Both the position numbers and the translations under genes were made by a program. A model generated the notes under the pieces. The model saw nothing but the letters and a program-made list of their open reading frames with translations. It had not been told where the DNA came from and made no database searches. This document shows, piece after piece, positions 1 to 64,000 of a stretch of DNA of 64,000 bases; position 1 is the first letter of the stretch; each line of letters opens with the position of its first letter. Location of the stretch: contig CAVOOG010000002.1 in NCBI GenBank assembly GCA_963697475.1, positions 3,038 to 67,037 of the forward strand, written 5' to 3'. The DNA is from an uncultured Actinomycetota bacterium (GTDB lineage Bacteria > Actinomycetota > Actinomycetes > Mycobacteriales > Mycobacteriaceae).

Positions 1-255
1 GCTGAAGTTGTCGCTGGCGGGATAGTTCACCGGATACACGGCCACGGACTTACCGGGGGTCAGATTGCGGAACGTATCGACGAAGGCCTGGCCGGTACCG
101 CCGACGCCGGGTGCCTCGCTGGTACCGCGAGCGAAGACCACCTCCACGTCGGGACAGGGTTCTGCCGAAGCGGCGGGAGCGACGGTGCCGATCACCATCC
201 CCGAGGCGATCAGGGCGCCGGCTCCGAGAAACCGTACGGATTGACGAAGACTCAT
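1..255 (-). CDS. Cutinase family protein, 5' part (runs off window edge)
   Basis: Manual translation [13 protein letters not shown]...[51 protein letters not shown]; signal peptide plus mycobacterial cutinase N-terminal motif; GGAGGAG RBS upstream. Confidence 0.85.
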
Positions 256-513
256 CAGCGAACTCCTCCGGGATACGGCTCGCGTTTCTGCTGGCAGCTG
301 GCGGCCTGCTTCATCATTACCCGCGAAGTTTGCCGCCGAAACCGCAGCCGGTCCGGGCTGGTGAGACGGCGACCCAGCCTGAACCTGAATAGACTCACGT
401 TGCCGCGTGTGGATAATCCACCTCGCTGAGTTACGAATGGCCAGTTGGCTGTAAAGTGTTTGTGTATGCGTGCCGAGCCGTCTGGTTCAGTCCAATGCCG
501 GGAAAGGCAACCG

Positions 514-969
514 TTGAACGCGGTCCTGTCGCGCACCGCCATTTTTCAGGATGTCAACCGGGATGCGATGGCGGCACTGGAAGCCGAACTGGAATGGATG
601 ACGTTCCCGCGCAATCACACGGTGTTCGCCGAGGGTGAGCCTGGCGACCGGTTGTATGTGGTCGTCCAGGGCAAGGTGAAGGTCGGTCGCCGGTCAGGGG
701 ACGGACGAGAGAGTCTGATCGCGGTGATGGGTCCGGGGGAGACGTTCGGCGAACTCGCGTTGTTCGATCCGGGTCCGCGGACGGCGACGGCGACGACGCT
801 GACCGAGGTGCGTGTCGCGGCGGTGTTGCGTCAGGCGCTGAGCGGCTGGATCGCCGAGCGCCCCGAGATCTCCGAACAGCTGCTGTTCGCGAGCCGGGGA
901 TGGATACGCCAGCAGGGCAAATCGGTTTTTGTGCTGGAGCCCGCGAAGCTGGCCCGCCGCGCCCGATAG
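514..969 (+). pseudogene. crp: Crp/Fnr-family cAMP-binding regulator with in-frame deletion of the C-helix/HTH region
   Basis: FPRNHTVFAEGEPGDRLY...FGELALFDPGPRTATA matches mycobacterial CRP; ...PEISEQLL is joined directly to FASRGWIR...LARRAR, about 70 aa missing. Confidence 0.8.
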
Positions 970-1456
970 CCCAGGCGGGCAGGGCACCACCCATGAGTTC
1001 CTCGGCGGCCATCGGGTGCTCCCTAGTGGTTAGCCGGTTGCGCGACGCACGGTGTGCCCGACGTTTTTTGGCTAGCGGTGAAGACCACAGCTCGTTACGC
1101 TTGAGACCGGTGACGCCGCGATGCCGCTAGGCGCCGCCGTTTTCGATTCGCTTCAGCGGAGACAGCGGATACCGGCAATTGATTCTAGGAACGATTGTGA
1201 GCGAGCGACTGTTTTCCGGTTTCGGGGATTCCGGGTGGGATCACGCACCGTGGGAGGAAGAACCGAGTTTCTCTGCTGCCGAACTGGATATTCTGCTGGA
1301 TCCAATGCTTTCGGCGGCCGAAGCAGCTGAACGGGTTGGCTGTGTACAACGCGATGTCGAGAGATTGCGTCGCACCGCGTAGCCACGCCCGACGGTCCAG
1401 CGCGCAAGCCCGCTGGTGCCAGACGTGGACACCAGGCGGGCTCGACGCACCGAAAC

Positions 1457-2110
1457 TCAGTTCGAGGCTTCCAGAATCTTGATCGCGAAGATGAGCGTGT
1501 CGCCCTTCTGGATGCCCGCCGAAGGCTGACCTTCGGCGTAGCCGTCGGCGGAGGTCATTGCGACGGCGACGGTGGATCCGACCTTCTGTCCGGCAATGGC
1601 CTTCTGGAATCCCGGGATGACGCCGTCGAGCGGGAAGTCCACCGGTGCGCCCGACTTATAGCTGCTGTCGAAGACGGAACCGTCACGACCATTGACACCC
1701 ATGTAGCAGACCGACACCGTCGCAGTTTCCGGGACGACCGGGCCATCTCCGGGCTTGAGCGTGTGCACCTGGGTCTCCGTCACACTGAACGGGCCGTTAA
1801 CGTCCACTATCGGCGAGGCCGTGTCGGTGGAACCGGTGACGGCGATGCTGCCGGTGGCGCCGGACAGTGTCCACTCGGGCGTTCCCGGGGCTTGCGGGGC
1901 GGCCGACGGGCAGGGGCTCGCGACGGGCGCCGTGTCGACGGCGGGCGGGTCGAATACGTCATTGGGGCTGGGGCTGGTGCTGGTGGTGGAGCTGGTCGAT
2001 GCGGCGCTTTCGGTGTCCGAGCCGCAGGCGGAGACGGTCATGGTGAGCGCCGCGGCGCCGGCGAGCAGTGCGATGGAGGAGGGGACGCGAGAACAATTCA
2101 CGTTCGCCAC
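1457..2110 (-). CDS. FKBP-type peptidyl-prolyl cis-trans isomerase lipoprotein
   Basis: Lipobox VSACG; YMGVNGRDGSVFDSSY...VIPGFQKAIAGQKVGS...GDTLIFAIKIL. Confidence 0.9.
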   Translation of the reverse strand: MANVNCSRVPSSIALLAGAAALTMTVSACGSDTESAASTSSTTSTSPSPNDVFDPPAVDTAPVASPCPSAAPQAPGTPEWTLSGATGSIAVTGSTDTASPIVDVNGPFSVTETQVHTLKPGDGPVVPETATVSVCYMGVNGRDGSVFDSSYKSGAPVDFPLDGVIPGFQKAIAGQKVGSTVAVAMTSADGYAEGQPSAGIQKGDTLIFAIKILEASN

Positions 2111-2227
2111 GCTACCGGCGCGGCAGTTCCGTCCGACCAGAAGGCCGGACCAACCAGGCGCGACTTCTCGGTTTGGGGCGGGCTGGGCGATGCGGTCCGA
2201 GCATCGGTTCAGCCGGGCCGGCCGGGC

Positions 2228-3667
2228 TCAGCCCGGCTGGATTTGCATGACCACAGCCTTGGGTTCGGTGAAGAATTCGCGGCTGAAGGTGCCGCCTTCC
2301 CGGCCGATGCCCGAGTCGCCGACCCCGCCGAAGGGTGCGCGCAGGTCGCGGACGAAAAAGCAATTGACCCACACGGTGCCGGCCCGCAGCGCCGCGGAGA
2401 CCCGGTGGGCGCGGTGCACGTTGTCGGTGAACAGCATCGCGTTCAGGCCGTAGCGAGTGTCGTTGGCCAGCCGGATCGCCTCGGCTTCGGTGTCGAATGG
2501 GATTACCACCGCCACCGGGCCGAAAATCTCCTCGCGGCTGCAGCGGGCCTGCTGGCCCAGTCCGGTCACGACGGTGGGCAGCACGCCCCCGCCCTCGCCG
2601 AGCCCGCCGGTGACGATGGAGCCGCCTTCGGACTCAATGGTGTCGACGTAGCTGCGCACCTTGCGGTAGTGCTCCTGGGAGGCCAGCGGGCCGATCTGGG
2701 TGGCCTCGTCCTTCGGGTCACCGACCACCATCGCCTGCGCGGCTTGGGTGAACCGACCCAAGAACTCGCCGTAGATGTCGCGCTGCACGTACAGCCGCGA
2801 CCCCGCCAGACACACCTGGCCGGTGTTGGTGAAAATCGCCTTGATGGACCACTCGACGGCGACGTCGAGGTCGGCGTCGGCGAACACCACGTTGGCGCCC
2901 TTGCCGCCGAGTTCCAAGCTGACCGGTGTCAGGTTGCCCGCCGCCGCCCGGGCGATCGCCCTGCCGGTGCCGGATTCGCCGGTGAAGGTGATCCGGTCGA
3001 CATCGGGGTTCTCGGTGAGCGCCTGCCCGGCAGAGTCGGGCCCGTAACCGTGCACCACATTGAACACCCCCGCCGGCATACCGGCTTCGAGCGCAAGCCG
3101 CCCTAGAATCGTGGCCGAAACTGGGGTGTCCTCGGCGGGTTTGAGCACCACGGTGTTGCCCCACGCCAGTGCCGGGGCAACCTTCCAGGTCTCCAGCATC
3201 AGCGGGAAGTTCCACGGCGCGATGGCCGCCACCACCCCGGCGGGTTCAAACCGGGTGTAGGTGTGGTGGCCGCTGTCCATGGGCAGCACCTCCGCGGTGG
3301 CCAGCCGCGCATGATCGGCGAAGAACCGGAAGTTCGCCGCCGCGCGGGGCACGTCGTTGCCGCGCGACTGGCTGATCGGCTTGCCCATGTCGCGGGTGTC
3401 GGCCATGCCGAGCTCGTCGGCGTGCGCCTCGATCAGATCGGCCAACCGATGCAGGATACGGCCGCGCTCGCCGTATCCCAGCCGCGGCCACGGTCCTTCG
3501 TCGAAGGCGCGCCGCGCCGCGGCCACCGCGCGGGCGGCATCCGTGGCGTCACCCAAAGCGACCTCGGCCCACTGCTGGCCGGTGTAGGGGTCGATGGAGG
3601 CGAACGTCGCATCCGAGGCCGACTTGACCTCTGCGCCATCGATGATGTGCCCGAAAAACTCCGTCAC
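2228..3667 (-). CDS. Aldehyde dehydrogenase, 2-hydroxy/2-aminomuconic semialdehyde dehydrogenase type
   Basis: PWNFP, FTGESGTG, LELGGK, GQVCLAGSR, EEIFGP motifs; in an operon with tautomerase and decarboxylase. Confidence 0.9.
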   Translation of the reverse strand: MTEFFGHIIDGAEVKSASDATFASIDPYTGQQWAEVALGDATDAARAVAAARRAFDEGPWPRLGYGERGRILHRLADLIEAHADELGMADTRDMGKPISQSRGNDVPRAAANFRFFADHARLATAEVLPMDSGHHTYTRFEPAGVVAAIAPWNFPLMLETWKVAPALAWGNTVVLKPAEDTPVSATILGRLALEAGMPAGVFNVVHGYGPDSAGQALTENPDVDRITFTGESGTGRAIARAAAGNLTPVSLELGGKGANVVFADADLDVAVEWSIKAIFTNTGQVCLAGSRLYVQRDIYGEFLGRFTQAAQAMVVGDPKDEATQIGPLASQEHYRKVRSYVDTIESEGGSIVTGGLGEGGGVLPTVVTGLGQQARCSREEIFGPVAVVIPFDTEAEAIRLANDTRYGLNAMLFTDNVHRAHRVSAALRAGTVWVNCFFVRDLRAPFGGVGDSGIGREGGTFSREFFTEPKAVVMQIQPG

Positions 3668-3876
3668 GCTTTCGTCTCCTTCGCTGTCGCCGCGCGTTCG
3701 GCCAGGGTTACCCCACCGGCCGACCAGTGGGTGGCCGGGACTTCGCGCACCACCACCCGGATATTGGCCTCCGGCGCGCCGATCGCCCGGTGCACCGCAG
3801 AGTGCACCTCAGCAAGCAGCGCCCGGATCTGCTCAGGACGACGCCCCTCGGCGAGCGTGATTTCCACCAGCGGCAT
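3664..3876 (-). CDS. 4-oxalocrotonate tautomerase
   Basis: 70 aa, MPLVEITLAEGRRPEQIRALL...WSAGG; catalytic N-terminal Pro. Confidence 0.9.
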   Translation of the reverse strand: MPLVEITLAEGRRPEQIRALLAEVHSAVHRAIGAPEANIRVVVREVPATHWSAGGVTLAERAATAKETKA

Positions 3877-3938
3877 CACTGACACCTCAACATGACCGAA
3901 CCCAGGTTTGTGGTTCCCCCGAAATCGTGGAGGGTTTC

Positions 3939-4874
3939 CTATGCCGCTTCCGGCTTGGTCTTGGATTCCCTGATCTCGTAGTTGACCGGCGAGAGCCCGT
4001 CTGCGGCACTGTGGCGACGTTGGTGATTGTAGAAGGTGTAACACCAGTCGATAACCACAGCCTGCGCCTGAATAGTATCACGGAAGCGATTGCGGGACAA
4101 CACTTCCCATTCCAACGAGGAGAAGAACGCCTCCGCGGCAGCATTGTCGAAACACGATCCGACCCGGCCCATCGACTGCCGAATCCCCAACTGCCGGCAC
4201 AGCGTGGTGAACGCGTTCGCGGTATAGGTACTACCGCGGTCGGTATGGAATATGACCCGCTGCGACTCCTCATCCCGCCAGATCGCTTGGCGGCCACCAC
4301 GCGCGGCCACCGCCATCTTGATCGCAGCGCACGCCAACTCGGCATCCGGATGCAGGCCCATCGCCGCCCCCAGCAGCCGGCGACTGAAGAGGTCGATCAC
4401 CGTCGCCAAATACAGTTTCTGCCCGGACTCGGTAGGGATCTCAGTCATGTCACCGACCCATTTGCGGTTCGGCTCGGCCGCAGTGAAGTTCCGTTTGACC
4501 AGGTCAGGGAACTTCGGTGCCGTCTTGTCCTGCCTGGTGAGCCCATTGCGGCGTTTGATGCAGCGCGCCACCAAACCCTGGCGGCGCATCGAGTCGGCCA
4601 CCGTCTTTTCCGACACCTCCCACCCCAGATCGCGCAGGTCAGCGATCAGCCGCGGCGAACCATGCAACCCCTTGGCCGCAGCAAACGCCGCGGCGACCGC
4701 CTCATCGAGCTGCGCGCGACGCCGATCGGTGTCGGTATGCAACCCATCGGCGCTCTCAGCACGGGTGATCCACTTGTAGAACCACGATATGCTCACCCCT
4801 AACAGTACACACGTAATCGTATGCGGCACACGGTATTTGGTCCTCTGGTCGGCGATGAAGCGTGCCACGCTCAC
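3939..4874 (-). CDS. IS3-family transposase OrfB (DDE)
   Basis: HGSPRL, WVGDMTE, FHTDRGSTY, DNAAAEAFFSSLEWE motifs. Confidence 0.92.
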   Translation of the reverse strand: MSVARFIADQRTKYRVPHTITCVLLGVSISWFYKWITRAESADGLHTDTDRRRAQLDEAVAAAFAAAKGLHGSPRLIADLRDLGWEVSEKTVADSMRRQGLVARCIKRRNGLTRQDKTAPKFPDLVKRNFTAAEPNRKWVGDMTEIPTESGQKLYLATVIDLFSRRLLGAAMGLHPDAELACAAIKMAVAARGGRQAIWRDEESQRVIFHTDRGSTYTANAFTTLCRQLGIRQSMGRVGSCFDNAAAEAFFSSLEWEVLSRNRFRDTIQAQAVVIDWCYTFYNHQRRHSAADGLSPVNYEIRESKTKPEAA

Positions 4875-5161
4875 TTCGTCGCCTCCTTCACCCACAGGAC
4901 CACTGATCGCTTGAGGACATCGCGCTCCATCCGCAGCTCCGCGTTCTCGCTGCGCAAACGTTTGAGCTCCTCGACATCGTCGCGGGTCAACTCTCCGCGG
5001 CCCTCCCGAGCCTCCCGGGCACGAGTCACCCAGTTTCCCAGCGTGCCCTCGTTGACCCCCAGATCACGCGCAACCGCCGCGATGGGCTTACCCGTCTCCT
5101 CGACGATCCGAACCGCTCCCTCACGGAACTCCCGGTCGTACTTCTTCCGTTTCTCTGGCAT
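4871..5161 (-). CDS. IS3-family transposase OrfA (HTH)
   Basis: KKYDREFREGAVRIV...VARDLGVNEGTLGNWV; GTGA overlap with orfB. Confidence 0.92.
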   Translation of the reverse strand: MPEKRKKYDREFREGAVRIVEETGKPIAAVARDLGVNEGTLGNWVTRAREAREGRGELTRDDVEELKRLRSENAELRMERDVLKRSVVLWVKEATK

Positions 5162-5204
5162 CGCTACTCCTTATAGCTCATGCCTCCACGGTCTCGGGGG
5201 AACC

Positions 5205-5927
5205 TCAGTTGGAGAAGTCGGCGCTGACTAGACTGCCCCGTTCGACGAACACGGCGTCGGTCATGCCGCCCGTTAACACCACCCAGCCCGGCTCCAACGC
5301 CAGCTGCCGCTTGGCCAGCGCGTTGGCCGCCAACGCCAATGCCTCCCCCGGATGGCCCTGCACCGCGGCGCCCGTAGCGGAGTCGACGACTTCACCGTCC
5401 ACCGCCAACAGGCACGCTTCCAGCGCGACGTCGATTTCGTCGGGTTTGCGAGCGACGCCCCCGATCACGAACAACGCCGAGGAGGCGTTGTCGGCCACCA
5501 CATCGGGCAGGGTGAACTTGAAGTCGGTGTAGCGGCTGTCGATGATCTCCAGCCCGCCATAAACGTGCGATACCGCTTCCATCGCCCGCGCGGCCGTGAT
5601 GCCGGGCCCGGCCAGCCGCTCGCCCAGCACGAACACGATCTCCGGTTCCACCCGCGGATGAATCAGCTGCTCAATGACCAGCGGCGCGCCGGCGGGTAGC
5701 ACCATCCGATCTGTCAGCCACGCCGTCGACGGCGAGTTCACGCCCATGCGTTGCTGCTTGGCGCGCGACGTCAGCCCGAGCTTCACTCCGACGATGTGCT
5801 GCCCGGATTCCACCTTGCGACACAAGATCTCGTCTTGCACCTGGTAAGCAGTGTCCAGATCCAACCCAGCCCACTCGGCCGTGATCGGGCCGCGATCAAC
5901 ACGCGCAGCCTCAGCGTCCAACAGCAC
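5205..5927 (-). pseudogene. 4-oxalocrotonate decarboxylase / 2-keto-4-pentenoate hydratase family, truncated at both ends
   Basis: GVKLGLTS, HPRVEPE, VVADNASS, GQHPG-like and LTGGMT motifs; last 9 codons (LGSVMLRCQ) lie beyond the IS at 3876-3905; 5' end lost at a junction. Confidence 0.85.
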
Positions 5928-6130
5928 CCGAGATCCAAACCGGCCTGGCCGAGGGCGCCCTGCCAGAGGAATTCCGGTCGATCACCGACATCGCCGTCAG
6001 CCTCATCCCGATGCGACGCCCCGCCACCGTCGACGAAGTCGCGGCCGCGGTGCTGTTCCTGGCCTCTGAGGAGGCCAGCTTCATCACCGGACAAGTGCTC
6101 AGCGTCAACGGGGGAAGCAGTATGGGCTGA
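5927..6130 (+). pseudogene. C-terminal fragment of a short-chain dehydrogenase/reductase
   Basis: Manual translation ...IPMRRPATVDEVAAAVLFLASEEASFITGQVLSVNGGSSMG*. Confidence 0.8.
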
Positions 6131-6195
6131 CCGCGGCCACGAGCAGTCCGGTTCCCGAACCCGGGTGCTTGCCGAGCAGGTGGTTCGACGATCGA

Positions 6196-9304
<3,109 letters not shown>

Positions 9305-9391
9305 CCCTGGTGAGTGGGCGAGTCTAGAGCGGGTAACGCGCAACTGATCGGCCGCCGTGTCCACTGTCTACAATTTGTCTACACTGGCTCC

Positions 9392-9625
9392 ATGGCAGCA
9401 GAAACCACAGCTGTCCGAGTCTGCCGTCCCGATTCTGAGCGGCTGCAGTCTCTAGCCAAGGCCCGTCAAACCGCCGTCATCGACGTCGTGCACGCAGCCA
9501 TCGACGCCTTGGAGAGGCAGGAATTCCTGCGGGGGCTCAATGGGGATTACCAGCGCCTGCGCAACGACCCCGAACTGTGGGAGCAGTACCTGGCCGAGCG
9601 TCATGAGTGGGACGCACTGGCTTGA
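9392..9625 (+). CDS. Putative RHH-type antitoxin
   Basis: 77 aa; TACACT 6 nt upstream of ATG; stop overlaps TTG of a mazF-like gene. Confidence 0.7.
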   Translation: MAAETTAVRVCRPDSERLQSLAKARQTAVIDVVHAAIDALERQEFLRGLNGDYQRLRNDPELWEQYLAERHEWDALA

Positions 9626-9710
9626 TCTGGCGGGGGGAGGTCTACCACGTCGACCTCGGCCAACCAGTCGGACACGAGCCAGCCTTTCGCCGCCCGGTGG
9701 CGGTCTCGCT
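9622..9710 (+). pseudogene. Truncated MazF/PemK toxin
   Basis: MIWRGEVYHVDLGQPVGHEPAFRRPVAVS then similarity stops just before the repeat at 9724. Confidence 0.75.
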
Positions 9711-9723
9711 CGGTCAACCCGAG

Positions 9724-9780
9724 AACAATTGGCGGGCAGTGCAATACGGCGTACTTTACTGGTAACCCGCCATATTCGAT
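9724..9780 (+). repeat. Dispersed repeat copy A (dif-site flanks lacking core)
   Basis: AACAATTGGCGGGCAGTGCAATACGGCGTACTTTACTG|GTAACCCGCCATATTCGAT aligns with 11651, 20685 and the reverse complement of 33487-33542. Confidence 0.7.
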
Positions 9781-9937
9781 TCCGCCGTATGGGGTCACGA
9801 CGGCGGCAGCGCCGCCACTTCGAGTGGCGTGTATTGCGGGTCGACAGTCGACGGTGGCGCTATCCGTTTGTCACCGTCGAACCGATGAGGGTGCAGTGGC
9901 CTTCAGCGGCGGGAGAACCAGGTCCGACACCTCTGTG

Positions 9938-10939
9938 TCAGCTCTGGGCGAGCAGCACGAACGTCAGGTAGGTCAGATATGCGGCGACCATGGCGCCGCC
10001 CTCGCCGCGGCTGATCCGTCGGCCCGACACGAAGATTGGGATGCAGACCAGCGCGACGGCCACCAGGATCGGGATATCTACCCGGACCAGGCTGGCGGGC
10101 ATTACCAAGCCGTCGGACGCGGCGATGCAGATGACACCGAGGATGAGCAGGACGTTGTAGATGCTGCTGCCGAGCAGGTTGCCGACCGCGATATCGCGGT
10201 TACCGCGCAGTGTGGACACCACCGTCGTCACCAGCTCCGGCACGGACGTGCCGATCGCCACCACCGTCAGTCCGATCAGCGCGTCGGAGACCCCGAAGCT
10301 GCGCGCCATGCCCACCGCGCCGTTGACCAGCCAGTCCGCACCGCTCACCACGAGGACGATACCGATCAGCATCATGCGCACATGCCACGCGGTCGGGCGG
10401 ATGCGCGCGGCGGTCTCGCCGGGCTCCTCGGATGCGTATTCCTCGTCGTACTCGTCTTCCTCGTCGTACTCACCGACGACGGCGTGTGATTCGCGGCGCG
10501 TCATCCGGATCAACGCGACGGTGTAGGCCACCGCACAGGTCACCAGGATGATGCCGTCGACCCGCGATAGCGTGCCGTCCAGCGACAACACCAGCATCAA
10601 CACCGCCGCGCCGGCCATCACCGGCAGCTCGAAACGCAGCGTCCGAGCCGCCATCGCGAGCGGCAGGATCAGCGCGCTCAGGCCGAGGATCAGCAGCAGA
10701 TTGACGATGTTGGTGCCGGTGAGATTGCCGACCGCCAGTGTCCCGCTGCCCTCGCGCGCGGAGACCACCCCGATGGCGAGTTCCGGCATGCTGGTGCCGA
10801 TGGACACCACGGTCAGGCCGATGACGATCGGGCTGATACCGAACCGAGCCGCGACTTCCGCGCCACCGCGGACCATCATGTCGGCCCCGAACACCAGAGC
10901 GGCCAGGCCCACCAGGAACCCGACCGCGTCCGTCAGCAT
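9938..10939 (-). CDS. Calcium/sodium antiporter (CaCA family, YrbG-like)
   Basis: Two alpha repeats GTSMPEL/GTSVPEL and GNLTGTN/GNLLGSS; about 10 hydrophobic segments. Confidence 0.9.
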   Translation of the reverse strand: MLTDAVGFLVGLAALVFGADMMVRGGAEVAARFGISPIVIGLTVVSIGTSMPELAIGVVSAREGSGTLAVGNLTGTNIVNLLLILGLSALILPLAMAARTLRFELPVMAGAAVLMLVLSLDGTLSRVDGIILVTCAVAYTVALIRMTRRESHAVVGEYDEEDEYDEEYASEEPGETAARIRPTAWHVRMMLIGIVLVVSGADWLVNGAVGMARSFGVSDALIGLTVVAIGTSVPELVTTVVSTLRGNRDIAVGNLLGSSIYNVLLILGVICIAASDGLVMPASLVRVDIPILVAVALVCIPIFVSGRRISRGEGGAMVAAYLTYLTFVLLAQS

Positions 10940-10998
10940 CGCGACGAGCCTATCGGCGACGAGTTCGCGAGCCACGAGCGGTCGGCGGTCCATACGAC

Positions 10999-11121
10999 AT
11001 GAGCAACGCTCTATGGCCCTTGGTGCACGCCGAGCGCGCCGCCGTGATCGCCGACCTCAGCGGTCTCGATGCCGAGCGGTGGAACGCCAAATCGCTGGGC
11101 GCCGGGTGGTCGGTGCACGAT
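10999..11121 (+). pseudogene. N-terminal remnant of a mycothiol-dependent maleylpyruvate isomerase-like (DinB-fold) protein
   Basis: Manual translation MSNALWPLVHAERAAVIADLSGLDAERWNAKSLGAGWSVHD. Confidence 0.6.
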
Positions 11122-11637
11122 CAGGGCCCCGGAAAGGTCGTTGGTGGAGTGCTGTGACCTGTGGGTTTGTGGCGGTGTGACCGGCGTGGCTGCTGTGGCG
11201 GGTGTGACCTGCGGGCTTGGATGGGAGGTATCTGTCCACGGGAACCGTGGAATGTTGCCGTCGAGCACGAGTGTCAGAATCCTGTTTCACTCCCGCCCTC
11301 CCCGAAACACCCTCCACAGCAACGAATTACGGTACAACAGATTGAGGTGATGGGTGATGGATGTGATGCACCCGTCGACAGCAACCCGATCAGCACCAAC
11401 TGCCGGCGCACCCTCGAACGCATCGTCGCCGACGTTGACCGTGATCAGGTCGTTGCGCACAAGACGGGTTGTGGGCGAACGGATTTCTTGGAAGTGCACC
11501 AGCGGACATGCTCGCACACCAGGGGATGCCCGCCAACTCGATCGAGACTTGCACGTCAGTCCGTCGACCGCCAGTTTGATTGCGACAACCGCCCAGTCCT
11601 AACTGAGACCGGACAGGTCGCTCGAAGCATCCATGAT

Positions 11638-13026
11638 TCATCTGATGAAAACGGCGTAGTTTGCTGGTAACACTGCATATTCAAGCTCTGCATAATCATT
11701 CGACCCGGTGTCCGAGCGACTCATCCCAGGATCGCCCGAGCTGCGCGCTCTGCGATCAACATTGACCGGCGCGTTGGTGTTACCGGAAGTGATGGTGGGC
11801 ATCGCCGACGCATCGGCCACTCGAAGAGCGGCGACGCGGTACACGCGACAGTCGGTGTCGAGCACCGTGGCGGTCGACCGTGGCAGGCCGCGTATGTCAA
11901 AGGCTCCCATCGCGCATGTGCCCACCGGATGAAAGATCGTTGTACCGAGTTCGCGGGCCGCGTTCTGCAGGTCTTCGTCGCTCACCAGTTGCGGGCCGGG
12001 AAGCATCTCTTCTGGGCAGTAGGGGGCCAGGGACGGCGCCGCCATGATGTGCCGGGTCATCCGGAGGCCGCGCACGGCCGCTTTAAGATCGGCGTCAGTG
12101 GACAGGTAATTGCAGGCGATCTTCGGGTAGGTCAGCGGATCTGCACTGGCTAGGCGTACATGGCCTCGGGAGCTGGGTCGCAGATTGCACACCGAGGGTG
12201 TGATCGCTCCGAAACGGTGCAGCGGTTCGCCGAACTTGGCCAACGACGAGGGCTGTACATGCCACTCCAAGTCGGGACTGGCCAGCGTGGAGTCGCTTTT
12301 GGCGAAAGCGCCCAGCGTGGAGGGCGGCATGGTCATGGGTCCTGTTCGCAGTAGCAGGTATTGAAGTCCCATGCCTGCACGGGTGATCCAATTGCGGTAC
12401 AGCGTGTTGACGGTCCGGGCGCCCTGCACCCGGTAGACCGTTCGCAGCTGCAGGTGGTCCTGGAGGTTTTCGCCCACTCCTGGAAGATCGACGGCCACCG
12501 GCACGTGATGCTGGGTGAGCAGCCCGGCTGGGCCCAGACCCGAGGCCTCCATGAGATGCGGTGACCCAATCGCTCCCGGCGCTCAGGATTACCTCCCTGC
12601 CGGCTTGGACATCGACGATTTGGCCATCTTTGAGCAGCCGCACACCGGTGGCACGGCGCTGAGCTGTGATCCAGGCACCGTGACGCTGATGGTCGTGGCC
12701 CATAGGTCGTAATCGGAGGCCTGTCCGCGCATATGGATCATGGCGTTGATTGAAGCGCTGCCGCCGATTACGCGGCCTCGCGCGTAGGGAATGCTGCGGC
12801 CCGCCAGACCTGGGTCAGCCTCGGTCGTGAAGCACCAGTCGGTGCGGGGGTTGGCGATTGTGTACAGGTAGCCCACCGGCACTTTGATCCAGAAGTGATT
12901 GTCTTTTCCGCCTGCCTCAATCAGGAGCACACGGTGATCAGGGTTGGCGCTGAGCCGGTTGGCGAGCAGGCAGCCCGCACTGCCTGCTCCCACGATGACG
13001 AAGTCGAATTCGGCGACGGGGCTCAT
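11638..13026 (-). pseudogene. GMC oxidoreductase (choline dehydrogenase-like) with internal deletion and frameshifts
   Basis: IVGAGSAG, RGRVIGGSASIN; VGENLQDH; FHPVGTC, ITSGNTNAP in different frames. Confidence 0.88.
11651..11696 (+). repeat. Dispersed repeat copy C (dif-site flanks lacking core)
   Basis: ACGGCGTAGTTTGCTG|GTAACACTGCATATTCAAGCTCTGCATA. Confidence 0.7.
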
Positions 13027-13323
13027 TTCCGGCATCGTTTCTCCATGGCGTCAGGTGCGTGTCTTAGTGCGCGATGACCGCCCGGCACGTGCGCGACCCG
13101 TGTGTGCTGTCGAAGTACACCGTAGTGACGTGATCGACAAGCTCACAACCATCAAGAGGTCGAGCTTCCATGCCCGAGTCGGTCGGCTTACAGCGGAGTA
13201 AGACGTCGACGTCAAGCAACGAGAATGGCATTCCTCGGCGTTGGCGGGCTGCTCTACGCCGGGGCGGCCCAGTTACTCGTCGCGTTGCAGCCCACGAAAA
13301 AAATTGGGTAGAGTGACGACGAT

Positions 13324-13785
13324 ATGGCTACAAAGAAGGCTGGTGGCGCCAAGAGTGTATCGAAGAAGGTGGCCGTCAGAGCTCCGGTGAAGAGGGCGCC
13401 CACCGCGAAGGCGGCCGTAGTCGGGACTGCGCAGAGGGGTCGGGTCGCCGCTGACGATCCCTTGTCTGAACAGCGCGTCCTGTACCTCGTCAACGTGTTC
13501 TCGCGTGCACAGCTGGCGAAGTTGATTGGCGTCAGCCCATCACAGACTTCCCGATGGGTATCAGGTGAAGAGCGTCCTGGCCCCGCCGCAGCTCCGGCGC
13601 TAATTGATCTAGAACATGTGTATTCGCGCGCGCGCTTGGTATGGGGTGGCGACTCGGCGCGTATCTGGATGGAAAGCGCTAACGCCTTCCTCGGGGGAGC
13701 CCGACCTCTTGATGTTCTAGTTACCGAAGGAGCCGCTCGGGTTCTTCAAACGCTCGACGCAGAGATGTGGGGCGGGGCGGCGTGA
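13324..13785 (+). CDS. Xre/MbcA/ParS-type antitoxin (HTH plus C-terminal toxin-binding domain)
   Basis: FSRAQLAKLIGVSPSQTSRW HTH; WMESANAFLGGARPLDVL C-terminal motif; directly upstream of RES gene. Confidence 0.8.
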   Translation: MATKKAGGAKSVSKKVAVRAPVKRAPTAKAAVVGTAQRGRVAADDPLSEQRVLYLVNVFSRAQLAKLIGVSPSQTSRWVSGEERPGPAAAPALIDLEHVYSRARLVWGGDSARIWMESANAFLGGARPLDVLVTEGAARVLQTLDAEMWGGAA

Positions 13786-14340
13786 GTGCTGGTATATCGC
13801 GTCTTTCCCTACCTTGAGACGGCTCCACTCGGCGAGCCAGGGCATCCGCTATATGAACACCGCCCGCAGCGCGGTGGCCGGGCTGATCACCCCGACTATT
13901 ACGTCTGGTATGTGGCCCGCCAATCCGAAGCCGCGTGCGGTGAAGCGTTCGGCAACCTGTCGCGCTGGATCGACTCGATGTTCGATTTTCCGGCAGTACC
14001 CGGTGCACGGAAGACGCTCGGGGTGTACGAACTGCCCGACGATCTGCGCATTTGCGACCTTGATGATCCGCACCGCCTAGCAGAGCTAGGACTTCGACCG
14101 ACACAGATCGTCACTCGCAACCTGGCAGTCACTTCGGAGTGGGCGCATCGGATCTGGTCTCAGAGTTCTCCTGCCATTGACGACCGAAAATGGCAGGCGG
14201 TGCAATGGTGGTCCTTCCATCGGCCAACTTGGACCGTCATCGCCAGTTGGGAACGGCCCAAGCTCGTCGAACTCGAACATCTGAACCTCGACCACCCAGC
14301 CGGTGTAGCGGCAGCTAAGGGCCTCAACCGGCCTCTATAG
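13786..14340 (+). CDS. RES domain toxin (putative NAD+-consuming)
   Basis: YRV...GGRADHP...WYVA...GEAFG; translationally coupled to antitoxin. Confidence 0.75.
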   Translation: MLVYRVFPYLETAPLGEPGHPLYEHRPQRGGRADHPDYYVWYVARQSEAACGEAFGNLSRWIDSMFDFPAVPGARKTLGVYELPDDLRICDLDDPHRLAELGLRPTQIVTRNLAVTSEWAHRIWSQSSPAIDDRKWQAVQWWSFHRPTWTVIASWERPKLVELEHLNLDHPAGVAAAKGLNRPL

Positions 14341-14534
14341 ACAATCTGGCTCCGGAAGCGGATCGGCGAGCTCCAGGCTTACGCGAACATTCGTCATCGG
14401 CAATGAAATCTGTTGGACCGCAAGGAAATACGCGGGCGAGGGTCGCTCGAATCATCCGTGACTCATCTGCACAGCCGGGCGGGACCGTCTCCGTCGACGT
14501 CCTCTGCCCCAACCAGTCAGAGGACTGAGAAGGC

Positions 14535-17060
14535 CTACAGATCGACCGGCATCGGGTCGACGTTCCAGATCTCGTCGCAGTACTCGGCGATCGCGCGATC
14601 CGACGAGAACTTCCCGCTGCGGGCAGCGTTGAGGATCGACATCCGTGACCAGGTATCGTCGTCCTGCCACGCTGCACTGACCTTCGCCTGGCAGTTCACG
14701 TAGGAGCGGTAGTCGGCCAGCACCAGGAACGGGTCGTGGTGAATGAGGTTGTCCACCACGGGACGCAGGATCTCGGTGTCGCCGTTCGTGAAAGCGCCAC
14801 CCAGGATCGGCTCGAGCACCTCGGCCAGCTCCGGGTCGCGCTCGATGTAGCTCGCCGGCCGGTACCCCTCGGCCTTGATCCGCTCCACTTCGTCGACGGT
14901 CAGCCCGAACAGGAAGAAGTTCTCCGCCCCTGCCTCTTCGCGGATCTCGACGTTCGCGCCGTCGAGGGTGCCGATGGTCAGGGCGCCGTTCATCATGAAC
15001 TTCATGTTGCCGGTGCCGGAGGCCTCCTTGCCGGCGGTGGAGATCTGCTCGGAGAGGTTGGCCGCCGGGTAGATCAGATGGGCGTTCTGCACGTTGAAGT
15101 TCGGCAGGAACACCACTTTCAAGAAGCGGTTGACGTCGGGGTCGTTGTTGACCGTTGCCCCGACGGCGGTGATAAGCTTGATGATCCGCTTGGCCATGAA
15201 GTAGCCCGGCGCCGCCTTGCCGCCGAAGATGAAGGCGCGCGGCGCGACGGCGAAACCGGGCTTCTGCTTGAGGCGGTTGTAGAGCGTGATGATGTGCAGG
15301 ACGTTGAGGTGCTGACGCTTGTACTCGTGAATCCGCTTGACCTGAATGTCGAACATCCAGGTGTGGTCCAATTCGATACCGGTGGTGGAGTGTACGAACT
15401 CGGCGAGCCGTTTTTTATTGGCGCGCTTGACTTCTCGCCAGCGCTGCCGGAAGGCGGGGTCTTCAACGAAGTCTTCGAGCCGGCGCAGCTGGTCGAGGTC
15501 GGTCAGCCAACCGTCACCGATGGTCTCGTCGAGCAGGCCGCGCAGTCCCGGGTTGGACAGGGCCAGGAAACGTCGTGGTGTCACGCCGTTGGTCACGTTG
15601 CCGAACCGCTCCGGCCACAGCTCGTAGAAGTCTTTGAGCACACTGGCTTTCAGCAGCTCCGAGTGCAGCGCGGCGACGCCGTTGACCGCGTGGCTGCCCA
15701 CTGTCGCCAGATGTGCCATCCGCACGCACTTTCCGTGCTCCTCGCCGATGAGCGACATCCGCGCGATGCGGTCCTCGTCGGCGGGGAACAGTGACCGCAC
15801 CTCGTCGAGGAAGCGGTCGTTGATCTCGTAGATGATCTCGAGATGCCGGGGCAGGGATTCCCCGAAGATGCCCAGTGACCAGGTCTCCAGAGCCTCGGGC
15901 AGCAGGGTGTGGTTGGTGTAGGCGAAGGTTTCCACGGTGAGGGCCCAGGCGTCGTCCCAGCTGATGTGGTGGTCGTCGACGAGCAGGCGCATCAGCTCGG
16001 CCACCGCGATCGACGGGTGGGTGTCGTTGAGCTGAATGGCCCACTTCTGCGGGAGCGCCGACAGCGGCAGCCCGACCCGCTCGGTGTGGATGCGCAGGAT
16101 GTCCTGCAGTGAGCACGACACGAAGAAGTACTGCTGTTGCAGCCGAAGCCGCTTGCCGGCTTCGGGTTCGTCGTTGGGGTAGAGCACCTTCGAGACCTTC
16201 TCGGCGACGACCTCCTCCTCGACGGCCTTGTAGAAGTCGCCGGTATTGAAGGCCTCCAGGGCGAAGGACTCGACGGAGCGGGCGCTCCAGAGCGTGAGCG
16301 TGTTGCAGGTGTTGACGCCGTATCCCTGGATCGGCGTGTCATAGGAGACGCCCTTGATCAGCTGCTGCGGCCTCCACCGCACGCGGTGGAGGCCGGCGAG
16401 GTCCTCGTACTGTTCGGTGTGCCCGCCCCAGTTGACGATGTAACTGGCGTCGGGCTTGTCGATCTCCCACGGGTTGCCCCGCACCAGCCAGTTGTCGGTC
16501 TTCTCGACCTGCCAACCGTTGTGGATCTCCTGGTCGAAAATCCCGAACTCGTAACGGATTCCGTAGCCGATGGACGGGCGCTCCAGGGTGGCCAGCGAAT
16601 CCAGGTAGCACGCCGCGAGCCGGCCCAAGCCGCCGTTGCCCAGTCCGGGCTCCTCTTCGCACGCCATGATCTCGTCGAGTTTCTGACCGAGTGCAGCCAG
16701 CGCCTCGTGGGCCTGCTCCTCGATTCCGAGGTTCAGCAGGTTGTTGCCGAGCTGGGGGCCCATCAGGAACTCCGCCGACAGGTAGCAGGTCACCTTGTTG
16801 GACAGATCGAGCCAGTCCTGGGTGGTGGCCATCCAGCGCTGCTGCATCCGGTCGCGCACGGCCAGGGCCAGCGCGCGGTAGTAGTGCTCGGCGGTCAGCG
16901 CGACGGCGGGCCGGGCGATCGAATAGGTGAGGTGGTCACTGATGGCGCGGCGCAGCGCGTCGGGCGACAGGCCGGTGCGGCTGTGCTCGTGAGGTGCGGG
17001 CGGTACGGCGGGATCGAAAGCTTCTGCGTTCCCGGGCGTGGTGCTCACCACATCGATCAT
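14535..17060 (-). CDS. glgP: Glycogen/alpha-glucan phosphorylase (GT35)
   Basis: LGNGGLGRLAAC, QLNDTHP, KRIHEYKRQ, EASGTGNMKF (PLP lysine), GTLDGANVE. Confidence 0.95.
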   Translation of the reverse strand: MIDVVSTTPGNAEAFDPAVPPAPHEHSRTGLSPDALRRAISDHLTYSIARPAVALTAEHYYRALALAVRDRMQQRWMATTQDWLDLSNKVTCYLSAEFLMGPQLGNNLLNLGIEEQAHEALAALGQKLDEIMACEEEPGLGNGGLGRLAACYLDSLATLERPSIGYGIRYEFGIFDQEIHNGWQVEKTDNWLVRGNPWEIDKPDASYIVNWGGHTEQYEDLAGLHRVRWRPQQLIKGVSYDTPIQGYGVNTCNTLTLWSARSVESFALEAFNTGDFYKAVEEEVVAEKVSKVLYPNDEPEAGKRLRLQQQYFFVSCSLQDILRIHTERVGLPLSALPQKWAIQLNDTHPSIAVAELMRLLVDDHHISWDDAWALTVETFAYTNHTLLPEALETWSLGIFGESLPRHLEIIYEINDRFLDEVRSLFPADEDRIARMSLIGEEHGKCVRMAHLATVGSHAVNGVAALHSELLKASVLKDFYELWPERFGNVTNGVTPRRFLALSNPGLRGLLDETIGDGWLTDLDQLRRLEDFVEDPAFRQRWREVKRANKKRLAEFVHSTTGIELDHTWMFDIQVKRIHEYKRQHLNVLHIITLYNRLKQKPGFAVAPRAFIFGGKAAPGYFMAKRIIKLITAVGATVNNDPDVNRFLKVVFLPNFNVQNAHLIYPAANLSEQISTAGKEASGTGNMKFMMNGALTIGTLDGANVEIREEAGAENFFLFGLTVDEVERIKAEGYRPASYIERDPELAEVLEPILGGAFTNGDTEILRPVVDNLIHHDPFLVLADYRSYVNCQAKVSAAWQDDDTWSRMSILNAARSGKFSSDRAIAEYCDEIWNVDPMPVDL

Positions 17061-17352
17061 TGCATGCTCCCTGCTTCTGGACAGCTGCTGAGGACGGCAG
17101 TGTGGCATTGCCGTGTTTCAGCCCGGTGAGCCCAGCGAGGCGCTCATGTGAACTATGGCCCATCGGCGTTCGGCCCGTTCGCGCTCGTCCTTCAGCCGCT
17201 CCTTGCTCCGCAACAGCCGCAGCAGCGTCACCAGGACAAGCCCACCGAGTCGGTGCCGCAGCCGGGAGCGATCCACAGTGGCGGCCGCCGCCGCCAGGGA
17301 CTGGGCCGCGACCGGTGTTGATTGACCGGCACGGGCGGTCGCGGTGCTTAGA

Positions 17353-18098
17353 CTGCGCCCATGTTGCATCCTGCAAGTTGGACTGGACTAGCGGGTGGGA
17401 GTCCCGCCCCGGTAGGCACCGGAGCGCCGGGTAGCAGGCCCGGGTTCGTCGTCGAGAGGCGGCGGGCTAAGCGGGGTGTCAAGAGCCTCTTTGGAGGGAG
17501 CAAGAGCGCGGGCCGTAGCGTCATCCGGCGCGAGTCCTGCAGCCTCGTCACAGTCACAATGGAGGAGCCGAGCCGCTCATGTCACGGCGAAGGTCTATGT
17601 TTGTCGAGCCCTGGTCCGGGGTCAGCTCGGCGGGTCCTTCCGGGGTACGGGGAGCGGCACGTGTGCACAGTTCAGTCGGGAACAGGAGAGGCCCGTCTGC
17701 CCCTTCTGCGTCGGGCAAAGACCGGGGGTATGGGCCGATGGTGAAAATCCTTGGAGGGCAGCGGGAGTCTGAGGGGGTCGTAGTACCGCTGGTCGGCGTC
17801 GCGGGCACTCCGAACGGCGGGGTGATCTCGCCGTTGTTGGCCAGCGTCTCCCTGCATGTGCTCGATACTGAACTTTCCCGCGGGAATGTGCGTGCCGGAC
17901 GAGCCGATCAGCGGAGCGAACAGTGGTTTAACGGGCACGGCCTGCACCGGCTTCGTGGCACCATCCGCTACCCAAAGGCTGCGTAACCATGTCAAGAAGA
18001 TCATCGGTAAGCCGTGTGCGGGAAAACCGCACGCAGGGATTGAAAGGGGGATGGGGAAACAGACCCGCACTGCGGGCACTGCGCCCCTGACTACCAAT
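17353..18098 (+). mobile_element. Group II intron with internally deleted intron-encoded protein
   Basis: 5' CTGCGCCC (GTGCG-like); domain V AAGCCGTGTGCGGGAAAACCGCACGCAGGGATT at 18009-18041; 3' end CTACCAAT; RT remnant GTPNGGVISPLLAS..LHVLD joined to a C-terminal remnant HRLRGTIRYPKAA*. Confidence 0.85.
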
Positions 18099-19953
18099 GG
18101 CTCAGGGCCACGACGACGTAGCGGACGGCCTGCTCCGCATCGAGGACTGCCTGGATTCCGAGGGCGGTGTGGTCCTGCCCGCGGGCGTGACGCTGATCTC
18201 GCTGATCGAGCGCAATGTCGCCAATGTCGGTGATTCCGTTGCCTATCGATACCTCGACTACAGCCATTGCGCCGAGGGACAGGTCGCCGAGCTGACCTGG
18301 ACGCAGTTGGGCCGCCGGCTGCTGGCGGTCGGCGCGCACATCCAGAAAGCCGCGTCCTGGGGCGATCGGGTGGCCATCCTCGCGCCGCAGGGACTCGAGT
18401 ACATCACGGGCTTCTTCGCCGCGATCAAGGCGGGCACCATCGCGGTGCCGCTGTTCGCCCCGGAACTGCCCGGGCACGCCGAGCGCCTGGACATCGCGCT
18501 CGCAGACGCCGCTCCCCGCGTGGTCCTCACCACCGCGGCGGCGCACGAATCGGTGCGCGGCTTCCTCAGCCGGCTGCCGTCCGCGCGGCGACCGGAGGTG
18601 ATCGTGATCGACGAGATCCCGGACTCGGCGGCGGAGGATTTCGCAGCCACCGTCATCAATGTCGACGACATCTCACACCTTCAGTACACCTCGGGTTCGA
18701 CCCACCCGCCGGTGGGCGTCGAAATCACCCATCGGGCCGTCGGCACGAACCTCATCCAGATGATCCTGTCGATCGACCTGTTGGACCGAAACACCCACGG
18801 CGTCAGTTGGTTACCGCTCTACCACGACATGGGCCTGTCGATGATCGGGTTTCCCACCGTCTACGGCGGGCATTCCACCCTGCTGTCACCGACGGCGTTC
18901 ATCCGGCGGCCGCAACGGTGGATCCAGGCCATGTCGGCCGGATCCCGGGAAGGCCACGTGGTCACTGCCGCACCGAATTTCGCCTACGAATGGACCGCGC
19001 AGCGCGGCCTGCCGGATCCGGGCGAGGACATCGACCTGAGCAACGTGGTGCTGATCATCGGTTCCGAGCCGGTCAGCATCGACGCCATCCGCACGTTCAA
19101 CGTCGCGTTCGCGCCACATGGATTGCCGGCCACTGCGTTCAAGCCATCCTACGGGATCGCCGAGGGGACGCTGTTCGTCTCGACCATCGCACCGGACGCC
19201 ACGGCCACCGTCGTCCATCTCGACGGTGCCCGGCTGGCCGCCGGGCAGGCTGTACCGGTGGTGGCTGACCACCCCGGCGCCGTGGCGCAGGTATCCTGCG
19301 GCCAGGTGGCCCGGAGCCAATGGGCGGTGATGGTCGATCCGGGCAACTGTACGGAAGTGCCAGATTCCCAGGTGGGCGAAATCTGGCTACACGGTGAGAA
19401 CATCGGCCGCGGGTACTGGGGTCAGCCCGAGATGAGCCGAACGACGTTCGGCGCCAAGCTCGTACAGCGTCTCGAGGTGGGTAGCCATGCCGACGGCACA
19501 CCGGACTCGGCCACCTGGCTGCGCACCGGCGACCTCGGCTTCTATCGTGACGGCGAACTGTATGTCACCGGCCGCATCGCGGATCTGGTCACCGTGGATG
19601 GCCGCACCTTCTACCCCCAGGACATCGAGGCGACGGCGGCGGAGGCGTCGCCGATCGTGCGGCGCGGATACGTCGCGGCGTTCTGCGCACCCGCGGGGGA
19701 GTTACCGGGATCGCAGACCGACGACGCCGCACCGGTGCTGGTGATCATCGCCGAACGTGCGGCCGGCACCAGCCGCACCGACCCGCAGGTGGCCCTCGAC
19801 GCGATCCGCGCCGCGGTCCTGGCCAAGCACGGCGTCGAGGTGGCCCAGGCGCACTTGGTGCCGGCCGGGGCGATCCCGCGCACCACGAGCGGGAAGCTGG
19901 CTCGACGCGCATGCCGTACGGAATACCTCGACGGCAGCCTGAAGGTACGTTGA
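18097..19953 (+). CDS. fadD31: Fatty acyl-AMP ligase, FadD31-like
   Basis: GLLRIEDCLD, HLQYTSGST, LIQMILSIDLL, WLPLYHDMGLSMIGFP, PRTTSGKLARRAC closely resemble mycobacterial FadD31 as recalled. Confidence 0.88.
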   Translation: MAQGHDDVADGLLRIEDCLDSEGGVVLPAGVTLISLIERNVANVGDSVAYRYLDYSHCAEGQVAELTWTQLGRRLLAVGAHIQKAASWGDRVAILAPQGLEYITGFFAAIKAGTIAVPLFAPELPGHAERLDIALADAAPRVVLTTAAAHESVRGFLSRLPSARRPEVIVIDEIPDSAAEDFAATVINVDDISHLQYTSGSTHPPVGVEITHRAVGTNLIQMILSIDLLDRNTHGVSWLPLYHDMGLSMIGFPTVYGGHSTLLSPTAFIRRPQRWIQAMSAGSREGHVVTAAPNFAYEWTAQRGLPDPGEDIDLSNVVLIIGSEPVSIDAIRTFNVAFAPHGLPATAFKPSYGIAEGTLFVSTIAPDATATVVHLDGARLAAGQAVPVVADHPGAVAQVSCGQVARSQWAVMVDPGNCTEVPDSQVGEIWLHGENIGRGYWGQPEMSRTTFGAKLVQRLEVGSHADGTPDSATWLRTGDLGFYRDGELYVTGRIADLVTVDGRTFYPQDIEATAAEASPIVRRGYVAAFCAPAGELPGSQTDDAAPVLVIIAERAAGTSRTDPQVALDAIRAAVLAKHGVEVAQAHLVPAGAIPRTTSGKLARRACRTEYLDGSLKVR

Positions 19954-20114
19954 CCCATGCCCCTTCGTGCCCGATCTGGGTGCCCGTGTTCTGTTCGCTG
20001 GAGGGCCACGCCGGGTTGTTTGTCGGCGGACGCCGCTGTTGTTGGGTTGCCGCAGCTGTGCGCACGCTTACGTGGAACCGGTAATCGTCTTACAAAACGT
20101 CGTACACTGTGGCT

Positions 20115-20348
20115 ATGGCTGACACGATTACCTTCCGGCCCGACGAAGACACATCGAAGGCGCTGGAGGTCTTGACTAGAGACGGTACGGCTGTGTCGGC
20201 GGCCGTTCGGTCTGCTCTTATCGATGCCGCCCGACGGAAGGCCGGCGCGGCGATTCGTGCCGAGGCGGAGGAGCTCGCCGAAGACGAGTCAGATCGCGCT
20301 GAGGCCATGCAGGTGCTGCGCGATATGGAGACACTGCGTGCGTGGTGA
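20115..20348 (+). CDS. RHH-type antitoxin (MazE-like)
   Basis: TITFRPDEDTSKAL...VSAAVRSAL; TACACT 6 nt upstream; overlaps toxin start. Confidence 0.8.
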   Translation: MADTITFRPDEDTSKALEVLTRDGTAVSAAVRSALIDAARRKAGAAIRAEAEELAEDESDRAEAMQVLRDMETLRAW

Positions 20349-20649
20349 GGTCTTTCGGTTGCATGCCGCGAGGGGGAGCCGCGGTCACGAGCAGTCCGGT
20401 TCCCGATACGCCGTAGTCGTCCAGTCAGATCAACTGCCGCTGTCGACCTGGCTGGTTGCGCCGACATCCACGTCGGCTCGTGCTGCCAGCTTCCGACCCG
20501 AGGTCGAAGTCGGCGGCCTAAAGACTCGAGTGCTTGCTGAGCAGACCGCAGCGGTCGACCCGGGCCGGCTCGGCAAGAGCGTCGGGTTCCTAAGTTTCGA
20601 CGAATTGCGTCGCGTTGATGCGGCCCTGCGTGTCGTCCTCGATCTATGA
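20338..20649 (+). CDS. mazF: MazF/PemK endoribonuclease toxin
   Basis: MRGEVFRL...RGHEQSGSRYAVVVQ...VAPTSTS...LAEQTAAVD. Confidence 0.88.
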   Translation: MRGEVFRLHAARGSRGHEQSGSRYAVVVQSDQLPLSTWLVAPTSTSARAASFRPEVEVGGLKTRVLAEQTAAVDPGRLGKSVGFLSFDELRRVDAALRVVLDL

Positions 20650-20684
20650 GCGCTGCGGCGCCATCATCACCATGGGACGACGAA

Positions 20685-20748
20685 AACAATTGGCAAGCAG
20701 TGCATTACGGTGTACTGGTAACCCTGCATATTCAATTGCTGCATATTG
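20685..20748 (+). repeat. Dispersed repeat copy B (dif-site flanks lacking core)
   Basis: AACAATTGGCAAGCAGTGCATTACGGTGTACTG|GTAACCCTGCATATTCAATTGCTGCATATT. Confidence 0.7.
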
Positions 20749-20795
20749 GGCGCGGATGTAGTGACCAGGTTTTGCTTAGGATGGAATGCCGCCGA

Positions 20796-22043
20796 TCAGC
20801 TCCGGCCTGACGCTTCCATGGCGGTTTTCACCGCGTCGTAAACATCGACCTGCTCGACGCGAACGGTGAATGGCTCGCCCTCGAAGACCGTTCCGTAGCC
20901 GAGTGCGGTCACGGTGTAGGTGACGGTCACCTCGTCCAAATTCAGGTTTCGCAGCACCAAGACGACGTCGTCTGCGTTGTGACGCCAGGGCGGGTGTGGT
21001 CGCAATTCGGCGAGCGTGATGGTCACCTCGAGGTCACCGTCATCGTTGTCTTCCCACTCGACGGGGTAGTCAGCGGGCAACCTTAGCTTTAAGTTCTGCA
21101 CGGCTAAGCTGCCGAACGGGTGCTGCGCCGGAAGCCAATCGGGATCCTTCAGCTTCTCCCATTCGAAAATGCCGATGTCTTCGAACTCAAGGCCGCCCGC
21201 GCCGTGGAAGGTCAAGATCACCTGCACGTTGCTGAGGAACGACTGCGCTTGGTTGGTGATGCGAAACCGCAAGGCGGGCCAGCAGATTGCCGCCAGGTAG
21301 TCTTGGCAGGCCGCCCACCGTCTTTCCAGGTCGCGTCGCAGGGTGGCTACTTGCCCAGCGATCTCTTCGTCCGAAATTGGTCGGGCCAGCTCGTCCGAGG
21401 CCTCGTAGCCCATTGGCCGCATTACAGACGGCATCACCGGATTCGGTGGGTTAGCTCGTAGTTCTTCGTTGCGCCGGCGCAACGACTCCTCCTCTATTTC
21501 CACCACGGTGGCCAACATTTCATCACCGTGAAGGAAGGTGCGCGCGTGCCCAATTACCTCGGCAGTAACCAGGATTGGCGGCGGTCCCGCCGGGATGCCC
21601 AGAAACTGCTCTCGAACCCCCGCCATGTGTGGGCGGTCGAGAACGGTTGTGACGCGTTCCAGGTGGTACAACTCGACTTTGGTATCGCCGCCGACCTTGC
21701 CAAGTGCCTCGCGTTCGGCGAGGCGTAGCTCCTGGTTGGTCACGAAGGCGACGCCAACTGGCGCAGGCGTTTGTGATTTGGCCTTCTCCACGTCGGACGT
21801 GAGTTTGTCGGTGATCCCGCTGATGCTCTGCTGACCGCGGGGGAAGTAAACAGCCATGACCCACGGCTCGCCGTTCTTCTGAATTAGTGCGTCGACGCCA
21901 CCGTCCTTGCCGCCCAACGGATGGGCCGGATCGATGCTTTCGAAACTCTCCTCGTCGAGGATGAGCGCAGCCATTCGCTCGGACGGCGTCTGGCCCATCG
22001 TCCACTCCAACAACAGGTGCCAAGTCTCGTCGAATCGCCTCAC
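20796..22043 (-). CDS. Hypothetical protein with N-terminal restriction-endonuclease-like domain
   Basis: SERMAALIL...IDPAHPLGGKDGGVDAL...FVTNQ resembles Mrr/PD-(D/E)XK-like domains; C-terminal part unassigned and beta-rich. Confidence 0.55.
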   Translation of the reverse strand: MRRFDETWHLLLEWTMGQTPSERMAALILDEESFESIDPAHPLGGKDGGVDALIQKNGEPWVMAVYFPRGQQSISGITDKLTSDVEKAKSQTPAPVGVAFVTNQELRLAEREALGKVGGDTKVELYHLERVTTVLDRPHMAGVREQFLGIPAGPPPILVTAEVIGHARTFLHGDEMLATVVEIEEESLRRRNEELRANPPNPVMPSVMRPMGYEASDELARPISDEEIAGQVATLRRDLERRWAACQDYLAAICWPALRFRITNQAQSFLSNVQVILTFHGAGGLEFEDIGIFEWEKLKDPDWLPAQHPFGSLAVQNLKLRLPADYPVEWEDNDDGDLEVTITLAELRPHPPWRHNADDVVLVLRNLNLDEVTVTYTVTALGYGTVFEGEPFTVRVEQVDVYDAVKTAMEASGRS

Positions 22044-22073
22044 GCGCTGCCTGTCATTGTTGTCCGCACCATC

Positions 22074-24218
22074 TCAGTCCTCGGCGGCCTCGTCCACGAG
22101 AGTTGTGCACGCCGCTATGACGAATTCGGGCACGGCATCGAACTCTTTTGGATTCAGTTGCATTACGTACTCGTTCTCGATGTGGTATGTCTCGTTAACG
22201 AATTTAGTGAAAACTTCGTCGCCCTTGAAAGATTCAGGGTTCAGCGCCAGCAGCATTCGAAATAGTTGCACCTTCTCGTAACCGACGTCTGTTGCCTTGA
22301 AGCGAGCCTTGAGCGCCGCCTGATTCTTCGATTCTGCCACTAGCTGGCCGTAGTGGAAGTCAGGAATATATTTCCTGACTTCAGCTGTAGCGGCCGCCAT
22401 ATCGGCTTCGTTGAGGGGAATTTGTTCGCCTGAGGCGAGCTTCCGTGTTGGCATATTCCGAGCGTGGAGCAGGCTTGAAAGAAGTTCGTACTCGTCGCCT
22501 AGTGTGCCGTGGACTTCGAAACGACGTCGCAAATAAATGCATTGGATAAGCTGGTCTGTTGAAGACGAAATATTATCATCACAGACCTGGGAGAAAGTCT
22601 TGATGTCCGTCGCGGTGATGGGCTTTTCGACAAGCTGTCCTGATCGCCCGCTGAGGAAGTGAACCACTGGGTTGGTGGCAGCGAACTGCCCCGTGGTCCG
22701 CACGATATCGATCGCTGGTTCGATGTCGTGTGTCAAGAGAAGTGAGGTTGTGTCACGCAAGCTGTTCGTTCCGTGGAATAGCTGATGGAGGATTGCGAAC
22801 TTCTTCGTCTTGTCGAAACTGGATACCGGATCATCGAGCACTACGAGGTGCGGCTTCTTGTGCTGCACATCGTGCATGAATAAAACTAGTGCGAAAGCGT
22901 TCTTCTCTCCGTAACTCAGGTGGCTCGCAGCAGCCTCGATATGCCCGGGAGCATCTTCGTGTTCCAGCAACATCCGATAAGCGCCCTCGTTCGGCTCTAT
23001 TCGCACTGTGTAGCGATATCCTGCCGACTTCAAGAATGCATTGATATCGTCCTGGTTACGTTTAATAAGCCTCGCTACTCGCGTTTTCTGCTCGCCAATC
23101 CGCCGCCGAATGTCGTCGATCTGCGCGGCCACTTCGTCTAACTTTTCGTTGATCAGGCGCACGACGGACTGAGTCGCTTCTGAGCCGAGGGCGGGAAGGT
23201 AGTTGAGGTCGATCTTTAGTTCTCCGAGGACTGTTGCGATGTTCGCCTCGTCCCTGAGCGCATGGAAGGACAAGCCTTTGACCGCCGAGAGTTTCGTCAG
23301 CAAGGTTTCGACTTGGCTGCGGAGCGTGACGAGGAACGATTCTTGCTCAGGTGACAAGCCGCCGATTGAAGTAGTCAGGTCTTCGAGCTTCTGGAGATCA
23401 GAAGGCTCGAAGTAGCGTCCAAGCCTATCGATCACGTTCCGCAGCAAGCTCATGTTCTTGACTGCGGCGGACTCGTACTCTTCCGAGACCTTCGTTGCGG
23501 TTTGCTTGTCAACGCTCGGAACTGAGCAGAACGGGCAGTTATCCGAAAGCTGAAGAAATTCCTTGCCTTTGGACTGCCAGGTAATCCAAGCGGCCGGATT
23601 GTCGCTGTGAAGAAATCTCTCATACCCGCGTAGCTGCTCAGGGATGTTCTTAAGTTTCCCGCCCACGCTGAGGGCTTTGTAGCCTTTGCTTGTTTTGGCA
23701 ACGGCGCCACCCTTAGTGACGTTGAACGCGTCCCTGAGTTCATTGAAGCTCTCGAGCGCCTGGTTGAACTCTGCTTCGTCATCGAATGTTTGCTTCAGCG
23801 ATTGGAATTTTGACTCGATCTGAGCTAGGCCCTCTTGGAAATCCGCTGTGTTGATGAATATTTCGAAGCTATTCTTCAGGACTTCGTCCCGCTGAAACAC
23901 GAACTGCGACACATAATCATCGTTGAAGGTCATAACACTCGTGATACCGTCGGCTCCTTCGATAGAAGGGCGCGGGGCAGTCTTCAGCGACTTGTGTTTG
24001 AACGGCGTTAGCTCTTCTAGTTGTTCGTTGCCCACGGCCCGTAGCTCCAGCGCGCGAGCGATCGTGCTCTTGCCAATACCGTTGGGACCGTATTTGATGT
24101 TGAGCGAACCGTGTCGCAACGAGATTCTTCCTTCGGTAATGCTGTTGCAGTGCCGAATCGTGATATGAAGCTCCATTGAGGCGGTGGAAGAGGTCGCCTG
24201 CTCGTCAATTTGAGTCAT
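22074..24218 (-). CDS. RloC-like (AAA_13-type) ABC/SMC ATPase with Zn hook
   Basis: Walker A GPNGIGKS, CPFC hook inside coiled coil, LSYGEK signature, LVVLDDPVSSFD Walker B/D-loop, LLTHD H-switch. Confidence 0.75.
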   Translation of the reverse strand: MTQIDEQATSSTASMELHITIRHCNSITEGRISLRHGSLNIKYGPNGIGKSTIARALELRAVGNEQLEELTPFKHKSLKTAPRPSIEGADGITSVMTFNDDYVSQFVFQRDEVLKNSFEIFINTADFQEGLAQIESKFQSLKQTFDDEAEFNQALESFNELRDAFNVTKGGAVAKTSKGYKALSVGGKLKNIPEQLRGYERFLHSDNPAAWITWQSKGKEFLQLSDNCPFCSVPSVDKQTATKVSEEYESAAVKNMSLLRNVIDRLGRYFEPSDLQKLEDLTTSIGGLSPEQESFLVTLRSQVETLLTKLSAVKGLSFHALRDEANIATVLGELKIDLNYLPALGSEATQSVVRLINEKLDEVAAQIDDIRRRIGEQKTRVARLIKRNQDDINAFLKSAGYRYTVRIEPNEGAYRMLLEHEDAPGHIEAAASHLSYGEKNAFALVLFMHDVQHKKPHLVVLDDPVSSFDKTKKFAILHQLFHGTNSLRDTTSLLLTHDIEPAIDIVRTTGQFAATNPVVHFLSGRSGQLVEKPITATDIKTFSQVCDDNISSSTDQLIQCIYLRRRFEVHGTLGDEYELLSSLLHARNMPTRKLASGEQIPLNEADMAAATAEVRKYIPDFHYGQLVAESKNQAALKARFKATDVGYEKVQLFRMLLALNPESFKGDEVFTKFVNETYHIENEYVMQLNPKEFDAVPEFVIAACTTLVDEAAED

Positions 24219-24285
24219 TACCTACCCTTATCTGATTCGGGATGCGACGTCGCAAATTTCCCAGCACCTTCTGCGGGTCCCGAAA

Positions 24286-25485
24286 TCATCTTCCTTCTCG
24301 TTCCACTAATTTTCCGAGGCGTGCATCGTAGACGTAGTCGACGATCTCTCCGGACAAGATCATGTTGACTGCCTGGTTGATCACGCTTCGGCCCACAACA
24401 AACCATTCCGATGGGTCGTAGTTGCGGCCCTTGCGATCGACCTGGGAAAGGTCGAGCCGTACCTCAGCGAATACCCGGTGCAGCAGATGCTCTAGAGCCG
24501 AAGGCTTGAGGTTGTAGGTGCGATAGTCCTCGACGATCTTCACTGGAGCCATCAGGTAAGTCGGCGACTTTTCCGCGTTTTTGATCCGCTGCTCGACGCT
24601 CGTCGTGGAGAACCCGATCTTGTGGAGGTCGGCGATGCCAGCGACCAGGGGGTCCGAGCTAAGCGACCGGAGAACGTAGATGTGGCCGCTTTCGGTGTCG
24701 CCATCGAAGATCTCGTCGTCTCCGATGCCGGTGCGGACGACCGCTTGCCCCTCTTGCTCGTGGAGTCGGATGGATAGCGACTGCCGGTACATCGCGGACT
24801 CGGTGCCGTTCTCGAAGATCACTCGTAGTCTCTGCTTCGGCTCGGGTTTGCCGCCGACGACCATCGTCTTTGTTTCCCCGACGTCCGCTACGAACAGCAG
24901 CACTCCATTCAGGACGAAAAACCGGCCCTCCTGCACAGTGGGCAGGCCCCTGAATGGAGCCAGCTTGACCGCGCCCTCGGCGAGCTCGACGTGCTTGGCC
25001 TTGAAGAGGTGCTCGAACTGGTGGAAGTCAGTGCTTTTCTTACGTTTTGCCACCGAGTCGGGTGAATCCGGTGCCTTGCGAACCGGTAGGTCGGAGACGT
25101 CAAGCAATCCATACTCGTCCCCAAGCAAGTCAAATTCGTCGCCCTGCAGCACGTCGTCGATCGACGTCGGAGCCTCAGGAACGTCGAGCAGGCCGAAGTC
25201 GTCGAGTGGCTTCAGTGCTGCGATCTTCTCGTCGCTCGCAAGGATGCCGTCAAGGCGCGCCCCGAGCTTGCGCTCACCGATGTCTCGCGTCGAAGAACTC
25301 GGGGTCCGCCCTTGGGAACGCCGGAACTCGATCACCTCGAGGAATGCCCGCTCCAGCCGGTCCGAGGAGCTGACCTTCTGCGGCTTGTCTGGAGCGTCGA
25401 GCAGACCGTCGACATCGGAATCCAGCAGTGTCTCAATGTCGATGGGTGTGGCCACGGTGTCGGTCTGGTCTCCGGCGTTGCTCAT
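24286..25485 (-). CDS. GIY-YIG nuclease, T5orf172 domain (YeeC-like)
   Basis: GHIYVLRS...LHKIGFSTTSVEQRIKNAEKSPTYL...EHLLHRVF...EWF. Confidence 0.85.
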   Translation of the reverse strand: MSNAGDQTDTVATPIDIETLLDSDVDGLLDAPDKPQKVSSSDRLERAFLEVIEFRRSQGRTPSSSTRDIGERKLGARLDGILASDEKIAALKPLDDFGLLDVPEAPTSIDDVLQGDEFDLLGDEYGLLDVSDLPVRKAPDSPDSVAKRKKSTDFHQFEHLFKAKHVELAEGAVKLAPFRGLPTVQEGRFFVLNGVLLFVADVGETKTMVVGGKPEPKQRLRVIFENGTESAMYRQSLSIRLHEQEGQAVVRTGIGDDEIFDGDTESGHIYVLRSLSSDPLVAGIADLHKIGFSTTSVEQRIKNAEKSPTYLMAPVKIVEDYRTYNLKPSALEHLLHRVFAEVRLDLSQVDRKGRNYDPSEWFVVGRSVINQAVNMILSGEIVDYVYDARLGKLVEREGR

Positions 25486-27467
25486 GGTTCCTCCATCACC
25501 TCGGCGGCACGTTGCACGGCGAGACGCTCCTGTTTCTTCTTTTGCAGGAATAGCACTATCTCGGCGTACCGCTTCTCCGTCGGATCGTCAGAGCGGACGT
25601 TGGGTTTGCGGCCGTTGACCTTGGTCCACGCTTGGATCTTCGACCACGCGGTCAGGGCTTCGTCCTCAGTTACGTCGACACGGGTAGCGGTTATTGCATC
25701 GGAGATGATGCGCAGCACCGAAGGCGTGACCGACTTGCTCATGACCTCGAAGGCTCGCTGGAAGGGGTTGACCGAGTCGATGAGGTTGATGTTGATGTCG
25801 TCGATGTTGACGAACTTCTCGGCCATCTTGATGAACCGCTTGTCGCCGACTTCCCGGACTTCACCGTTCTTGATCACCGAGTCCACGACGACCTGCTGCC
25901 GCAGTTCCTCGACCTGGGACTCGTCCAAATCGGGGTATCGCTCGCGGATGATCTTCGGGATCAGGACCTTGTTTGTGGTCTCGGGGTCGAGCGATCCGGC
26001 GGCGGCTTTGGCGAAGGTGTTGTCTTGCAGGATCGTGGCTTTGAGATCGTTCAGGTCGGTCTCAACGATCTGCTTAACACGTTCGGTAGTTGGCTCCTTG
26101 AAGCCCGTGATTTTGATGGTGCCGGGAGGGTTGGGGTCTGGGTCCCCGGTCCGCTTCGTCTTGAAGATGAAGTTCTGTGCGAGCACCTGCTCCATGAGCA
26201 GCGAAGCGGTAATAGCCTTGAGCATGTTGTTCACCGACACCGTGACTTCCCCTTGCGAGGCGTCCGGTTCGGCGATTAAGTTGGTGAACTGGGCATGCTC
26301 CTTGCCAGGGCTGTCGCGGGTGACCCGGCCAATAATCTGGATGACCTCAGTCAGCGACGCCCGATAGCCGATGGTGAGCGCGTGCTCGGCGAAGGGCCAG
26401 TCGAACCCTTCCTTAGCCATCCCGAGCGCGATGATGATATCGACGCCGCCGCGCTCCTTGGAGGCGACGGTTGACAGGTAGTGCAAGGTATCCGCGCGCT
26501 TCTTCTGGTCCGCGTCGTCTACGAGATCCGCGACCTTGAGGACTTCTCCGGTGTCCACGCGGCGAATGCTGATGATCCCGGTGTCGGGATCCGTACCATC
26601 GACGTGGCCTATCGCGTCGATGATGAACCCGACCTCCTCGATCTTGTCCTTCGTCGACTCGCCCGAGTTCACGTTCGGGATATGGAGAATGGTCTTTTTA
26701 TCCAGGTCGAGCACTTCACCGATCGCGTCGGTGTATCGGCCCTGGTAGAAGTGATGCCCGATGCCCAGCGACTTGAGGTGTTCGTATCCGTTGAGCTGGT
26801 CGTAGTAGTTGAATGTGACCGGGGTGAACTTGGCCTCGTCCTCAGCTGACAGCACCGGCACCGAGTCGCCCCGGAAGTATGACCCGGTCATCGCGACGAT
26901 ATGTACGTCCGAGCCGTTCATCACCTCACGCAACAACGCTCCGAGTCGATTGCCCTCGGTGTCGGCCGAAACGTGGTGAAACTCGTCGATCGCCAGCACC
27001 GTGCCGTTGAACGCCTCGGGTGCGAGCCTCTCGAATGCGAACCGCAGCGTCGCGTGAGTGCAGACCAGCGTTGAGTCGGGTCCATTCAGGAAGTTGATGA
27101 ACGCATCGACCTTGCCCAAAGAGGAGCCAGGCGTGCACAGGTTGTGCTCTGGCTTGATCTCCCAGTCGGCGAAGAACCCGTGCTTCGTCAGGTCCGTCGA
27201 CGAGAACGAAGCACCGATGGACCGCTCGGGAACGGCGACGATCACCTTCTTCCGGCCCTGGTTGTAGAGCTTGTCCAGTGCGACGAACATCAGCGCTCGT
27301 GACTTGCCCGACGCCGGCGGGGCCTTCACCAGCAGATTCTGGGCATCTCGCCTGGCGAACACTCGTCGCTGCATTTCCCGCATGCCCATCGCATCGGTCT
27401 TCACAGACGCCCCGGTGCGCGCGTAGGTCACATCGACGAGGTTGACTGGCTTCCCAATTGTGTTCAC
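25482..27467 (-). CDS. SF2 helicase/ATPase (YeeB-like)
   Basis: MREMQ, APPASGKS, IDEFHH, AMTGS, EGFDWP, QIIGRVTRD; 4-bp overlaps with both neighbours. Confidence 0.88.
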   Translation of the reverse strand: MNTIGKPVNLVDVTYARTGASVKTDAMGMREMQRRVFARRDAQNLLVKAPPASGKSRALMFVALDKLYNQGRKKVIVAVPERSIGASFSSTDLTKHGFFADWEIKPEHNLCTPGSSLGKVDAFINFLNGPDSTLVCTHATLRFAFERLAPEAFNGTVLAIDEFHHVSADTEGNRLGALLREVMNGSDVHIVAMTGSYFRGDSVPVLSAEDEAKFTPVTFNYYDQLNGYEHLKSLGIGHHFYQGRYTDAIGEVLDLDKKTILHIPNVNSGESTKDKIEEVGFIIDAIGHVDGTDPDTGIISIRRVDTGEVLKVADLVDDADQKKRADTLHYLSTVASKERGGVDIIIALGMAKEGFDWPFAEHALTIGYRASLTEVIQIIGRVTRDSPGKEHAQFTNLIAEPDASQGEVTVSVNNMLKAITASLLMEQVLAQNFIFKTKRTGDPDPNPPGTIKITGFKEPTTERVKQIVETDLNDLKATILQDNTFAKAAAGSLDPETTNKVLIPKIIRERYPDLDESQVEELRQQVVVDSVIKNGEVREVGDKRFIKMAEKFVNIDDININLIDSVNPFQRAFEVMSKSVTPSVLRIISDAITATRVDVTEDEALTAWSKIQAWTKVNGRKPNVRSDDPTEKRYAEIVLFLQKKKQERLAVQRAAEVMEEP

Positions 27468-30190
27468 TCGTGTGCACCCCTTGTCGTCTTCGCCGACACC
27501 TTCGCGCCCGTGGCGCTTTCCTCGGCAGTCATCGCTTCATACATACCGAAGAGGTCCGACAAGCGCTGCTCATCCGTCTCGTAGCCGCGCTTGGAGTAGA
27601 TCGAATCCACCAGAGCATCGACCTCGGCGTGCGCCACCCGTAAGTCCTCCGGCATGAGATCGGGGTCGTACAATTCTGCGAGGGTTCTCTCGCAGTGGTA
27701 CTCACGCACGTCCAGCACCCGCAGCGCTACGAGTGCGAGTTTCTCCTTCGCCCCATTGGATAGGGGTGGGACTGGGAAGTTGTTGTAGACGATCGTGTTG
27801 GAGTATCGATAGTCGGTCTTCATCCGACCGCCGACCGCCCTTGTCCAGGCCATGTGAATCGCTGACGTGACCAACGCGAATACCCACGGCTCGGCATCGT
27901 AGACCGCAAACGCAAGATCGGAGATAACCGTGTCTGCATCCAAGAATCCAATGGGAATGTATTCGCGCCGCTCCGACGAGACTTTCGGGACGATAATTGA
28001 TTCGGTCGGCTTGTATCGAACTTCGCCGAATCGATGGGGGACAGAACTCAGTTTTCTGGTCGCTGATTTCTTGCTCTTAGAGCGCATCGAGGCTGTAGCG
28101 GCCAGCCGCTTGCGAATGGCAGGGTTCTCCTCGGCTTCTCCCTTCTGAAAGTCCTCGATCCAGAGGCAATAGCGCTCCTCGCCTTTGATGAACTCGGCAC
28201 TACCAGCGAATCGCTTTACGAAGCCGATTGCCCCGGGGTGGTCGGTAAGGAGTTCGGCTCTGTCGCCAGGGGAGAGCAGGAGATTGCCACCGTCGGTCGC
28301 CTGACTTCCCTTGGACATGACTGGAAGGATGGTTGTGAGTGGCTTGGGACGTGCGGTGACGAAAACTGATTCGGCGTCTGCGAGGTAGCCGTTGATATTC
28401 GTTGCTGCCATCTGCAGGTCATCGCTGTAGATGTACTTCGGTGCTGGCGACTGGTTGCGGAGACTGACGACTGCCACCGTAACTCCGGCATTGCGTTTAG
28501 CGTTGTTCTCCCATTTGAACGATGTGTACGCGAAGCCGATCTCAATCCCTCCTGCAAGCAGAGTGGGAAACAGCAATGCAACCTGTTCACCCTGGGTGAT
28601 CGAGTTGGTTGTGACAAAGGCCAACTGAGACCGGGTGCCACGGATGTAGTCGGCGCCTTTTACGAACCAGAGTGAGATGTAGTCCAAGTTCTTCGAGTAG
28701 ACCCGTCGCCCAAAAGTCGACTCGAAATCGGCTTTCTGGTCCGAGGTCTGCATGCTCGCCCCGGCGTAGGGTGGGTTTCCAATCAGGTAGATCTCAGATC
28801 GGCCATCGTTCGGGCACACGCCCGTCCAGTCGAGTCGCGCTGCGTTTCCTACTCGGATCTGACCGGTTTCTTTGAGCGGGATCAAAGGAATGGAGAGATT
28901 AAACTTTTCCTTGAACTCGCTGTTCATCTGGTGCTTCGCGATCCATAGCGAGAGGATAGCGACCTCGACGGCGAAGTCATCGATCTCGATGCCGTAGAAG
29001 TTCTCGATGCTGATCTTCGACTCCGCAAACAACACTTGATGCCTGGGATCGAGCTCGGCGAGTCGCTCCAAGATCGCGTGTTCAAGCTTGCGCAGCTCTT
29101 TGTATGCGATGATCAGGAAGTTCCCCGAACCGCAGGCGGGATCGAAGACCTGGATCGCGGCGATCCTCTCCAGCAGAGCTTCCAGTTTCTTAACGTTCTC
29201 GTATCCCGCGTCGAACTGCTCCTTCAGCCTGTCGAGGAACAGGGGTTCGATGGTCTTGAGTATGTTCGGCACCGAGGTGTAGTGCTGCCCAAGATCGGAT
29301 CGCTTGCCGGGAGTGACGATGGCTTGAAACATCGAACCGAAGATGTCGGGATTGATCTCGCGCCAGATCAAGGTGCCCAGCTCGACCAGCAGGTCGCGGG
29401 CCTTCCTCGTGAACTTCGGCACCACCTGGTCCGGCGAGACGGAGAACAGTCGTCCGTTTACGTAGGGGAATTTCGCGAGATAGGTTGGCTTTTCGGCGGC
29501 GTCTACAGTATCGAGTGCGGTGAAGAGATCGGCGAGGAAGTCGGTGACATCAGAGCCGTCGGCTTGTGTATGTGATCCGACAGCGTTGGTGAACTGACCG
29601 TCTGTGAAGATGCCGGTGTCCTCGGCGAAGAAGCAGAACAGCAACCTGGTGAAGAACACGTTCAGTGCGTGACGCCCGTGTGGCAGGCTCAGCAGGCCCG
29701 GATTGGCTCCGAGCAGCTCATCGAAGAGCTTGCCCATCCGTTCGGCGGCTTTGACGTCCGCGTGTGCCTCGGCGACGTACTGAGCTTTCTCCATGCCGGC
29801 CCAGGGCAGAAAGAAGGTGAAGTGCTGGTCGATGTCCCGGATCGGGATCATCAGGTTCTCGCCGGTCTTTGTGTCGATGGCGAGCAGTTCGCTGTAATCG
29901 GTGACGATGACGAACCGCGGGTTGTATCGAACCACGGCCGGTGAGGTCTTCAGCTCGTCGATCACCGCGAGCGGGTCGCCCGAAGTCTCTTTGAAGTAGA
30001 CGACGTTCTTCTGCGCGACTTCAGTCTCGGGATCATCGGCGACGTTGAGTGATCCCTTGCGTAGTCGGGTGACGTTCCCCAGAGGCTTCCCGTAGGCGAG
30101 CAGTAGGTCGAAAATGAACTCACGGTCGTAGGATTCGCGCCCTCCAAGCGGACCGACCCGCTCCTCGACTCCCTTGAGATTAAGCCTCAT
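27464..30190 (-). CDS. MmeI/YeeA-like N6-adenine DNA methyltransferase with target recognition domain
   Basis: FDPACGSGNFL (motif I), IGNPPY (motif IV), GQHYTS, RYSNTIVYNNFP; no clear N-terminal PD-ExK. Confidence 0.92.
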   Translation of the reverse strand: MRLNLKGVEERVGPLGGRESYDREFIFDLLLAYGKPLGNVTRLRKGSLNVADDPETEVAQKNVVYFKETSGDPLAVIDELKTSPAVVRYNPRFVIVTDYSELLAIDTKTGENLMIPIRDIDQHFTFFLPWAGMEKAQYVAEAHADVKAAERMGKLFDELLGANPGLLSLPHGRHALNVFFTRLLFCFFAEDTGIFTDGQFTNAVGSHTQADGSDVTDFLADLFTALDTVDAAEKPTYLAKFPYVNGRLFSVSPDQVVPKFTRKARDLLVELGTLIWREINPDIFGSMFQAIVTPGKRSDLGQHYTSVPNILKTIEPLFLDRLKEQFDAGYENVKKLEALLERIAAIQVFDPACGSGNFLIIAYKELRKLEHAILERLAELDPRHQVLFAESKISIENFYGIEIDDFAVEVAILSLWIAKHQMNSEFKEKFNLSIPLIPLKETGQIRVGNAARLDWTGVCPNDGRSEIYLIGNPPYAGASMQTSDQKADFESTFGRRVYSKNLDYISLWFVKGADYIRGTRSQLAFVTTNSITQGEQVALLFPTLLAGGIEIGFAYTSFKWENNAKRNAGVTVAVVSLRNQSPAPKYIYSDDLQMAATNINGYLADAESVFVTARPKPLTTILPVMSKGSQATDGGNLLLSPGDRAELLTDHPGAIGFVKRFAGSAEFIKGEERYCLWIEDFQKGEAEENPAIRKRLAATASMRSKSKKSATRKLSSVPHRFGEVRYKPTESIIVPKVSSERREYIPIGFLDADTVISDLAFAVYDAEPWVFALVTSAIHMAWTRAVGGRMKTDYRYSNTIVYNNFPVPPLSNGAKEKLALVALRVLDVREYHCERTLAELYDPDLMPEDLRVAHAEVDALVDSIYSKRGYETDEQRLSDLFGMYEAMTAEESATGAKVSAKTTRGAHE

Positions 30191-30335
30191 CGTGATACTC
30201 CTTCCGGCACAAGCGCAATCGCATGAAACACCTGTGCTGATCGTGCAGCATGTCGCTCCCTGGTTGTGACGCGAGAACAGCCCGCTTTTGTCTCACGTGA
30301 TTCGCTTCGCCCTCGGCTACGTCGTCCGCTGGCAT

Positions 30336-31844
30336 TCATCCGTTGCCAGTTGCGTATCGGCCCCACGGCTGCGCTACGAGTGCAGCATGCCGATGTACCA
30401 CCTGATCGCTGTAGCCCAGCATCTCGGCGACAACTGGCGGCGGCACCTGTGTGACCAGCTCGCGCAGGGCGGTGTTTCGAGCCCCCAGTAGGTCGACGCC
30501 GAGCCAGCGAAGGCGAGACATCAGCGAGTCAGGATGCAGATGCTCACCGGGTCGATATCCCGGAAACAGCCAAGGGTTGTCTGCTCCACTTGTGCGGAGA
30601 TTGGGCCTGCTGCCCACGTGGCTTCTTAATAGCTCGGCGAATGGCTCAGGGACAGGCGAAGGCGTGACGCCGAGTTCTAGTGAGAGCCCATCGGGCGCGA
30701 CGAGCACCTTGCTCATCGGTATGGCGGCAACCTTCACAAGCGGCTGGGCGTAGAGGAGTAGCAGAGTTCCCGCGACGCGGTAGGGAAGTGATTCACTGTC
30801 GCCGGTCAGAAGCTCGCGGATCCACTCGAGCCGTTGATCTTGCGTGAGGACTCTGACGGTTTTCGCTTGCCTGAATCCGAGTGTGACCGACGGGTTGATC
30901 CGCTTTTTCTTGCACCAGATGATGAAGGTCCGAATGAGGTGCCGCGTTGTCGGACCTGTTGCGACCCAAAGGTCCACATCTTGCTGAGTGCAGTCGGCGA
31001 TCGTTCGTCCATGTTCGGTTCGAAGCCACTCAAGGAACTTCAGTGCCTCAGTGATGTCCTGCTTCGAAGCGTGAACGGGTCCGCGAGTCGGCTTCCCGGC
31101 GAGTGCTAGATCGTTGATTCGTTTGAGGTGGTGCCAGGTAGCGAATTGCCTTATCGGCGTGGCAATCTGGGGATCTGAGACTTGGCGCAGCTTATCTTCG
31201 ATCCACCGCTCGAAGTAGGCGAGATACTTGTCACGGGTCGGTAGCACTTCATGGTGCTGCAGGATTGCCCGGAGATGGTCGACGTGCCGACCCGCGGGCT
31301 CGTACTGGTCCAGGCCGTCGTGGGTGAGGGAAGTGGTGCCATCTCCGAGGGAGCGTAGGAGCCCCTGAACCTTGTCCGACCGTTTCCACGTGATGATGCT
31401 CTCGGCGCGATCGGCTTCGCACAAGGCGTCGATGAGTTGAGAGAATCCCGCGGGGGAGTCGGAGTGCACGAACGTTCTCTCGAGATCCTCACGGAGGCTG
31501 CACCGCGCGCATACGTTGCGGCGGTAGGGCCGGCGCTCCTCATTGCATGACGTGCAGTAGAAGCTGTGGCGGATACGCGCGCAGTCTCGACACACCGGTT
31601 GCTCGCCGATGTCCAGCCGGCCGGGAAGGAGGCGGTGAAATCCACAGCTGGGGCAGTCACCGTAGAGGCTAGTTGCTTCGTAGTAGCAGGAATTGCAGAT
31701 GCGGCCGTCTGGCCATGTTGCTGCCGTGCGCCGCATCTCGCGATGGCAGCGGGCACACTCCATTGATCCGTCGGTGACTTTGGGTCGTCCGCGAACGGTG
31801 TTCCGGCGATGCGGATCAATCGTCATCGCTGAGGATCCGAGCAC
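30336..31844 (-). CDS. Zn-finger protein (six CxxC) with degenerate recombinase-like C-terminus
   Basis: CARC, CNSC, CPSC, CRDC, CTSC, CARC in first 140 aa; NPWLFPG...GARNTAL...VVAEMLGYS at C-terminus. Confidence 0.75.
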   Translation of the reverse strand: MLGSSAMTIDPHRRNTVRGRPKVTDGSMECARCHREMRRTAATWPDGRICNSCYYEATSLYGDCPSCGFHRLLPGRLDIGEQPVCRDCARIRHSFYCTSCNEERRPYRRNVCARCSLREDLERTFVHSDSPAGFSQLIDALCEADRAESIITWKRSDKVQGLLRSLGDGTTSLTHDGLDQYEPAGRHVDHLRAILQHHEVLPTRDKYLAYFERWIEDKLRQVSDPQIATPIRQFATWHHLKRINDLALAGKPTRGPVHASKQDITEALKFLEWLRTEHGRTIADCTQQDVDLWVATGPTTRHLIRTFIIWCKKKRINPSVTLGFRQAKTVRVLTQDQRLEWIRELLTGDSESLPYRVAGTLLLLYAQPLVKVAAIPMSKVLVAPDGLSLELGVTPSPVPEPFAELLRSHVGSRPNLRTSGADNPWLFPGYRPGEHLHPDSLMSRLRWLGVDLLGARNTALRELVTQVPPPVVAEMLGYSDQVVHRHAALVAQPWGRYATGNG

Positions 31845-32151
31845 GTTTGGGGCGGATGGCCTTGTTCAGTTCGACGACGTTCTCTCGGCCGGCACTAGCG
31901 GCTTTCTTGCGGGCATCCGCAGCGGTAACCGTGACGAGATCGTCTGGGCCGCAGTCAAAGATGTCGCAGAGCGCGGCGATGAGCTTCAGAGAAACTCGTT
32001 CGGGTCGTTGGTGGACGAGCCGGTAGACCTGTGGCCGTGACAGCGTGATCCCGCGTTCGTTCAGCCGCGGCATGAGATCCGTGCTGTTGTGCATCTGGTT
32101 GCTGGCCATAAGTTCGGCGAGGCGCCATTGGTAATCGACATCGCGTTTCAT
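31816..32151 (-). CDS. Xre/Cro-C1 type HTH regulator
   Basis: WRLAELMA...LSRPQVYRLV...PERVSLKLIAALCDIFDCGPDDL. Confidence 0.85.
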   Translation of the reverse strand: MKRDVDYQWRLAELMASNQMHNSTDLMPRLNERGITLSRPQVYRLVHQRPERVSLKLIAALCDIFDCGPDDLVTVTAADARKKAASAGRENVVELNKAIRPKRARILSDDD

Positions 32152-33257
32152 CCGGCGCCACCGTTCTGCGTCGGAGACAGCGCGGCAGCGATGGTGGCGT
32201 CAAGCGCATTTCGCAGTGTCCTGGTGCGGTAGTCGCTGCTTACACAGCTATAGATCGCCGTGGTGGAAGCGTGTTCATGGCCCATTTGGTGTTGGACGAA
32301 CATCGCGTCCCAGCCAGCTTCGAGTAAGTGCGTTGCATAGGATCGTCGGAACGAGTGGAGATCGAGGCCGGGAGAAAGGTCGAGATCGTCGCAGTATCGG
32401 CGAAAGCGCCTTATGAGCGTGGTTTCCGAAACGAGATTGTCGCGTTCGCTGGGGAACAGGTCGATCCCGTCGTCCATATGCTGTTGCCCATTTTCGAACC
32501 AATCGGTGAGCACCTCAGGTGTCCAGTCAAAGACTGTCAGCACACTGCGCCGTTTAGGCGGGGAGCCTTTTTTTGCCTTGCCGTAGCGCACATGCACCAG
32601 ACCGAACTTCCCGAACTCCTTGGCCTGTGGGTTCCTCGCGAAGTCGACCGTCTGCAGGTGGCACAGTTCATTGAACCGCAAGCCATACGAGTAGGCGATC
32701 TTGAACATTACGGCGTCACGGTAAGCGGGCAGCCAACCCTTTCTTCCTGACGCGGCAACGGCGGATACCTGCTCATCAGCGTGGTCGAAGAAATCTTGCA
32801 GCTCGCGCTTGGTGAAGGCGCGCTTCTCTGGTCGGGCTTCGTTTTCCTGAACATGCTGAGCGGTGTTCCAGTCGAAGAAGACCTGGGATGGGTGGGTGCC
32901 GAACAGTGCTTCACAGACGCGGTCCCAGCCGTAGTCAGGATTACTGACGTAGGAACAGAACTGCCGAAGGCCAACCTGATAGGAGCGGATCGACGATTGG
33001 GCGAGCGTATGGATCGAGCGTAGATCGCCGAAGAACTCGTCGACCATGGCGACGGTCCAAGTCCACGGGAACTCATTGGAGTGTTCCATGAAGCGCTGCA
33101 CCTGCTTGATGCGGGCATCGATAGTCTCGAACTGCAGATTGCGGCTCAGCTGCTGGTTGCGCCAACCTTGGAGCATTTCGGCGACCGTCTGTTCTTCGGG
33201 GTGCAGGGGCCTAACCGCTTCAACGAGATACGCACGTCCGATGTCGTCGACTGCCAC
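32148..33257 (-). CDS. Tyrosine recombinase/integrase
   Basis: GLRFNEL, RYGKAKKG, HSFRRSYATH, QMGHEHASTTAIY (R-K-H-R-H-Y catalytic set present). Confidence 0.92.
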   Translation of the reverse strand: MAVDDIGRAYLVEAVRPLHPEEQTVAEMLQGWRNQQLSRNLQFETIDARIKQVQRFMEHSNEFPWTWTVAMVDEFFGDLRSIHTLAQSSIRSYQVGLRQFCSYVSNPDYGWDRVCEALFGTHPSQVFFDWNTAQHVQENEARPEKRAFTKRELQDFFDHADEQVSAVAASGRKGWLPAYRDAVMFKIAYSYGLRFNELCHLQTVDFARNPQAKEFGKFGLVHVRYGKAKKGSPPKRRSVLTVFDWTPEVLTDWFENGQQHMDDGIDLFPSERDNLVSETTLIRRFRRYCDDLDLSPGLDLHSFRRSYATHLLEAGWDAMFVQHQMGHEHASTTAIYSCVSSDYRTRTLRNALDATIAAALSPTQNGGAG

Positions 33258-33280
33258 CCGAAACTCCCGCCATCTGGTAT

Positions 33281-33309
33281 CAACAGATGAATCAATGATT
33301 CATCTGTTG
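33281..33309. promoter_or_regulatory. Perfect 14-bp inverted repeat upstream of the integrase (putative operator)
   Basis: CAACAGATGAATCA-A-TGATTCATCTGTTG; 19-bp part (33293-33311) recurs at 33471-33489. Confidence 0.6.
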
Positions 33310-33503
33310 CATCATTAAGTCAAGACTCCAGGCCAGCGTGTCGCCCGAATGGTCGCGGAAGTCGTCGTGGCCGTAACCGCCGCGAGTGCACATCGCAGGT
33401 TCGGCGGGCGGAAAGGGCTTGGGCGGCAGGCGAAAACGATGGTAGGAGCGAGGCCCGGACCGATCGCGAGCAATGATTCATCTGTTGCAATATGCAGTGG
33501 TTT

Positions 33504-33531
33504 ACTTGACATAATGTAGATTATCGGCAGT
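33504..33531 (-). other. dif-like XerC/D recombination site
   Basis: Minus strand ACTGCCGATAA-TCTACA-TTATGTCAAGT, 11-6-11 layout; 23/28 to the mycobacterial dif as recalled (TAAGCCGATAAGCGACATTATGTCAAGT). Confidence 0.75.
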
Positions 33532-33932
33532 AAACTACGGCGAGTTGCATCAGATGCAAGGACTCGCACCTCGCTGTGTCCGATCCGGAACTTGTTGAGA
33601 GTAATCCGGGAAAACCTGAGAGCTGTCCGACTTTTCGTCCGCGTTCCACAGCTATCTGACAGTGCTTACCCGCCCAGGCGTCCGCCCATTCACCTGCGCT
33701 CATTCGGCCGACGAACTCATGGCGCCGGGCCTGAATCTGCGACTACCTGAGAGCGCCGGACCGGGACGATTGGCGATCCAGAACTATCTGACACCGGCCG
33801 ACAACTGCGCCCCCGAAACCCCAGGCCACACTCGCTCAATTCGTCACTGTGACGTTAATGGCATGGTATGGCGCGGGTCCCCCTATTCACCGACGAAAAG
33901 CTCTGGAGTCGTAAAGTCCTGCACATCAACCG

Positions 33933-35069
33933 CTACCCGGATGCCGCCCGGCTCGACCGGGCTGCCAGCAAGCCGCCCGGCGTGAGCGCAATCTGGATAT
34001 CGAACCGCCGGCTGGTGTGCTCAGCGGTGGTACGTAGCCACTCGGCATCGGCGGCGCAGACACGTTCGAGGCGCATCTGACGCACGCGCAGCGGCAGCAT
34101 CTGCAGGGAAACCAGTTCGTCACGGCCGGGATCGAATGAGATGAGATGCAGCAGCCTCAGCTCGGGGCGGTAGGACTCATGCCCACCGATGCCCTCATAG
34201 TCGTCGATGACATCGCCGCACCCGTACAGGATCGGCTTCCCCCGGTATATCTCGATCGGCCGGGGATGATGCGAGGAATGCCCGTGCACGACGTCCACTC
34301 CGGCATCGATCAGCCGGTGCGCGAACTGGATCTCAGTCAATCCCACGCCGTAGCCCCAGTTCGAACCCCAATGCACCGAGACGATGGCGATGTCACCGGT
34401 CCGCTTGTGCGCCAACACATGTGCGGCGACTTCGTCGGCCGCAGCACGATGTGACGGATCCCGGATCAACCACACTCCTGGCCGGTCCCGATCCGCGGCC
34501 CATGACTCGCCGACCCCGCTGGACTCCGTCGCTATCGAGCCGATGACGACCCGCCGATCGCCGCTGAGCGTGATCACCGCCGGCCGTTGCGCGGCGTCGA
34601 TGTCCGCACCCGCCCCGACCCCCTCGATCTTTGCCCTGGCGAGCACGTCACAGGTCTCGGCCAATCCCCGGTGTCCGAAGTCGAGCATGTGGTTGTTGGC
34701 CAGAGCACACACGTCGGGACCGAACGCGGTCAGCGCCGGCACATTGTCGGGATGCATCCGGTAATGAATCGCCTTGCGATCCGCGAACTCTCCGTTCACT
34801 GTGATCGTCGTTTCCAGATTGAGTAGCCGGACGTCGGGAGCCGATTCTTCCAGGACCTGCAGAGCGTCTCCCCACGGCCACTCCCAACCGACGGGACGCG
34901 CGATCGGCCCGTTGGCCCTCTCGGCCAGCTCGACGTAGCGACGCGCATCGCGGACCACGGGCTCACGCAACTCGGGATCCCCTGGATGCGCGAGGATCTG
35001 ATCGACGCCGCGGCCGAGCATCACGTCGCCACCGGCGAGGACCGTTAGTACGCCCTGCTCCCCCACCAC
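33933..35069 (-). CDS. CapA family metallophosphoesterase-like protein
   Basis: GDVMLGRGV, LNLET, LANNHMLDFG, SVHWG, GHSSHHP, YGCGD. Confidence 0.9.
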   Translation of the reverse strand: MVGEQGVLTVLAGGDVMLGRGVDQILAHPGDPELREPVVRDARRYVELAERANGPIARPVGWEWPWGDALQVLEESAPDVRLLNLETTITVNGEFADRKAIHYRMHPDNVPALTAFGPDVCALANNHMLDFGHRGLAETCDVLARAKIEGVGAGADIDAAQRPAVITLSGDRRVVIGSIATESSGVGESWAADRDRPGVWLIRDPSHRAAADEVAAHVLAHKRTGDIAIVSVHWGSNWGYGVGLTEIQFAHRLIDAGVDVVHGHSSHHPRPIEIYRGKPILYGCGDVIDDYEGIGGHESYRPELRLLHLISFDPGRDELVSLQMLPLRVRQMRLERVCAADAEWLRTTAEHTSRRFDIQIALTPGGLLAARSSRAASG

Positions 35070-35106
35070 TCCGAACCGCTTCCATGCCTATCGAACGATG
35101 CGGGCG

Positions 35107-35328
35107 TCATTGCCACTTGAGGTCGTCGTTCACCGCTGGCGCAGACTTCTCGCGCTGATCCGCTGGGCGGGTGTCGATCGTGACCGTCTGCCAGTACGCC
35201 GGGCTGTACAGCCGCACATCGCTGCCGCTCGTGACCTCGAGCACCCCGCTCGGGTGTAGTTTATAGGCGGCGCCGTCGGAGAACTGCTCGTCCTCGTCGT
35301 GATCCGGAAGCTGTATCCACATCTGCAT
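35107..35328 (-). CDS. Small hypothetical protein
   Basis: 73-aa ORF with protein-like composition, collinear with neighbours. Confidence 0.5.
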   Translation of the reverse strand: MQMWIQLPDHDEDEQFSDGAAYKLHPSGVLEVTSGSDVRLYSPAYWQTVTIDTRPADQREKSAPAVNDDLKWQ

Positions 35329-35343
35329 GATCAGGTCCGGTCG

Positions 35344-35727
35344 TCAGGGCAGCTGGATGGTGCGTTCGTGCGACTCGATCGCCCGCTGCATCTCGGTGCG
35401 AGACAGTTCGTGCGTGCCGCATTCGCAACCGGCCGGTACCAGGTCGTCGGTGAATCGGCCGGCTTCGAGGAGGTCGGTGTAGCTGGTGCCCTTCTGGGTC
35501 CCGTGATGTGCCGTATCGATGAAGTCGCGGTCTCCGTGAGCATGTGGTCCGAGAACCGACTCGAACACGGGGCCGACCGACGTGTCGAACACTGCTGCGA
35601 CGTGATGGCTGCGAGCGCAGCGGACGCGCAGCAGGGCACGCTCGTCTCGGTCCTTGCCGAGATCGTCCAGCGCACCTCGGGCCATCGCTTCGCGTTCAGT
35701 CGGGCTGAGATCGACTTGGCGGCTCAT
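35344..35727 (-). CDS. Hypothetical protein (CxxxHH and CxC, possible metal binding)
   Basis: MSRQVDLSP...RCARSHHVA...GCECG; GGAAAGGA RBS. Confidence 0.55.
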   Translation of the reverse strand: MSRQVDLSPTEREAMARGALDDLGKDRDERALLRVRCARSHHVAAVFDTSVGPVFESVLGPHAHGDRDFIDTAHHGTQKGTSYTDLLEAGRFTDDLVPAGCECGTHELSRTEMQRAIESHERTIQLP

Positions 35728-35937
35728 GAAATCCTTTCCATTCCAAAGACCGGACCTCATCGAAGCTACTGCCACGACGGGGACATGTACGGAGTCGGAG
35801 GTCCTGCCGACTGTGGTCAAAGGTCCCGAGAACAAGGTCTTTCGCCTGCTGACGAGCGGTACTCCGGGAGTCGATCCTGTATTCGGATCCACCTGGATTG
35901 TGGGACTGGAACGACCGACCAGAGGAGGGCGACACAG

Positions 35938-36252
35938 ATGGCCGAGCGCGCAGTCAAACACCAGAAAGCTCAGAAGAAGGCCGTGGTGAAGAAGACGTCT
36001 GTGAAGAAGGCGGCGGTGAACACCGAAGACCGGGGCGCACGGATTGTGGTCCTCACCGACGACCCTGGCAGGCGGGTGGAGATTCTGCCGGGCTGCCACC
36101 TCGATTCCCTGGGCCGAAAAGAGAACGCGTACTTCTTCGAGGACGGCAACGAGCTGGTCGGAATGATCGTCGAGGGCGGCACTGTCGAGTATCACGCAGC
36201 CGACCGCACCTATGTCGTGCGACTCACCGACGGACAGCACAGCGACGAATGA
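35938..36252 (+). CDS. Hypothetical protein with Lys-rich N-terminus
   Basis: GAGGAGG RBS; [19 protein letters not shown]... Confidence 0.55.
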
Positions 36253-36279
36253 TCTCCAACGGGTCGAGACGTGCCGAAA

Positions 36280-37226
36280 AGAGTTGTGGTGCGTGGTCCT
36301 CGGCCTGCCGCGCGGTGGGGTGCCGGTGGCTTTCGAGGTCGCCAAAGCGTTGTGGGCACCGCTTGACGTACTCGTCGTGCGCAAGCTCGGTGTGCCGTTC
36401 CAGCCGGAGCTGGCCTTCGATGAGGTGGTGTGCCTGCACACCGGCTGCGTTCTTCGCCGTCGGGCAGGGCTACCGCAACTTCACCCAGACTTCCGACGAC
36501 GAAGTGATCACGCTGCTCGACCGCGCCTGGGCGGACTCCGCCGACAAAGCCGCGATGGCCGCCGCAGACCCGCCTCTGCGCGATGAGGAGGTCCAGGTCG
36601 CCGCAGGACCGGTGTCGGTCGTCGGGCACTTGACCATCCCCGAGAACGCCAGGGGCATCGTGGTCTTCGCGCACGGCAGCGGAAGCAGTCGGCACAGTCC
36701 CCGCAATCGCTACGTCGCGGAGGTCTTGCACGGCGCCGGCCTTGCCACGCTGCTGTTCGACTTGCTCACGCCGGCCGAAGAACGCAACCGTGCCAACGTC
36801 TTCGGCATCGAGTTGCTGGCGTCGCGACTCGTCGACGTGACCGGATGGCTGGCCACCCAGCCCGACGTCGCGTCGCTGCCGGTCGGGTACTTCGGTGCGA
36901 GTACCGGTGCCGGTGCCGCGCTGGTCGCGGCGGCCGATCCGCGAGTGAAGGTCGGGGCCGTCGTGTCCCGTGGGGGCAGACCAGATCTCGCGGGTCGGTC
37001 GCTGATGAAGGTCGCAGCGCCGACCCTGCTGATCGTGGGCGGGCGCGACGACATGGTCCTCGAACTGAACCGGCAAGCACAGGCCGCGATTTCCGGCCGA
37101 TGCGAACTCAGGGCGGTCCCCGGCGCCACTCACCTTTTCGAAGAACCCGGCACCCTCGAACAGGTCGCCGAACTGGCACGCGACTGGTTCGTCCGCCACT
37201 TACGCCAGCCCGTCGCCCAAGCCTAG
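36280..37226 (+). pseudogene. Phosphoribosyltransferase-dienelactone hydrolase fusion with internal deletion
   Basis: [16 protein letters not shown]...RKLGVP joined to DEVVCLHT; hydrolase part AHGSGSSRHSPRN, GYFGASTG, GATHLFEE intact. Confidence 0.8.
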
Positions 37227-37234
37227 ACGAACCG

Positions 37235-37657
37235 ATGGGGGGCAACGCATCGGGACATCGCACTGTGCCGCACACCGCAGATCTGCGGATCGAGGCGTGG
37301 GCCCCGACCCGTGGCGGCTGTATCGGTCAAGCGGTGCTCGGCGCCGTGGAAAGCTTCCTGGACACCTCGGCGGCCCAGATGCAACGGACACATCGAAGTC
37401 GGCTGACCGGTGACAGCGACGACGACCTGCTGGTCGCCGCACTCGAGGAGGTCATCTACCTTCTGGACACGACAGGACAGGCTCCCGTGGGTGTCGAGGT
37501 GGGCGATGCCGACGGCGGGATCGAGATGGCGCTCGAGATGGCGGACGCCAGCGCCCTCAGCCAGGTGGGTGCGGTGCCGAAGGCAGTGGCACTCAACGAT
37601 CTTGAACTGTCGCACAGCGAGGATGGCTGGCGATGCTCGGTGACTCTCGACGTGTGA
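37235..37657 (+). CDS. Archease
   Basis: HRTVPHTADLRIEAW...PKAV...TLDV; directly upstream of rtcB. Confidence 0.88.
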   Translation: MGGNASGHRTVPHTADLRIEAWAPTRGGCIGQAVLGAVESFLDTSAAQMQRTHRSRLTGDSDDDLLVAALEEVIYLLDTTGQAPVGVEVGDADGGIEMALEMADASALSQVGAVPKAVALNDLELSHSEDGWRCSVTLDV

Positions 37658-37669
37658 CGAGGCGGCCAC

Positions 37670-39091
37670 GTGAAGCTGATCGAGGAGACTCCCTACCGGT
37701 TCCGGGTCGAGAAGGAAGGCGCCATGCGGGTGCCCGGGATCGTGTTCGCGTCCCGCGCACTCCTGCCCGCAGGAGACGCAGACATGGCATTGACTCAGGT
37801 GGCCAACGTCGCAACGTTGCCCGGGATTGTGCGGGCCTCCTACGCGATGCCCGACGTGCACTGGGGCTACGGCTTTCCCATCGGCGGCGTGGCGGCGACC
37901 GATATCGACGACGGTGGCGTCGTCTCCCCCGGCGGAGTCGGCTTCGACATCTCCTGCGGGGTCCGTCTGCTGGTGAGCCAGGATCTCGACCGCGACAAAC
38001 TGCAGCCGCGGATTCGTGCGGTGATGGACCACCTCGACGCGGCGATACCCCGCGGCCTCGGCACCGAGGGCGTGTGGCCCTTGCCGAACCGCGGTTCCCT
38101 GGAGCACGTGCTGCTCGGCGGCGCCCGCTACGCGGTGGAGCAGGGCCACGGTGTCGCGCGCGACCTCGAGAGGTGTGAGGACGGGGGTGTTCTCGACGGA
38201 GCCGACGCGGCAACGGTCAGCAACCGGGCGGTCGAACGCGGCCTCGGGCAGATCGGCAGCCTGGGTTCGGGCAACCACTTCCTCGAGGTGCAGGCGGTGG
38301 ATCACGTCTACGACGAAGCCGCAGCCTCCCAGATGGGACTGTCCGAAGGCACGGTCTGCGTCATGATCCACACCGGCTCGCGGGGCCTGGGCCATCAGAT
38401 CTGCACCGATCACGTCCATGAGATGCAAAAAGCCATGAGCCGCTTCGGCATCGAGGTCCCCGACCGTCAACTGGCTTGTGCACCCGTGCGCTCCCCCGAG
38501 GGCATGGCATACATGGCGGCGATGGCCGCCGCGGCCAACTACGGACGCGCCAACCGCCAACTGCTGACGGAGGCGACGCGCCAGGTGTTCGACCGGGAGA
38601 CGTCGACGAGTTTGGATGTGCTGTACGACGTTTCGCACAACCTGGCCAAGCTCGAGAAGCACCCGATCGACGGGCACGTGCGCACCGTGTGCGTGCACCG
38701 CAAGGGCGCGACCCGTTCGCTGCCGCCCCATCATCCCGACGTGCCGGCCGAATTGGCCGCGGTGGGCCAGCCGGTGCTGATACCGGGCACGATGGGTACT
38801 GCCTCCTACGTGCTTGCGGGGGTTGCCGACAACCCGGCGTTCTTCTCGACCGCGCACGGCGCCGGACGGTTACAGAGCCGTCACCAGGCCGCGCGCCACA
38901 CCAGTGCCGACGCCGTACGCAGGAGCCTCGAGCAGGCCGGCATCCTCGTGCGCGGCACCTCCCTACGCGGCCTTGCAGAGGAGAAGCCGCAGGCCTACAA
39001 GGACGTCGACGCGGTCATCGAGACCAGTCAGCGGGCCGGGCTGGCGCGCAAGGTGGCGCGCCTCGTCCCGTTGGGGGTGGTGAAAGGGTGA
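37670..39091 (+). CDS. rtcB: RtcB 3'-phosphate/5'-OH RNA ligase
   Basis: [51 protein letters not shown]. Confidence 0.95.
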
Positions 39092-39118
39092 CGGTCAGCC
39101 CCCCACCGACCACGCCGC

Positions 39119-39370
39119 CTACTCGCTGCCGTCATCGAGGATCGCCGACTGCACTGCCTCCAGCCGCTGTTGTGCACGCTCATCGGCCGCCTTCTGCTCC
39201 TCCGCAGTGACCACGACCGCGTCCGGGCCCGGGAACACCGTGGCGACATGGTCGCTGTCAATCCAGCGCACCACGTACGGCGGTGAGCCGTCGGCCGAGT
39301 GCACCTCCACGATCAACCCCCGTTGGTCATGGCGACCGACCGTGGTGCCCTTGATGACCAGCCAGTCTCC
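39119..39370 (-). pseudogene. DUF1918 domain protein lacking its first residues
   Basis: GDWLVIKGTTVGRHDQRGLIVEVHSADGSPPYVVRW...FPGPDA preceded by an in-frame TAG. Confidence 0.75.
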
Positions 39371-39442
39371 CTAGGAGTGGGCCCGATACGAATTCGCTCC
39401 TTCACCGGCCGGCGACGATGTTGCTCGCGCAGCGCTGCTTGA

Positions 39443-40255
39443 TTAACCGGGGGGTACCTCGTCGGTCCAAACCCTGAAGCTCGTCAGTGTGTTGGGGCCG
39501 AAGGTGTTGCTGAGCGCGACGTCAGCGGCGTCGCGGCCGCGCGCGATTAGTACCCTGCCGATGCGCGGCGTGTTGTGGCGCGCGTCGAAGGTGTGCCATC
39601 GCCCGCTGAGGAACACCTCAAACCAGGCAGAGAAATCCATCGGTTCGTCCACCGGCGGCACACCGATGTCGCCAAGGTAGCCGGTGCAGTAGCGCGCGGG
39701 GATGTTCATGCAGCGACAGAAAGCGACGGCAAGGTGGGTGAAATCACGGCAGACCCCGACTCGGTCGGTGAAAGCTTCCACCGCCGTGCGGGTGTTGCGC
39801 GCGTGCTGGTAGCCAAAGGCGATATGTCGGTGAACGAAGTCGCAGATTGCCTGAACTCGGCCCCATCCCGTTGGCGTCTGCCCGAAGAGATTCCACGCCG
39901 TCTCGGACAGCCAATCGGTTTCGCAATACCGGCTCCCGAGTAGGAAAACCAGCGTGTCCTCGGGGAGGTCTGGCACGGGAATCTGTTGCGCCTCCGGAAC
40001 GATGACGTCGGGCAGTCCAGTGTCATTGACGATGGCATTGGTGCAGACGCGCGTTCGGCCTTTGGGCGCGACAATCCGGGTGCACCAGTTGCCGAAGCCA
40101 TCGCGATAGGCTGCCAATGGGACCGGCGGGTCGAACAGCAGGTCATCACGGCCGACGAGATCGGACACTCGGGTGAAGTGGACGTTGAGGTTGAAGATCA
40201 TCGGGGTGGGCTGTGGGCAGTCGTAGATCATCTCGAAGCCGACGTTGATTTGCAT
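39443..40255 (-). CDS. Transglutaminase-like protein
   Basis: GSRYCE, GVCRDFTHL, ARYCTGYL, DFSAWFEV, FDARHN. Confidence 0.9.
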   Translation of the reverse strand: MQINVGFEMIYDCPQPTPMIFNLNVHFTRVSDLVGRDDLLFDPPVPLAAYRDGFGNWCTRIVAPKGRTRVCTNAIVNDTGLPDVIVPEAQQIPVPDLPEDTLVFLLGSRYCETDWLSETAWNLFGQTPTGWGRVQAICDFVHRHIAFGYQHARNTRTAVEAFTDRVGVCRDFTHLAVAFCRCMNIPARYCTGYLGDIGVPPVDEPMDFSAWFEVFLSGRWHTFDARHNTPRIGRVLIARGRDAADVALSNTFGPNTLTSFRVWTDEVPPG

Positions 40256-40419
40256 GATCAGTGTCCTTTATCGGCTCTTCAATCTTAAGTGGGCAGTTGT
40301 GATTTCGCTCTCATAGAGTGTGTCGTTGAAGTTGGAGGCCCCTGGTCTTCCGAAGTCTGAAAGTTGCGAAGCATTCAGGCTGACGAAGGGAACCAAGGGC
40401 CAGTGTCTGACCTATGTTG

Positions 40420-40502
40420 TCCCTATGTTGTCGAAATAGCCGCCGATAGGACGCGGGAATTTTGTTGCCGCCGTGTTCACAGGTGATGATGAAGCGATCC
40501 AA
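40420..40502 (-). pseudogene. N-terminal remnant of N-formylglutamate amidohydrolase
   Basis: FIITCEHGGNKIPASYRRLF. Confidence 0.6.
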
Positions 40503-40516
40503 CGTCTGACGGCCCG

Positions 40517-41245
40517 TCACCAGCGCAAGTCGGGTAGATCGCGAAACACCTGCCGCACGCCTTCGCCCCATTGTTGGCTCAGGGTGGTGAAATAGGGGTC
40601 TCCTTCATCGAATCGCCGCCGCCACTGCACTTGGAGGCTGTCGCGTTCGTAGCAGATCAGGTCGATTGGCATGCCCACCGATAAGTTGCTGCGCATGGTC
40701 GAATCAAAAGACACCAGCACACATTTCGTGGCATCGGTTAGGGGCGTGTGTTGGGTAAGCACGCGGTCGAGGATGGGCTTTCCGTACTTGGTTTCGCCGG
40801 TCCGGAAGAAGGGCGTGTCGGTCCCGGCTTCGATGAAATTTCCCTCGGCATAGATCCGGAACAGCCGGATCGGCTCGCCGCCGATCTGCCCACCGACGAT
40901 GAACGAGGCGTTGAAGCGGATGTTGTTCTCGGCCAAATATCCGGCGTCGCGCTTCTCGATATCGCGTATCGCGTCGGCAACCAGCCTGACAACATCGAAC
41001 ATTGTCCGGGCACCCAAGAGATTAGCGGCAGAGGCGCCGTCAGCACAACGCTGCGTCAAGACGCTGATAACAGCCTGGGTTCCGGCCAGGTTTCCCGAAC
41101 TCAGCAAAACGATAACGCGGTCGCCGGGACGCTCGAATACCGTCATTTTGCAGAACTTGGCGAAGTTGTCCACCCCGGCATTCGTACGGGAGTCCGAGGC
41201 GAAAACCATTCCCTTATCCAGCAATACGCCGATGCAGTAAGTCAT
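40517..41245 (-). CDS. Proteasome-type protease (Anbu)
   Basis: MTYCIG...ASDSRTNAGVD (N-terminal Thr nucleophile), SGNLA, GETKYGKPILDR, SNLSVGMPIDL. Confidence 0.9.
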   Translation of the reverse strand: MTYCIGVLLDKGMVFASDSRTNAGVDNFAKFCKMTVFERPGDRVIVLLSSGNLAGTQAVISVLTQRCADGASAANLLGARTMFDVVRLVADAIRDIEKRDAGYLAENNIRFNASFIVGGQIGGEPIRLFRIYAEGNFIEAGTDTPFFRTGETKYGKPILDRVLTQHTPLTDATKCVLVSFDSTMRSNLSVGMPIDLICYERDSLQVQWRRRFDEGDPYFTTLSQQWGEGVRQVFRDLPDLRW

Positions 41246-41420
41246 GCGATGCGCCTTCTGTGCAAACGACCCCGCCGTCCATAATTGCACGCGCTTTGAC
41301 TACCGGCAGACGTGCAGGTGAGCGATTCGCAATCCGGATTTGATTTCGCCCCGATCCCTTCGAGGGTACAAGCCTATGCCGCTCGGCGCGCGGCGGCGGG
41401 AAATGCCGACCCTGCGTTTA

Positions 41421-43101
41421 CCTGGATTTTGCATGAAACTTGGTGTGACACGGGCTTGAAATAGCGAAAGTGCCTGTCCTGCAAGGAATAATGGGACTTC
41501 TCTACGGTTCCATTAGGCAGCGGGAAGGCACTTCGCAGGTGAAGAGTAGCGCAGTACGTCCACGGGTGAAAGTGTCCGCCGATGGAGCGGGTGTCGTGTC
41601 GCACGCCGGGACCGCGTTGCTGCGTGAGGTCGCCGACCTGACCGGCCTGACGTCGCAGGTCACTTCGGCGTTGGCCGATACCTACGGTGGCCCGTGGATT
41701 CATGCCCCGGGTGCGGTGTTCGCCGACCTGGCTGCCGCGGTTGCGGGCGGGGCGGACTGCATCGACGGGGTCGGACAGGGCTGCGGTGATCGGGAGCATG
41801 CCTTCGGTGCGGCCGCCTCGACGACCACGATGTGGCGGCTGGTCGACGGCAAGATCGATGCCGCCCATCTGCCCGGGATCCGGGCGGCCCGCGCCCATGC
41901 CCGGCAGAAGGCGTGGGCGGCCGGTGCCGCCCCGGCACGGGGGCAGTGGCTGCACGTCGACATCGATGCCACCATCACCATCGACCATTCCGACCGCAAG
42001 CAACTGGCCGCGCCGACGTGGAAGAAGACCTTCGGTCATCACGGTTTGTTCGCGTTTCTGGATCGACCCACGATCGCCGGCGGGGAGGGGTTGGCTGGGC
42101 TGCTGCGCCGCGGAAACGCGGGCTCCAACACCGCCGCTGACCATGTCAGCGTGCTGGATTCGGCGTTGGAGTCGCTACCGCCAGATTGGCGACCTACCCC
42201 CGAGGATCCGGGCGGGCCCAAGATCCTGGTGCGCTGCGATGCCGCTGGGGCCACCCACACCTTCGCCCAGCACTGTCGCACCACCGGGGTGGGGTTCTCC
42301 TTCGGCTACGCCGTGGACGTCCGGGTCCGCGACGCGGCCGAGATCCTCAACGAGGGCCGATGCTGGTATCCAGCGATCGAGGCCGATGACGGCCTGCGCG
42401 AGGGCGCCTGGGTCGCCGAGGCCACCGATCTGGTCGACATGAGCCCCTGGCCGGCCGGGACCCGGTTGATCCTGCGCAAGGAACGCCCCCACCCCGGCGC
42501 GCAACTGAACTTCACCGACTCCGACGGCCACCGAGTCACCGCGTTCATCACCGACACGCCACCCGGTGTCATCGCCGGTCAGCTCGGCGGACTCGAACTG
42601 CGTCACCGCCAACACGCCCGGGTGGAGGACCGCATCCGTGAGGCCAAGGCCACCGGGCTGCGCAACCTGCCCTGTCACCGCGCCGACGCGAACGCCGCGT
42701 GGCTGGAAATCGTCCTGGCCGCAACCGATCTGGTCGCCTGGGCGCAGCTGATCGGGTTCACCGAGCATCCCGAGCTGGCCCGCTGCGAGATCGACACGTT
42801 CCGCTACCGGGTCCTGCACGTCGCCGCCCGCATCACCAAGGGTGCCCGCCAAATCCGGTTACGCATCGACGCGACCTGGCGCTGGGCCAAAGCCATCTGC
42901 CAAGGCTGGCAACGACTTCGAGAAGCATTCCCCTAACCGTCCACACCACCGTCGCACCGACCCGAGGAAACCCCACCGGCCCTGGAAAGCCCGCCCCCAG
43001 CGACACGGGCCGACCTGTCATACCCACCAACAACAATCAGGCCTCACAGTCGACCAACGCCGAAATCATCCCGCCCGGCAAGGCCGCACGAAAAATCGAG
43101 G
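41421..43101 (+). mobile_element. IS1380-family insertion sequence (1681 bp)
   Basis: Ends CCTGGATTTT / CCTCGATTTT; 4-bp target duplication TTTA at 41417-41420 and 43102-43105. Confidence 0.88.
41539..42936 (+). CDS. IS1380-family transposase
   Basis: VVSHAG, HVDIDAT, RCDAAG, HRQHARVEDRIREAK, FRYRVLHVAARI. Confidence 0.92.
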   Translation: MKSSAVRPRVKVSADGAGVVSHAGTALLREVADLTGLTSQVTSALADTYGGPWIHAPGAVFADLAAAVAGGADCIDGVGQGCGDREHAFGAAASTTTMWRLVDGKIDAAHLPGIRAARAHARQKAWAAGAAPARGQWLHVDIDATITIDHSDRKQLAAPTWKKTFGHHGLFAFLDRPTIAGGEGLAGLLRRGNAGSNTAADHVSVLDSALESLPPDWRPTPEDPGGPKILVRCDAAGATHTFAQHCRTTGVGFSFGYAVDVRVRDAAEILNEGRCWYPAIEADDGLREGAWVAEATDLVDMSPWPAGTRLILRKERPHPGAQLNFTDSDGHRVTAFITDTPPGVIAGQLGGLELRHRQHARVEDRIREAKATGLRNLPCHRADANAAWLEIVLAATDLVAWAQLIGFTEHPELARCEIDTFRYRVLHVAARITKGARQIRLRIDATWRWAKAICQGWQRLREAFP

Positions 43102-43105
43102 TTTA

Positions 43106-43330
43106 CTCCCCGCTGCAGTGGCCGCCCCGAAGCCGATGCGGGTGAACGTGCGGGAACCGCGGCTCGAACCTCGCTCGGATCCGATCGGCGGTGCGCTCGA
43201 ACATCGTCGCCCATGCTGTGAACGGGCCACCGCCGGCCTTGACCGCCAGCAAGCACGACCCGCCGTCGGGTGCCACCAGCCGCCGTCGCTCGGCCGGGGT
43301 GAGCGACTCCCACGACAGCACGTCTCAGCG
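43106..43330 (-). pseudogene. Tyrosine recombinase fragment
   Basis: ...FERTADRIRARFEPRFPHVHPHRLR. Confidence 0.6.
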
Positions 43331-43394
43331 CAAGTCAAACACCCAAGGAAATCCGGCGTGTCGGAGTCAGCAACAAGTCACTATTAGCCGGTTA

Positions 43395-43860
43395 AGAGGG
43401 GTTTTCCGGGTTTGCTGTGCACCAGCGCGATGTCGAGCACCGCCGCCGACCAGGCGAGCTGTTTGGAGGCGTACGCGCTGCCATTGTCGGCGTACAGCCG
43501 CCGCGGGCAGCCGTGGTTTTTGACCGCGTCGTGCAACGCGGCCTGCAGGCCCAGGTGTCCTCGCCGTGGCCCCACCAATGCCCGACCACGTAGCGGGAAC
43601 AGTCGTCGAGCAGCGCGAACAGCACCGCCCGCTTGCCCTCGACGATCGGGCCGTGCAACCCGTCGCTGACGCACAGCTCGTCGGGTTCGTCGGCTTGAAA
43701 CCGGCCGAACGCGGTCACCGGCTGCCCGGACGGGCCCAGATGCACCTGGGCGGCCAGCTCACGCACCAGACGGCTGCGCTCGACCGGCGACAGGCCCGGA
43801 TCGGCCAGCGGCCGGATCAACGAATACCGGTACAGCGCGGCGTGAGCCTGCGCAGCGCGG
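43395..43860 (-). pseudogene. DDE (Mu/IS481-like) transposase remnant
   Basis: LYRYSLIRPLADP; SDGLHGP...LLDDCSRYVV; PRRLYADNGSAY...HSKPGKP across frameshifts. Confidence 0.75.
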
Positions 43861-44089
43861 CGCCGAACTCCTCCATGCTCAGGAAAGAACCTTGCAAGCA
43901 GTGCCTTTGACACCGTCGGTGTATTCGGGGATGAATGGCTCGCTGTCGTCGAAGGGACTAATGACCCTAGCTTGGAAGGGACTAATGACCCTAGCTTGAT
44001 TGTGCAGGTAGTCGCCATGGTTGGGGCGTGGCGACCATGCCCGGTCGCTCACCACAAGAGGAAAACAGACACAAGAGGAAAACAGATAT

Positions 44090-44520
44090 GGCCCACGGCG
44101 GATCCCCGGTGGTTACGGCTTCTCCGGGCGTTCCTTCGGCGGGCAGCGTTTGGCACGCTGGCGCTGTTGCTGGACGGCCCGGCTGATGCCGCGCAGATCG
44201 TGCAACGCACCTCCGAGGCGACCGATGGTGCCTTCACCCCGCCGCACGAAATCGCCGAGTCTCGCCATCGGCGTGCTCGCGGGCCGTGGCTTGGTGAGCG
44301 TCGTGGCCATCCTGACCGAGCTCGGCAAAAACCGGCTGCGCGGCGGGCCACTAGCAGCCGAGACCACCCATGCGTTTCTGGCCAGGACTGGCGCGAAAGA
44401 TCGCCGGGTCTGGCTGATGAGCAGAAAGCAAAGCTCGCCGAGACCAGCGCCAAGGTGTTAACCGCGATCGAGGAGGCCAACAAGTCGCTGCACCGCGTGC
44501 TCGCACAGTTAAGCTGCGCC
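44090..44520 (+). pseudogene. Frameshifted PadR-like regulator remnant
   Basis: LLLDGPADAAQIVQRTSEATDGAFTPP and LAIGVLAGRGLVSV..LTELGK in different frames. Confidence 0.4.
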
Positions 44521-44743
44521 GCGCCAGGCTACGGGGCCGCCCCTTTGGCCTTAAGGGTCGCGACCGCGATCGCTCACGCGACGGACCTACGGCCCGCGTT
44601 TGACCCCGGAGCGTCTGCGGCCCCTGATCAAGCAGCGGCACGGGCAGCCCGCACGGCGCTGCCCGCCAAGCGCGCGGCGCTCAAACAAGAGACCACTACA
44701 AACCAGTCCCTACGGTTTCAGGGGATTGCCAAGGGAGTTGCTG

Positions 44744-46216
44744 GTGTTCGTCGTGATGGTTGCGTCGGAGTGTGCGTTGGTGGCGCAGGTTGGTGGGCTT
44801 GGGGATGTGGTCTCGGGCTTGAGTCGCGAGCTCGAGCTGCGTGGCAACGATGTGGAGATCATCCTGCCGAGGTACGACTGCATGCGCTACGACCACGTCC
44901 ACGGGTTTTCGCCGGCGTATGAGGACCTGTGGGTGCCCTGGTACAGCGGAGCGGTTCACTGTACCGTCTGGTTCGGCTTCGTCGAGGGGCGCAAGTGCTT
45001 CTTCATCGAGCCGCATTCCGCCGACCGCTTCTTCGAGCGCGGCCATTTGTACGGCTCGGCGGACGATGTCGAGCGGTTCGCGTTCTTCAGCAGGGCGGCG
45101 CTCGAGTTCATACTCAAGTCAGGCAAGCGGCCGCAGGTGATCCATTGCCACGACTGGCAGACGGCGCTGGTGCCCGTGCTGTTGTTCGAGATCTACCAGC
45201 ACATCGGGCTGGGAGACCAGCGTGTCTGCTACACCGTCCACAACTTCAGCCACCAGGGGGTGTGCGGCGAGCGGGTGCTCTGGGCGAGCGGGCTGTGCAG
45301 TCCCGAGCGCTTCTACGACTACAACCGGCTGCGCGACAACTTCAACCCCAGCGCCATCAACCTGATGAAGGGCGGGATCGTCTACTCGAACTTCGTCACG
45401 ACGGTCTCGCCCCAGCATGCCTGGGAGGCGCGACACACCGATCAGGGCATGGGCCTTGGGCATACGCTCCACGTCCACCAGGGCAAGTTCGACGGGATCC
45501 TCAACGGCGTGGACTACGAGGTCTGGAACCCCGAGACCGACGATGTGATCCCGAGCCGCTACGGTCCCGACTGGCTCGACGACAAGTACGCCAACAAGCA
45601 GGCGCTGCGCGACCGCTTCTGGCTGCGGCAGGACTACAAGCCCGTCGTCGCCTACATCGGCCGACTGGACCGCCAGAAGGGCGTGCACCTGATCCATCAC
45701 TCGATCTTTTATGCGCTCGCCCAGGGCGCCCAGTTCGTGCTGATCGGCTTGAGCCCCGATCCCGCGATCGCCGCCCACTTCTGGCACCTCAAGCAGCATC
45801 TGAACGACAACCAGGACTGCCATCTGGAGCTCAGCTTCAGCGCCGAACTCGCCCATCTGATCTATGCCGGCGCCGACATGCTCGTGATGCCGAGCATGTT
45901 CGAGCCGTGCGGGCTGGCGCAGATGGTCGCGCTCAAGTATGGGACGGTGCCGATCGTGCGCACGATCGGGGGGCTGGTCGACACGGTGTTCGACCGCGAC
46001 TACTCCTCGCACCCCCCCGAGCAGCGCAACGGCTACGTCTTCCACGAGCCCGACAATCCGGCGCTGGAGTCGGCGATGGCGCGCGCGATCGGGCTCTGGT
46101 ATGCCTATCCGCAGGAGTTCCGGTACCTACAGCTCAACGGGATGCGTGCGGACCACTCCTGGACCTGGCCAGCCCAGCACTACCTCGACATCTACGAGCA
46201 CATAAGGCACAAGTGA
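44744..46216 (+). CDS. glgA: Glycogen/starch synthase (GT5)
   Basis: ASEC..xxGGLGDVV, IHCHDWQT, TVHNFSHQG, GILNGVD, RLDRQKG, PSMFEPCGLAQM. Confidence 0.9.
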   Translation: MFVVMVASECALVAQVGGLGDVVSGLSRELELRGNDVEIILPRYDCMRYDHVHGFSPAYEDLWVPWYSGAVHCTVWFGFVEGRKCFFIEPHSADRFFERGHLYGSADDVERFAFFSRAALEFILKSGKRPQVIHCHDWQTALVPVLLFEIYQHIGLGDQRVCYTVHNFSHQGVCGERVLWASGLCSPERFYDYNRLRDNFNPSAINLMKGGIVYSNFVTTVSPQHAWEARHTDQGMGLGHTLHVHQGKFDGILNGVDYEVWNPETDDVIPSRYGPDWLDDKYANKQALRDRFWLRQDYKPVVAYIGRLDRQKGVHLIHHSIFYALAQGAQFVLIGLSPDPAIAAHFWHLKQHLNDNQDCHLELSFSAELAHLIYAGADMLVMPSMFEPCGLAQMVALKYGTVPIVRTIGGLVDTVFDRDYSSHPPEQRNGYVFHEPDNPALESAMARAIGLWYAYPQEFRYLQLNGMRADHSWTWPAQHYLDIYEHIRHK

Positions 46217-46250
46217 GCGACGCGGTGGAGATTCGAAAGATGACAGAAAG

Positions 46251-47726
46251 ATGACAGTGAGCCCGGGCGAGCTCCCCGAGCGTGTGGACGGGCTGCCGAA
46301 CATCTGCGGCTCCGAGCCGCTGATCGCCGAGACCGTGCGGGCGGCCCGTGAGCGGCCGGTCTTCTTCGGCGACCAGGTGGCGGACCCGCTGGCCGGGATC
46401 GATGCGGCGTTCGCGATCGCGCTGCACATGCACCAGCCGCTGATCCCGGCCGGGGGGGACGACGTCCGCAGCGCTCGGCTGATCAGCAACCTGCAGTACA
46501 TGTACGAGCACCCCGACCTCGATGACAACCACAACGCTTCGGTGTTCCGCTGGTGCTACAAGCGCATGGGCGAGTTCATTCCCCAGCTCCTCGAGGAGGG
46601 CCTCCAGCCGCGGGTGATGCTCGAGTACTCGGGCACGCTCCTGCACGGACTGCGGCAGATGGGCGCGGACGATGTGTTCGAGGCCCTGCGCACGATCACC
46701 GTCGACCCGCGCTACCGCTCGGCCGTGGAGTGGCTCGGCTGCCCATGGGGCCATCCCGTCGCCCCGTCCACGCCCGTGCAGGACTACCGGCTCCACGTGC
46801 AGGCCTGGCAGCATCAATTCGCCGCCCTGTTCGGGCTGGAGGCGCTCGGCCGGGTGCGTGGCTTCTCGCCGTCGGAGATGGCGCTGCCCAACCACCCCGA
46901 CGTCGCCTACGAGTTCGTTCGCACGCTGAACGACTGCGGCTACCAGTGGGTGCTCGTGCAGGAGCACTCGGTGGAGGAGCCGGACGGCTCGGGCCCGCGA
47001 CACAGGTACCTGCCGAACCGCCTGACGTGCACGAGTTCACGGGGCGAGAGCGCGAGCATCATCGCCGTGATCAAGACCCAGGGCAGCGATACCAAGCTGA
47101 TCGGGCAGATGCAGCCGTACTACGAGGCGCGTGGCATGGGTCGCTGCACGCTCGCGGGCCGGTCAGTGCCGCCGCTTGTCACCCAGATCGCCGACGGCGA
47201 GAACGGCGGCGTGATGATGAACGAGTTCCCGCCCAAGTACTTCGAGGTCATCCGCGAGTGCTCGAGCTCCGGGACACCGATCCTCAACGTCACCGAGTAC
47301 CTCGAGCGTCTGTTCGCCAGTGGTCTCCGAGAGGAGGAGCTGCCCACGGTACAGCCGCTCCTGCAGCACCGCGTCTGGGAGCGGATGACGCCGGGTGACG
47401 GGCCGGATCGCCTCGCCGGGGTGATCGACGAGCTCGGCCGCGAGGACGACCGCCTCCACATGGAGGGGGGCAGCTGGACGAACAACGTCTCCTGGGTGCG
47501 CGGCTACGAAGAGCTCCTCATCCCTATGGAACGCGCGAGCGCGCAGTTCCACGACCGGGTGCTCGCACGCGGCGTGCCGTCTTCGGATCCGGGCTACCGC
47601 AACGCGCTGTTCCACCTCCTCACGAGTGAGACGAGCTGCTATCGATACTGGGGTCAGGGGAGGTGGACCGACTACGGCGCCGAGCTCGCCCGGCGGACCA
47701 GCGACATCATCGCATCTGACTTTTAA
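46251..47726 (+). CDS. Glycoside hydrolase family 57-like protein
   Basis: ALHMHQP, HPVAP, FSPSEM, QIADGENGG, ETSCYRYWG. Confidence 0.8.
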   Translation: MTVSPGELPERVDGLPNICGSEPLIAETVRAARERPVFFGDQVADPLAGIDAAFAIALHMHQPLIPAGGDDVRSARLISNLQYMYEHPDLDDNHNASVFRWCYKRMGEFIPQLLEEGLQPRVMLEYSGTLLHGLRQMGADDVFEALRTITVDPRYRSAVEWLGCPWGHPVAPSTPVQDYRLHVQAWQHQFAALFGLEALGRVRGFSPSEMALPNHPDVAYEFVRTLNDCGYQWVLVQEHSVEEPDGSGPRHRYLPNRLTCTSSRGESASIIAVIKTQGSDTKLIGQMQPYYEARGMGRCTLAGRSVPPLVTQIADGENGGVMMNEFPPKYFEVIRECSSSGTPILNVTEYLERLFASGLREEELPTVQPLLQHRVWERMTPGDGPDRLAGVIDELGREDDRLHMEGGSWTNNVSWVRGYEELLIPMERASAQFHDRVLARGVPSSDPGYRNALFHLLTSETSCYRYWGQGRWTDYGAELARRTSDIIASDF

Positions 47727-47765
47727 TGGCGCCTCCTCCTCCTCCTACTCCTTGGAGATAAGCCG

Positions 47766-48953
47766 ATGCCGGAGATCGATTTCGCCCTGGTGCTCAACCT
47801 GCACCAGCCGCCGGGCAACCTCGAGCATCTGCTCGACACCGACGAGTGGCAGGCCAGGGAGATCCTGTGGGCGCTCGACCGTATCCCGCGCTCGCTGTGG
47901 GAGTACGAGGACGTCGGGCGCGTGCACGTGGCGCTGTCCGGAACGCTGCTCGAGACTCTTGCCGACCCCTGCTTCCAACGGCGGGTGTACGGCATCGTCG
48001 ACTGCGGCTCGCTGCTCTGGTACCTCCAGAACGAGAAGATCATCGAGATCCTCGGCACCGCCTACTACCACCCGGTGCTGCCGCTCGTCCCGCAAAGCGA
48101 TTGGGACGAGCAGCTGGAGCGCTGGCAGGGCCTCGGCGCGCACCTGTTCGGCAGGGACCGGTTCGACGGATGCTGGCCGCCCGAGCTCGGCTTCTGCATG
48201 GAGCTCATTCCGGCGCTCCGCCGCGGCGGCTACCGCTACGTGATCGTGGACAGCGAGCACGTCGAGCCGATCACCCCGATGGGCTGGGACGAGCTCCGCT
48301 ACCGGCCGCACCTGGCCCAGTTCGGCAGCGAGCAGATCGTCGTCGTGGTGAGGGACCGCGAGCTGTCGAACGCCCAGGAGTCGGGCATGGAGGCAGGCTG
48401 GTTCGTCTCGGAGGTGCGGTCGCGCACCCGGCAGTGCGGGTTCCCGGCGCTCGTCACGACCGCGACCGACGGTGAGAATGGCGGGTGGTTTCGCAACACG
48501 ACGGCTGGGAGCAACTTCTGGAGCGCATTTCACCGCGACCTGATGGAGAAGGTGCGCCACGGCGAGGCCGAGGGTATCCGCCCGGTGTTCATCGGCGACT
48601 ACCTGGACCGCCACGGCGCGCACGGCTGGGTCACGGTCCGGCCCGGTGCCTGGAACACCGGCTCCCATGATGGCACCGGCTTCGTCCAGTGGACCGGCTC
48701 CACGGCCCAGCAGCAGGCCCTCACCCGGGTCGCGGAGCTAAGCCAGGCCGTCCACACGGCCCGGCGGAACGCCTTCGGGATCGGCGCGAGCAATCCCGAT
48801 CTCTACCGCCACCTCGAGCAGGCTCACTGGCGCGTCCTGCGCGCCCAGACCAGCTGCAACTTCTTCTGGGGCGACACCTGGGTGCAACGCTGCCACGACG
48901 ACCTCGACCGTGCGGCCGAGCACCTGGAGGCCGCGGGACGGCTGTTCCGTTAG
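47766..48953 (+). CDS. Glycoside hydrolase family 57 protein
   Basis: LNLHQP, TAYYHP, WPPELGF, ATDGENG, QTSCNFFWG. Confidence 0.85.
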   Translation: MPEIDFALVLNLHQPPGNLEHLLDTDEWQAREILWALDRIPRSLWEYEDVGRVHVALSGTLLETLADPCFQRRVYGIVDCGSLLWYLQNEKIIEILGTAYYHPVLPLVPQSDWDEQLERWQGLGAHLFGRDRFDGCWPPELGFCMELIPALRRGGYRYVIVDSEHVEPITPMGWDELRYRPHLAQFGSEQIVVVVRDRELSNAQESGMEAGWFVSEVRSRTRQCGFPALVTTATDGENGGWFRNTTAGSNFWSAFHRDLMEKVRHGEAEGIRPVFIGDYLDRHGAHGWVTVRPGAWNTGSHDGTGFVQWTGSTAQQQALTRVAELSQAVHTARRNAFGIGASNPDLYRHLEQAHWRVLRAQTSCNFFWGDTWVQRCHDDLDRAAEHLEAAGRLFR

Positions 48954-48959
48954 CTGTTA

Positions 48960-49370
48960 GTTAGCTACTAAAGTGTGTCGAACAACTCTGGTGAGTGTTC
49001 GGCACCGCCCTTCTCGGGCGTCGTCGGTTCAGGCCGCGGGTGCGGAGTGAACGTCGGTTCCCGCTTCAACCAGGCAGGTTTCACCGGCACGCGAAGGGTG
49101 CCGGTCAGAGCCGTCCTGTCGGCGGGCGTTGGTGGCCCGGCCTCCTGCTTGGGGGTCCGGGGATTGATGGGAGTTGTGATGGGTTTGGCCCCACCGGGAC
49201 AGATTTCCGCGGCGTTGGTGTCACGGTCCAAGCAATGACCGCCTGTGCAGGTGAACACTCGGTCAGCCAGGCTCAGGTCGGTGCTGATCCGACGTGTCCG
49301 ACACCGCGTGGGCGCGCATAGCCGGCTTCCTGGGGCGTGGGATAGCCCCGCTCGGTGGGTCCGGGCGGGG
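48960..49370 (-). pseudogene. tnpB: 3' remnant of TnpB (IS200/IS605 or IS607 family) with right-end region
   Basis: Manual translation DLSLADRVFTC..GHCLDRDTNAA (Zn-ribbon/RuvC-III motif) followed by ~200 nt ending TPEKGGAEHSPELFDTL*. Confidence 0.7.
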
Positions 49371-49454
49371 CTGGGGTGGTCATGCTGTCGCGGCGGTGGT
49401 CATGCTGTCGCAGCAGGATCTTTGTTTCCACTACGTTCCTGCGTGCACTGGAGA

Positions 49455-50039
49455 CCACGGTGATGTAGTCCTGCCCCTTGCCTGCCGCCTTCTCATCGAC
49501 CCCGACGTGGACCGGTACGTTCAGCGGTTTGGCGGCCAGGCCGCGGGCCACGGCACGGTCCATCAGGTGCCACGCCTGGTCCCAGCTGACCCGCAGCAAC
49601 CTCGCGGCAGACGCTACGTCGCACGCGGCGAGCACGTCGATGGCCAGCCGCTCGAACAACGTCGTGAACCGCGAGTGCGGCTCGGCCCACGGCAACCCAA
49701 CCTGACGCACCCCGTGTTCGGGACAGTCCACCCGCAGCGGACTGGCATGCAGGAACGTCAAAAACGCACACGAGTCCACATGCCGCCACGCCCGCTCAGC
49801 CGAGTGGTCATAGACCGACAGCACGGCATCGCAATCCGGGCAGGCGAACCGGGTCCGGGCCGGATGGGCAACCCATACATCCACTCGCCCGTCGGTTGCT
49901 GACAGCTCGACCCGCCCCACCTTCCACGGAGTCTCCAGTCCCAGCAGATGGCGGTACAGCTCGGTGTCGCGCATACCCCACATCCTGCCGCTGACGCCCG
50001 TCACGCCCACATCGGACCCACGAAAAACCCGGAAGCGCC
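49455..50039 (-). mobile_element. Truncated ISL3-family element (left end plus 5' transposase from 49974)
   Basis: End GGCGCTTCC; CPDC...YDH..R.WRH, CPEHGV, VGVDEKA then breaks off. Confidence 0.85.
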
Positions 50040-50389
50040 TTTTTTCAGGAACGTGATGTCACGATCCTTCTCGGCGAGCTCAGCACGCAACCGCACCAAT
50101 TCGGCACGCTCGGCCGCCGACAGATCCCCATCGGGTGGGACCCCGCGTGCATCGGCGGCAGCCCCGTCCCGAACTCGTTCGGCAGCAACCCATTTGCGGA
50201 ACAGATTCTCGTGCACATTCAACTCTCGGGCAACCTCGGCGACCGAGCGGCCACCATCAATCACCCGCCGAGCAGCCTCCACTTTGAACTCCGGCGTAAA
50301 CGACCGACGAGTCCGAGACATCCCGACATCCTCCCAGCAGGACCCTGCGTCCCGCTATCTCAGGTGTCCACTCAAACTGGGGAAGCTCA
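50040..50389 (-). mobile_element. IS3-family left-end stub with orfA, copy 1
   Basis: TGAGCTTCCCC end at 50389; OrfA MSRTRRSFTPEFKVEAA; broken at the A-run after TTCCTG. Confidence 0.85.
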
Positions 50390-50497
50390 AAAAGCGCGGG
50401 TTCGGAAATCTGATATTCGGTACGTTCACCGGACTACGTCGATGAGGTCACGGCGGCCAGCTTCTCTAAAGCGTAGCACTTGTGCTATCTTTGTCGA

Positions 50498-50746
50498 GTG
50501 GAGACTGTGGGGCTACGCGAATTGCGCCAGAATGCTTCCGACCTCATTCGGCGTGTGGAAGAGGGCGAGGAAATTACGATCACCGTGGCAGGTAGGCCAG
50601 GTGCTCGGCTGGTGCCCGCCACACCGCGGGTGTGGCGGCGGTGGACCGACGTCGCCGAGCTGTTCGCCGGGCCCGCTGACCCCTCCTGGGATCTCGACCG
50701 TGGCGAGATAGCTCATGGCGTGCGCGATCCGTGGACGGCCCGGTGA
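50498..50746 (+). CDS. vapB: Phd/YefM-type antitoxin (VapB)
   Basis: VGLRELRQNASDLIRRVEEGEEITITVAGRP; TAGCAC-TT-GTGCTA inverted repeat at 50474-50487. Confidence 0.88.
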   Translation: METVGLRELRQNASDLIRRVEEGEEITITVAGRPGARLVPATPRVWRRWTDVAELFAGPADPSWDLDRGEIAHGVRDPWTAR

Positions 50747-51123
50747 GGGCGATCCTTGACACCAGCGCGGTGATCGCAGCGGATGTCGGCCCCCTCGATG
50801 GTGATCTCGCGATCAGCAGCGTGACGTTGGCCGAGCTGCATTTCGGCGTACTCGTGGCCAAGGAACGCGCTGTACGTGCAGAGCGGCTACGGCGACTTCT
50901 GGTGCTCCAACGCGCCTTTGACGCGCTACCGGTTGATGAGGCCGTAGCCGCTAGCTACGGCCAGATTGCTGCTGCGGTCGTGGATGTGGAACGTCAGCCA
51001 CGAGCACGCTCAATGGACCTGCTCATCGCAGCGACCGCTCACGCGCACTCGGCGAGGCTTTACACACGAAACGTCAGTGACTTCCACGGCCTTCACGACT
51101 TCGTCGACGTCGTCGCGGTGTAG
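50743..51123 (+). CDS. vapC: VapC PIN-domain toxin
   Basis: ILDTSAVI, SVTLAEL, DLLIAATA, LYTRNVSDF. Confidence 0.92.
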   Translation: MRAILDTSAVIAADVGPLDGDLAISSVTLAELHFGVLVAKERAVRAERLRRLLVLQRAFDALPVDEAVAASYGQIAAAVVDVERQPRARSMDLLIAATAHAHSARLYTRNVSDFHGLHDFVDVVAV

Positions 51124-51325
51124 TCCGTCTCAAGGTGCCTTTCCAGGAACCCTGATCCTGGACAGTGAGTCAGACATCGGACGAGATCCGATGTCCTGCA
51201 ATGTAATCGCTCCCTATCAGGGACCTCGTCGAACGATCCGCTGAGGTCCACCTCGACGCGGCAGTCGATGGTATCGGTGAGGGTGCTGCCGTCAACATGA
51301 ACGACCCTTTCGGTGATGATCAACC

Positions 51326-51682
51326 CGTCTCCAGCGCCGCCAGCTCGCCGCCAACAGCATTGGCAGACAAGCTGCTGCGCAACTGCTTTCCATCAGTCCG
51401 CAAAGCGTCACCGACAAGCTCGAATCGCGAAAGCTGGTCGGTATCAAAGTGGGTAGAGAATGGCGGCTCTCCCGCTGGCAATTCAACCCGGACAACGTGA
51501 CCGGCGCCTTACCAGATCTCGACGTCCTGCAGTCGTCGTTTCCCGGTGGACCGGTCAGCCTGTCGCGGTGGGTCATGCACCCCAACATCGAGTTTGATGG
51601 CCGTACCCCGCGTGACGAACTGGTCGCCCACGGCAGCGCATCGGTCATCAAGGTCGCACGAGCGCTGACTGCAGCCGGATGA
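51326..51682 (+). pseudogene. 5'-truncated HTH antitoxin-like gene
   Basis: AAAQLLSISPQSV...LVGIKVGREWRLSRWQF...FDGRTPRDEL; overlaps RES start. Confidence 0.55.
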
Positions 51683-51930
51683 TCAGACGGCTACGGCCAC
51701 CGGCGCGGCCGCTGCCGACCGTAGACAAAGATGCGACCTGGTACTGGGAACCGCCCGATGCCGCGGTGCGATGGGAATGGTGCCGCGTCTATCACCAGGA
51801 CGAATACGCGGCCGACGGTGCGGCCTTTCGCCAATTCGGGCCGCAAGCCCGTTTGGACCACCATCACGCTGCCGATCCGCCGCAGATCGACGCCAGCGGT
51901 CGACGCATCCTCTACGTCGGCGAGGACCTA
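51679..51930 (+). pseudogene. Truncated RES domain toxin
   Basis: WCRVYH...FRQFGPQARLDHH...ILYVGEDL then similarity lost. Confidence 0.65.
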
Positions 51931-51999
51931 CTGCGTACCGTATGTTGGACCGGCAGCACACAGCGCGCTTCCCGAGCAGGGCGCTGCGAATGCCGAGTT

Positions 52000-52579
52000 G
52001 GCCGTGGCCGCCGCAGCTCACCTGGCGGTGTCTACGAGCAGTCCAGACCAAGCTGTTCAACTACGCGCCAAGGGCTTCTAACTTCGGGCGAGGTCGCGGC
52101 GTGGCCTCCGCCGACCCACCAGTAGTACTTGCCGAAAGCACGGAACAACGCACGCGGCTCCTGATCACCCATCCACTCCGGATTGGTAGCGGTAACGTTC
52201 CGCGCGGCTCGGAATATCTCGTGGACGACGCGGGCGTACGCCTCCTCGGGATGGTCGCCGGGCTCTGGGATACCGAGGTGCGATCGGCCACGTGATCGGT
52301 GATCTGGATGGTTCCGGCCCGGTGCGGGTGTATGCGGCCGCCGCTGACGTTGACGACCTGCTCAGCGATCACGGGCTCCGGGAGGCGGGCTCCGACAAGA
52401 TTGCCAACGCGGTGATCTGGGTGGTCGATGACCTCGCCGTCGTACCGCGTTCCGACGCTGACTCCCACGCCGCGGCCTCCGTTGTGGCCGCTGTGGACCT
52501 GCTCGATGCCGGCGACCCTCGTGCGCAAGCCGCCGCCCGCAGCATCATCGAGAACGTATTGAGGGGCATCACCCGCTAG
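52000..52579 (+). pseudogene. Degenerate paralogue of the downstream type IV-like antitoxin
   Basis: C-terminal ANAVIWVVD...VVAAVDLLDAGDPRAQAAA parallels GNLTLRV...IAGVDLTEDTDTRTRTAG of 52641-53345. Confidence 0.4.
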
Positions 52580-52606
52580 CAGTAGGACTGCTACCAGCTG
52601 GTATTT

Positions 52607-52638
52607 ACACAACTATAGCGATATCGCTATAGTTGTGT
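52607..52638. promoter_or_regulatory. Perfect 32-bp palindrome overlapping a -10 box (putative operator)
   Basis: ACACAACTATAGCGAT|ATCGCTATAGTTGTGT; TATAGT at 52628-52633, 7 nt before ATG 52641. Confidence 0.75.
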
Positions 52639-52640
52639 TC

Positions 52641-53345
52641 ATGGATGAGCTGATTACTGCCGCCCAAGCCGCGCAGCGTCTAGGTGTGGCCCCTTCCCGC
52701 GTGCGTGCGCTCATCGCCCACGGCACGCTGACCGCGACGATGGCCGGCAACCAGTGGCTCATCGACGCCGACAGCCTGGATCGTCACCACGACCTGATGA
52801 GTGCCGGTGCCACCGGGCGCTCGTTCTCCCCGCGCATCGCCTGGGGTGCCGCAGCGCTGTGCGACGGCCGCCACGAAGGGCTCACCCCAACCGAACGCAC
52901 CCGCCTGCGCCACCGCCTGGCCAACGTGGGTGAGGGCGGCACCGATGTGTGTGCGCAGGTGCAGCGTTGGCTGTCGCGCCGGGCGCAGTCGGTGCATCGC
53001 TACAGGGTCGGTGAGCGCGACCTGGCGGAGCTTCTGAGCAGCAGCGGTGTCATGGCCACCGGGATCAGCGCCATCGACGCCTATAGTCTTGGGCTCGCCA
53101 CAGGTGGAGCCGCCGACGCCTATGTCAGCGACCGGACCCGGCAGAAGCTGGTGGACGACTTCGTCTTGATCGACAGTGCGCGAGGCAATCTCACGCTGCG
53201 GGTCACCGACGCCGACGTGTTCGACGCCGCTGTCGCACCGCGATTGATCGCCGGTGTCGACCTCACCGAGGACACCGACACCCGTACCCGCACAGCTGGC
53301 TGCAACCTCATCGGCGACGCGCTGCGCGCTGCCCGCAGGCCATGA
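52641..53345 (+). CDS. Excisionase-type HTH plus AbiEi-like domain (putative type IV antitoxin)
   Basis: LITAAQAAQRLGVAPSRVRALIAHGTL HTH; TGISA...DAYV...GNLTLRV. Confidence 0.65.
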   Translation: MDELITAAQAAQRLGVAPSRVRALIAHGTLTATMAGNQWLIDADSLDRHHDLMSAGATGRSFSPRIAWGAAALCDGRHEGLTPTERTRLRHRLANVGEGGTDVCAQVQRWLSRRAQSVHRYRVGERDLAELLSSSGVMATGISAIDAYSLGLATGGAADAYVSDRTRQKLVDDFVLIDSARGNLTLRVTDADVFDAAVAPRLIAGVDLTEDTDTRTRTAGCNLIGDALRAARRP

Positions 53346-54418
53346 TCCCGGTGCCTAAAAACCTCACTGCTGATAACGCTGCGCCGGTGGCGGCGATCGC
53401 CGCCATCACTGGCCAGTCAATGGCCGGTGCCACCGAACTGTTCTGCACCATCGCCGAATCCGCACCCGATGACACCCAGGCCAGCGCGGAGGACATCGGC
53501 GGTGCGGTGAACCGGATGTGCACCCGCGTCGGGCTGGCACCCGCGCTGGATCAGCTCGAACGCGACACGCATATCCACGCGTTGCGCGCACTGACTGCCG
53601 GGGATGCATCCACGATCACCCTCGGCGACTTGCGCGCGTGGGACACCATCCTGCGCGCCACCCCGGAGAAGGTTCCGACGGTGGAGCGGGAACCGGTGGT
53701 GCTGACACCGATGCCCGAGCATCAGGCGGCGATGTGGTTGACGTTGTTGGACTTCGAGGAGACCGACCCGCCGCCCTGGGTCCTCGTAGGTGGACAGATG
53801 ACCGCACTGCACCTGGCCGAGCACGGCGTCACCGAGCATCGCCCCACCGACGACGGCGACATGGTGGTCGGGGTCTGGACGCGCCGTGATGCGTTGCGCA
53901 GCACGGCGATCTACCTGACCGACAACGATTTCACCGAAAGCCCCACCGAGGACGGCTTCGGATACCGGTTCACCCGAGGTAGGACCGTCATTGATGTGAT
54001 GATCCCCGAGGGCCTCGACCGCCAGCAGCGCTATCCGACGACCAGCACGGGCCGCCGCGGCCTATCGGCAGGTGGCGGGAACCAGGCTCTGACCCGTGCC
54101 GAACGGGTGCCGGTGAACGTGGGCGGCCGGGTGGGTTATGTCCGCCGCCCGAACCTGTTGGGCGCACTGGTGGCGAAGGCGCATGCGCGGATCGTGGACA
54201 GCCGGGACCCGGAACGTCACTCTCAGGATCTCGTCGCGCTCGCGGGGGTGGCGCTACTCGACCCCAGAGCCGTGGTCAGTCAGGCACGCCCGGATGACCG
54301 CCGCGCGATCCGCTCCGCCCTGCGTCACCTTCCCGCCGGCCACCGGCTGCTGCGCCTGGCTGAAGACCCCGGCGGCGTTCACGCATTCCTGACCCGGCTG
54401 GGACAGTCACCCGGATAA
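53342..54418 (+). CDS. Nucleotidyltransferase-fold toxin (AbiEii/MenT-like) with N-terminal extension
   Basis: WVLVGGQMT.LH...RPTDDGD, IDVMIP, GALVAK, RHSQDL; ATGA overlap with upstream gene. Confidence 0.7.
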   Translation: MIPVPKNLTADNAAPVAAIAAITGQSMAGATELFCTIAESAPDDTQASAEDIGGAVNRMCTRVGLAPALDQLERDTHIHALRALTAGDASTITLGDLRAWDTILRATPEKVPTVEREPVVLTPMPEHQAAMWLTLLDFEETDPPPWVLVGGQMTALHLAEHGVTEHRPTDDGDMVVGVWTRRDALRSTAIYLTDNDFTESPTEDGFGYRFTRGRTVIDVMIPEGLDRQQRYPTTSTGRRGLSAGGGNQALTRAERVPVNVGGRVGYVRRPNLLGALVAKAHARIVDSRDPERHSQDLVALAGVALLDPRAVVSQARPDDRRAIRSALRHLPAGHRLLRLAEDPGGVHAFLTRLGQSPG

Positions 54419-55052
54419 GCCGGGATCACCGTGGATCGCCACGGGCACATTCCCCAGGGCCGCTTCGGCAGGTGCACCGCAAGCCGGATTGTGCGCCTGT
54501 CCGACGCTCCGACCAAGCGAAGCTGGTCGAATTGCCGATCAGCAGCGTGAGCGCCTTTTGCATCCGGTACAGATACTTGGCGTGCCGCTGCGGCGAGTGC
54601 TGAGTTTTGCGCGGGAAACCATCCGCTGACCCCTCTGCCTTGCGAAACCACGGACCGTTAGAAGCATCTGGCAGGGTTGGCCCCCATCTCAGCATGCAGA
54701 GAAGGGACTTCAGAATGTCGTCAGTGCAGCCGCGCACGTGGAGATGCTGCGAACTCGAACGACGCTCCCCGGAATGGGGTATCGCGTTTCAACGCAACGA
54801 CAGGGTGCCGCATGGACAGGCGCTGCTCGTGTGCGACGCGTGGTCGGCGTGCATCATGGTCGCGCACTCCACTGCTGAACGGTTGGGCCGCGAGGACAGT
54901 GCGGGCCTGTGGACGGCGATGGCCTGGGCCCGACCCGGTGTGCCAGGCCTTGTTGGACTACCTGCGTTCGACGGTGACGTGACGGAAGTTCGGCCGCTGC
55001 CGAGCAGTCTCAGTGATCTCGTCGAGGACGCTACGAGGCTTGCCAAGTCGTT

Positions 55053-55403
55053 TGAGCTTCCCCAGTTTGAGTGGACACCTGAGATAGCGGGACGCAGGGT
55101 CCTGCTGGAAGGATGTCGGGATGTCTCGGACTCGTCGGTCGTTTACGCCGGAGTTCAAAGTGGAGGCTGCTCGGCGGGTGATTGATGGTGGCCGCTCGGT
55201 CGCCGAGGTTGCCCGAGAGTTGAATGTGCACGAGAATCTGTTCCGCAAATGGGTTGCTGCCGAACGAGTTCGGGACGGGGCTGCCGCCGATGCACGCGGG
55301 GTCCCACCCGATGGGGATCTGTCGGCGGCCGAGCGTGCCGAATTGGTGCGGTTGCGTGCTGAGCTCGCCGAGAAGGATCGTGACATCACGTTCCTGAAAA
55401 AAA
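55053..55403 (+). mobile_element. IS3-family left-end stub, copy 2 (inverted relative to copy 1)
   Basis: Near-identical reverse complement of 50040-50389; broken at the same A-run. Confidence 0.85.
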
Positions 55404-55555
55404 CTCAAGACAACTCTCAACGATCTAGCGACCAAGGATCGCTAGCGGCAGTCGCCGCGGCCATGAGCGCCGCCGATGCCGAGACGCTGACTGACTGGCG
55501 ATCGGAGACCGCGGACTGGGCTGCGGTCGACACCGATCGTGACGGTGCTCAGTGA
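55121..55555 (+). CDS. In-frame fusion of IS3 OrfA (94 aa), 13-aa linker and antitoxin C-terminus (37 aa)
   Basis: Ends LAAVAAAMSAADAETLTDWRSETADWAAVDTDRDGAQ, identical to the C-terminus of 60348-60593. Confidence 0.8.
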   Translation: MSRTRRSFTPEFKVEAARRVIDGGRSVAEVARELNVHENLFRKWVAAERVRDGAAADARGVPPDGDLSAAERAELVRLRAELAEKDRDITFLKKTQDNSQRSSDQGSLAAVAAAMSAADAETLTDWRSETADWAAVDTDRDGAQ

Positions 55556-55970
55556 CCGTCACGGTCGCACCCGGCTCGGTCGTGTGGGTCACCCTCGATC
55601 CCACCGAGGGACGCGAGCAAGCCGGCCGCCGGCCCGCCGTGGTCGTGGCCTCCCTTGGCTACTTGGCGGCAGTTACCGAATTGGCCATCGTCGTTCCCGC
55701 GACGACCTCCGACCGCGGATGGCCGCAGCACGTACAACTCACCGGAGCGGCACTCACCCTTCCCCGGCCGACCTTCGCCATGACGGAACAGCCGCGCACC
55801 CTCAGCAGGCAGCGCATCGCCAGCGTCGCCGGAAGCGTCGACAGCACCTGCCTGGCCTCGATACGCCGCTGGCTCGACGACTTCCTGCACGACCCTCATT
55901 AGTCACAGTGACGAAAACGGAGACCTCGGAGTGGATTCCATCGATGTCGGCACATTTCTTCACCGACGCC
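55442..55970 (+). repeat. 529-bp direct repeat, copy 1 (copy 2 at 60480-61008)
   Basis: Aligned by eye at constant offset 5038; one synonymous ATC/ATA difference seen. Confidence 0.9.
55552..55902 (+). CDS. mazF: MazF/PemK toxin, copy 1
   Basis: GSVVWVTLDPTEGREQAGRRPAVVV...VVPATT...AMTEQPRTLSRQRI. Confidence 0.9.
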   Translation: MTVTVAPGSVVWVTLDPTEGREQAGRRPAVVVASLGYLAAVTELAIVVPATTSDRGWPQHVQLTGAALTLPRPTFAMTEQPRTLSRQRIASVAGSVDSTCLASIRRWLDDFLHDPH

Positions 55971-56026
55971 AACGCGGTCTATTCCCGACCTCGACAAGCG
56001 CTTACTTTATAAGTAGTTTAGACGTC

Positions 56027-56503
56027 ATGGATGTGGTGTCGTTCTCCGATTTGCAGTTGCGCGGCAAGGCCACGGTCGAAGCGTGGCTGCGCACGTCGGC
56101 GAACCGCGTTCTGGTGGTGCGTCGTCGTGATGCCGAGGATCTGGTGCTGACCACGGCGTCAAGGGCAGAGCAGGCGCGTGAGACGTCCTCGGTGACCGCA
56201 CGACTGTTCGTCGCGTTGATGCAGCACGATCCGCATGTGCGGGATCTGGTGACCGACGTGGTGCCCGAGGTGTTTCCGTGGGTGGCGTTCCTGTCCCGCG
56301 AGGAGGTCCGCGAGTTCGTCGTCGAGTTGGTGTCGACGATGAAGGCCGCCGAATCGATCGACAACCCGGCTCCGGTGGCCCAGGTGATCGACTCTTGGCG
56401 GCACACCGCCGAGGTGCTGGCCGATCCCGAACTGGCAGCCGTCCTGTCGGCGCCCAGCGACGCGGATTTCGGTCCGGTGCCAGAGCCGGGAATCCGCAGG
56501 TAG
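56027..56503 (+). CDS. Putative antitoxin with Phd-like N-terminus
   Basis: VSFSDLQ...LVVRRRDAEDLVL; FPWVAFLS...SWRHTAEVLADPEL; TAGTTT 7 nt upstream. Confidence 0.65.
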   Translation: MDVVSFSDLQLRGKATVEAWLRTSANRVLVVRRRDAEDLVLTTASRAEQARETSSVTARLFVALMQHDPHVRDLVTDVVPEVFPWVAFLSREEVREFVVELVSTMKAAESIDNPAPVAQVIDSWRHTAEVLADPELAAVLSAPSDADFGPVPEPGIRR

Positions 56504-56857
56504 GTGGCACCCAAGCGCGGGGATCGCGTCGCGCCACCCGCCGGTGGCGGCGAATGGGATCTGCGGTTCGCCACCAGCGAGGCCGCCAAGGGCTGGGAGG
56601 CGCTGTGCCAGGCCGCCGCGGCCAACACCGCGGCGGCCTGGCACGAACTGCGGACACGGCCGGAGCGACCGGCGCCGACCAGCCGCCACCATCAGCTCAA
56701 GAGCCGCCTGGCCACCGCGGCTCACCGCGGCGTCGACATGGAGCAGTGGCAGTACGAGGTGACCAGCGCCGGCCGGATCTGGTATCTCGTCGACGCCGCC
56801 AACCGAACCCTATGGCTGAGGCACGCCGGCCCCGGACATCCGAAGGACACCGAGTGA
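56504..56857 (+). CDS. Putative RelE-like toxin
   Basis: WDLRFATSEAAKGW...HHQLK...QWQYEVTSAGRIWYLVD...GHP; abuts upstream gene. Confidence 0.6.
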   Translation: MAPKRGDRVAPPAGGGEWDLRFATSEAAKGWEALCQAAAANTAAAWHELRTRPERPAPTSRHHQLKSRLATAAHRGVDMEQWQYEVTSAGRIWYLVDAANRTLWLRHAGPGHPKDTE

Positions 56858-57084
56858 GCAGCGGCCCGCAACCGTTGCCGGGCGGCGGTACGCGCGCCGA
56901 ACTGGGATTTCTCCGCGTGATTTCGTGAGGGGGGCGGTACGGGCTGACGGGGGCTGGGGGCTGGAGTTTTGTGCTGGCGGGGTGCATATTCTTGAGTCGG
57001 AAAACGTGCCCACAGGATGGGTCGTTGTTGAAGCAAGCGCTCCGGCCGCAGGGTCGGGGCGTTTCGCTTTTGTAGGGTCTGGGG

Positions 57085-57273
57085 ATGCCGCAGCGGAGTA
57101 CTGCCCTGCTGCCGCCGGCGAGGTTGCAGCCCTACTGGGATTTCTGGACGGCGGGTGGTGTCACCGCACCGCCGAGCGACGATGCGATCGCCGCGCTGTA
57201 TGTGTGGCAGGTCGGTATGTGCTCGGCCTGGCATGAGGTGCCGGCCCACATCACCACCCAACCGCGCCCGTAG
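57085..57273 (+). pseudogene. Possible Abi-family N-terminal remnant
   Basis: LPPARLQPY...AALYVWQVGMCSAWHEV. Confidence 0.4.
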
Positions 57274-57621
57274 CAGCAGGTTTGGTTGATCCTGCTGCCG
57301 CCCGTGTTTGGCGGGGCTAGTAACGGACGGGTGGGTCCCAATCGGCGGTGTACAGCGAGCGCCAGCCGGCGGGGGAATAGGCGGCTGTGGAGCCATTGGG
57401 CGTCGTTATGACGAGCGCGCCACCAGCGACAATCTTCCACTCACTGGCCTGGGGTGTCTGTCGCGGTCGGTGTCGTCGGGGCCTGTTTCGACGAAGAGGA
57501 ACTGTCTTTTCTCAGCCATGGGGCTGACCCTCCCATAGAGTTCGGACACCACGGTCAATTAGGACGTCTAGGGAGTCCTGGAGCCGGGAGCTGTTCTCCC
57601 CTGCGCGCAAATGAATGAGCG

Positions 57622-58146
57622 TCAGATAGTCCCGCCGACAGCGGCCTGCCGGCGAAAGTGGCGTTGCGCTCTCACCAGTTCCTTCGAGCCGAAGGTGGCG
57701 TAGACGCCGCTCTGCTGGCCGGGCGCTTGGTTTCCGATGTAGAGAACGTTTTCGCGGTTGGTGTGTGGTCCCCACCCCTGGCTGTGGCTCACGGCGACAA
57801 CTGAGCCGCGTTGCACCTGTTCCCACCAGAACCATGCGTCTCGGCTTATCCCGGTGGCGTCGCCGTAGATCGAGACCATGGCCTTGCTGCCGCGTTGCGC
57901 GTGTTGATAGACGTTCTGGACGTAGAGCAGCGTCCATCCGTGACCGGTGGTGTACTGGTGAAAGGCCGCCCAGGATTGCGCTGCTGCGGCGTCGCGTGCT
58001 GGTTGCGGCCGGAAGATAAACCACACCACGACGCCTACGGCGATCAAGAACGTCAGTGTCAACACGTTGACGTACCGCTCATCATCAGTCCGACTGTAAA
58101 GGTGGCTACCGACGTTGCAGATCTCTCTGCCCTTGCGCGCCCCCAC
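57622..58146 (-). CDS. Hypothetical single-pass membrane protein (start uncertain)
   Basis: Hydrophobic VLTLTFLIAVGVVVWFIF followed by a soluble domain. Confidence 0.55.
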   Translation of the reverse strand: MGARKGREICNVGSHLYSRTDDERYVNVLTLTFLIAVGVVVWFIFRPQPARDAAAAQSWAAFHQYTTGHGWTLLYVQNVYQHAQRGSKAMVSIYGDATGISRDAWFWWEQVQRGSVVAVSHSQGWGPHTNRENVLYIGNQAPGQQSGVYATFGSKELVRAQRHFRRQAAVGGTI

Positions 58147-58200
58147 ACGCCGGGCCGTACTCGTGCGCCGCAGTTATCCAGCGGCTCCTAAACTTATCGC

Positions 58201-58497
58201 ATGGGGGATTTAGATGTTTGCGGCGAAGGCTTGCAGGCACTGGCTGGGCAGTGCTCCGCTGACGCGTCACGGTTAGCCACTGAGATTCCTGCCGGAATGG
58301 CCGGCCCGCCAGCTCAAGCAACAGCGGCGGCGGTAAGAAGCGCGTACATGGCCATCGTGGCTTCGGCGGCGGCCCTGGCGGCGCGTGTACAGGGCACTGG
58401 CGACAAGCTGACTGTGGCGGCGACGCAGTACGTGAGCACAGATGAAACGTCCGCGCAGCGTTTGTCTTCGCTGGGCGGCGGGCGGGCGCAGGTGTAG
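58201..58497 (+). CDS. Type VII secretion substrate-like (WXG/EspC-like) small helical protein
   Basis: 98 aa, Ala-rich, C-terminal YVSTDETSA (YxxxD/E secretion-signal-like). Confidence 0.55.
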   Translation: MGDLDVCGEGLQALAGQCSADASRLATEIPAGMAGPPAQATAAAVRSAYMAIVASAAALAARVQGTGDKLTVAATQYVSTDETSAQRLSSLGGGRAQV

Positions 58498-58569
58498 ATG
58501 CCTGCCGCTGTCGGTGCGGGGCTGCCGAGCTTGTCGCAGATCGTGTCCTGGGACACCGGGCACCTGTGA
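58498..58569 (+). pseudogene. N-terminal stub of a type VII effector-like gene
   Basis: MPAAVGAGLPSLSQIVSWDTGHL*. Confidence 0.45.
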
Positions 58570-58868
58570 TCGCTCCCGGCGACATCGCACCACGCAGCGA
58601 CAGCGAGCACGAGCTCTACGTTGCCGTTCTGTCCAATGCGATCCATCTCGCCGCTGATACCGGACGTGTGATCACATGCCCGTTCATTCCCGGCCGGCTG
58701 CCGGACGACGCCATGTCGATGGTCATCGCTGTCGAGCAACCCGACGGCACCCTTCTACCGGAACTTGTGCAGTGGCTCCCCAGGGCTGCGCTCGACGAAC
58801 CAATCGGCACCATCGGCGTCGCCGCCCTGCGCGAGACTACGGCGATCGTGACCGCCCTCATCTCCTAG
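58566..58868 (+). CDS. Orphan MazF/PemK-like toxin
   Basis: IAPGDI...YVAVLSN...VITCPF...LLPELVQWLPRAALDEPIG. Confidence 0.5.
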   Translation: MIAPGDIAPRSDSEHELYVAVLSNAIHLAADTGRVITCPFIPGRLPDDAMSMVIAVEQPDGTLLPELVQWLPRAALDEPIGTIGVAALRETTAIVTALIS

Positions 58869-59039
58869 TCCTGGCCCCGACTCCCCTGCCAACTCGCACC
58901 TCGTGAGCACGCACCATTACCAGTTATGAGCCGCGGTGATTGCGGCATTTTCTGTTGTCTTCACAAACTCCGAACAAATGCCATGGTCACCGCCCCTGAC
59001 CAGCGCAGACACGCCGAATCCCACCAGCTCCGATCTACG

Positions 59040-59420
59040 GCTGCAGTAGCTAGCGGGACTGCGGGCGGAAGAACTCCGCCTGGTCGATGTCGGGGACGTG
59101 AGCACGCTCGACGACGGTTCCGCCGTGGTCAATGTGAAAGGCAAAGGCGGCAAGGAACGCAACGCCCCTGTCGGGATGGCCAGCTTCCGCACCGCTATTG
59201 GTCGGTCGAGATGGTGAACGAATCACGCGTGGCACGCTGCAATCTCGCATCAAGCGAGCGTTCAAGCGTGCTCGGCCATATGCACGGCCAGCTCTGGTAC
59301 ACGGTCGCCGGCATACCTATCCCACTGAGCTCGCCACCTCGAATGTCAGCGTCTATACGCTCATGAAGCTTCTCGGCCATGAATCAATGGCGATATCGCA
59401 GCGCTACGTGACGGCAGCGG
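59040..59420 (+). pseudogene. Tyrosine recombinase remnant
   Basis: GLRAEEL...VKGKGGKER; VHGRRHTY...MKLLGHESMAISQRY in different frames. Confidence 0.8.
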
Positions 59421-59571
59421 GCCCTCGCCCACACCAATTCTCGATCCGGACGTGCACCGAAATCATTGCCGCCAACCGCGCGCCCGAACAGCACGTGTCC
59501 GCCACTGGGCTGTTCTTATTGGCCACAAATCAGGCTTGGCAATAGCCACTATTCGGGCTATATTGAGCAGC

Positions 59572-59847
59572 ATGAGATCTGTACCTCTAGGTGAGGCGAA
59601 GGACAAACTGTCGGCCCTAGTTGACGATGCTCAATCCACTCACGACATAATTGCGATCACCAAGCATGGTCGACCAGCTGCTGTGCTCATGTCCGCCGAC
59701 GACCTAGAGTCACTGCAGGAGACTATCTTTTGGCTGTCACGGCCGGGCATCCACGACGACATCGCAGCGGCTGAACGGGAGTACCGCGAGGGGACGACCG
59801 TAAGCGGCGATCTGCTTCGTGAAGAATTCGGTCTGCCGCCGCAGTGA
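59572..59847 (+). CDS. Phd/YefM antitoxin
   Basis: VPLGEAKDKLSALVD...ITKHGRPAAVLMSADDLESLQETI. Confidence 0.9.
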   Translation: MRSVPLGEAKDKLSALVDDAQSTHDIIAITKHGRPAAVLMSADDLESLQETIFWLSRPGIHDDIAAAEREYREGTTVSGDLLREEFGLPPQ

Positions 59848-60125
59848 CAACTCCGGGCCAGCCGTACCACGTCGAGGCTGCGGATTCCGCCCGCCGAGAC
59901 ATGCAGCGTCTGCCGGGTAAAGTCGCCACGGCGATCGTCGAGTTCATCACCGGGCCGTTGGCTGGCAACCCCCAACGGCTCAGCAAGCCTCTCCGAGGCG
60001 ATCTGGACGGCTATCGCAGCGCCCGTCGAGGCGACTACCGGGTCGTGTTCCGCATCGACGAGGATAAGCACACCGTGGTCATCGTCGGCGTCAAGCATCG
60101 CGCCCATATCTACCGCCCACGCTGA
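59844..60125 (+). CDS. relE: RelE/ParE toxin
   Basis: ARRDMQRL...NPQRLSKPLRGDLDGYRSARRGDYRVVFRI...HRAHIY. Confidence 0.9.
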   Translation: MTTPGQPYHVEAADSARRDMQRLPGKVATAIVEFITGPLAGNPQRLSKPLRGDLDGYRSARRGDYRVVFRIDEDKHTVVIVGVKHRAHIYRPR

Positions 60126-60347
60126 CGTCGGCCCGTCACCAACCTCGACGGGCGGAGTTCGCGCCTTCGATGTAGTCGATCGCACCTTCGAGTGACGCCG
60201 TCAAGTGTTCGGCGCAGACCGTCGCGCACAGTTTGCTTGCGGCGATGGCGCTGCCGGTTGGGCGCTTGGCACTCCATCTGACCATAGCGACGGCTTTCGG
60301 CCTACGCGGCGTATCCCTAGTTGGGATACTTTTAGTATTCTGGCCGT

Positions 60348-60593
60348 ATGGCTGACGTCACGACGATCAAGGTGACCAAACCGCTGCGCGACCGCATCAG
60401 CGCGGCTGCCGCGCAACGCGCTCAAACGGTGCAGAGTTTCCTGGAGCAGGTGATGGACGAGCATGACCGGCACGAGCGTCTAGCGGCAGTCGCCGCGGCC
60501 ATGAGCGCCGCCGATGCCGAGACGCTGACTGACTGGCGATCGGAGACCGCGGACTGGGCTGCGGTCGACACCGATCGTGACGGTGCTCAGTGA
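60348..60593 (+). CDS. RHH-type antitoxin (intact)
   Basis: TTIKVTKPLRDRI; GTATCCC-N5-GGGATAC inverted repeat at 60311-60329; TATTCT 6 nt upstream. Confidence 0.8.
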   Translation: MADVTTIKVTKPLRDRISAAAAQRAQTVQSFLEQVMDEHDRHERLAAVAAAMSAADAETLTDWRSETADWAAVDTDRDGAQ

Positions 60594-61008
60594 CCGTCAC
60601 GGTCGCACCCGGCTCGGTCGTGTGGGTCACCCTCGATCCCACCGAGGGACGCGAGCAAGCCGGCCGCCGGCCCGCCGTGGTCGTGGCCTCCCTTGGCTAC
60701 TTGGCGGCAGTTACCGAATTGGCCATCGTCGTTCCCGCGACGACCTCCGACCGCGGATGGCCGCAGCACGTACAACTCACCGGAGCGGCACTCACCCTTC
60801 CCCGGCCGACCTTCGCCATGACGGAACAGCCGCGCACCCTCAGCAGGCAGCGCATAGCCAGCGTCGCCGGAAGCGTCGACAGCACCTGCCTGGCCTCGAT
60901 ACGCCGCTGGCTCGACGACTTCCTGCACGACCCTCATTAGTCACAGTGACGAAAACGGAGACCTCGGAGTGGATTCCATCGATGTCGGCACATTTCTTCA
61001 CCGACGCC
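60480..61008 (+). repeat. 529-bp direct repeat, copy 2
   Basis: Matches 55442-55970. Confidence 0.9.
60590..60940 (+). CDS. mazF: MazF/PemK toxin, copy 2
   Basis: Protein identical to 55552-55902. Confidence 0.9.
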   Translation: MTVTVAPGSVVWVTLDPTEGREQAGRRPAVVVASLGYLAAVTELAIVVPATTSDRGWPQHVQLTGAALTLPRPTFAMTEQPRTLSRQRIASVAGSVDSTCLASIRRWLDDFLHDPH

Positions 61009-61137
61009 GCGTCACTCTCACCTTTTCTCAATGTGTGTTTCCGCGGGCATAAGGCCGATCCTTACCTGCGGAGCAGGTCAGATACAGCGCCCCAGAAAAT
61101 TACCGCTGTTGCCATCCAACGACGTCATCGGCGTGAC

Positions 61138-61840
61138 TCAGCGCAGAAGGGGGGCCAGGCGTGGGTCCTGCCACCACCGCTGCCCCAGCACGGCGGTGGC
61201 CGTCCACAGCGACACCAGGGGTACCGCCGGGCCTTGCATACGCACCGGCGGTTGCCCGTCGCTGGTGGCCAGTGTGAGCGTCCAGCTGTCCAGCTCCGGG
61301 TAGTAACCGGTGATATCGCCGTACCAGAGGCTTGCCAGGCCTGACCCGCCGTCCCAGATCAGACGGTCGGTGGTGCTCCACAGATGGACGCTTTGGTGGC
61401 CGCGCCAGCGGGGCTGGGCATCACGGCGCGCGGCGACCTTGCGGCGCCGGTTGATGGCGGCGTTCACCGCCAGCGCTCCCACCATCACCGCCGGGCGGCC
61501 GACGACGAAGTAGTCGCTTCGTGCGTACGTTCCGTCACCCGCCGTAGAGGAAACTCAGGGTCACGTCGGCTTCGAGTAGCCCGTGTTCGTCCTCGCCGAG
61601 GAGGGGGCCGAAGATGGCGATTTCCGGCGGATTGTGACCGGCAAGGAAGGCCTTGGCGCTGTGGCGTGCGTGGTTCCACCACCACTGCCACGGATCGCGT
61701 ACTGTCTGCACAGTCCCCCGCTGTTCGGAGCGAGGAGGTTGGGGCATGCGCGGTGCCGCCGCAGGCGACGGTGCTGCCGGTAGCACGCAAAGATCATCGC
61801 TCGACCCTGCGGGGCCGGTTCGGAGCTGCTCGTCCCACCA
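61138..61840 (-). pseudogene. Frameshifted hypothetical protein
   Basis: ...TLSFLYGG and DGTYARSDYFVVGRPAVMVGALAVN join if one G near 61540 is removed. Confidence 0.5.
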
Positions 61841-62229
61841 CATGTGCCCAGTATCGAGCAGCGGTCCGACAGATAGCGACGCGGCAAGCGTGTCGGAACG
61901 AGCGCCCGCCGAGTGTTGATGTGCCCGCACGTTCGTCGAATCCGCCGGCGCGTCGTCGGTCGCCCGTAACGGCGCCGAGGATCTCGTCTGGGCCAAGAGT
62001 CAGGCGTTGGATGCGATCGCCGAGGCTGAGGAGGCGCAATTCGCTGTCGGGAAGACCTTTCGGTCACCGACCGGTCGATGGTCCCTCTGCTTCTTCGCGG
62101 GGCGCAGGAGGCCCGGCTGGCGCAGGCGCAGGAGTTGGCCGCGCAGATCGGTTCCCAGGCGCAGCATCTCGCCGCGATCGACAAGACGATCGCCGGCAAG
62201 ATCACCGCTGCGGTTGCCCCGCTCCGCGA

Positions 62230-62449
62230 GCCATCGGGGCCGGCACCGACGTCGCGATCGAGACCGCCGACCTTGTCCCGATGCGCTCCGACCCCCTCGA
62301 TGTTCCCATTGCGTTGCGCATCGGCCGGGGAACCTTGCGCAAGATGCGTCAGAACCTGGGGTGGGTCGTGGGCTACAACGTGATCGCACTCCCGATCGCC
62401 GCTGGCGTCTTCCAGCCTGCCTTCGGACTGGTGCTGCGCCCGGAGATAG
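62230..62449 (+). pseudogene. C-terminal fragment of a heavy-metal P-type ATPase
   Basis: AIGAGTDVAIETADLV...RKMRQNLGWVVGYNVIALPIAAG. Confidence 0.85.
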
Positions 62450-62704
62450 GTGAGAACCCCGAAACCCTGATCAGCCAGGGCTTGGCGGGTTCAGGCCACA
62501 GCGTCTGCGAAGGGGGTGGGCAATGAGGTCGAGATAGCAATGGACATGGGAGCTAGCTTCCCCGAAGCTCGCGCCGACCTCCTGGACTATGGGCTGGAAG
62601 GACCGTTCTTTATCGAATCTTCACAGAACGACTAAGACAGCCCTACGCAACGCCGCAAGGCTGGCAGGTGAAGATCGACAGGTTGATCCACGAAAGGAAC
62701 TGTT

Positions 62705-63499
62705 GTGAACAAGACAAGGACTGTGGTGACCGGGGTGGCTGCGCTGGCCGCGGTGGCCGCCCTCGGGGCGTGTAGCAACTCGGCGACCAAAGAGGCGACG
62801 TCGTCCTCGGCTTCGTCCTCGGCTTCGTCGTCGACCCAGACGTCGTCGACGGCGCCGGCGGTCGCGCATAACCAGGCCGATATGCAGTTCGCGCGCATGA
62901 TGCTCCCGCATCATCGGCAGGCGGTTCAGATGAGCGACATGATTCTGGCCAAGCAGGGCATCGACCCGCGGGTGGTGAACTTGGCCAAGCAAATCAAGGC
63001 CGCCCAAGGCCCGGAGATCGAGCAGATGCAAGGCTGGCTGAATCAGTGGGGCATTCCCGGCATGCCGGGAATGAACGGTATGCCCGGGATGGGCGAGACG
63101 CCGGGGAACATGCCGTCGGATCACGGTGGCATGCACGGCTCCGACACCGCTGCCGCATCACCCACGACCACGATGATGCCCAGTGGGTCGATGATGCCCA
63201 GTGGGTCGATGATGCCCAGTGGGTCGATGATGCCAGGCATGCCAGGAATGGATGACATGCCCGGTATGGAGGGGATGATGTCGCAGGCCGATATGGATGC
63301 GCTGCAGAACGCCCGGGGGGTCGAGGCCAGCAAGCTGTTCTTGACCCAGATGATCAAGCACCACCAGGGCGCAATCACTATGGCGCAGAACGAGATCAAG
63401 AACGGCCAGTTCCCTGACGCTGTCGCGCTGGCCAAGTCGATCGCCAGCAGCCAGCAGAAGGAGATCGACACCATGAACCAGATCCTCAGCTCACTGTAG
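62705..63499 (+). CDS. DUF305 Met-rich lipoprotein (copper-resistance associated)
   Basis: Lipobox LGACS; FARMMLPHHRQAV and FLTQMIKHHQGAI; Met-rich linker. Confidence 0.9.
   Translation: MNKTRTVVTGVAALAAVAALGACSNSATKEATSSSASSSASSSTQTSSTAPAVAHNQADMQFARMMLPHHRQAVQMSDMILAKQGIDPRVVNLAKQIKAAQGPEIEQMQGWLNQWGIPGMPGMNGMPGMGETPGNMPSDHGGMHGSDTAAASPTTTMMPSGSMMPSGSMMPSGSMMPGMPGMDDMPGMEGMMSQADMDALQNARGVEASKLFLTQMIKHHQGAITMAQNEIKNGQFPDAVALAKSIASSQQKEIDTMNQILSSL
63173..63234 (+). repeat. 18-bp coding tandem repeat x3.4 (MMPSGS)
   Basis: ATGATGCCCAGTGGGTCG repeated. Confidence 0.9.
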
Positions 63500-63509
63500 G
63501 AAAGTCCTA

Positions 63510-63740
63510 ATGTCGTAGACCAACACGTATAAGGTCCGGGGAATGACGTGTGAGCATTGCGCACGTTCGGTGACTGCCGAACTCCAGACGCTGGACACTG
63601 TCACCAGCGTGACAGTCGACGTTGTCCCGCAAGGCGATTCAGCGGTCACCGTGACCAGCTTCGCTGACCTGCCGCAGAACTCGGTGCGCGACGCGGTCGA
63701 GCGCGCCGGTTACCAATTGGTCGGGGCGCCGACGCGCTGA
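63510..63740 (+). pseudogene. copZ: CopZ/HMA metallochaperone with nonsense at codon 3
   Basis: ATG TCG TAG ACC AAC...GMTCEHCARSV...AVERAGY. Confidence 0.8.
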
Positions 63741-64000
63741 CCGTAATCGCGCGCCGCTGCCGGCCCAAGGATCGGCACCGCGACGATGAACGTGGTTCCC
63801 TGACCCGGCCCGCGGCTGGCCGCACTGATGTGGCCGCCGTGGGCCTCGGTGAGCGCCTTGACGATGGCCAGGCCGATGCCGGAGCTTCCCCGCCCACGGT
63901 CGCGGGCGGAGTCGGCGCGATAGAAGCGCTCGAAGACGTGTGGGAGATGCTCAGCCGCGATGCCATCACCGTCGTCGGCGACGGTGAACGCAACCTCGCC
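63710..64000 (-). CDS. Sensor histidine kinase, C-terminal HATPase part (runs off window edge)
   Basis: Manual translation VADDGDGIAAEHLPHVFERFYRADSAR...SGIGLAIVKALTEAHGG...GTTF. Confidence 0.9.
   Translation of the reverse strand, partial: GEVAFTVADDGDGIAAEHLPHVFERFYRADSARDRGRGSSGIGLAIVKALTEAHGGHISAASRGPGQGTTFIVAVPILGPAAARDYGQRVGAPTNW

Follow-up and report, generated by a model that had tools for sequence, protein, structure and literature searches.

Our analysis of the window, i.e. the whole 64-kb stretch of DNA considered here, suggests that the three sites A, C and B are attL-type joints between units that were stacked in succession, each entering in a site- and orientation-specific manner between its predecessor and the XerD arm of the dif site; we put the probability of this reading at roughly 0.7. 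The initial annotation had described the sites as module boundaries tied to dif and to the tyrosine recombinase at 32148-33257, which agrees with our results, and had explained them as dif or pdif sites lacking a 22-bp core, which does not. The four sequences on which it relied were recovered exactly (dif region, minus strand, 33487-33542; A, 9747-9776; C, 11652-11681; B, 20708-20732), as was the 13/15 match between the left flanks of A and C.

Joints A, C and B and the units between them

A, C and B are copies of one repeat (nhmmer E-values of 2e-23, 5e-18 and 2e-21, respectively), and no further copy was found by nhmmer in the 64-kb window. Each is a U-M joint, in which the right end of one unit (U; ...AATAYGSMG...TTTACT) is followed by the left end of the following unit (M; GGTAACCC, then TG or GC, then CATATTCGATTCC...). 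M is about 35 nt long; its onset is an inverted copy, of about 17 nt, of the U end, and it contains a second direct repeat, which dif lacks. A 9-mer is present three times per joint. The three sites do break at a common point, as had been proposed, but cross-genome position profiles place it one base to the left of CTG/GTAA, at ...TTTACT/GGTAAC, within the joint consensus ...TTTACT/GGTAACC.... The features up to the last unit are as follows.

9365-9760, plus strand: small cassette ending in U_A (U-only HMM)
9712-9760, plus strand: U_A, type 1, GAGAACAATTGGCGGGCAGTGCAATACGGCGTACTTTACT (U-only HMM built without the window, E = 2.7e-6)
Between 9760 and 9761: joint A
9761-9792, plus strand: M_A, GGTAACCCGCCATATTCGATTCCGCCGTATGG, left end of the next unit (M-only HMM, E = 8e-10)
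9761-11665, plus strand: unit A-to-C, with chaA as cargo, ending in U_C (Pfam, U-only HMM, motif search)
9938-10993, minus strand: chaA, Na/Ca exchanger (Pfam)
11619-11665, plus strand: U_C, type 2, with TGATTCATCTG at 11634 (U-only HMM, motif search)
Between 11665 and 11666: joint C
11666-11700, plus strand: M_C, GGTAACACTGCATATTCAAGCTCTGCATAATCATT (M-only HMM, E = 2.6e-5)
11666-20716, plus strand: older C-to-B stretch, ending in U_B (Pfam)
14396-14469, plus strand: decayed joint, a solo U following the RES toxin gene and then a type-2 U fragment (U-only HMM, E = 0.004)
20673-20716, plus strand: U_B
Between 20716 and 20717: joint B
20717-20754, plus strand: M_B, GGTAACCCTGCATATTCAATTGCTGCATATTGGGCGCG (M-only HMM, E = 2e-9)
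20717-33506, plus strand: last, dif-proximal unit, 12,790 bp, low G+C (composition, Pfam, PADLOC, X3 contig)

The sites had been placed next to toxin-antitoxin genes or gene 3' ends, and indeed B follows MazF, C adjoins the 3' end of a GMC-oxidoreductase pseudogene and A adjoins that of chaA. Unit A-to-C carries the GC type at either end (CGCC and ACGGCG). The C-to-B stretch, in which Pfam identifies the GMC-oxidoreductase pseudogene, an Xre-RES toxin-antitoxin pair, glgP, a group II intron fragment, fadD and mazEF, probably consists of several units with decayed joints. The decayed joint at 14396-14469 (repeat family D10) is composed of the solo U (14396-14433) and the type-2 U fragment GGTCGCTCGAATCATCCGTGACTCATCTG (14441-14469), with the type-2 motif recovered at 14459 with one mismatch by motif search, and no M follows it.

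A unit is composed of M, cargo and U, in that order. Its two ends form an imperfect inverted repeat about 17 bp long (GTAACC-CTGCATATT and AATATGCAG-TGGTTTAC), and M holds an additional direct copy of the 9-mer. M is part of the unit to its right and is the partner of the next U. The complementarity of M to the next U exceeds that to a random U (p = 9e-5) and that to the adjacent U (p = 3e-4), whereas the adjacent U is no better than a random one (p = 0.7). The TG/GC end type gives the same picture, with an odds ratio of 10.5 between M and the next U (p = 0.005) versus 2.0 between M and the adjacent U (p = 0.26). In five of five integrase-bearing units, including the sole GC-type unit, located on a plasmid, the type of M is that of the unit's own U.

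dif, its flanks and the orientation of the joints

33464-33506, plus strand: U_dif, right end of the last unit, ...ATGATTCATCTGTTGCAATATGCAGTGGTTTACT (U-only HMM)
33504-33531, minus strand: dif, 28 bp, ACTGCCGATAATCTACATTATGTCAAGT, with XerC arm, central region and XerD arm in minus-strand order
33528-33580, minus strand: inverted U-like relic on the XerC side, ...GCGAGTCCTTGCATCTGATGCAACTCGCCGTAGTTTACTG on the minus strand (U-only HMM match at 33557-33528)

The 22-bp core described earlier does mark a dif-like site, but it is incomplete, the whole site being the canonical 28-bp dif. It is the sole dif-like site in the 64-kb window (at most 3 mismatches per 24 nt or at most 4 per 20 arm positions) and shows 0-2 arm mismatches to the dif of 27 other loci. 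U_dif abuts the XerD arm (TTTACT/TGACATAA) and forms a terminal inverted repeat together with M_B; its reverse complement is the former right flank, and the flank family to which it belongs adjoins dif in 27 other genomes. On the XerC side lies conserved chromosomal sequence, and the inverted U-like relic there is the former left flank. By folding, the dif region is a 130-nt imperfect palindrome (z = -3.4). Mirror-image integrases are found on the XerC side in loci L009, L041 and L137/L138.

The resemblance between dif and the joints was scored with position matrices built from A, B and C only, any gap of 0-40 nt being allowed between the two flanks. The dif locus reaches 29.0 bits (gap of 24), the runner-up place in the window 11.4 bits, and the maxima of 100 Markov-simulated windows have a mean of 12.3 (sd 2.8) with a top value of 22.1. 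Therefore, the flank similarity reported in the initial annotation is beyond chance. However, an M-only model built from other genomes only matches A, B and C and nothing at dif, whereas a U-only model built without the window matches A, C and B as well as both dif flanks, the latter in opposite orientations. dif seems to bear both flanks because M opens with an inverted U end and because the XerC side holds an inverted U-like relic. Across genomes, the profiles of U-M (175 sequences) and U-dif (32 sequences) agree from -15 to +1 (A.AYGS.G...TTTACT) and part at +2 (GGTAACC versus TGACATAA), which is the outer edge of the XerD arm.

These data bear on the explanation given at first, that A, B and C once were dif or pdif sites and lost their 22-bp core by precise removal, either once with subsequent copying or repeatedly. 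The similarity of A and C to both dif flanks and the location of the sites at module boundaries close to toxin-antitoxin genes would suit such an origin. Nevertheless, we regard it as very improbable: the M-only model misses both dif flanks, which are U-like and inverted; the approximately 35-nt M with its second repeat is missing at dif; M pairs with the next U and not with the U that it touches; and an empty-site contig, described below, has the unit inserted between U_B and dif with no loss of a core. The three joints differ in U type and cargo and are therefore not copies of one scar, and since A, B and C have no Xer-binding arms, they fall outside the definition of pdif modules. The known pdif modules of Acinetobacter resemble the units in their small toxin-antitoxin or resistance cargo, their recombination-site-like borders and their shuffling between replicons, but have genuine 28-bp XerC/D and XerD/C sites, alternating in orientation, as their borders, whereas A, B and C lack an Xer site and all point one way.

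The arrangement is widespread. At least 119 loci, with few exceptions from Mycobacteriales, contain the M pattern; they represent an ascertained sample obtained with a strict pattern. The joint model finds at least 196 copies, with as many as 5 in 8 kb. Within any one locus of the joint-model matches, the joints lie on a single strand, never on both. A canonical dif is found inside the 8-kb locus in 27 of the 119 among the matches listed, when approximately 0.2 would be expected assuming one dif per ~6 Mb of genome. In 27 of 27 dif-holding loci, dif lies on the opposite strand and downstream of the joints, i.e. the joints face its XerD side; the side was scored in these 27 loci, dif being beyond 8 kb in the other 92 of the 119 listed. 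Plasmid L126 is exceptional in having one M beyond dif, on the XerC side. We found no description of dif-abutting unit arrays of Mycobacterium and its relatives in the literature searched.

The repeat could alternatively be a regulatory or structural element, such as a toxin-antitoxin operator or promoter, a REP/MITE-like sequence or a small RNA, its proximity to dif being incidental. The 9-mer occurring three times per joint is operator-like, and many of the downstream cargo genes are toxin-antitoxin pairs that have palindromic operators of their own. With the side and orientation to dif fixed in 27/27 loci, with unrelated cargo bordering the joints, opposite-strand genes included, and with presence/absence polymorphism exactly at the joint, such a role is extremely improbable as the explanation. 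In addition, no Rfam family matches, and single-strand folding of C and B is no better than that of shuffled sequence (z = 0.39 and 1.62, respectively; -2.69 for A).

The last unit: core proteins and empty site

30336-31844, minus strand: second core protein, 502 aa (AlphaFold2 model, pLDDT 84)
31816-32151, minus strand: HTH_26 (Cro/C1-type) protein, 111 aa (Pfam)
32148-33257, minus strand: Xer-like 'simple' tyrosine integrase, 369 aa (Pfam PF00589)
33282-33308: perfect 27-bp palindrome, AACAGATGAATCA/ATGATTCATCTGTT, about 25 nt upstream of the integrase start

The last unit carries a PDC-S06-type ATPase, a T5orf172 protein, a DEAD helicase and a type IIG (MmeI-like) restriction-modification enzyme as cargo, followed by a core of the second recombinase-fold protein, the HTH protein and the integrase. 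The catalytic residues of the integrase (R194, H301-x-x-R304, H327 and Y336) are invariant among its homologues, which occur across Actinobacteria with 63-95% identity, and its closest solved structures are XerA, XerD and IntI4. It is Xer-like in architecture only, falling below the NCBIfam equivalog cut-offs for XerC/XerD (TIGR02225, 83 versus 330; TIGR02224, 83 versus 335) and below those for integron integrases (TIGR02249, 47.5 versus 265 bits; NF011946, 31.4 versus 435). The 502-aa protein has no match in Pfam, NCBIfam or PADLOC. Its model predicts CxxC zinc-ribbon-like pairs at the N-terminus and then a tyrosine-recombinase fold, for which Foldseek retrieves XerA, XerH, IntI4, lambda Int and Cre (E = 2e-5 to 1e-3); its hhalign alignment with the integrase family is colinear and non-significant. 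From a low-confidence alignment, the protein appears to be without the first catalytic arginine.

The order of the three core genes is conserved while the defence cargo varies, and the HTH_26 gene always lies between the two recombinase-fold genes (L128, L129, L130-L133 and L136-L138). The same core adjoins dif in at least seven other contexts, one of them a plasmid, and a catalytically intact integrase adjoins the joint in at least eight. The distance from the integrase start to the XerD arm is 250-270 nt, and the same palindromes are present, in the window, L057 (89% identity), L126, L128, L129, L132/L133 and L137/L138. Of these loci, L128 is from Dietzia, L129 from a metagenome and L137/L138 from M. 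abscessus. The circular plasmid p20KCMC460_01 shows the same layout with its own dif-like site (71% identity), and in L136 dif is just upstream of the integrase, whose gene call there looks truncated. In Pseudarthrobacter, the integrase adjoins two different dif-like sites. The 27-bp palindrome, which is kept at the same place in L057, L126, L128, L129, L132 and L137, has the TGATTCATCTG motif in common with the type-2 U, and this motif is enriched in the window. The integrase is absent from most cassettes and from most 8-kb loci.

The composition of the core also bears on whether the units are transposon-like and aimed at the dif flank, with TTTACT as the target-site duplication, in the manner of ISAjo2 and the IS1202 family. 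The imperfect inverted-repeat ends, the extra internal copy of a binding motif and TTTACT on both sides of each unit are in line with transposition, and orientation-specific insertion beside an Xer site is known in the IS1202 family (PMC10132070). ISAjo2-type elements ('pdif/dif site hunters') likewise have a single orientation and keep a fixed, short distance to an Xer arm when they insert at dif or pdif, in chromosomes and plasmids (PMC10132070). However, they are 1.5-kb insertion sequences of Acinetobacter with a TnsB-like DDE transposase, a 5-bp duplication and a position 5 bp from the XerC arm (PMC10132070), whereas the present units are of 0.4-13 kb, encode tyrosine-recombinase folds as their conserved core proteins, abut the XerD arm and form arrays in Actinobacteria. 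Among the recurrent ORFs of the arrays there is no recurrent DDE/HUH transposase, TnsB-like ones included, but only unrelated IS3 copies, and the unit ends are GGTAACC and ...TTTACT, not TGT...ACA. Targeted transposition therefore seems quite improbable to us.

Comparison with other arrays demonstrates that cassettes are shuffled between genomes. The cassette at 9365-9712 recurs in at least nine other loci with 82-94% identity at other array positions, and in L100 it is the dif-adjoining unit. The sequence to the right of C (GMC oxidoreductase) is found in 11 loci, in L042 after another U type. Overall, each of three pieces of the array, namely the cassette that precedes A, the mazEF cassette that precedes B and the unit that follows C, has copies in 9 to 14 other loci, where neighbours and positions vary.

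The last unit itself is present or absent exactly at the joint. In a metagenome contig of X3, position 20708 is joined to 33499, which represents an exact empty site with 12,790 bp skipped and a 3-nt ambiguity. The island is missing from the main strains of X2 and X3, both flanks being retained, and in X1 it is present at about 60% of the flank depth. Contigs of X1, X2 and X3 also continue from U_B into M up to 20747 and then into different cargo, whereas the distal joints A and C and the C-to-B region are colinear in the related strains X2 and X3; the variable position of the array is thus the dif-proximal one. attL and attR of the last unit have (T)TACT in common, and attL of the window (GGTGTACT) differs from the empty site/attR (GGTTTACT) by one base, just upstream of this shared core and inside the presumed crossover. 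Among assembled metagenome contigs, the sole data type compared, no back-joint of a circular form (attP) was found.

Proposed mechanism and relation to known systems

The joints look like attL/attP-type sites of the recombinase family of 32148-33257; the second suggestion of the initial annotation, accessory or arm sites of this recombinase, was accordingly closer to our reading. In the mechanism that we infer for catalyst, circular intermediate, crossover position and mobilisation in trans, a unit would circularise by joining its own U to its own M, forming a lox-like palindromic attP. The element-encoded Xer-like tyrosine integrase would recombine this attP with an attB that consists of the U of the resident last unit, TTTACT and then the XerD arm of dif, the crossover presumably occurring in or beside TTTACT, with a possible role in targeting or control for the second recombinase-fold protein and the HTH protein. 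The U of the incoming unit would now lie beside dif, so that the target is regenerated and arrays grow at the dif-proximal end, whereas older joints would be displaced from dif and fossilised. Small cassettes without an integrase, such as toxin-antitoxin pairs, may be moved in trans or may be relics. Against this mechanism counts the low similarity of the two arms at the crossover: the attB arm is the XerD arm TGACATAATG, and only about 4 of its 10 positions agree with the attP arm GGTAACCCTG. The one-base difference between attL and attR, the M on the XerC side in L126, the lack of an integrase in most cassettes, the failure of C and B to fold better than shuffled sequence and the missing back-joint among the assembled contigs count against it as well.

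Insertion by host XerC/XerD, as in integrative mobile elements exploiting Xer (IMEX), perhaps via a folded single-stranded U-M hairpin as attP as in the CTX phage, would leave the element recombinase with an accessory or other purpose. The absolute association with dif (27/27), the palindromic joint and the lack of a recombinase in most cassettes are compatible with it, and precedents exist both for mobile elements that use Xer (PMC9765430) and for an element-encoded XerC-like enzyme acting with host XerD (PMC11014353). The IMEX, i.e. CTX, TLC and VGJ phages, the gonococcal genetic island and Legionella LME-1, also build up in tandem at dif, with the newest element beside a functional, preserved dif (PMC9765430). 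However, IMEX have a dif-like attP, cross over in the central region through host XerC/XerD and show dif-like sites on both sides (PMC9765430), whereas here the break falls on the XerD arm's outer edge, the joints retain no Xer arm and a recombinase pair is encoded by the element itself. Alignment by eye gives agreement between M and dif at only about 12 of 20 positions, the integrase beside the joint is catalytically intact, as described above, and the C and B joints show no excess of folding. The Tn6022-associated XerC-like recombinase is comparable in being an element-encoded Xer-like enzyme with a site that borrows a host Xer half-site; together with host XerD it acts on a hybrid site of normal dif geometry, with XerC-like arm, centre and XerD arm (PMC11014353). 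In the arrays described here, the XerD arm points away from the break, and XerD is therefore not a catalytic partner in the usual geometry. We consider insertion by the host enzymes unlikely.

Our preferred reading, integration by the element's own recombinase, has parallels in islands. In tRNA/tmRNA islands and in SCC elements at rlmH, each arrival regenerates the attachment site, giving rise to composite arrays with a repeated att joint, and recombinase-less elements of tandem-accreting islands are mobilised in trans. As in integrase-mediated islands, the last unit has a tyrosine integrase at its end by the att site, a shared short core and a precise empty site. The differences are that the target is the flank of dif instead of a gene 3' end, that the att joint is a lox-like palindrome of both ends, and that the Xer-like recombinase is paired with a second recombinase-fold protein. 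Integrons are similar in their head-to-tail arrays of short cassettes in one orientation (up to 5 joints per 8 kb here), imperfect palindromic joints, an Xer-related tyrosine recombinase, and insertion at one privileged end, here the variable dif-proximal one; IntI4 is also among the closest solved structures of the core proteins. Unlike in integrons, the integrase scores far below the models (47.5 versus a cut-off of 265), there is no RYYYAAC/GTTRRRY signature or attC box, the integrase lies inside the last unit and not beyond an attI, and the anchor is dif.

dif is among the most conserved and indispensable short sequences of bacterial chromosomes, and to our knowledge the elements so far known to land there are mainly those that make use of XerC/XerD and, in Acinetobacter, one family of insertion sequences. 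If our reading is correct, its outer edge carries a growing stack of exchangeable units in a large actinobacterial group that includes Mycobacterium, Mycolicibacterium, Mycobacteroides abscessus, Gordonia, Dietzia, Nocardia and, from protein names only, Rhodococcus. This would explain the siting of many mycobacterial toxin-antitoxin pairs and defence systems and their movement between chromosomes and plasmids, and the U-M joint would serve as a simple signature for automatic delimitation of units. Genetic tools for mycobacteria would also gain a new recombinase pair whose safe-harbour target is natural and conserved, and it would become testable how an Xer-derived enzyme acts beside an Xer site and leaves it unbroken.

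A broader proposal, which we offer tentatively and at somewhat less than even odds, is that chromosomes and large plasmids of Mycobacteriales, and probably of other Actinobacteria, possess a dif-anchored, integron-like capture platform. The Xer-derived integrase would act with a non-catalytic recombinase-fold partner that bears a zinc ribbon and reads the XerD arm, and the two might insert or excise any DNA bounded by U and M, thereby building and reshuffling arrays of toxin-antitoxin and anti-phage defence cassettes at the replication terminus with dimer resolution undisturbed.

Joints A, C and B and the dif site

The sequences quoted in the initial annotation for sites A, C and B, and for dif, the chromosome dimer-resolution site, were found on re-reading where it had placed them. 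A single repeat of 50-80 nt accounts for all three sites (nhmmer E 2e-23 to 5e-18); nhmmer detected no fourth copy elsewhere in the 64-kb window. The region is a mycobacterial chromosome segment of high G+C, with genes (Pfam; intron by Rfam) and joints in the following order.

6196-8070 (-), fadD, then an antigen-85-type esterase and a small cassette
9747-9776, joint A, then chaA
11652-11681, joint C
11638-13035 (-), split GMC oxidoreductase, then a Xre-RES toxin-antitoxin pair and glgP
17389-17523 (+), group II intron fragment, domains D1-D4 (RF02003, 81.9 bits)
18097-19953 (+), fadD, then mazEF
20708-20732, joint B
20717-33506, low-G+C block of 12.8 kb; cargo of a PDC-S06-type ATPase, a T5orf172 protein, a helicase and a type IIG restriction-modification enzyme, with an HTH_26 protein
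30336-31844 (-), 502-aa protein of the block
32148-33257 (-), tyrosine integrase of the block
33504-33531 (-), dif, the full Xer site

A plasmid origin of the region was rejected, the only plasmid match in megablast being glgP. The two fadD-type acyl-AMP ligase paralogues are inverted, share ~70% nucleotide identity and flank the older part of the array. The GMC oxidoreductase is present as two ORFs and is one base shorter at 12575 in related strains of three metagenomes; the split reflects either a pseudogene with a frameshift or an error made in sequencing the window. Around the intron fragment (17362-17567), metagenome relatives carry indels and alternative joints.

The Xer site is the 28-mer ACTGCCGATAATCTACATTATGTCAAGT, which occurs once in the window and forms the centre of a 130-nt imperfect palindrome. 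The proposal that both dif flanks look like A, B and C was borne out. With position matrices built from A/B/C only and a gap of 0-40 nt left free, the dif locus scored 29.0 bits (gap 24) and the runner-up real place in the window 11.4, while 100 simulated Markov windows gave a mean maximum of 12.3 (sd 2.8) and a largest value of 22.1. In single-strand folding, only A (z -2.7) and the dif palindrome (z -3.4) are exceptional, joints C and B being unremarkable. Because A is the only joint that folds notably, a hairpin substrate of the attC or CTX type was set aside. No RNA gene was found at A, B or C (Rfam, gathering threshold, whole window, the sole match being the intron fragment), and no tRNA or tmRNA was detected in the window.

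Anatomy and distribution of the units

The XerD-side flank left of dif and the sequence left of the conserved part of the repeat belong to one family, which we call U, the right end of an inserted unit. It consists of a variable palindrome followed by AATAYGSMG and NNNTTTACT. The left end of the next unit, M, reads GGTAACC, a 9-mer, CGATTC and the 9-mer repeated. Position profiles of U-M (n=175) and U-dif (n=32) sequences are the same from -15 to +1 and split at +2 into GGTAACC versus TGACATAA; therefore, every joint is U joined to M, and the last is U joined to dif. A reading of M as a degenerate dif was rejected, since ~12/20 positions agree by eye and the XerD arm's inner CATAA is absent.

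Models of M only and U only were built without window sequences. The M-only model matches the window at 9761-9792, 11666-11700 and 20717-20754 and nowhere else. The U-only model matches the left half of each joint (A, C and B), the XerD-side dif flank (33464-33506, +) and the XerC-side flank (33557-33528, -). Judged from these sequence matches, the "left flank" of the initial annotation, on the XerC side, is a U-like relic in inverted orientation, and its "right flank" is the reverse complement of the U of the last unit. The latter looks like M only because M opens with an inverted copy of the U end (GTAACC-CTGCATATT vs AATATGCAG-TGGTTTAC). The U-only model also detects a solo U at 14396-14433 (+), after the Xre-RES pair, adjoined by a type-2 U fragment to 14469 with M absent; this is probably a decayed joint within the stretch from C to B.

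If the units are independent, M should match the next U rather than the U that it touches. M is indeed more complementary to the next U than to a random U (Mann-Whitney p 9e-5) or the adjacent U (p 3e-4), and the adjacent U shows no gain over a random one (p 0.7). The TG/GC end types behave likewise, with an odds ratio of 10.5 (p 0.005) when M is compared with the next U, against 2.0 (p 0.26) with the adjacent one. Both ends are of the same type in 5/5 integrase-bearing units, including the sole GC-type unit, which is on a plasmid.

Scanning one genome per species with the pattern TRCTGGTAACNCNNCATATTC returned at least 119 loci, and nearly all of the matches listed come from Mycobacterium, Mycolicibacterium, Gordonia, Dietzia, Nocardia or Actinomycetota without a genus name. 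The repeat has the consensus TACTGGTAACCC[TG/GC]CATATTCGATTCC[TG/GC]C[A/G]TATTCC. Among the loci listed, the joint model finds at least 196 copies, at most 5 per 8 kb and spaced by 0.4-3 kb; among the same loci (at least 119), none has copies on both strands. Five viral-contig matches of the M pattern were discarded as low-G+C chance matches. A canonical dif (0-2 arm mismatches) is present in 27 of the 119 8-kb loci among the matches listed, where ~0.2 would be expected by chance for random 8-kb pieces at an assumed genome size of ~6 Mb. In each of the 27, dif is on the opposite strand and downstream of the repeat; the repeats thus face dif from its XerD-arm side, which is also their arrangement in the window. 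Clustering of recurrent ORFs from the loci yielded mazEF, vapC, GMC oxidoreductase and SDR as cargo families and no universal recombinase. Mechanical calls of the first ORF past M were too noisy, given the G+C content, to reveal a conserved gene next to M.

Mobility of the units and the integrase

The units are shuffled among genomes. The cassette left of A has copies of 82-94% identity in at least 9 loci; it is the dif-adjacent unit in one (L100) and lies two joints ahead of dif in another (L099). The mazEF cassette left of B is found in at least 12 loci, immediately before the A-type cassette in L100, and the GMC-oxidoreductase unit right of C in at least 11, preceded by a different U type in L042.

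Metagenome contigs of related strains from three runs (X1, X2 and X3) were aligned to the window. A contig of X3 connects 20708 to 33499 and lacks the 12,790 bp between them, to within a 3-nt ambiguity. It places the U of joint B directly on dif, which is precisely the empty site of the last unit (20717-33506, 12,790 bp); such a site would read ...CATTACGGT(G/T)TACT joined to TGACATAATG.... Depth over the island is near zero in X2 and X3 (flanks 51/46 and 9.6/7.3) and ~60% of that of the flanks in X1. Contigs of all three runs follow the U-M joint at B up to 20747 and then enter different cargo, and X2 has a diverged integrase element at the same dif. X2 and X3 keep the segment 8000-20700, and with it joints A and C, colinear with the window. 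Variation is thus found at the dif-proximal position, where serial insertion at dif predicts it. The initial annotation had interpreted the sites as pdif-type module boundaries that had lost a core; that they are boundaries tied to dif and to the recombinase holds, but the removed core is contradicted by the U and M models, by the pairing of M with the next U and by an empty site that marks an insertion. The phenomenon is a variant within site-specific integrative elements and cassette arrays, and it is widespread. A contig of the same species (L134, identical CapA-like protein) ends 3 nt past dif; the dif-adjacent array probably breaks short-read assemblies.

At 369 aa, the integrase belongs to the "simple" Xer-like tyrosine recombinases; its closest solved structures are XerA, XerD and IntI4, and it falls under every cut-off of the Xer and integron models. 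Its catalytic R, H-x-x-R, H and Y are invariant among homologues, which occur across Actinobacteria at 63-95% identity, the closest in a Mycolicibacterium (protein search). Between the XerD arm and the start of the gene lie 250-270 nt, and a 27-bp palindrome of two inverted TGATTCATCT, immediately 5' of the gene, is conserved; U contains one further copy of that motif. This layout, palindrome and motif included, recurs in L057 (89% identity), the circular plasmid p20KCMC460_01 (71% identity, own dif-like site), Dietzia (L128), a metagenome (L129), Mycolicibacterium (L132/L133) and Mycobacteroides abscessus (L137/L138). A contig reached via a Mycobacterium marseillense protein (L136) also has dif just 5' of the integrase, whose call is apparently truncated. 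The order integrase, HTH_26 protein, ~500-aa protein is constant and the cargo differs: the window has the type IIG enzyme, L132 has Hachiman, and L136 and L137 have other defence-like genes.

One 4.95-Mb Pseudarthrobacter contig (L130/L131) has two identical integrase-HTH elements beside two different dif-like sites (GCCGATAAG-NNN-CCATATGTCGT), so either pseudo-dif sites are used or the genome has two such sites; the cargo of these elements is metal-resistance-like. L128 and L129 are near-identical 6.2-kb minimal elements (integrase, HTH protein, 504-aa and 914-aa proteins) at two different dif sites. The pentamers of their U-dif joints are swapped (CTTGACT joined to TTACATAA vs CTTTACT joined to TGACATAA), possibly marking the crossover register.

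The 502-aa protein has no family match, and a profile search against PDB sequences was empty. Its alignment to the integrase family gives an hhalign E of 0.16. Its identity comes only from the fold search: the AlphaFold2 model (pLDDT 84) matches XerA, XerH, IntI4, lambda Int and Cre (Foldseek E 2e-5 to 1e-3), with a zinc-ribbon-like N-terminus containing CxxC pairs ahead of the tyrosine-recombinase fold. NCBI labels its homologues "recombinase XerD". In a weak alignment the first catalytic arginine is apparently missing, suggesting that the protein may be a non-catalytic partner of the integrase.

In L009, L041 and M. abscessus L137/L138 (6320-8307), a second integrase family lies across dif, on its XerC side, as a mirror image of the first, with ~40% identity to the window integrase as compared in L009 and L041. 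With this arrangement, dif appears to serve as a landing site on both of its sides in M. abscessus, Jongsikchunia and others. The same arrangement would account for the inverted U-like relic of the window.

Putative mechanism and relation to known systems

From the observed unit anatomy, side and orientation to dif, end pairing, shuffling and exact empty site, we propose that a unit circularizes by joining its own U to its own M, which would create a lox-like palindromic attP. For the last unit, the expected circle joint would run from 33506 to 20717, ...GCAGTGGTTTACT joined to GGTAACCCTGCATATT.... The integrase would then recombine attP with an attB formed by the resident U, TTTACT and the XerD arm, with the crossover in or beside TTTACT. 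Since the new U would restore the target, the array could grow at dif, leaving A, C and B as fossil attL sites. Cassettes without an integrase might be mobilized in trans or be relics.

Some observations are weak points of this scheme. The XerD arm matches the attP arm poorly, joint B differs by one base within the presumed crossover, most loci listed have no integrase, and one M lies on the far side of dif in a plasmid. No circular form was found in the assembled metagenome contigs of X1, X2 and X3.

The arrays share their way of working with the tandem accretion of integrase-borne islands, their array logic with integrons, and the dif target with IMEX (PMC9765430) and with the ISAjo2/IS1202 insertion sequences, which are inserted 5 bp from the XerC arm (PMC10132070). 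They also bring to mind the XerC-like enzyme of Tn6022, which works with host XerD (PMC11014353). By their defining tests, the arrays are not pdif modules, IMEX, integrons or members of the IS1202 family. The literature searched contained no description of dif-adjacent unit arrays in Mycobacteriales, nor the joint motif string in print. A classification of tyrosine recombinases includes an actinobacterial "Myc" subgroup of unknown function (10.1101/542381).

The window also contains a perfect inverted repeat of 352 bp (50040-50391 / 55051-55402) and a perfect direct repeat of 300 bp (55442-55741 / 60480-60779), which are probably insertion sequence copies or a recent duplication. Tandem repeats occur at 63171-63234 (18-bp unit, at least 3 times), 43950-43995 (24-nt unit gaagggactaatgaccctagcttg, twice) and 44058-44090 (17-nt unit cacaagaggaaaacaga, twice).

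What the first reader, a model, noticed from the sequence alone, without database searches (positions are those of the whole stretch)
20796..30190. Five-gene candidate defence system: YeeA/MmeI-like methylase, helicase, GIY-YIG nuclease, Zn-hook ATPase and nuclease-fold protein
Seen: five co-oriented intact ORFs; the first three overlap by 4 bp and the rest are 67 and 30 bp apart. The block looks more AT-rich than its flanks and shows no decay in an otherwise eroded window. Known: the methylase-helicase-T5orf172 triad matches B. subtilis yeeABC (dnmA locus); PrrC and RloC anticodon nucleases are ABC ATPases linked to restriction systems as back-ups. Inference: a restriction-like layer with separate nuclease subunits plus an ATPase-gated second layer. 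I do not know this five-gene layout as characterised in mycobacteria.
Basis: partly seen in the sequence, partly recalled or inferred. Interest (0 to 1): 0.8.

Follow-up and report, generated by a model that had tools for sequence, protein, structure and literature searches.

The report
Three stacked defence modules on mobile element
The five genes are real and intact, but they are three separate anti-phage modules: a known YeeABC-type methylase-helicase-nuclease trio, a lone zinc-hook ATPase and a lone nuclease-fold protein, packed side by side as the cargo of a 12.8-kb mobile element in an environmental Mycobacterium.

Summary
Five co-oriented intact ORFs lie at 20796-30190 with 4-bp overlaps and 67/30-bp gaps, in DNA of 58% GC against 65% in the flanks.

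The "five-gene system" reading does not hold.
- The triad (MmeI-like methylase without PD-ExK, SF2 helicase, T5orf172/GIY-YIG nuclease) is a tight unit. Among 87 loci, g1 is present in 66/67 and g3 in 76/76 where the contig allows. Gene 4 is never beside it (0/54).
- Gene 4 (PADLOC candidate PDC-S06) stands alone in 80 genomes: no triad (0/65), no gene 5 (0/67), no conserved partner.
- Gene 5 occurs without gene 4 in three other contexts.

DNA comparison places a module junction in the 67-bp gap (24239-24297). All five genes are cargo of a tyrosine-recombinase element, 20712-33529. Its ends are confirmed by metagenome contigs, and its depth is about 60% of that of the flanks. Relatives of the same backbone in M. 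abscessus and M. phocaicum carry other cargo.

The triad is the YeeA/DnmA-YeeB-YeeC class, described in 2009. It was defensive in Vibrio crassostreae and inactive in B. subtilis.

Gene 5's N-domain is the Mrr-like nuclease effector found on many NLR/STAND proteins.

Verdict: an ordinary defence island with a few useful new details.

The parts
20712..33529 (.). 12,818-bp integrative mobile element that carries all five genes as cargo
   Evidence: It is 58.2% GC against 65% in the flanks. In run X1 the depth is about 60-95 over the element against about 121-139 over the flanks. A contig in X5 leaves the flank at 20711, a contig in X8 leaves the element at 33529, and the X2 flank begins at 33530. 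The terminal sequences are homologous to the ends of the L081-type element.
32148..33257 (-). Tyrosine recombinase/integrase (369 aa), element backbone
   Evidence: Pfam Phage_integrase 4.6e-22. It is 95% identical to the M. phocaicum copy. Its 90%-identity cluster has 187 members, including M. abscessus, M. fortuitum and M. neoaurum.
31816..32151 (-). HTH_26 (Cro/C1-type) protein of 111 aa, element backbone; overlaps the integrase gene by 4 bp
   Evidence: Pfam HTH_26 9.2e-15. It holds the same position in L081, L088 and L188.
30336..31844 (-). 502-aa backbone protein of unknown function with N-terminal Cys-rich zinc-ribbon-like repeats
   Evidence: Only a weak Zn_ribbon_LapB hit and no PDB or PHROG match. 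It is conserved next to the integrase and HTH genes in every relative of the element: 84-86% identity in L088 and L188, 53% in L081.
33281..33487 (.). Four copies, direct and inverted, of AATGATTCATCTGTTG upstream of the integrase gene; probably recombinase or regulator binding sites
   Evidence: 5 matches in the window against 0.58 expected; 0 of 100 shuffles reach 5. The same motif sits at the equivalent place in L081.
27464..30190 (-). g1: MmeI-family N6-adenine DNA methyltransferase with a target-recognition domain, lacking the PD-ExK nuclease motif (YeeA/DnmA type)
   Evidence: It matches all five MmeI Pfam domains and PADLOC REase_MTase_IIG at 1e-290. It aligns to MmeI 5hr4 only from residue 88. 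In 62 homologues no acidic residue is conserved in 46-92, while NPPY and motif I are conserved and the TRD (601-750) is the least conserved part.
25482..27467 (-). g2: SF2 DEAD/DExH helicase (YeeB type)
   Evidence: Pfam DEAD and Helicase_C. It is 85-93% identical across actinobacterial genera and always lies between g1 and g3 homologues. Homologues occur on 266 plasmids.
24286..25485 (-). g3: T5orf172/GIY-YIG-like nuclease (YeeC type) with GLLD short-motif repeats in its N-terminal region
   Evidence: Pfam T5orf172 and MUG113. Conserved residues are G267, Y270, K289-I-G291, R300, E332, H336 and E360-W361. PGAP names homologues 'GIY-YIG nuclease family protein'.
24239..24297 (.). Junction between two cargo modules, inside the 67-bp g3-g4 gap
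   Evidence: Homology to the M. phocaicum element (backbone plus triad) ends at 24298. Homology to the L081 element (g4-g5) starts at 24238.
22074..24218 (-). g4: stand-alone Rad50/SMC-like ABC ATPase with a coiled-coil insert, a CPxC zinc-hook motif and a conserved all-alpha C-terminal domain (PADLOC candidate PDC-S06)
   Evidence: PADLOC PDLC04889 at 1e-276 over residues 18-711 and Pfam AAA_13. Foldseek matches SMC, Rad50 and RecN heads. C228/C231, R564-R565-x-x-E568 and N675-E-x-x-H679-I-E-N are at least 95% conserved in 81 sequences. No conserved neighbour gene exists.
20796..22043 (-). g5: stand-alone protein with an N-terminal PD-(D/E)xK (Mrr/Avs4-effector-like) nuclease fold, a charged helical linker and a C-terminal Ig-like beta-sandwich
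   Evidence: AF2 model with pLDDT 84.9. Foldseek matches Avs4, MspJI, BspD6I and XisH for the N-domain, and YcnI and adhesins for the C-domain. The N-domain recurs at the N-terminus of NACHT/AAA_16/nSTAND proteins. The gene callers used a start at M16, giving 400 aa.

Best explanation
The block is a defence island, not one system. Three independent immunity modules are stacked head to tail as the whole cargo of a 12.8-kb tyrosine-recombinase mobile element (integrase, HTH protein, 502-aa zinc-ribbon protein) in an environmental Mycobacterium.

Module 1 (g1-g3) is a YeeA/DnmA-YeeB-YeeC-type, type-I-like restriction-modification system. The MmeI-family subunit reads an asymmetric site through its TRD and marks self DNA with m6A. 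Lacking its own nuclease motif, it is inferred to hand unmodified sites to the translationally coupled SF2 helicase and T5orf172/GIY-YIG nuclease for ATP-driven cleavage.

Module 2 (g4) is a single-gene Rad50/RloC-like zinc-hook ABC ATPase (PDC-S06). Its conserved C-terminal domain (RRxxE ... NExxHIEN) is inferred to be an effector, most likely an RNase of the PrrC/RloC kind. The ATPase would release it on infection or DNA damage, giving abortive infection.

Module 3 (g5) is a single-gene sensor-effector. Its Mrr-like nuclease domain is the one used as the N-terminal effector of many NLR/STAND immune proteins. Here it is joined to an Ig-like C-terminal domain instead of an NTPase.

Shown: the gene content, the domain folds, the autonomy of each module, the junction, the element borders and the element's polymorphism in the population. 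Inferred: every biochemical activity.
For: Triad autonomy. g1 is present in 66/67 and g3 in 76/76 of 87 g2-anchored loci where the contig allows. g4 is present in 0/54 with room. The triad also lies on plasmids, with PGAP names DNA methyltransferase, DEAD helicase and GIY-YIG nuclease.

g4 autonomy. Among 80 loci in Actinomycetota, Pseudomonadota, Campylobacterota, Bacillota and other phyla, the triad is in 0/65 and g5 in 0/67. No neighbour gene family recurs. PADLOC treats it as the candidate PDC-S06.

g5 autonomy. It occurs alone in M. vulneris, Gordonia and Rhodococcus.

Mosaic origin. Window 33528-24298 is about 81% identical to the M. phocaicum element (backbone plus triad, followed there by a YobI-ATPase). 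Window 24238-20795 is about 84-85% identical to a different mycobacterial element whose cargo includes g4-g5 and no triad. GC differs by module.

Mobile element. The ends are exact and the depth is halved in metagenome runs. The same backbone carries other cargo in M. abscessus.

Mechanism leads. No PD-ExK in g1. Morgan et al. 2009 noted the invariable linkage to a helicase and a GIY-YIG gene, and found no endonuclease activity in YeeA alone. yeeAB inactivation sensitised V. crassostreae to phage. The g4 motifs are conserved. The g5 fold and its NLR fusions point to an effector nuclease.
Against: No experiment bears on this locus. The B. subtilis yeeABC homologues showed no restriction of transformation and no defence against three phages. 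g4 and g5 are adjacent in two versions of the element (the window and L081-L086). In the window about 150 bp between them is missing, leaving a 30-bp gap, so co-transcription and cooperation cannot be excluded. g4 homologues sometimes follow other methylase-nuclease pairs, so a loose functional link to restriction is possible. The g4 C-domain has no detectable homologue of known function. The catalytic residues of g5 are not canonical: there is no (D/E)xK lysine on the expected strand.
Confidence: 0.8

Rival explanations
1. One reading: one integrated five-gene system. The methylase-helicase-nuclease layer restricts DNA, and the Zn-hook ATPase with the nuclease-fold protein forms a dedicated back-up layer gated by the state of the first, as PrrC is gated by EcoprrI.
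For: The five genes are co-oriented and tightly spaced with no terminator-like site between them. PrrC and RloC set a precedent for ABC ATPases linked to restriction loci. A g4 homologue lies 29 bp downstream of another methylase plus HNH pair in Microbacterium. Defence genes are often embedded in triad loci.
Against: g4 is beside the triad in 0/54 triad loci, and the triad is beside g4 in 0/65 g4 loci. g5 accompanies neither outside this element lineage. The homology blocks break in the g3-g4 gap. The upstream neighbours of g4 in 74 loci are heterogeneous, with RM genes in only about 5-7. Related elements carry the triad without g4-g5, or g4-g5 without the triad.
Confidence: 0.07
2. g4 and g5 form a two-gene ATPase-plus-nuclease system, like Gabija, PARIS, Septu or Lamassu, parked next to an independent triad.
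For: They are adjacent and co-oriented in the window (30-bp gap) and in L081-L086 (195-bp gap). ABC-ATPase plus nuclease pairs are a common defence design, and g4 gives weak PADLOC hits to LmuB, AriA and PtuA.
Against: All instances of the pair belong to one element lineage (88% and 83% identity), so they are not independent observations. g4 lacks g5 in 67/67 other loci and has no recurring partner. g5 lacks any ATPase neighbour in M. vulneris, Gordonia and Rhodococcus.
Confidence: 0.1
3. The triad here is a relic, as proposed for B. subtilis: an orphan epigenetic methylase with non-functional helicase and nuclease partners.
For: B. subtilis dnmA-yeeB-yeeC gave no restriction or phage-defence phenotype, and DnmA regulates gene expression.
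Against: All three ORFs are intact with conserved catalytic motifs. The helicase is 85-93% identical across genera, which implies strong purifying selection together with horizontal spread. The locus rides a polymorphic mobile element. yeeAB was needed for phage resistance in V. crassostreae. The B. subtilis authors note that their YeeB and YeeC lack C-terminal stretches.
Confidence: 0.1

Closest known systems
YeeA(DnmA)-YeeB-YeeC of Bacillus subtilis, the 'second set' of MmeI homologues of Morgan et al. 2009 (PMC2731913); yeeAB of Vibrio crassostreae 7F1_18
   Same: An MmeI-like methylase/TRD without PD-ExK, followed at positions +1 and +2 by a DEAD helicase and a T5orf172/GIY-YIG protein. 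The order and overlapping stop/start codons match. It sits in low-GC, horizontally acquired DNA next to recombinase genes.
   Different: This is an actinobacterial lineage. I did not align the window proteins directly with the B. subtilis or Vibrio proteins. The recognition sequence is unknown and the TRD differs even from the closest relatives: no DNA similarity to L088 over 28039-28375. The phenotype is unknown; it was positive in Vibrio and negative in Bacillus.
MmeI-type type IIL/IIG restriction-modification enzymes (PDB 5HR4)
   Same: g1 shares the helicase-spacer, methyltransferase, TRD and C-terminal domains (E 4e-172 to MmeI). PADLOC would label it REase_MTase_IIG.
   Different: The N-terminal about 87 residues do not align with MmeI, and the family conserves no D...ExK. 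Cleavage, if any, must come from separate subunits. A 'type IIG RM' call by automated tools would be a misclassification.
RloC / PrrC anticodon nucleases (PMC2610378); PADLOC candidate PDC-S06
   Same: g4 has ABC ATPase motifs, a coiled-coil insert with a conserved CxxC as in RloC, and a conserved R-X3-E in an alpha-helical C-domain. Like RloC, it is only occasionally linked to RM genes: about 5-7 of 74 loci, against 8 of 72 for RloC. It matches the PDC-S06 model over its full length.
   Different: No conserved His lies 36-52 residues after the Glu; the only invariant His is 111 residues downstream. The Pfam AAA_13 C-terminal region does not align. In the papers found by my one search for the name (5 held it; I read the passages in 2), PDC-S06 appears only in prediction lists, with no experimental test.
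Avs4 and other NLR/STAND antiviral proteins with an N-terminal Mrr-like nuclease effector
   Same: The g5 N-domain's best structural match is Avs4 (8dgf). The same domain heads many NACHT/AAA_16/nSTAND plus TPR/HEAT proteins.
   Different: g5 has no NTPase or repeat sensor. It has only a charged helical linker and an Ig-like beta-sandwich, which also occurs with a different N-domain in Janibacter. It is not an Avs family member.
Defence-cargo integrative elements such as Gamma-Mobile-Trio islands of Vibrio (from memory), and type I RM loci with embedded rlo/prrC genes
   Same: A conserved three-gene recombinase backbone carries exchangeable defence cargo. There is a weak NCBIfam hit of the integrase to GmtY (E 1.8e-5). 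Cargo is swapped at gene boundaries.
   Different: The backbone proteins are not demonstrably homologous to GMT proteins; the hit is far below the cut-off. I did not search the literature for this element family specifically.

Membership tests
YeeA/DnmA-YeeB-YeeC class (MmeI homologues lacking the nuclease motif, Morgan 2009) | MmeI-like methyltransferase plus TRD, similar to MmeI over most of its length | tested here: met
   Pfam MmeI_hel, MmeI_Mtase, MmeI_TRD and MmeI_C. E 4.4e-172 to MmeI 5hr4 over residues 88-889.
YeeA/DnmA-YeeB-YeeC class (MmeI homologues lacking the nuclease motif, Morgan 2009) | No PD-ExK motif; the first ~100 residues differ from MmeI | tested here: met
   The alignment to MmeI starts at residue 88. 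Among 62 homologues only K61 is conserved between residues 46 and 92.
YeeA/DnmA-YeeB-YeeC class (MmeI homologues lacking the nuclease motif, Morgan 2009) | Flanked by a DEAD-type helicase gene and a GIY-YIG/T5orf172 gene at positions +1 and +2 | tested here: met
   The arrangement is conserved in 66/67 and 76/76 related loci with room.
YeeA/DnmA-YeeB-YeeC class (MmeI homologues lacking the nuclease motif, Morgan 2009) | Direct sequence homology of g2 and g3 to B. subtilis YeeB and YeeC | not tested
The match rests on domain families and synteny as defined in PMC2731913 and PMC9973331.
YeeA/DnmA-YeeB-YeeC class (MmeI homologues lacking the nuclease motif, Morgan 2009) | m6A on one strand of an asymmetric site; restriction or phage defence | not testable with these tools
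   Only DNA contigs of metagenomes are available, with no methylation or phenotype data.
Type IIG/IIL single-polypeptide RM enzyme (MmeI proper; the PADLOC label REase_MTase_IIG) | Functional PD-ExK endonuclease in the same polypeptide | tested here: not met
   YeeA-type proteins showed no endonuclease activity (PMC2731913).
RloC anticodon nuclease | ABC ATPase motifs with a coiled-coil/CxxC zinc-hook insert | tested here: met
   Walker A, signature, Walker B and the H-loop are conserved, and C228/C231 are at least 95% conserved. The fold matches SMC/Rad50 heads. The model is of low confidence around the hook.
RloC anticodon nuclease | C-terminal Arg-X3-Glu-X36-52-His catalytic triad (PMC2610378) | tested here: not met
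   R564-X3-E568 is conserved, but H622 (after 53 intervening residues, just outside the range) and H585 are not conserved. The invariant H679 lies 111 residues after the Glu.
HEPN RNase | Conserved Rx4-6H motif | tested here: not met
   R564/R565...H570 exists in the actinobacterial sequences, but H570 is replaced by I, L or R in the proteobacterial homologues.
PADLOC PDC-S06 (candidate single-gene defence protein) | Full-length match to the family HMM | tested here: met
   PDLC04889 at 1e-276, residues 18-711 on profile positions 2-690 of 693.
PADLOC PDC-S06 (candidate single-gene defence protein) | Functions without a dedicated partner gene | tested here: met
   No recurrent neighbour in 80 loci. 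This is genomic evidence only.
Avs/NLR-like STAND immune proteins | Central STAND NTPase plus a repeat sensor | tested here: not met
   g5 has no NTPase hit. The model shows a nuclease fold, a helical linker and a beta-sandwich.
BREX / DISARM / MADS (methylase-centred multigene systems) | Presence of the other core genes (PglZ/BrxC; DrmA/DrmB; mad1-8) | tested here: not met
   There are only weak methylase-domain hits to PglX, DrmMI and mad2, and weak ATPase hits to mad3 and mad8. No other components lie in the element.

The most novel reading that the evidence does not exclude
The integrase / HTH / zinc-ribbon backbone would define a family of site-specific mobile elements in rapidly growing mycobacteria, including M. 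abscessus. These elements would be dedicated shuttles for interchangeable defence cassettes swapped at gene boundaries. On this reading, g5 is the founding member of a new single-gene antiphage family: an NLR-type Mrr-like nuclease effector driven by an Ig-like sensor without any NTPase. Stacking a PDC-S06 ATPase behind the YeeABC-type triad would give layered immunity acting in trans, in the manner of PrrC and RloC.
Probability: 0.3. Interest if true: 0.6.

Novelty: new member of a known kind. Interest (0 to 1): 0.38.

Why it matters
For annotation, this is a clear case where tight, co-oriented spacing suggests an operon-like system, but comparative genomics shows three modules joined by cargo exchange on a mobile element. 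Automated tools would also mislabel g1 as a type IIG restriction enzyme.

For mycobacterial biology, the same element backbone occurs in M. abscessus, M. fortuitum, M. neoaurum and M. phocaicum with different defence cargo. These elements are therefore candidate determinants of strain-specific phage resistance and of barriers to transformation.

The YeeABC-type triad remains biochemically unsolved 17 years after it was described. A compact actinobacterial version with intact motifs is a reasonable model for testing in M. smegmatis.

The side finding that other defence genes are inserted between the methylase and helicase genes in about a quarter of triad loci parallels the rlo/prrC insertions in type I loci. 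It deserves a systematic survey.

Tried and rejected
1. HEPN reading of the g4 C-domain. An RRxFEVH (Rx4-6H) motif looked convincing in 13 actinobacterial sequences, but H570 is not conserved in the 81-sequence alignment. Rejected.

2. RloC membership of g4. The His of the triad is not at the defining spacing. I kept only 'works like'.

3. Sequence searches for the g4 C-domain, the g5 N-domain and the g3 N-region against Pfam at E up to 10, and for the whole g4 family profile against PDB sequences. Only ABC-ATPase heads matched g4, and nothing useful was found for the other regions.

4. Foldseek on the whole g4 model returned only SMC/Rad50 heads. The model (pLDDT 66.6) says nothing on the C-domain's relatives.

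5. A conserved partner gene for g4. Clustering the adjacent ORFs in 80 loci gave no family beyond the three closest relatives. A Pfam scan of 133 upstream ORFs gave 130 different families.

6. A tRNA gene as the integration target. No tRNA is in the window.

7. Long direct repeats flanking the element. None were found. The ends were defined instead by homology to related elements and by metagenome contig break points.

8. RNA evidence for co-transcription. Only DNA metagenome runs hold the sequence. The sigma-70 and terminator scan was uninformative, with counts at or below the shuffle expectation.

9. The 'eroded window' claim. A GC3-based ORF map was not discriminating. Pfam coverage of 10 large ORFs showed 9 full-length genes.

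10. The 502-aa backbone protein. No PDB, PHROG or NCBIfam match. Its function is left open.

Full report
**Observation.** Five minus-strand ORFs lie at the stated coordinates: g1 27464-30190 (908 aa), g2 25482-27467 (661 aa), g3 24286-25485 (399 aa), g4 22074-24218 (714 aa) and g5 20796-22043 (415 aa). g1/g2 and g2/g3 overlap by 4 bp, and the other gaps are 67 and 30 bp. GC is 53-61% across the block against 62-69% around it. The element defined below is 58.2% GC against 65.0% and 65.2% in the flanks, and g4 is lowest at 53.0%. All five genes have full-length homologues elsewhere. The side remark that the window is otherwise eroded is not borne out. Nine of ten large flanking ORFs cover their Pfam models end to end. 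The immediate neighbours, a fatty acyl-AMP ligase and a CapA protein, are at least 90% identical to full-length proteins of Mycobacterium and Mycolicibacterium genomes. This also confirms a mycobacterial host. The sequence occurs in soil and drinking-water metagenomes.

**What the genes are.**
- g1 matches all five MmeI Pfam domains and the PADLOC type IIG model. It aligns to MmeI (5hr4) only from residue 88, past MmeI's catalytic region. In 62 homologues no acidic residue is conserved between residues 46 and 92, while motif I and NPPY are invariant and the TRD is the most variable part.
- g2 is an SF2 DEAD/DExH helicase.
- g3 carries a C-terminal T5orf172/MUG113 domain with the conserved GIY-YIG-like residues.
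- g4 is an AAA_13 ABC ATPase that matches the PADLOC candidate PDC-S06 over its full length at E 1e-276.
- g5 has no hit in Pfam, NCBIfam, PADLOC or PHROGs.

- Anchoring on g4, a genome-collection scan gave 80 loci from Actinomycetota, Pseudomonadota, Campylobacterota, Bacillota and other phyla, with up to 10 kb on each side. tblastn found no g1, g2, g3 or g5 in any of them. 65 loci had room for a triad and 67 had room for g5.
- ORFs adjacent to g4 fall into no recurrent family. A Pfam scan of 133 upstream ORFs gave 130 families, with RM genes in only about 5-7 loci.
- Anchoring on g2, 80 metagenome loci and 7 genome loci gave g1 upstream in 66/67 and g3 downstream in 76/76 where the contig allows. 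g4 was present in 0/54 with room. The only g5-related hit was a weak C-domain match on the opposite strand in Janibacter.
- g5 homologues occur without any ATPase in M. vulneris (in an island with TIR and DUF6602 genes), in Gordonia (next to a ParE/Phd pair) and in Rhodococcus.
- g4 and g5 are adjacent only in the window and in one related element lineage (L081-L086, 88% and 83% identity). There the layout is integrase, HTH, 468-498 aa protein, g4, g5, with no triad.

**Mosaic structure.** At the DNA level, window 33528-24298 is about 81% identical to an element of Mycolicibacterium phocaicum. That element carries integrase, HTH, a 475-aa protein and the triad, followed by a 1342-aa YobI-ATPase. 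Similarity stops at the g3 stop codon. Window 24238-20795 is about 84-85% identical to the L081 element, beginning 20 bp before the g4 start. The junction therefore lies in 24239-24297, inside the 67-bp gap. Relative to L081, about 150 bp between g4 and g5 is missing in the window.

**The carrier.**
- Upstream of g1 lie a 502-aa cysteine-rich protein, a 111-aa HTH_26 protein and a 369-aa tyrosine recombinase.
- The terminal sequences of the L081-type element have counterparts at window about 33500-33529 and 20712-20735. That element is inserted at different sites in four assemblies.
- Metagenome contigs fix the ends. A contig in run X5 follows the flank to 20711 and then enters a different variant of the element end. 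A contig in X8 follows the element to 33529 and then diverges. In X2 the flank starts at 33530, preceded by a variant end sequence.
- In run X1 the flanks have word depth of about 121-139 and the element about 60-95, so the element is present in only part of the population.
- The element is thus 20712-33529 (12,818 bp), and the five genes are its whole cargo.
- The integrase belongs to a 90%-identity cluster of 187 members from M. abscessus, M. fortuitum, M. neoaurum and others. In M. abscessus the same backbone carries a YobI-ATPase, a 308-aa protein and an Mrr_cat protein.
- A 16-nt motif is repeated four times upstream of the integrase gene; 0 of 100 shuffles reach the observed count.

**Triad: what is known.**
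- Morgan et al. 2009 described a set of MmeI homologues, with YeeA as the example, that lack PD-ExK. These are invariably flanked by a DEAD helicase gene and a GIY-YIG gene. YeeA alone showed no endonuclease activity. The authors proposed that the MmeI-like subunit provides specificity and modification while the helicase and nuclease subunits cut.
- In B. subtilis, DnmA makes m6A at GACGAG, but the locus neither restricts transformation nor protects against three phages. Those authors note that their YeeB and YeeC lack C-terminal stretches.
- In Vibrio crassostreae, single-gene inactivation showed that yeeAB mediates resistance to one phage group.
- The window's triad meets every sequence-level criterion of this class. 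Its helicase is 85-93% identical across genera, which argues for a selected, mobile function. The triad also lies on 266 plasmids.
- I therefore commit to a type-I-like restriction mechanism, with the enzymology marked as inferred.

**g4.** An 81-sequence alignment conserves the ABC motifs, C228-P-x-C231 inside the helical insert, R564-R565-x-x-E568 and N675-E-x-x-H679-I-E-N. The predicted fold matches SMC, Rad50 and RecN heads and retron-associated ATPases. RloC is defined by the zinc-hook ATPase plus an Arg-X3-Glu-X36-52-His triad. g4 has the first two elements, but no conserved His at that spacing, and H570 of a tempting Rx4H motif is not conserved. g4 therefore works like RloC at the level of architecture, without being a demonstrable member. 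In the papers found by my one search for the name PDC-S06 (5 held it; I read the passages in 2), it appears only in prediction lists.

**g5.** A confident model (pLDDT 84.9) has three parts:
- an N-terminal alpha/beta domain whose best PDB matches are Avs4, MspJI, R.BspD6I, XisH, EcoO109I, Can2 and Cdn1, all PD-(D/E)xK nucleases;
- a charged helical linker;
- a C-terminal beta-sandwich resembling YcnI and adhesin Ig-like domains.

A profile search of 1.84 billion representatives found 1424 relatives. In many of them only the N-domain matches, at the N-terminus of proteins of 700-1300 aa. Of nine of these that I scanned, six carry STAND-type NTPase domains (NACHT, AAA_16, nSTAND), several with TPR or HEAT repeats. 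One more has TPR and a PIN domain, one is a kinase fusion and one has no hit. A Janibacter protein has the g5 linker and C-domain with a different N-domain. So g5 looks like a sensor-effector fusion using an NLR-type nuclease effector. Its catalytic residues are non-canonical.

**Verdict.** The five-gene system is not supported. The block is a stack of three autonomous defence modules on a polymorphic mycobacterial mobile element. Its first module belongs to a class known since 2009, its second is a catalogued candidate, and its third is an uncharacterised family. It is a new member of known kinds, of moderate interest. Three points are worth following up: the modular element family (also present in M. 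abscessus), the g5 family, and the insertion hot spot inside triad loci.

Noticed in passing
window 20116-20649 (+ strand): An apparently intact MazEF-like toxin-antitoxin pair lies directly outside the element's distal end. It comprises an RHH-type antitoxin (20116-20349, MADTITFRPDEDTSKALEVL...) and a MazF-like toxin (20338-20649, ...AVVVQSD...APTSTSA...) that overlap by 12 bp. I read it from the sequence only.
   Followed up: partly
L114, L130, L136, L158, L160, L173 and 10 other triad loci (gap between the g1 and g2 homologues): In 16 of 66 related triad loci, 0.5-5.4 kb is inserted between the methylase and helicase genes. The inserts sampled encode other defence or phage-related genes: Hachiman HamA plus helicase plus a YhcG nuclease, a CAP12/Pycsar-type TIR protein, ApeA (HEPN), RhuM, Bro-N/ORF6N and an M78 peptidase. 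This parallels the rlo/prrC insertions in type I RM loci.
   Followed up: partly
L188-L190 (Mycobacteroides abscessus) and L088 (Mycolicibacterium phocaicum): The same integrase / HTH_26 / ~500-aa backbone carries different cargo. The integrase cluster at 90% identity or more has 187 members. In M. abscessus the cargo is a YobI-ATPase (1345 aa), a 308-aa protein and an Mrr_cat protein. In M. phocaicum it is the triad plus a YobI-ATPase.
   Followed up: partly
window 25091-25417 (g3 codons ~24-132): The N-terminal, probably disordered region of the T5orf172 protein holds three to four copies of a short peptide repeat, [DE]xxGLLD[AV][PS][DE]. The DNA repeat family D1 reflects it. Leu-Leu pairs at 28-29 and 99-100 are at least 90% conserved in 78 homologues. 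These may be docking motifs for the helicase or the methylase.
   Followed up: partly
L183-L187 (Microbacterium), 4844-9151: A PDC-S06 homologue (66% identical to g4) lies 29 bp downstream of a co-oriented pair: an EcoRI-like methylase and a GmrSD_N/HNH nuclease. This is another case of the ATPase following a methylase-nuclease module.
   Followed up: partly
window 20711/20712 and 33529/33530; runs X2 and X5: In other metagenomes the same chromosomal site is occupied by different variants of the element. The X5 contig continues with an L081-like end. X2 has the end CTTGACATAATGTGGCTTATCG against the window's CTTGACATAATGTAGATTATCG. The flanks read ...TTACGGT | element | GTAAAC..., so the joined flanks would form a short inverted repeat (TTAC-GGT-GTAA).
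   Followed up: partly
window 37670-39091 (+) and 41470-42936 (+): A full-length RtcB RNA ligase gene lies about 4 kb from the element, and a DDE transposase (IS) about 8 kb away. RtcB repairs RNA cut by ribotoxins. I tested no link to g4.
   Followed up: no
L089 14807-16135 (Janibacter, minus strand): A 442-aa protein 1.6 kb downstream of the Janibacter triad shares g5's linker and Ig-like C-domain (30% identity over 237 aa), but has an unrelated N-terminal domain. This suggests the C-domain is a portable sensor module.
   Followed up: partly
window 28039-28375 (g1 TRD, residues ~605-717): This is the only stretch of backbone plus triad with no DNA similarity to the M. phocaicum element. It falls in the target-recognition domain, so the two methylases probably recognise different sequences.
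   Followed up: no

Follow-up and report, generated by a model that had tools for sequence, protein, structure and literature searches.

An in-frame fusion of an IS3 OrfA to a MazE tail upstream of mazF, plausibly the recent product of ordinary rearrangements in a mycobacterial toxin-antitoxin island

The window analysed in this work is a stretch of 64,000 nucleotides. Within it, an ORF of 144 codons (55121..55555, plus strand, stop codon TGA) found in the ORF table and by Pfam encodes a chimeric protein made of three parts, residues 1-94 corresponding to an IS3 OrfA, residues 95-107 being derived from a mobile element hereafter called X, and residues 108-144 corresponding to the tail of a MazE antitoxin. 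In the original prediction the ORF had been split into 94 aa of OrfA, a 13-aa linker and the last 37 aa of the antitoxin encoded at 60348, and this division is exact. The ORF is surrounded by broken toxin-antitoxin (TA) genes and by fragments of ISs, among them stubs of IS3, ISL3 and X.

The head of the chimera is encoded by an IS3-family stub (55053..55402, plus strand), which includes the left inverted repeat (IRL, TGAGCTTCCCCAGTTTGAGTGGACACC), the Shine-Dalgarno sequence GGAAGGA, and the first 94 codons of orfA, as far as the frameshift A-run. The assignment is based on Pfam, since residues 3-83 of the chimera match HTH_Tnp_1 (E 6.6e-17), and on NCBIfam, which reports the N-terminus of IS3 transposases (transpos_IS3) for the chimera and MazF for the downstream ORF. 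The Shine-Dalgarno sequence is a good one, located 7 nt 5' of the ATG, and three zipper heptads of OrfA (L75, L82 and I89) are kept. Relatives of the OrfA part are found in Mycobacterium, Mycolicibacterium, Gordonia and Rhodococcus. Single-sequence AlphaFold models added little: in the chimera they display the HTH as three helices (10-21, 27-34 and 38-60, pLDDT 83-86) and a long helix which starts at residue 69 and includes the OrfA heptads, while the monomeric MazE is returned as a meaningless single helix. The stub covers 350 of the 1304 bp of the element; orfB and the right inverted repeat (IRR) are absent, the sequence following the A-run is foreign, and there is no A6G -1 shift into a DDE OrfB. 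With neither orfB nor IRR, the stub is not a functional IS3, and is incapable of transposition.

The same left end (55053-55402, or from 55051) recurs in inverted orientation at 50040-50391 (minus strand), as revealed by sequence comparison, with one mismatch (99.7% identity), and is 97% identical to a full-length IS3 of 1304 bp residing on contig C17 of the same genome (25137-26440). Of the terminal inverted repeats (TG..CA), IRL is present at 55053, and IRR is found in the C17 copy only. Both stubs end after TTCCTGAAAAAA; past this point the C17 element continues with ..AAAAAAGTATCGGCGTACTTTGCG (FLKKVSAYFAAQQHR*), and possesses both IRR and an orfB which is intact and lies in the -1 frame. 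The shared break point thus corresponds to the A6G programmed-frameshift site. The inverted stub is interrupted after the A-run by the inverted repeat of an ISL3 element (GGCGCTTCCGGGTTTTTCG), a fragment of which (about 49426-50039) adjoins the stub and has been assigned by Zn_ribbon_ISL3 and HTH_Tnp_ISL3 domains and by NCBIfam transpos_ISL3. The 8-10 nt flanking ISL3 repeats are A/T-rich at all 6 sites found in the genome (CTGAAAAAA, TTGTTTGTTT, GAAATTCT, GGAATTCCA, CAGAAAAAGT and GTGAAAAAC), in a window with a G+C content of 64%. The inverted stub would therefore break at the A-run because an ISL3 with A/T-rich target preference inserted there. Derivation of both stubs from one truncation was considered and set aside, as the preference of ISL3 and the homology to X described below each explain a break at the A-run. 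The two breaks would need no common origin, although a shared one can be envisaged.

Directly downstream of the chimeric ORF lies an intact mazF gene of the PemK/MazF family (55552..55902, plus strand; ORF table, Pfam). Its product of 116 aa is letter-for-letter identical to that of a second mazF at 60590..60940. Both proteins match PemK_toxin (PF02452, E 3.7e-19, 69 bits vs a cut-off of 23.1 bits), and the toxin is similar to E. coli MazF (5ck9, E 1.2e-11). The stop codon of the chimera and the GTG start of mazF overlap by 4 nt (GTGA, 55552-55555), and an identical overlap (60590-60593) joins an intact mazE to the second mazF. Both the overlap and the identity of the toxins had been anticipated, and are confirmed by the ORF table. 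Like an antitoxin gene, the chimera is placed directly upstream of mazF, is co-oriented with it, and translationally coupled.

The intact antitoxin (60348..60593, plus strand; ORF table, Pfam) is 81 aa long, and is formed by an N-terminal RHH domain and a tail. It scores 24.6 bits with RHH_10, just below the 27-bit cut-off, and residues 2-73 align with MazE7 of M. tuberculosis (6a6x_C, E 0.004). Sequence comparison indicates that the tail of the chimera is encoded by mazE' (55442..55555, plus strand), which corresponds to the last 37 codons and the stop of this RHH-type antitoxin, in frame with orfA. The break point separates the tail (residues 45-81) from the RHH domain (residues 1-44). Within this antitoxin family the tail forms the conserved block (pattern RLAAVA..W[RS]xE[TS]..W); it is presumed to be the toxin-binding part, and all its 37 residues are retained in the chimera. 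An RHH or AbrB-type head, one of the defining features of MazE-type antitoxins, is missing, and is substituted by HTH_Tnp_1. The intact gene is the source of the tail and a candidate neutraliser in trans; the notion that an antitoxin located 5 kb away could so act is sound as far as the anatomy is concerned. A mazEF paralogue, 77% identical, resides on contig C14.

Self-comparison showed that mazE', mazF and the 68 nt downstream form a repeat of 529 nt, called A. Copy 1 (55442..55970, plus strand) and copy 2 (60480..61008, plus strand), which includes mazF 60590-60940, are offset by 5038 nt, and differ at one position (55818). The 4.5-kb segment in between, called B (55971..60479, plus strand), contains other TA pairs, an integrase remnant, Phd/ParE genes and the 5' 132 nt of the intact mazE. 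A supposed third mazEF copy on contig C8 was rejected. C8 and C2 are identical throughout 59540-62900, and their differences are single-base indels and transitions, all towards the contig end; C8 is an unmerged overlap, and its mazEF genes and those of copy 2 are one locus. In other samples, longer contigs (ERZ25039601, GCA_049663985.1) have the plain single-copy order Phd-ParE-MazE-MazF.

The linker (TQDNSQRSSDQGS) is encoded by a 3' terminal remnant of X (55403..55445, plus strand), identified by BLAST against relatives. When 55300-55560 was compared with 60 related genomes, positions 55399-55445 matched 7 places in 5 genomes of the same genus, with 85-91% identity. At every place the matching sequence directly follows the stop codon of one common ORF, or of a remnant of it. 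The full ORF spans 537 aa, and the protein has no relative in Pfam, NCBIfam or PDB. The ORF is multicopy and has a patchy distribution: 19 out of 121 genomes in the genus contain it, and a single genome can have as many as 12 matches. Three copies in genome G108, 99% identical to each other, define X as an element of 1730 bp, with a left end ACCAGTGAGGCTTCGCC and a right end ..GCCTGAAAACTCAGGAC..CTAGCAACCGAGGTTCGCTAG, finishing ..TCGCTAG; neither inverted repeats nor target duplications were found at the three copies. The last 43-46 nt or so of X are what remains in the window, where the terminal sequence ..CTGAAAACTCARGAC..CTAGCGACCAAGGWTCGCTAG is found. The tip includes a hairpin, CTAGCGA (55425-31)-N7-TCGCTAG (55439-45), the last CTAG of which coincides with a native CTAG of mazE. 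The tip in the window reads ..GATCGCTAG|CGGCAG, and the intact mazE ..GAGCGTCTAG|CGGCAG (native CGTCTAG|CGGCAG). X therefore sits at the native CTAG, the insertion point being ambiguous by 4 nt. The retained end shows that X, an unclassified IS-like mobile element, inserted into mazE at the boundary between RHH domain and tail. The X ORF and left end are absent from the genome hosting the chimera, in which tblastn gives only a distant 116-aa fragment on contig C19. Other sources of the linker were discarded. The sequence matches neither the IS3 IRR (CGTGTCCACTTTTTCTGGGGAACCTCA) nor the ISL3 inverted repeat, and could thus not be the right end of the IS3 or an end of ISL3; a filler templated from the hairpin during NHEJ was dropped after the match to X.

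The joint between IS3 and X (CCTG followed by A7; 55393..55403, plus strand) was located by alignment with the native elements. Native IS3 reads TTCCTGAAAAAAG at this point (the A6G slippery site; wider context CGTTCCTGAAAAAAGTATC), native X reads GCCTGAAAACTCAAG, in which TGA is the stop codon of its ORF (wider context GCAGCCTGAAAACTCAAGAC), and the window reads CGTTCCTGAAAAAAACTCAAGAC across the joint. CCTG(A)n is thus common to the two elements at the break. The chance that elements of about 1.3 and 1.7 kb are joined at a shared 8-mer is estimated to be roughly 1e-5, and a short-homology deletion, or a slipped-strand event, is therefore likely. The joint looks like a deletion guided by homology. 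The A7 run is longer than that of IS3 (A6) and those of all the X copies seen (A4-A5), and consequently either the exchange was out of register, or a local X copy with a longer run has been lost. The run is also a slippery one. A -1 slip would yield OrfA(1-94) followed by LKTTLNDLATKDR*, devoid of the tail; part of the product would therefore lack the antitoxin portion, and the run should be mutationally unstable. Folding of the joint is not unusual (z -1.1), and an Rfam search gave a chance match only. A simple scan found neither a sigma-70-type consensus promoter nor a terminator at the locus, which for mycobacteria is weak evidence.

One of the three frames is open through the linker. Two junction phases had to fit, and an open OrfA-linker-MazE frame would have a chance prior of about 1/9; openness by itself is therefore statistically unremarkable.

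The data are best accommodated by the view that the chimera is a genuine and very recent accident, probably the in-frame product of a series of three rearrangements, all of an ordinary kind, in a Mycobacterium TA island riddled with ISs. Initially, a segment ending with mazE-mazF would have been duplicated, giving rise to the two 529-nt repeats 5038 bp apart. X (about 1.7 kb, with the 537-aa ORF) would have subsequently inserted at CTAG into the upstream mazE copy, between RHH domain and tail, an event tolerable because the second mazE was intact. Finally, as the sequence of the joint attests, the A6G site (..TTCCTGAAAAAAG..) of an IS3 located upstream was joined to a similar sequence, CCTGAAAA, close to the 3' end of X, by a deletion that would have eliminated the 5' half of mazE, orfB of the IS3 and almost the whole of X. 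That OrfA and the MazE tail ended up in phase with each other and with the one frame that is open through the X tip would be luck, at odds of about 1 in 9. We infer both the order of the steps and the origin of the A|B joint by tandem duplication. The donor, X, is deduced from relatives, as the genome itself has no X copy. The length of the A7 run, which exceeds that of the known partners, speaks against a simple in-register exchange, and slippage or a longer run in the local X must be assumed.

The copies of A differ at 0-1 positions in 529 nt, and the chimera most probably arose by accident within the last few generations of the lineage. Because the duplication is so recent, the sequence cannot show selection, and nothing indicates that selection shaped, or keeps, the chimera. 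In a collection of 5.8 billion proteins no other protein carries this tail on a different head, and the fusion was found in no other species among species representative genomes. Both results fit a one-off accident.

A second form of the locus is apparent in the sample ERR13093740. In a Logan contig of 1084 nt, positions 54981-55970 of the window are followed by 61009-61102, the flank of copy 2. The left flank, the IS3 stub and the X tip are followed by A and then directly by the right flank, and B is absent; the fusion ORF is the same as in the window, with zero differences. Recombination between the A copies would be expected to yield this form, which may alternatively represent the state before B was gained. 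The contig crosses four potential branch points unbroken, which suggests a strain lacking both B and the inverted stub, as read from one contig of a possibly thinly covered sample. Exact look-ups retrieved no flank genes from this run, and the absence from it of segment-B genes is therefore uninformative. The encoded MazF differs from that of the window by G56E and A66P, due to four clustered base changes, one of which matches the C14 paralogue. Nine homologues from the genus have G, A, N or D at position 56, and mostly P at position 66. Inactivation of this MazF is unsupported, as both substitutions are within natural variation, and the toxin seems not obviously disabled. If the strain is truly devoid of an intact mazE, the chimera may do real work there, an argument against a mere by-product.

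IS3 IRLs usually hold the promoter of the element, as in IS911, IS2 and IS3. If synthesized from the IRL promoter and the Shine-Dalgarno sequence, or by read-through, the chimera probably still sequesters the coupled MazF, on the basis of what is known of the family. The intact MazE could cover both MazF copies in this genome, and render the role of the chimera redundant there.

A possible, if somewhat unlikely, alternative is that the locus is a dead remnant. The chimera would be either not made or unable to bind, and the upstream MazF either silent or held by the intact MazE (60348) or the C14 paralogue. An identical tail is indeed carried by the intact MazE in cis-proximity, the locus lies amid IS fragments and broken TA genes, and the native RHH dimer, by which two tails are placed on a MazF dimer, is gone. 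The scan for sigma-70-type promoters is in keeping with silence as well, but mycobacterial promoters rarely match the two-hexamer consensus of sigma-70, which makes the scan weak, and the IRL normally supplies a promoter. Loss of the RHH domain need not be decisive either, as it is the tail of MazE that binds the MazF dimer, and E. coli MazF is inhibited in vitro by C-terminal MazE peptides alone, so that no RHH domain is required for binding. The apparent existence of a B-less allele further argues against inertness. Were the chimera inert, the locus would be another scar in a decaying TA island.

Unlikely, too, is that the chimera is a functional domain-swapped antitoxin, expressed from the IRL promoter, dimerised by the OrfA zipper, neutralising MazF through its tail, autoregulated by OrfA-type binding to IRL, so that the TA module would be subject to IS3 regulation, and kept by selection. 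The layout is that of a generic type II antitoxin, as DNA-binding domain, dimerisation helix and a complete post-RHH tail are all in place, and the protein could accordingly neutralise MazF. Translation would be favored by the Shine-Dalgarno sequence 7 nt before the ATG and the preserved GTGA coupling. Control by the IS promoter and inverted repeats, or a newborn regulatory circuit, as originally imagined, would be coherent with the HTH, the three heptads, the tail, IRL and the Shine-Dalgarno sequence. The term domain-swapped holds for the OrfA head and the antitoxin tail; it does not for a clean swap, since the linker is the X tip, and hence the residue of an insertion and a deletion. The contig of ERR13093740 is a hint in favor of function, as it links fusion and mazF directly to the right flank, in the absence of B and intact mazE, and the MazF changes are natural ones (G56E at a site with G, A, N or D elsewhere, A66P towards the family consensus) in a toxin not obviously dead. 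Yet this is a single Logan contig, perhaps from a thinly covered sample, from which flank genes were not retrieved. No consensus promoter emerged from the simple sigma-70 scan, the prior odds of an open frame by chance are about 1 in 9, and too little time has passed since the event for selection to have left a signature. In addition, the C14 paralogue and the intact MazE could neutralise the toxin in trans, and slippage at the A7 run would remove the tail.

A bolder version of this idea looks improbable. According to it, the chimera would be a working antitoxin with the head of a transposase regulator, holding MazF, binding IS3 ends, and possibly forming heterodimers, via the shared zipper, with OrfA/OrfAB of the full-length IS3. 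Release of MazF and activity of IS3 would be coupled, the chimera would become the only cognate antitoxin where the 5-kb segment has been lost by recombination between the 529-nt repeats, and could be switched by slippage at A7.

Support for the structure comes from independent assemblies, reached by exact-protein look-ups. In GCA_011620645.1, contig WOYS01000028.1 corresponds to positions 50342-55496 of the window (99.98% identity, one mismatch) and ends 55 nt inside A, and contig WOYS01000007.1 to positions 55916-60534, comprising B and, on either side, 55 nt of A. A contig of 529 nt in GCA_011640815.1 is A alone. Logan contigs from SRR10568510, SRR10568503 and SRR10568511 end after 30 nt of A, or of the IS3 stub. 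Such ends are what true repeats leave in de Bruijn assemblies, and all four joints of the A-B-A structure are thereby confirmed. A chimeric join of repeats made in assembling a long-read draft is extremely improbable: the region is filled with repeats, and the genome is a 22-contig draft in which the ends of contigs overlap with other contigs (99.7-99.8% identity, single-base indels), but every joint is reproduced in two independent short-read-type assemblies and several Logan contigs, and IS3 and X are joined within a CCTG(A)n context common to both, of which assemblers would make no use.

The recent accident favored here bears on how antitoxins evolve. Surveys of TA systems have revealed that type II antitoxins are modular ("mix and match"), unrelated DNA-binding domains being found on similar toxin-binding tails. 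Shuffling of heads and tails is known from such surveys; to our knowledge, the raw events are rarely seen. A limited literature search retrieved no described transposase-antitoxin fusion. The locus may represent an example, caught in the act, of how new antitoxin architectures could arise, as the DNA-binding head has been exchanged, and the toxin gene is still coupled. The two apparent natural forms, with and without a back-up antitoxin, provide a natural experiment on whether a tail suffices in vivo when carried by a foreign dimeric head.

In terms of known systems, the module plausibly consists of an ordinary MazF toxin and an antitoxin the head of which has been swapped by IS traffic. With MazEF7 of M. 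tuberculosis (PDB 6a6x) and RHH-type MazE proteins it shares a PemK/MazF toxin, an overlapping antitoxin gene upstream, and a conserved, presumably toxin-binding tail. It differs from them because the RHH domain is replaced by the HTH and zipper of an IS3 OrfA plus 13 foreign residues, and recognition of the operator should therefore be different or lost. IS3-family OrfA proteins dimerise through a zipper, and bind the inverted repeats. As in those of IS911 and IS3, formed by HTH and leucine zipper and ending just after A6G, residues 1-94, IRL and the ribosome-binding site are intact; unlike in them, the last residues (VSAYFAAQQHR in the C17 copy), orfB and IRR are missing, and A6G is changed into A7. 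The chimera resembles modular type II antitoxins in having a toxin-binding tail on a different DNA-binding head. The latter, however, are established families, whereas the chimera is a single, days-old-looking event, with the head of a transposase regulator and no relatives among 5.8 billion proteins. A further parallel is with the fusions and deletions generated by ISs in IS-rich, decaying mycobacterial genomes, in which insertion of an IS into a gene is followed by deletion between short similar sequences. In contrast to ordinary IS scars, the frame happens to be open here; each parent has contributed functional modules that are preserved, and a live toxin gene is still coupled to them.

The fusion of the IS3 OrfA to the MazE tail has been identified also apart from the 5038-bp unit, which corresponds to segment B, the stretch between the two 529-nt repeats, plus one repeat. 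A Logan contig from ERR13093740 (L011) matches window positions 54981-55970 and then 61009-61102, and appears to represent a natural form lacking the unit, in which the fusion-mazF module directly abuts the right flank. The MazF encoded by this contig differs from that of the window by the substitutions G56E and A66P, which stem from a cluster of four base changes (G-to-N, at positions 55718, 55728, 55747 and 55767). The joint of the fusion carries an A7 run (window 55397-55403), derived from the A6G frameshift site of IS3. A -1 slip at A7 is predicted to reach a stop 13 codons on, at the TAG of the hairpin of element X, and would therefore yield an OrfA-only product.

A full-length IS3 (1304 bp, orfA and orfB intact) resides in the same genome at C17:25137-26440. 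Directly ahead of it, in head-to-tail orientation, its left end is partially duplicated over 227 nt (C17:24910-25136). The genome hosts also a mazEF paralogue (C14:271238-271849), sharing 77% identity at the DNA level and 82% at the MazF protein level. The tail of its antitoxin (LAAVATAIRGTSAPTLSTWRSETAEWSAVDD) resembles that of the window antitoxin, a likeness which makes cross-neutralisation conceivable.

Contig ends of this genome (the ends of C2, C8:34666-44472, C4:1-6951) overlap other contigs across 7-10 kb at 99.7-99.8% identity, and the differences are mainly single-base indels close to contig ends. These are unmerged overlaps in a long-read-type draft; gene copy numbers based on the assembly are therefore inflated, and reading frames near contig ends unreliable. 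Several independent contigs (C8, L014, L013 and L012) stop or switch neighbour at window ~59517-59540, in the 3' terminal part of an integrase remnant (59198-59545), with the Phd/ParE pair a short way downstream. This interval is a rearrangement or strain-variable boundary.

The ISL3-family element, with inverted repeat GGCGCTTCCGGGTTTTTCG, adjoins A/T-rich octamers at all six sites found in the window (50031-50039) and in contigs of its own genome (C1:234896, C1:227378, C12:356731, C20:403395 and C20:544420). In one of the six cases the adjoining sequence is an IS3's A6G frameshift site. In high-G+C genomes, ISL3 elements may preferentially target IS3 slippery sites.

Element X, which has left a remnant at window 55403-55445, is 1730 bp long, encodes a 537-aa ORF, and is multicopy and patchily distributed in mycobacteria. 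Copies in related genomes include three in G108 (L039-L041) and one in G005 (L023:2013-3671); remnants in relatives are often 3'-anchored pieces only, 113-303 nt long. In one G108 copy (L040, contig C10), two further tandem repeats of the terminal 17 nt (CAACCGAGGTTCGCTAG) lie just past the right end. The 3' terminal hairpin finishes in CTAG, and a compensatory change in its stem (CTAGGG..CCCTAG) is present in the L007 copy. Neither inverted repeats nor a target duplication were found for element X, and its ORF has no relative in Pfam, NCBIfam or PDB; the element may represent an undescribed IS family.
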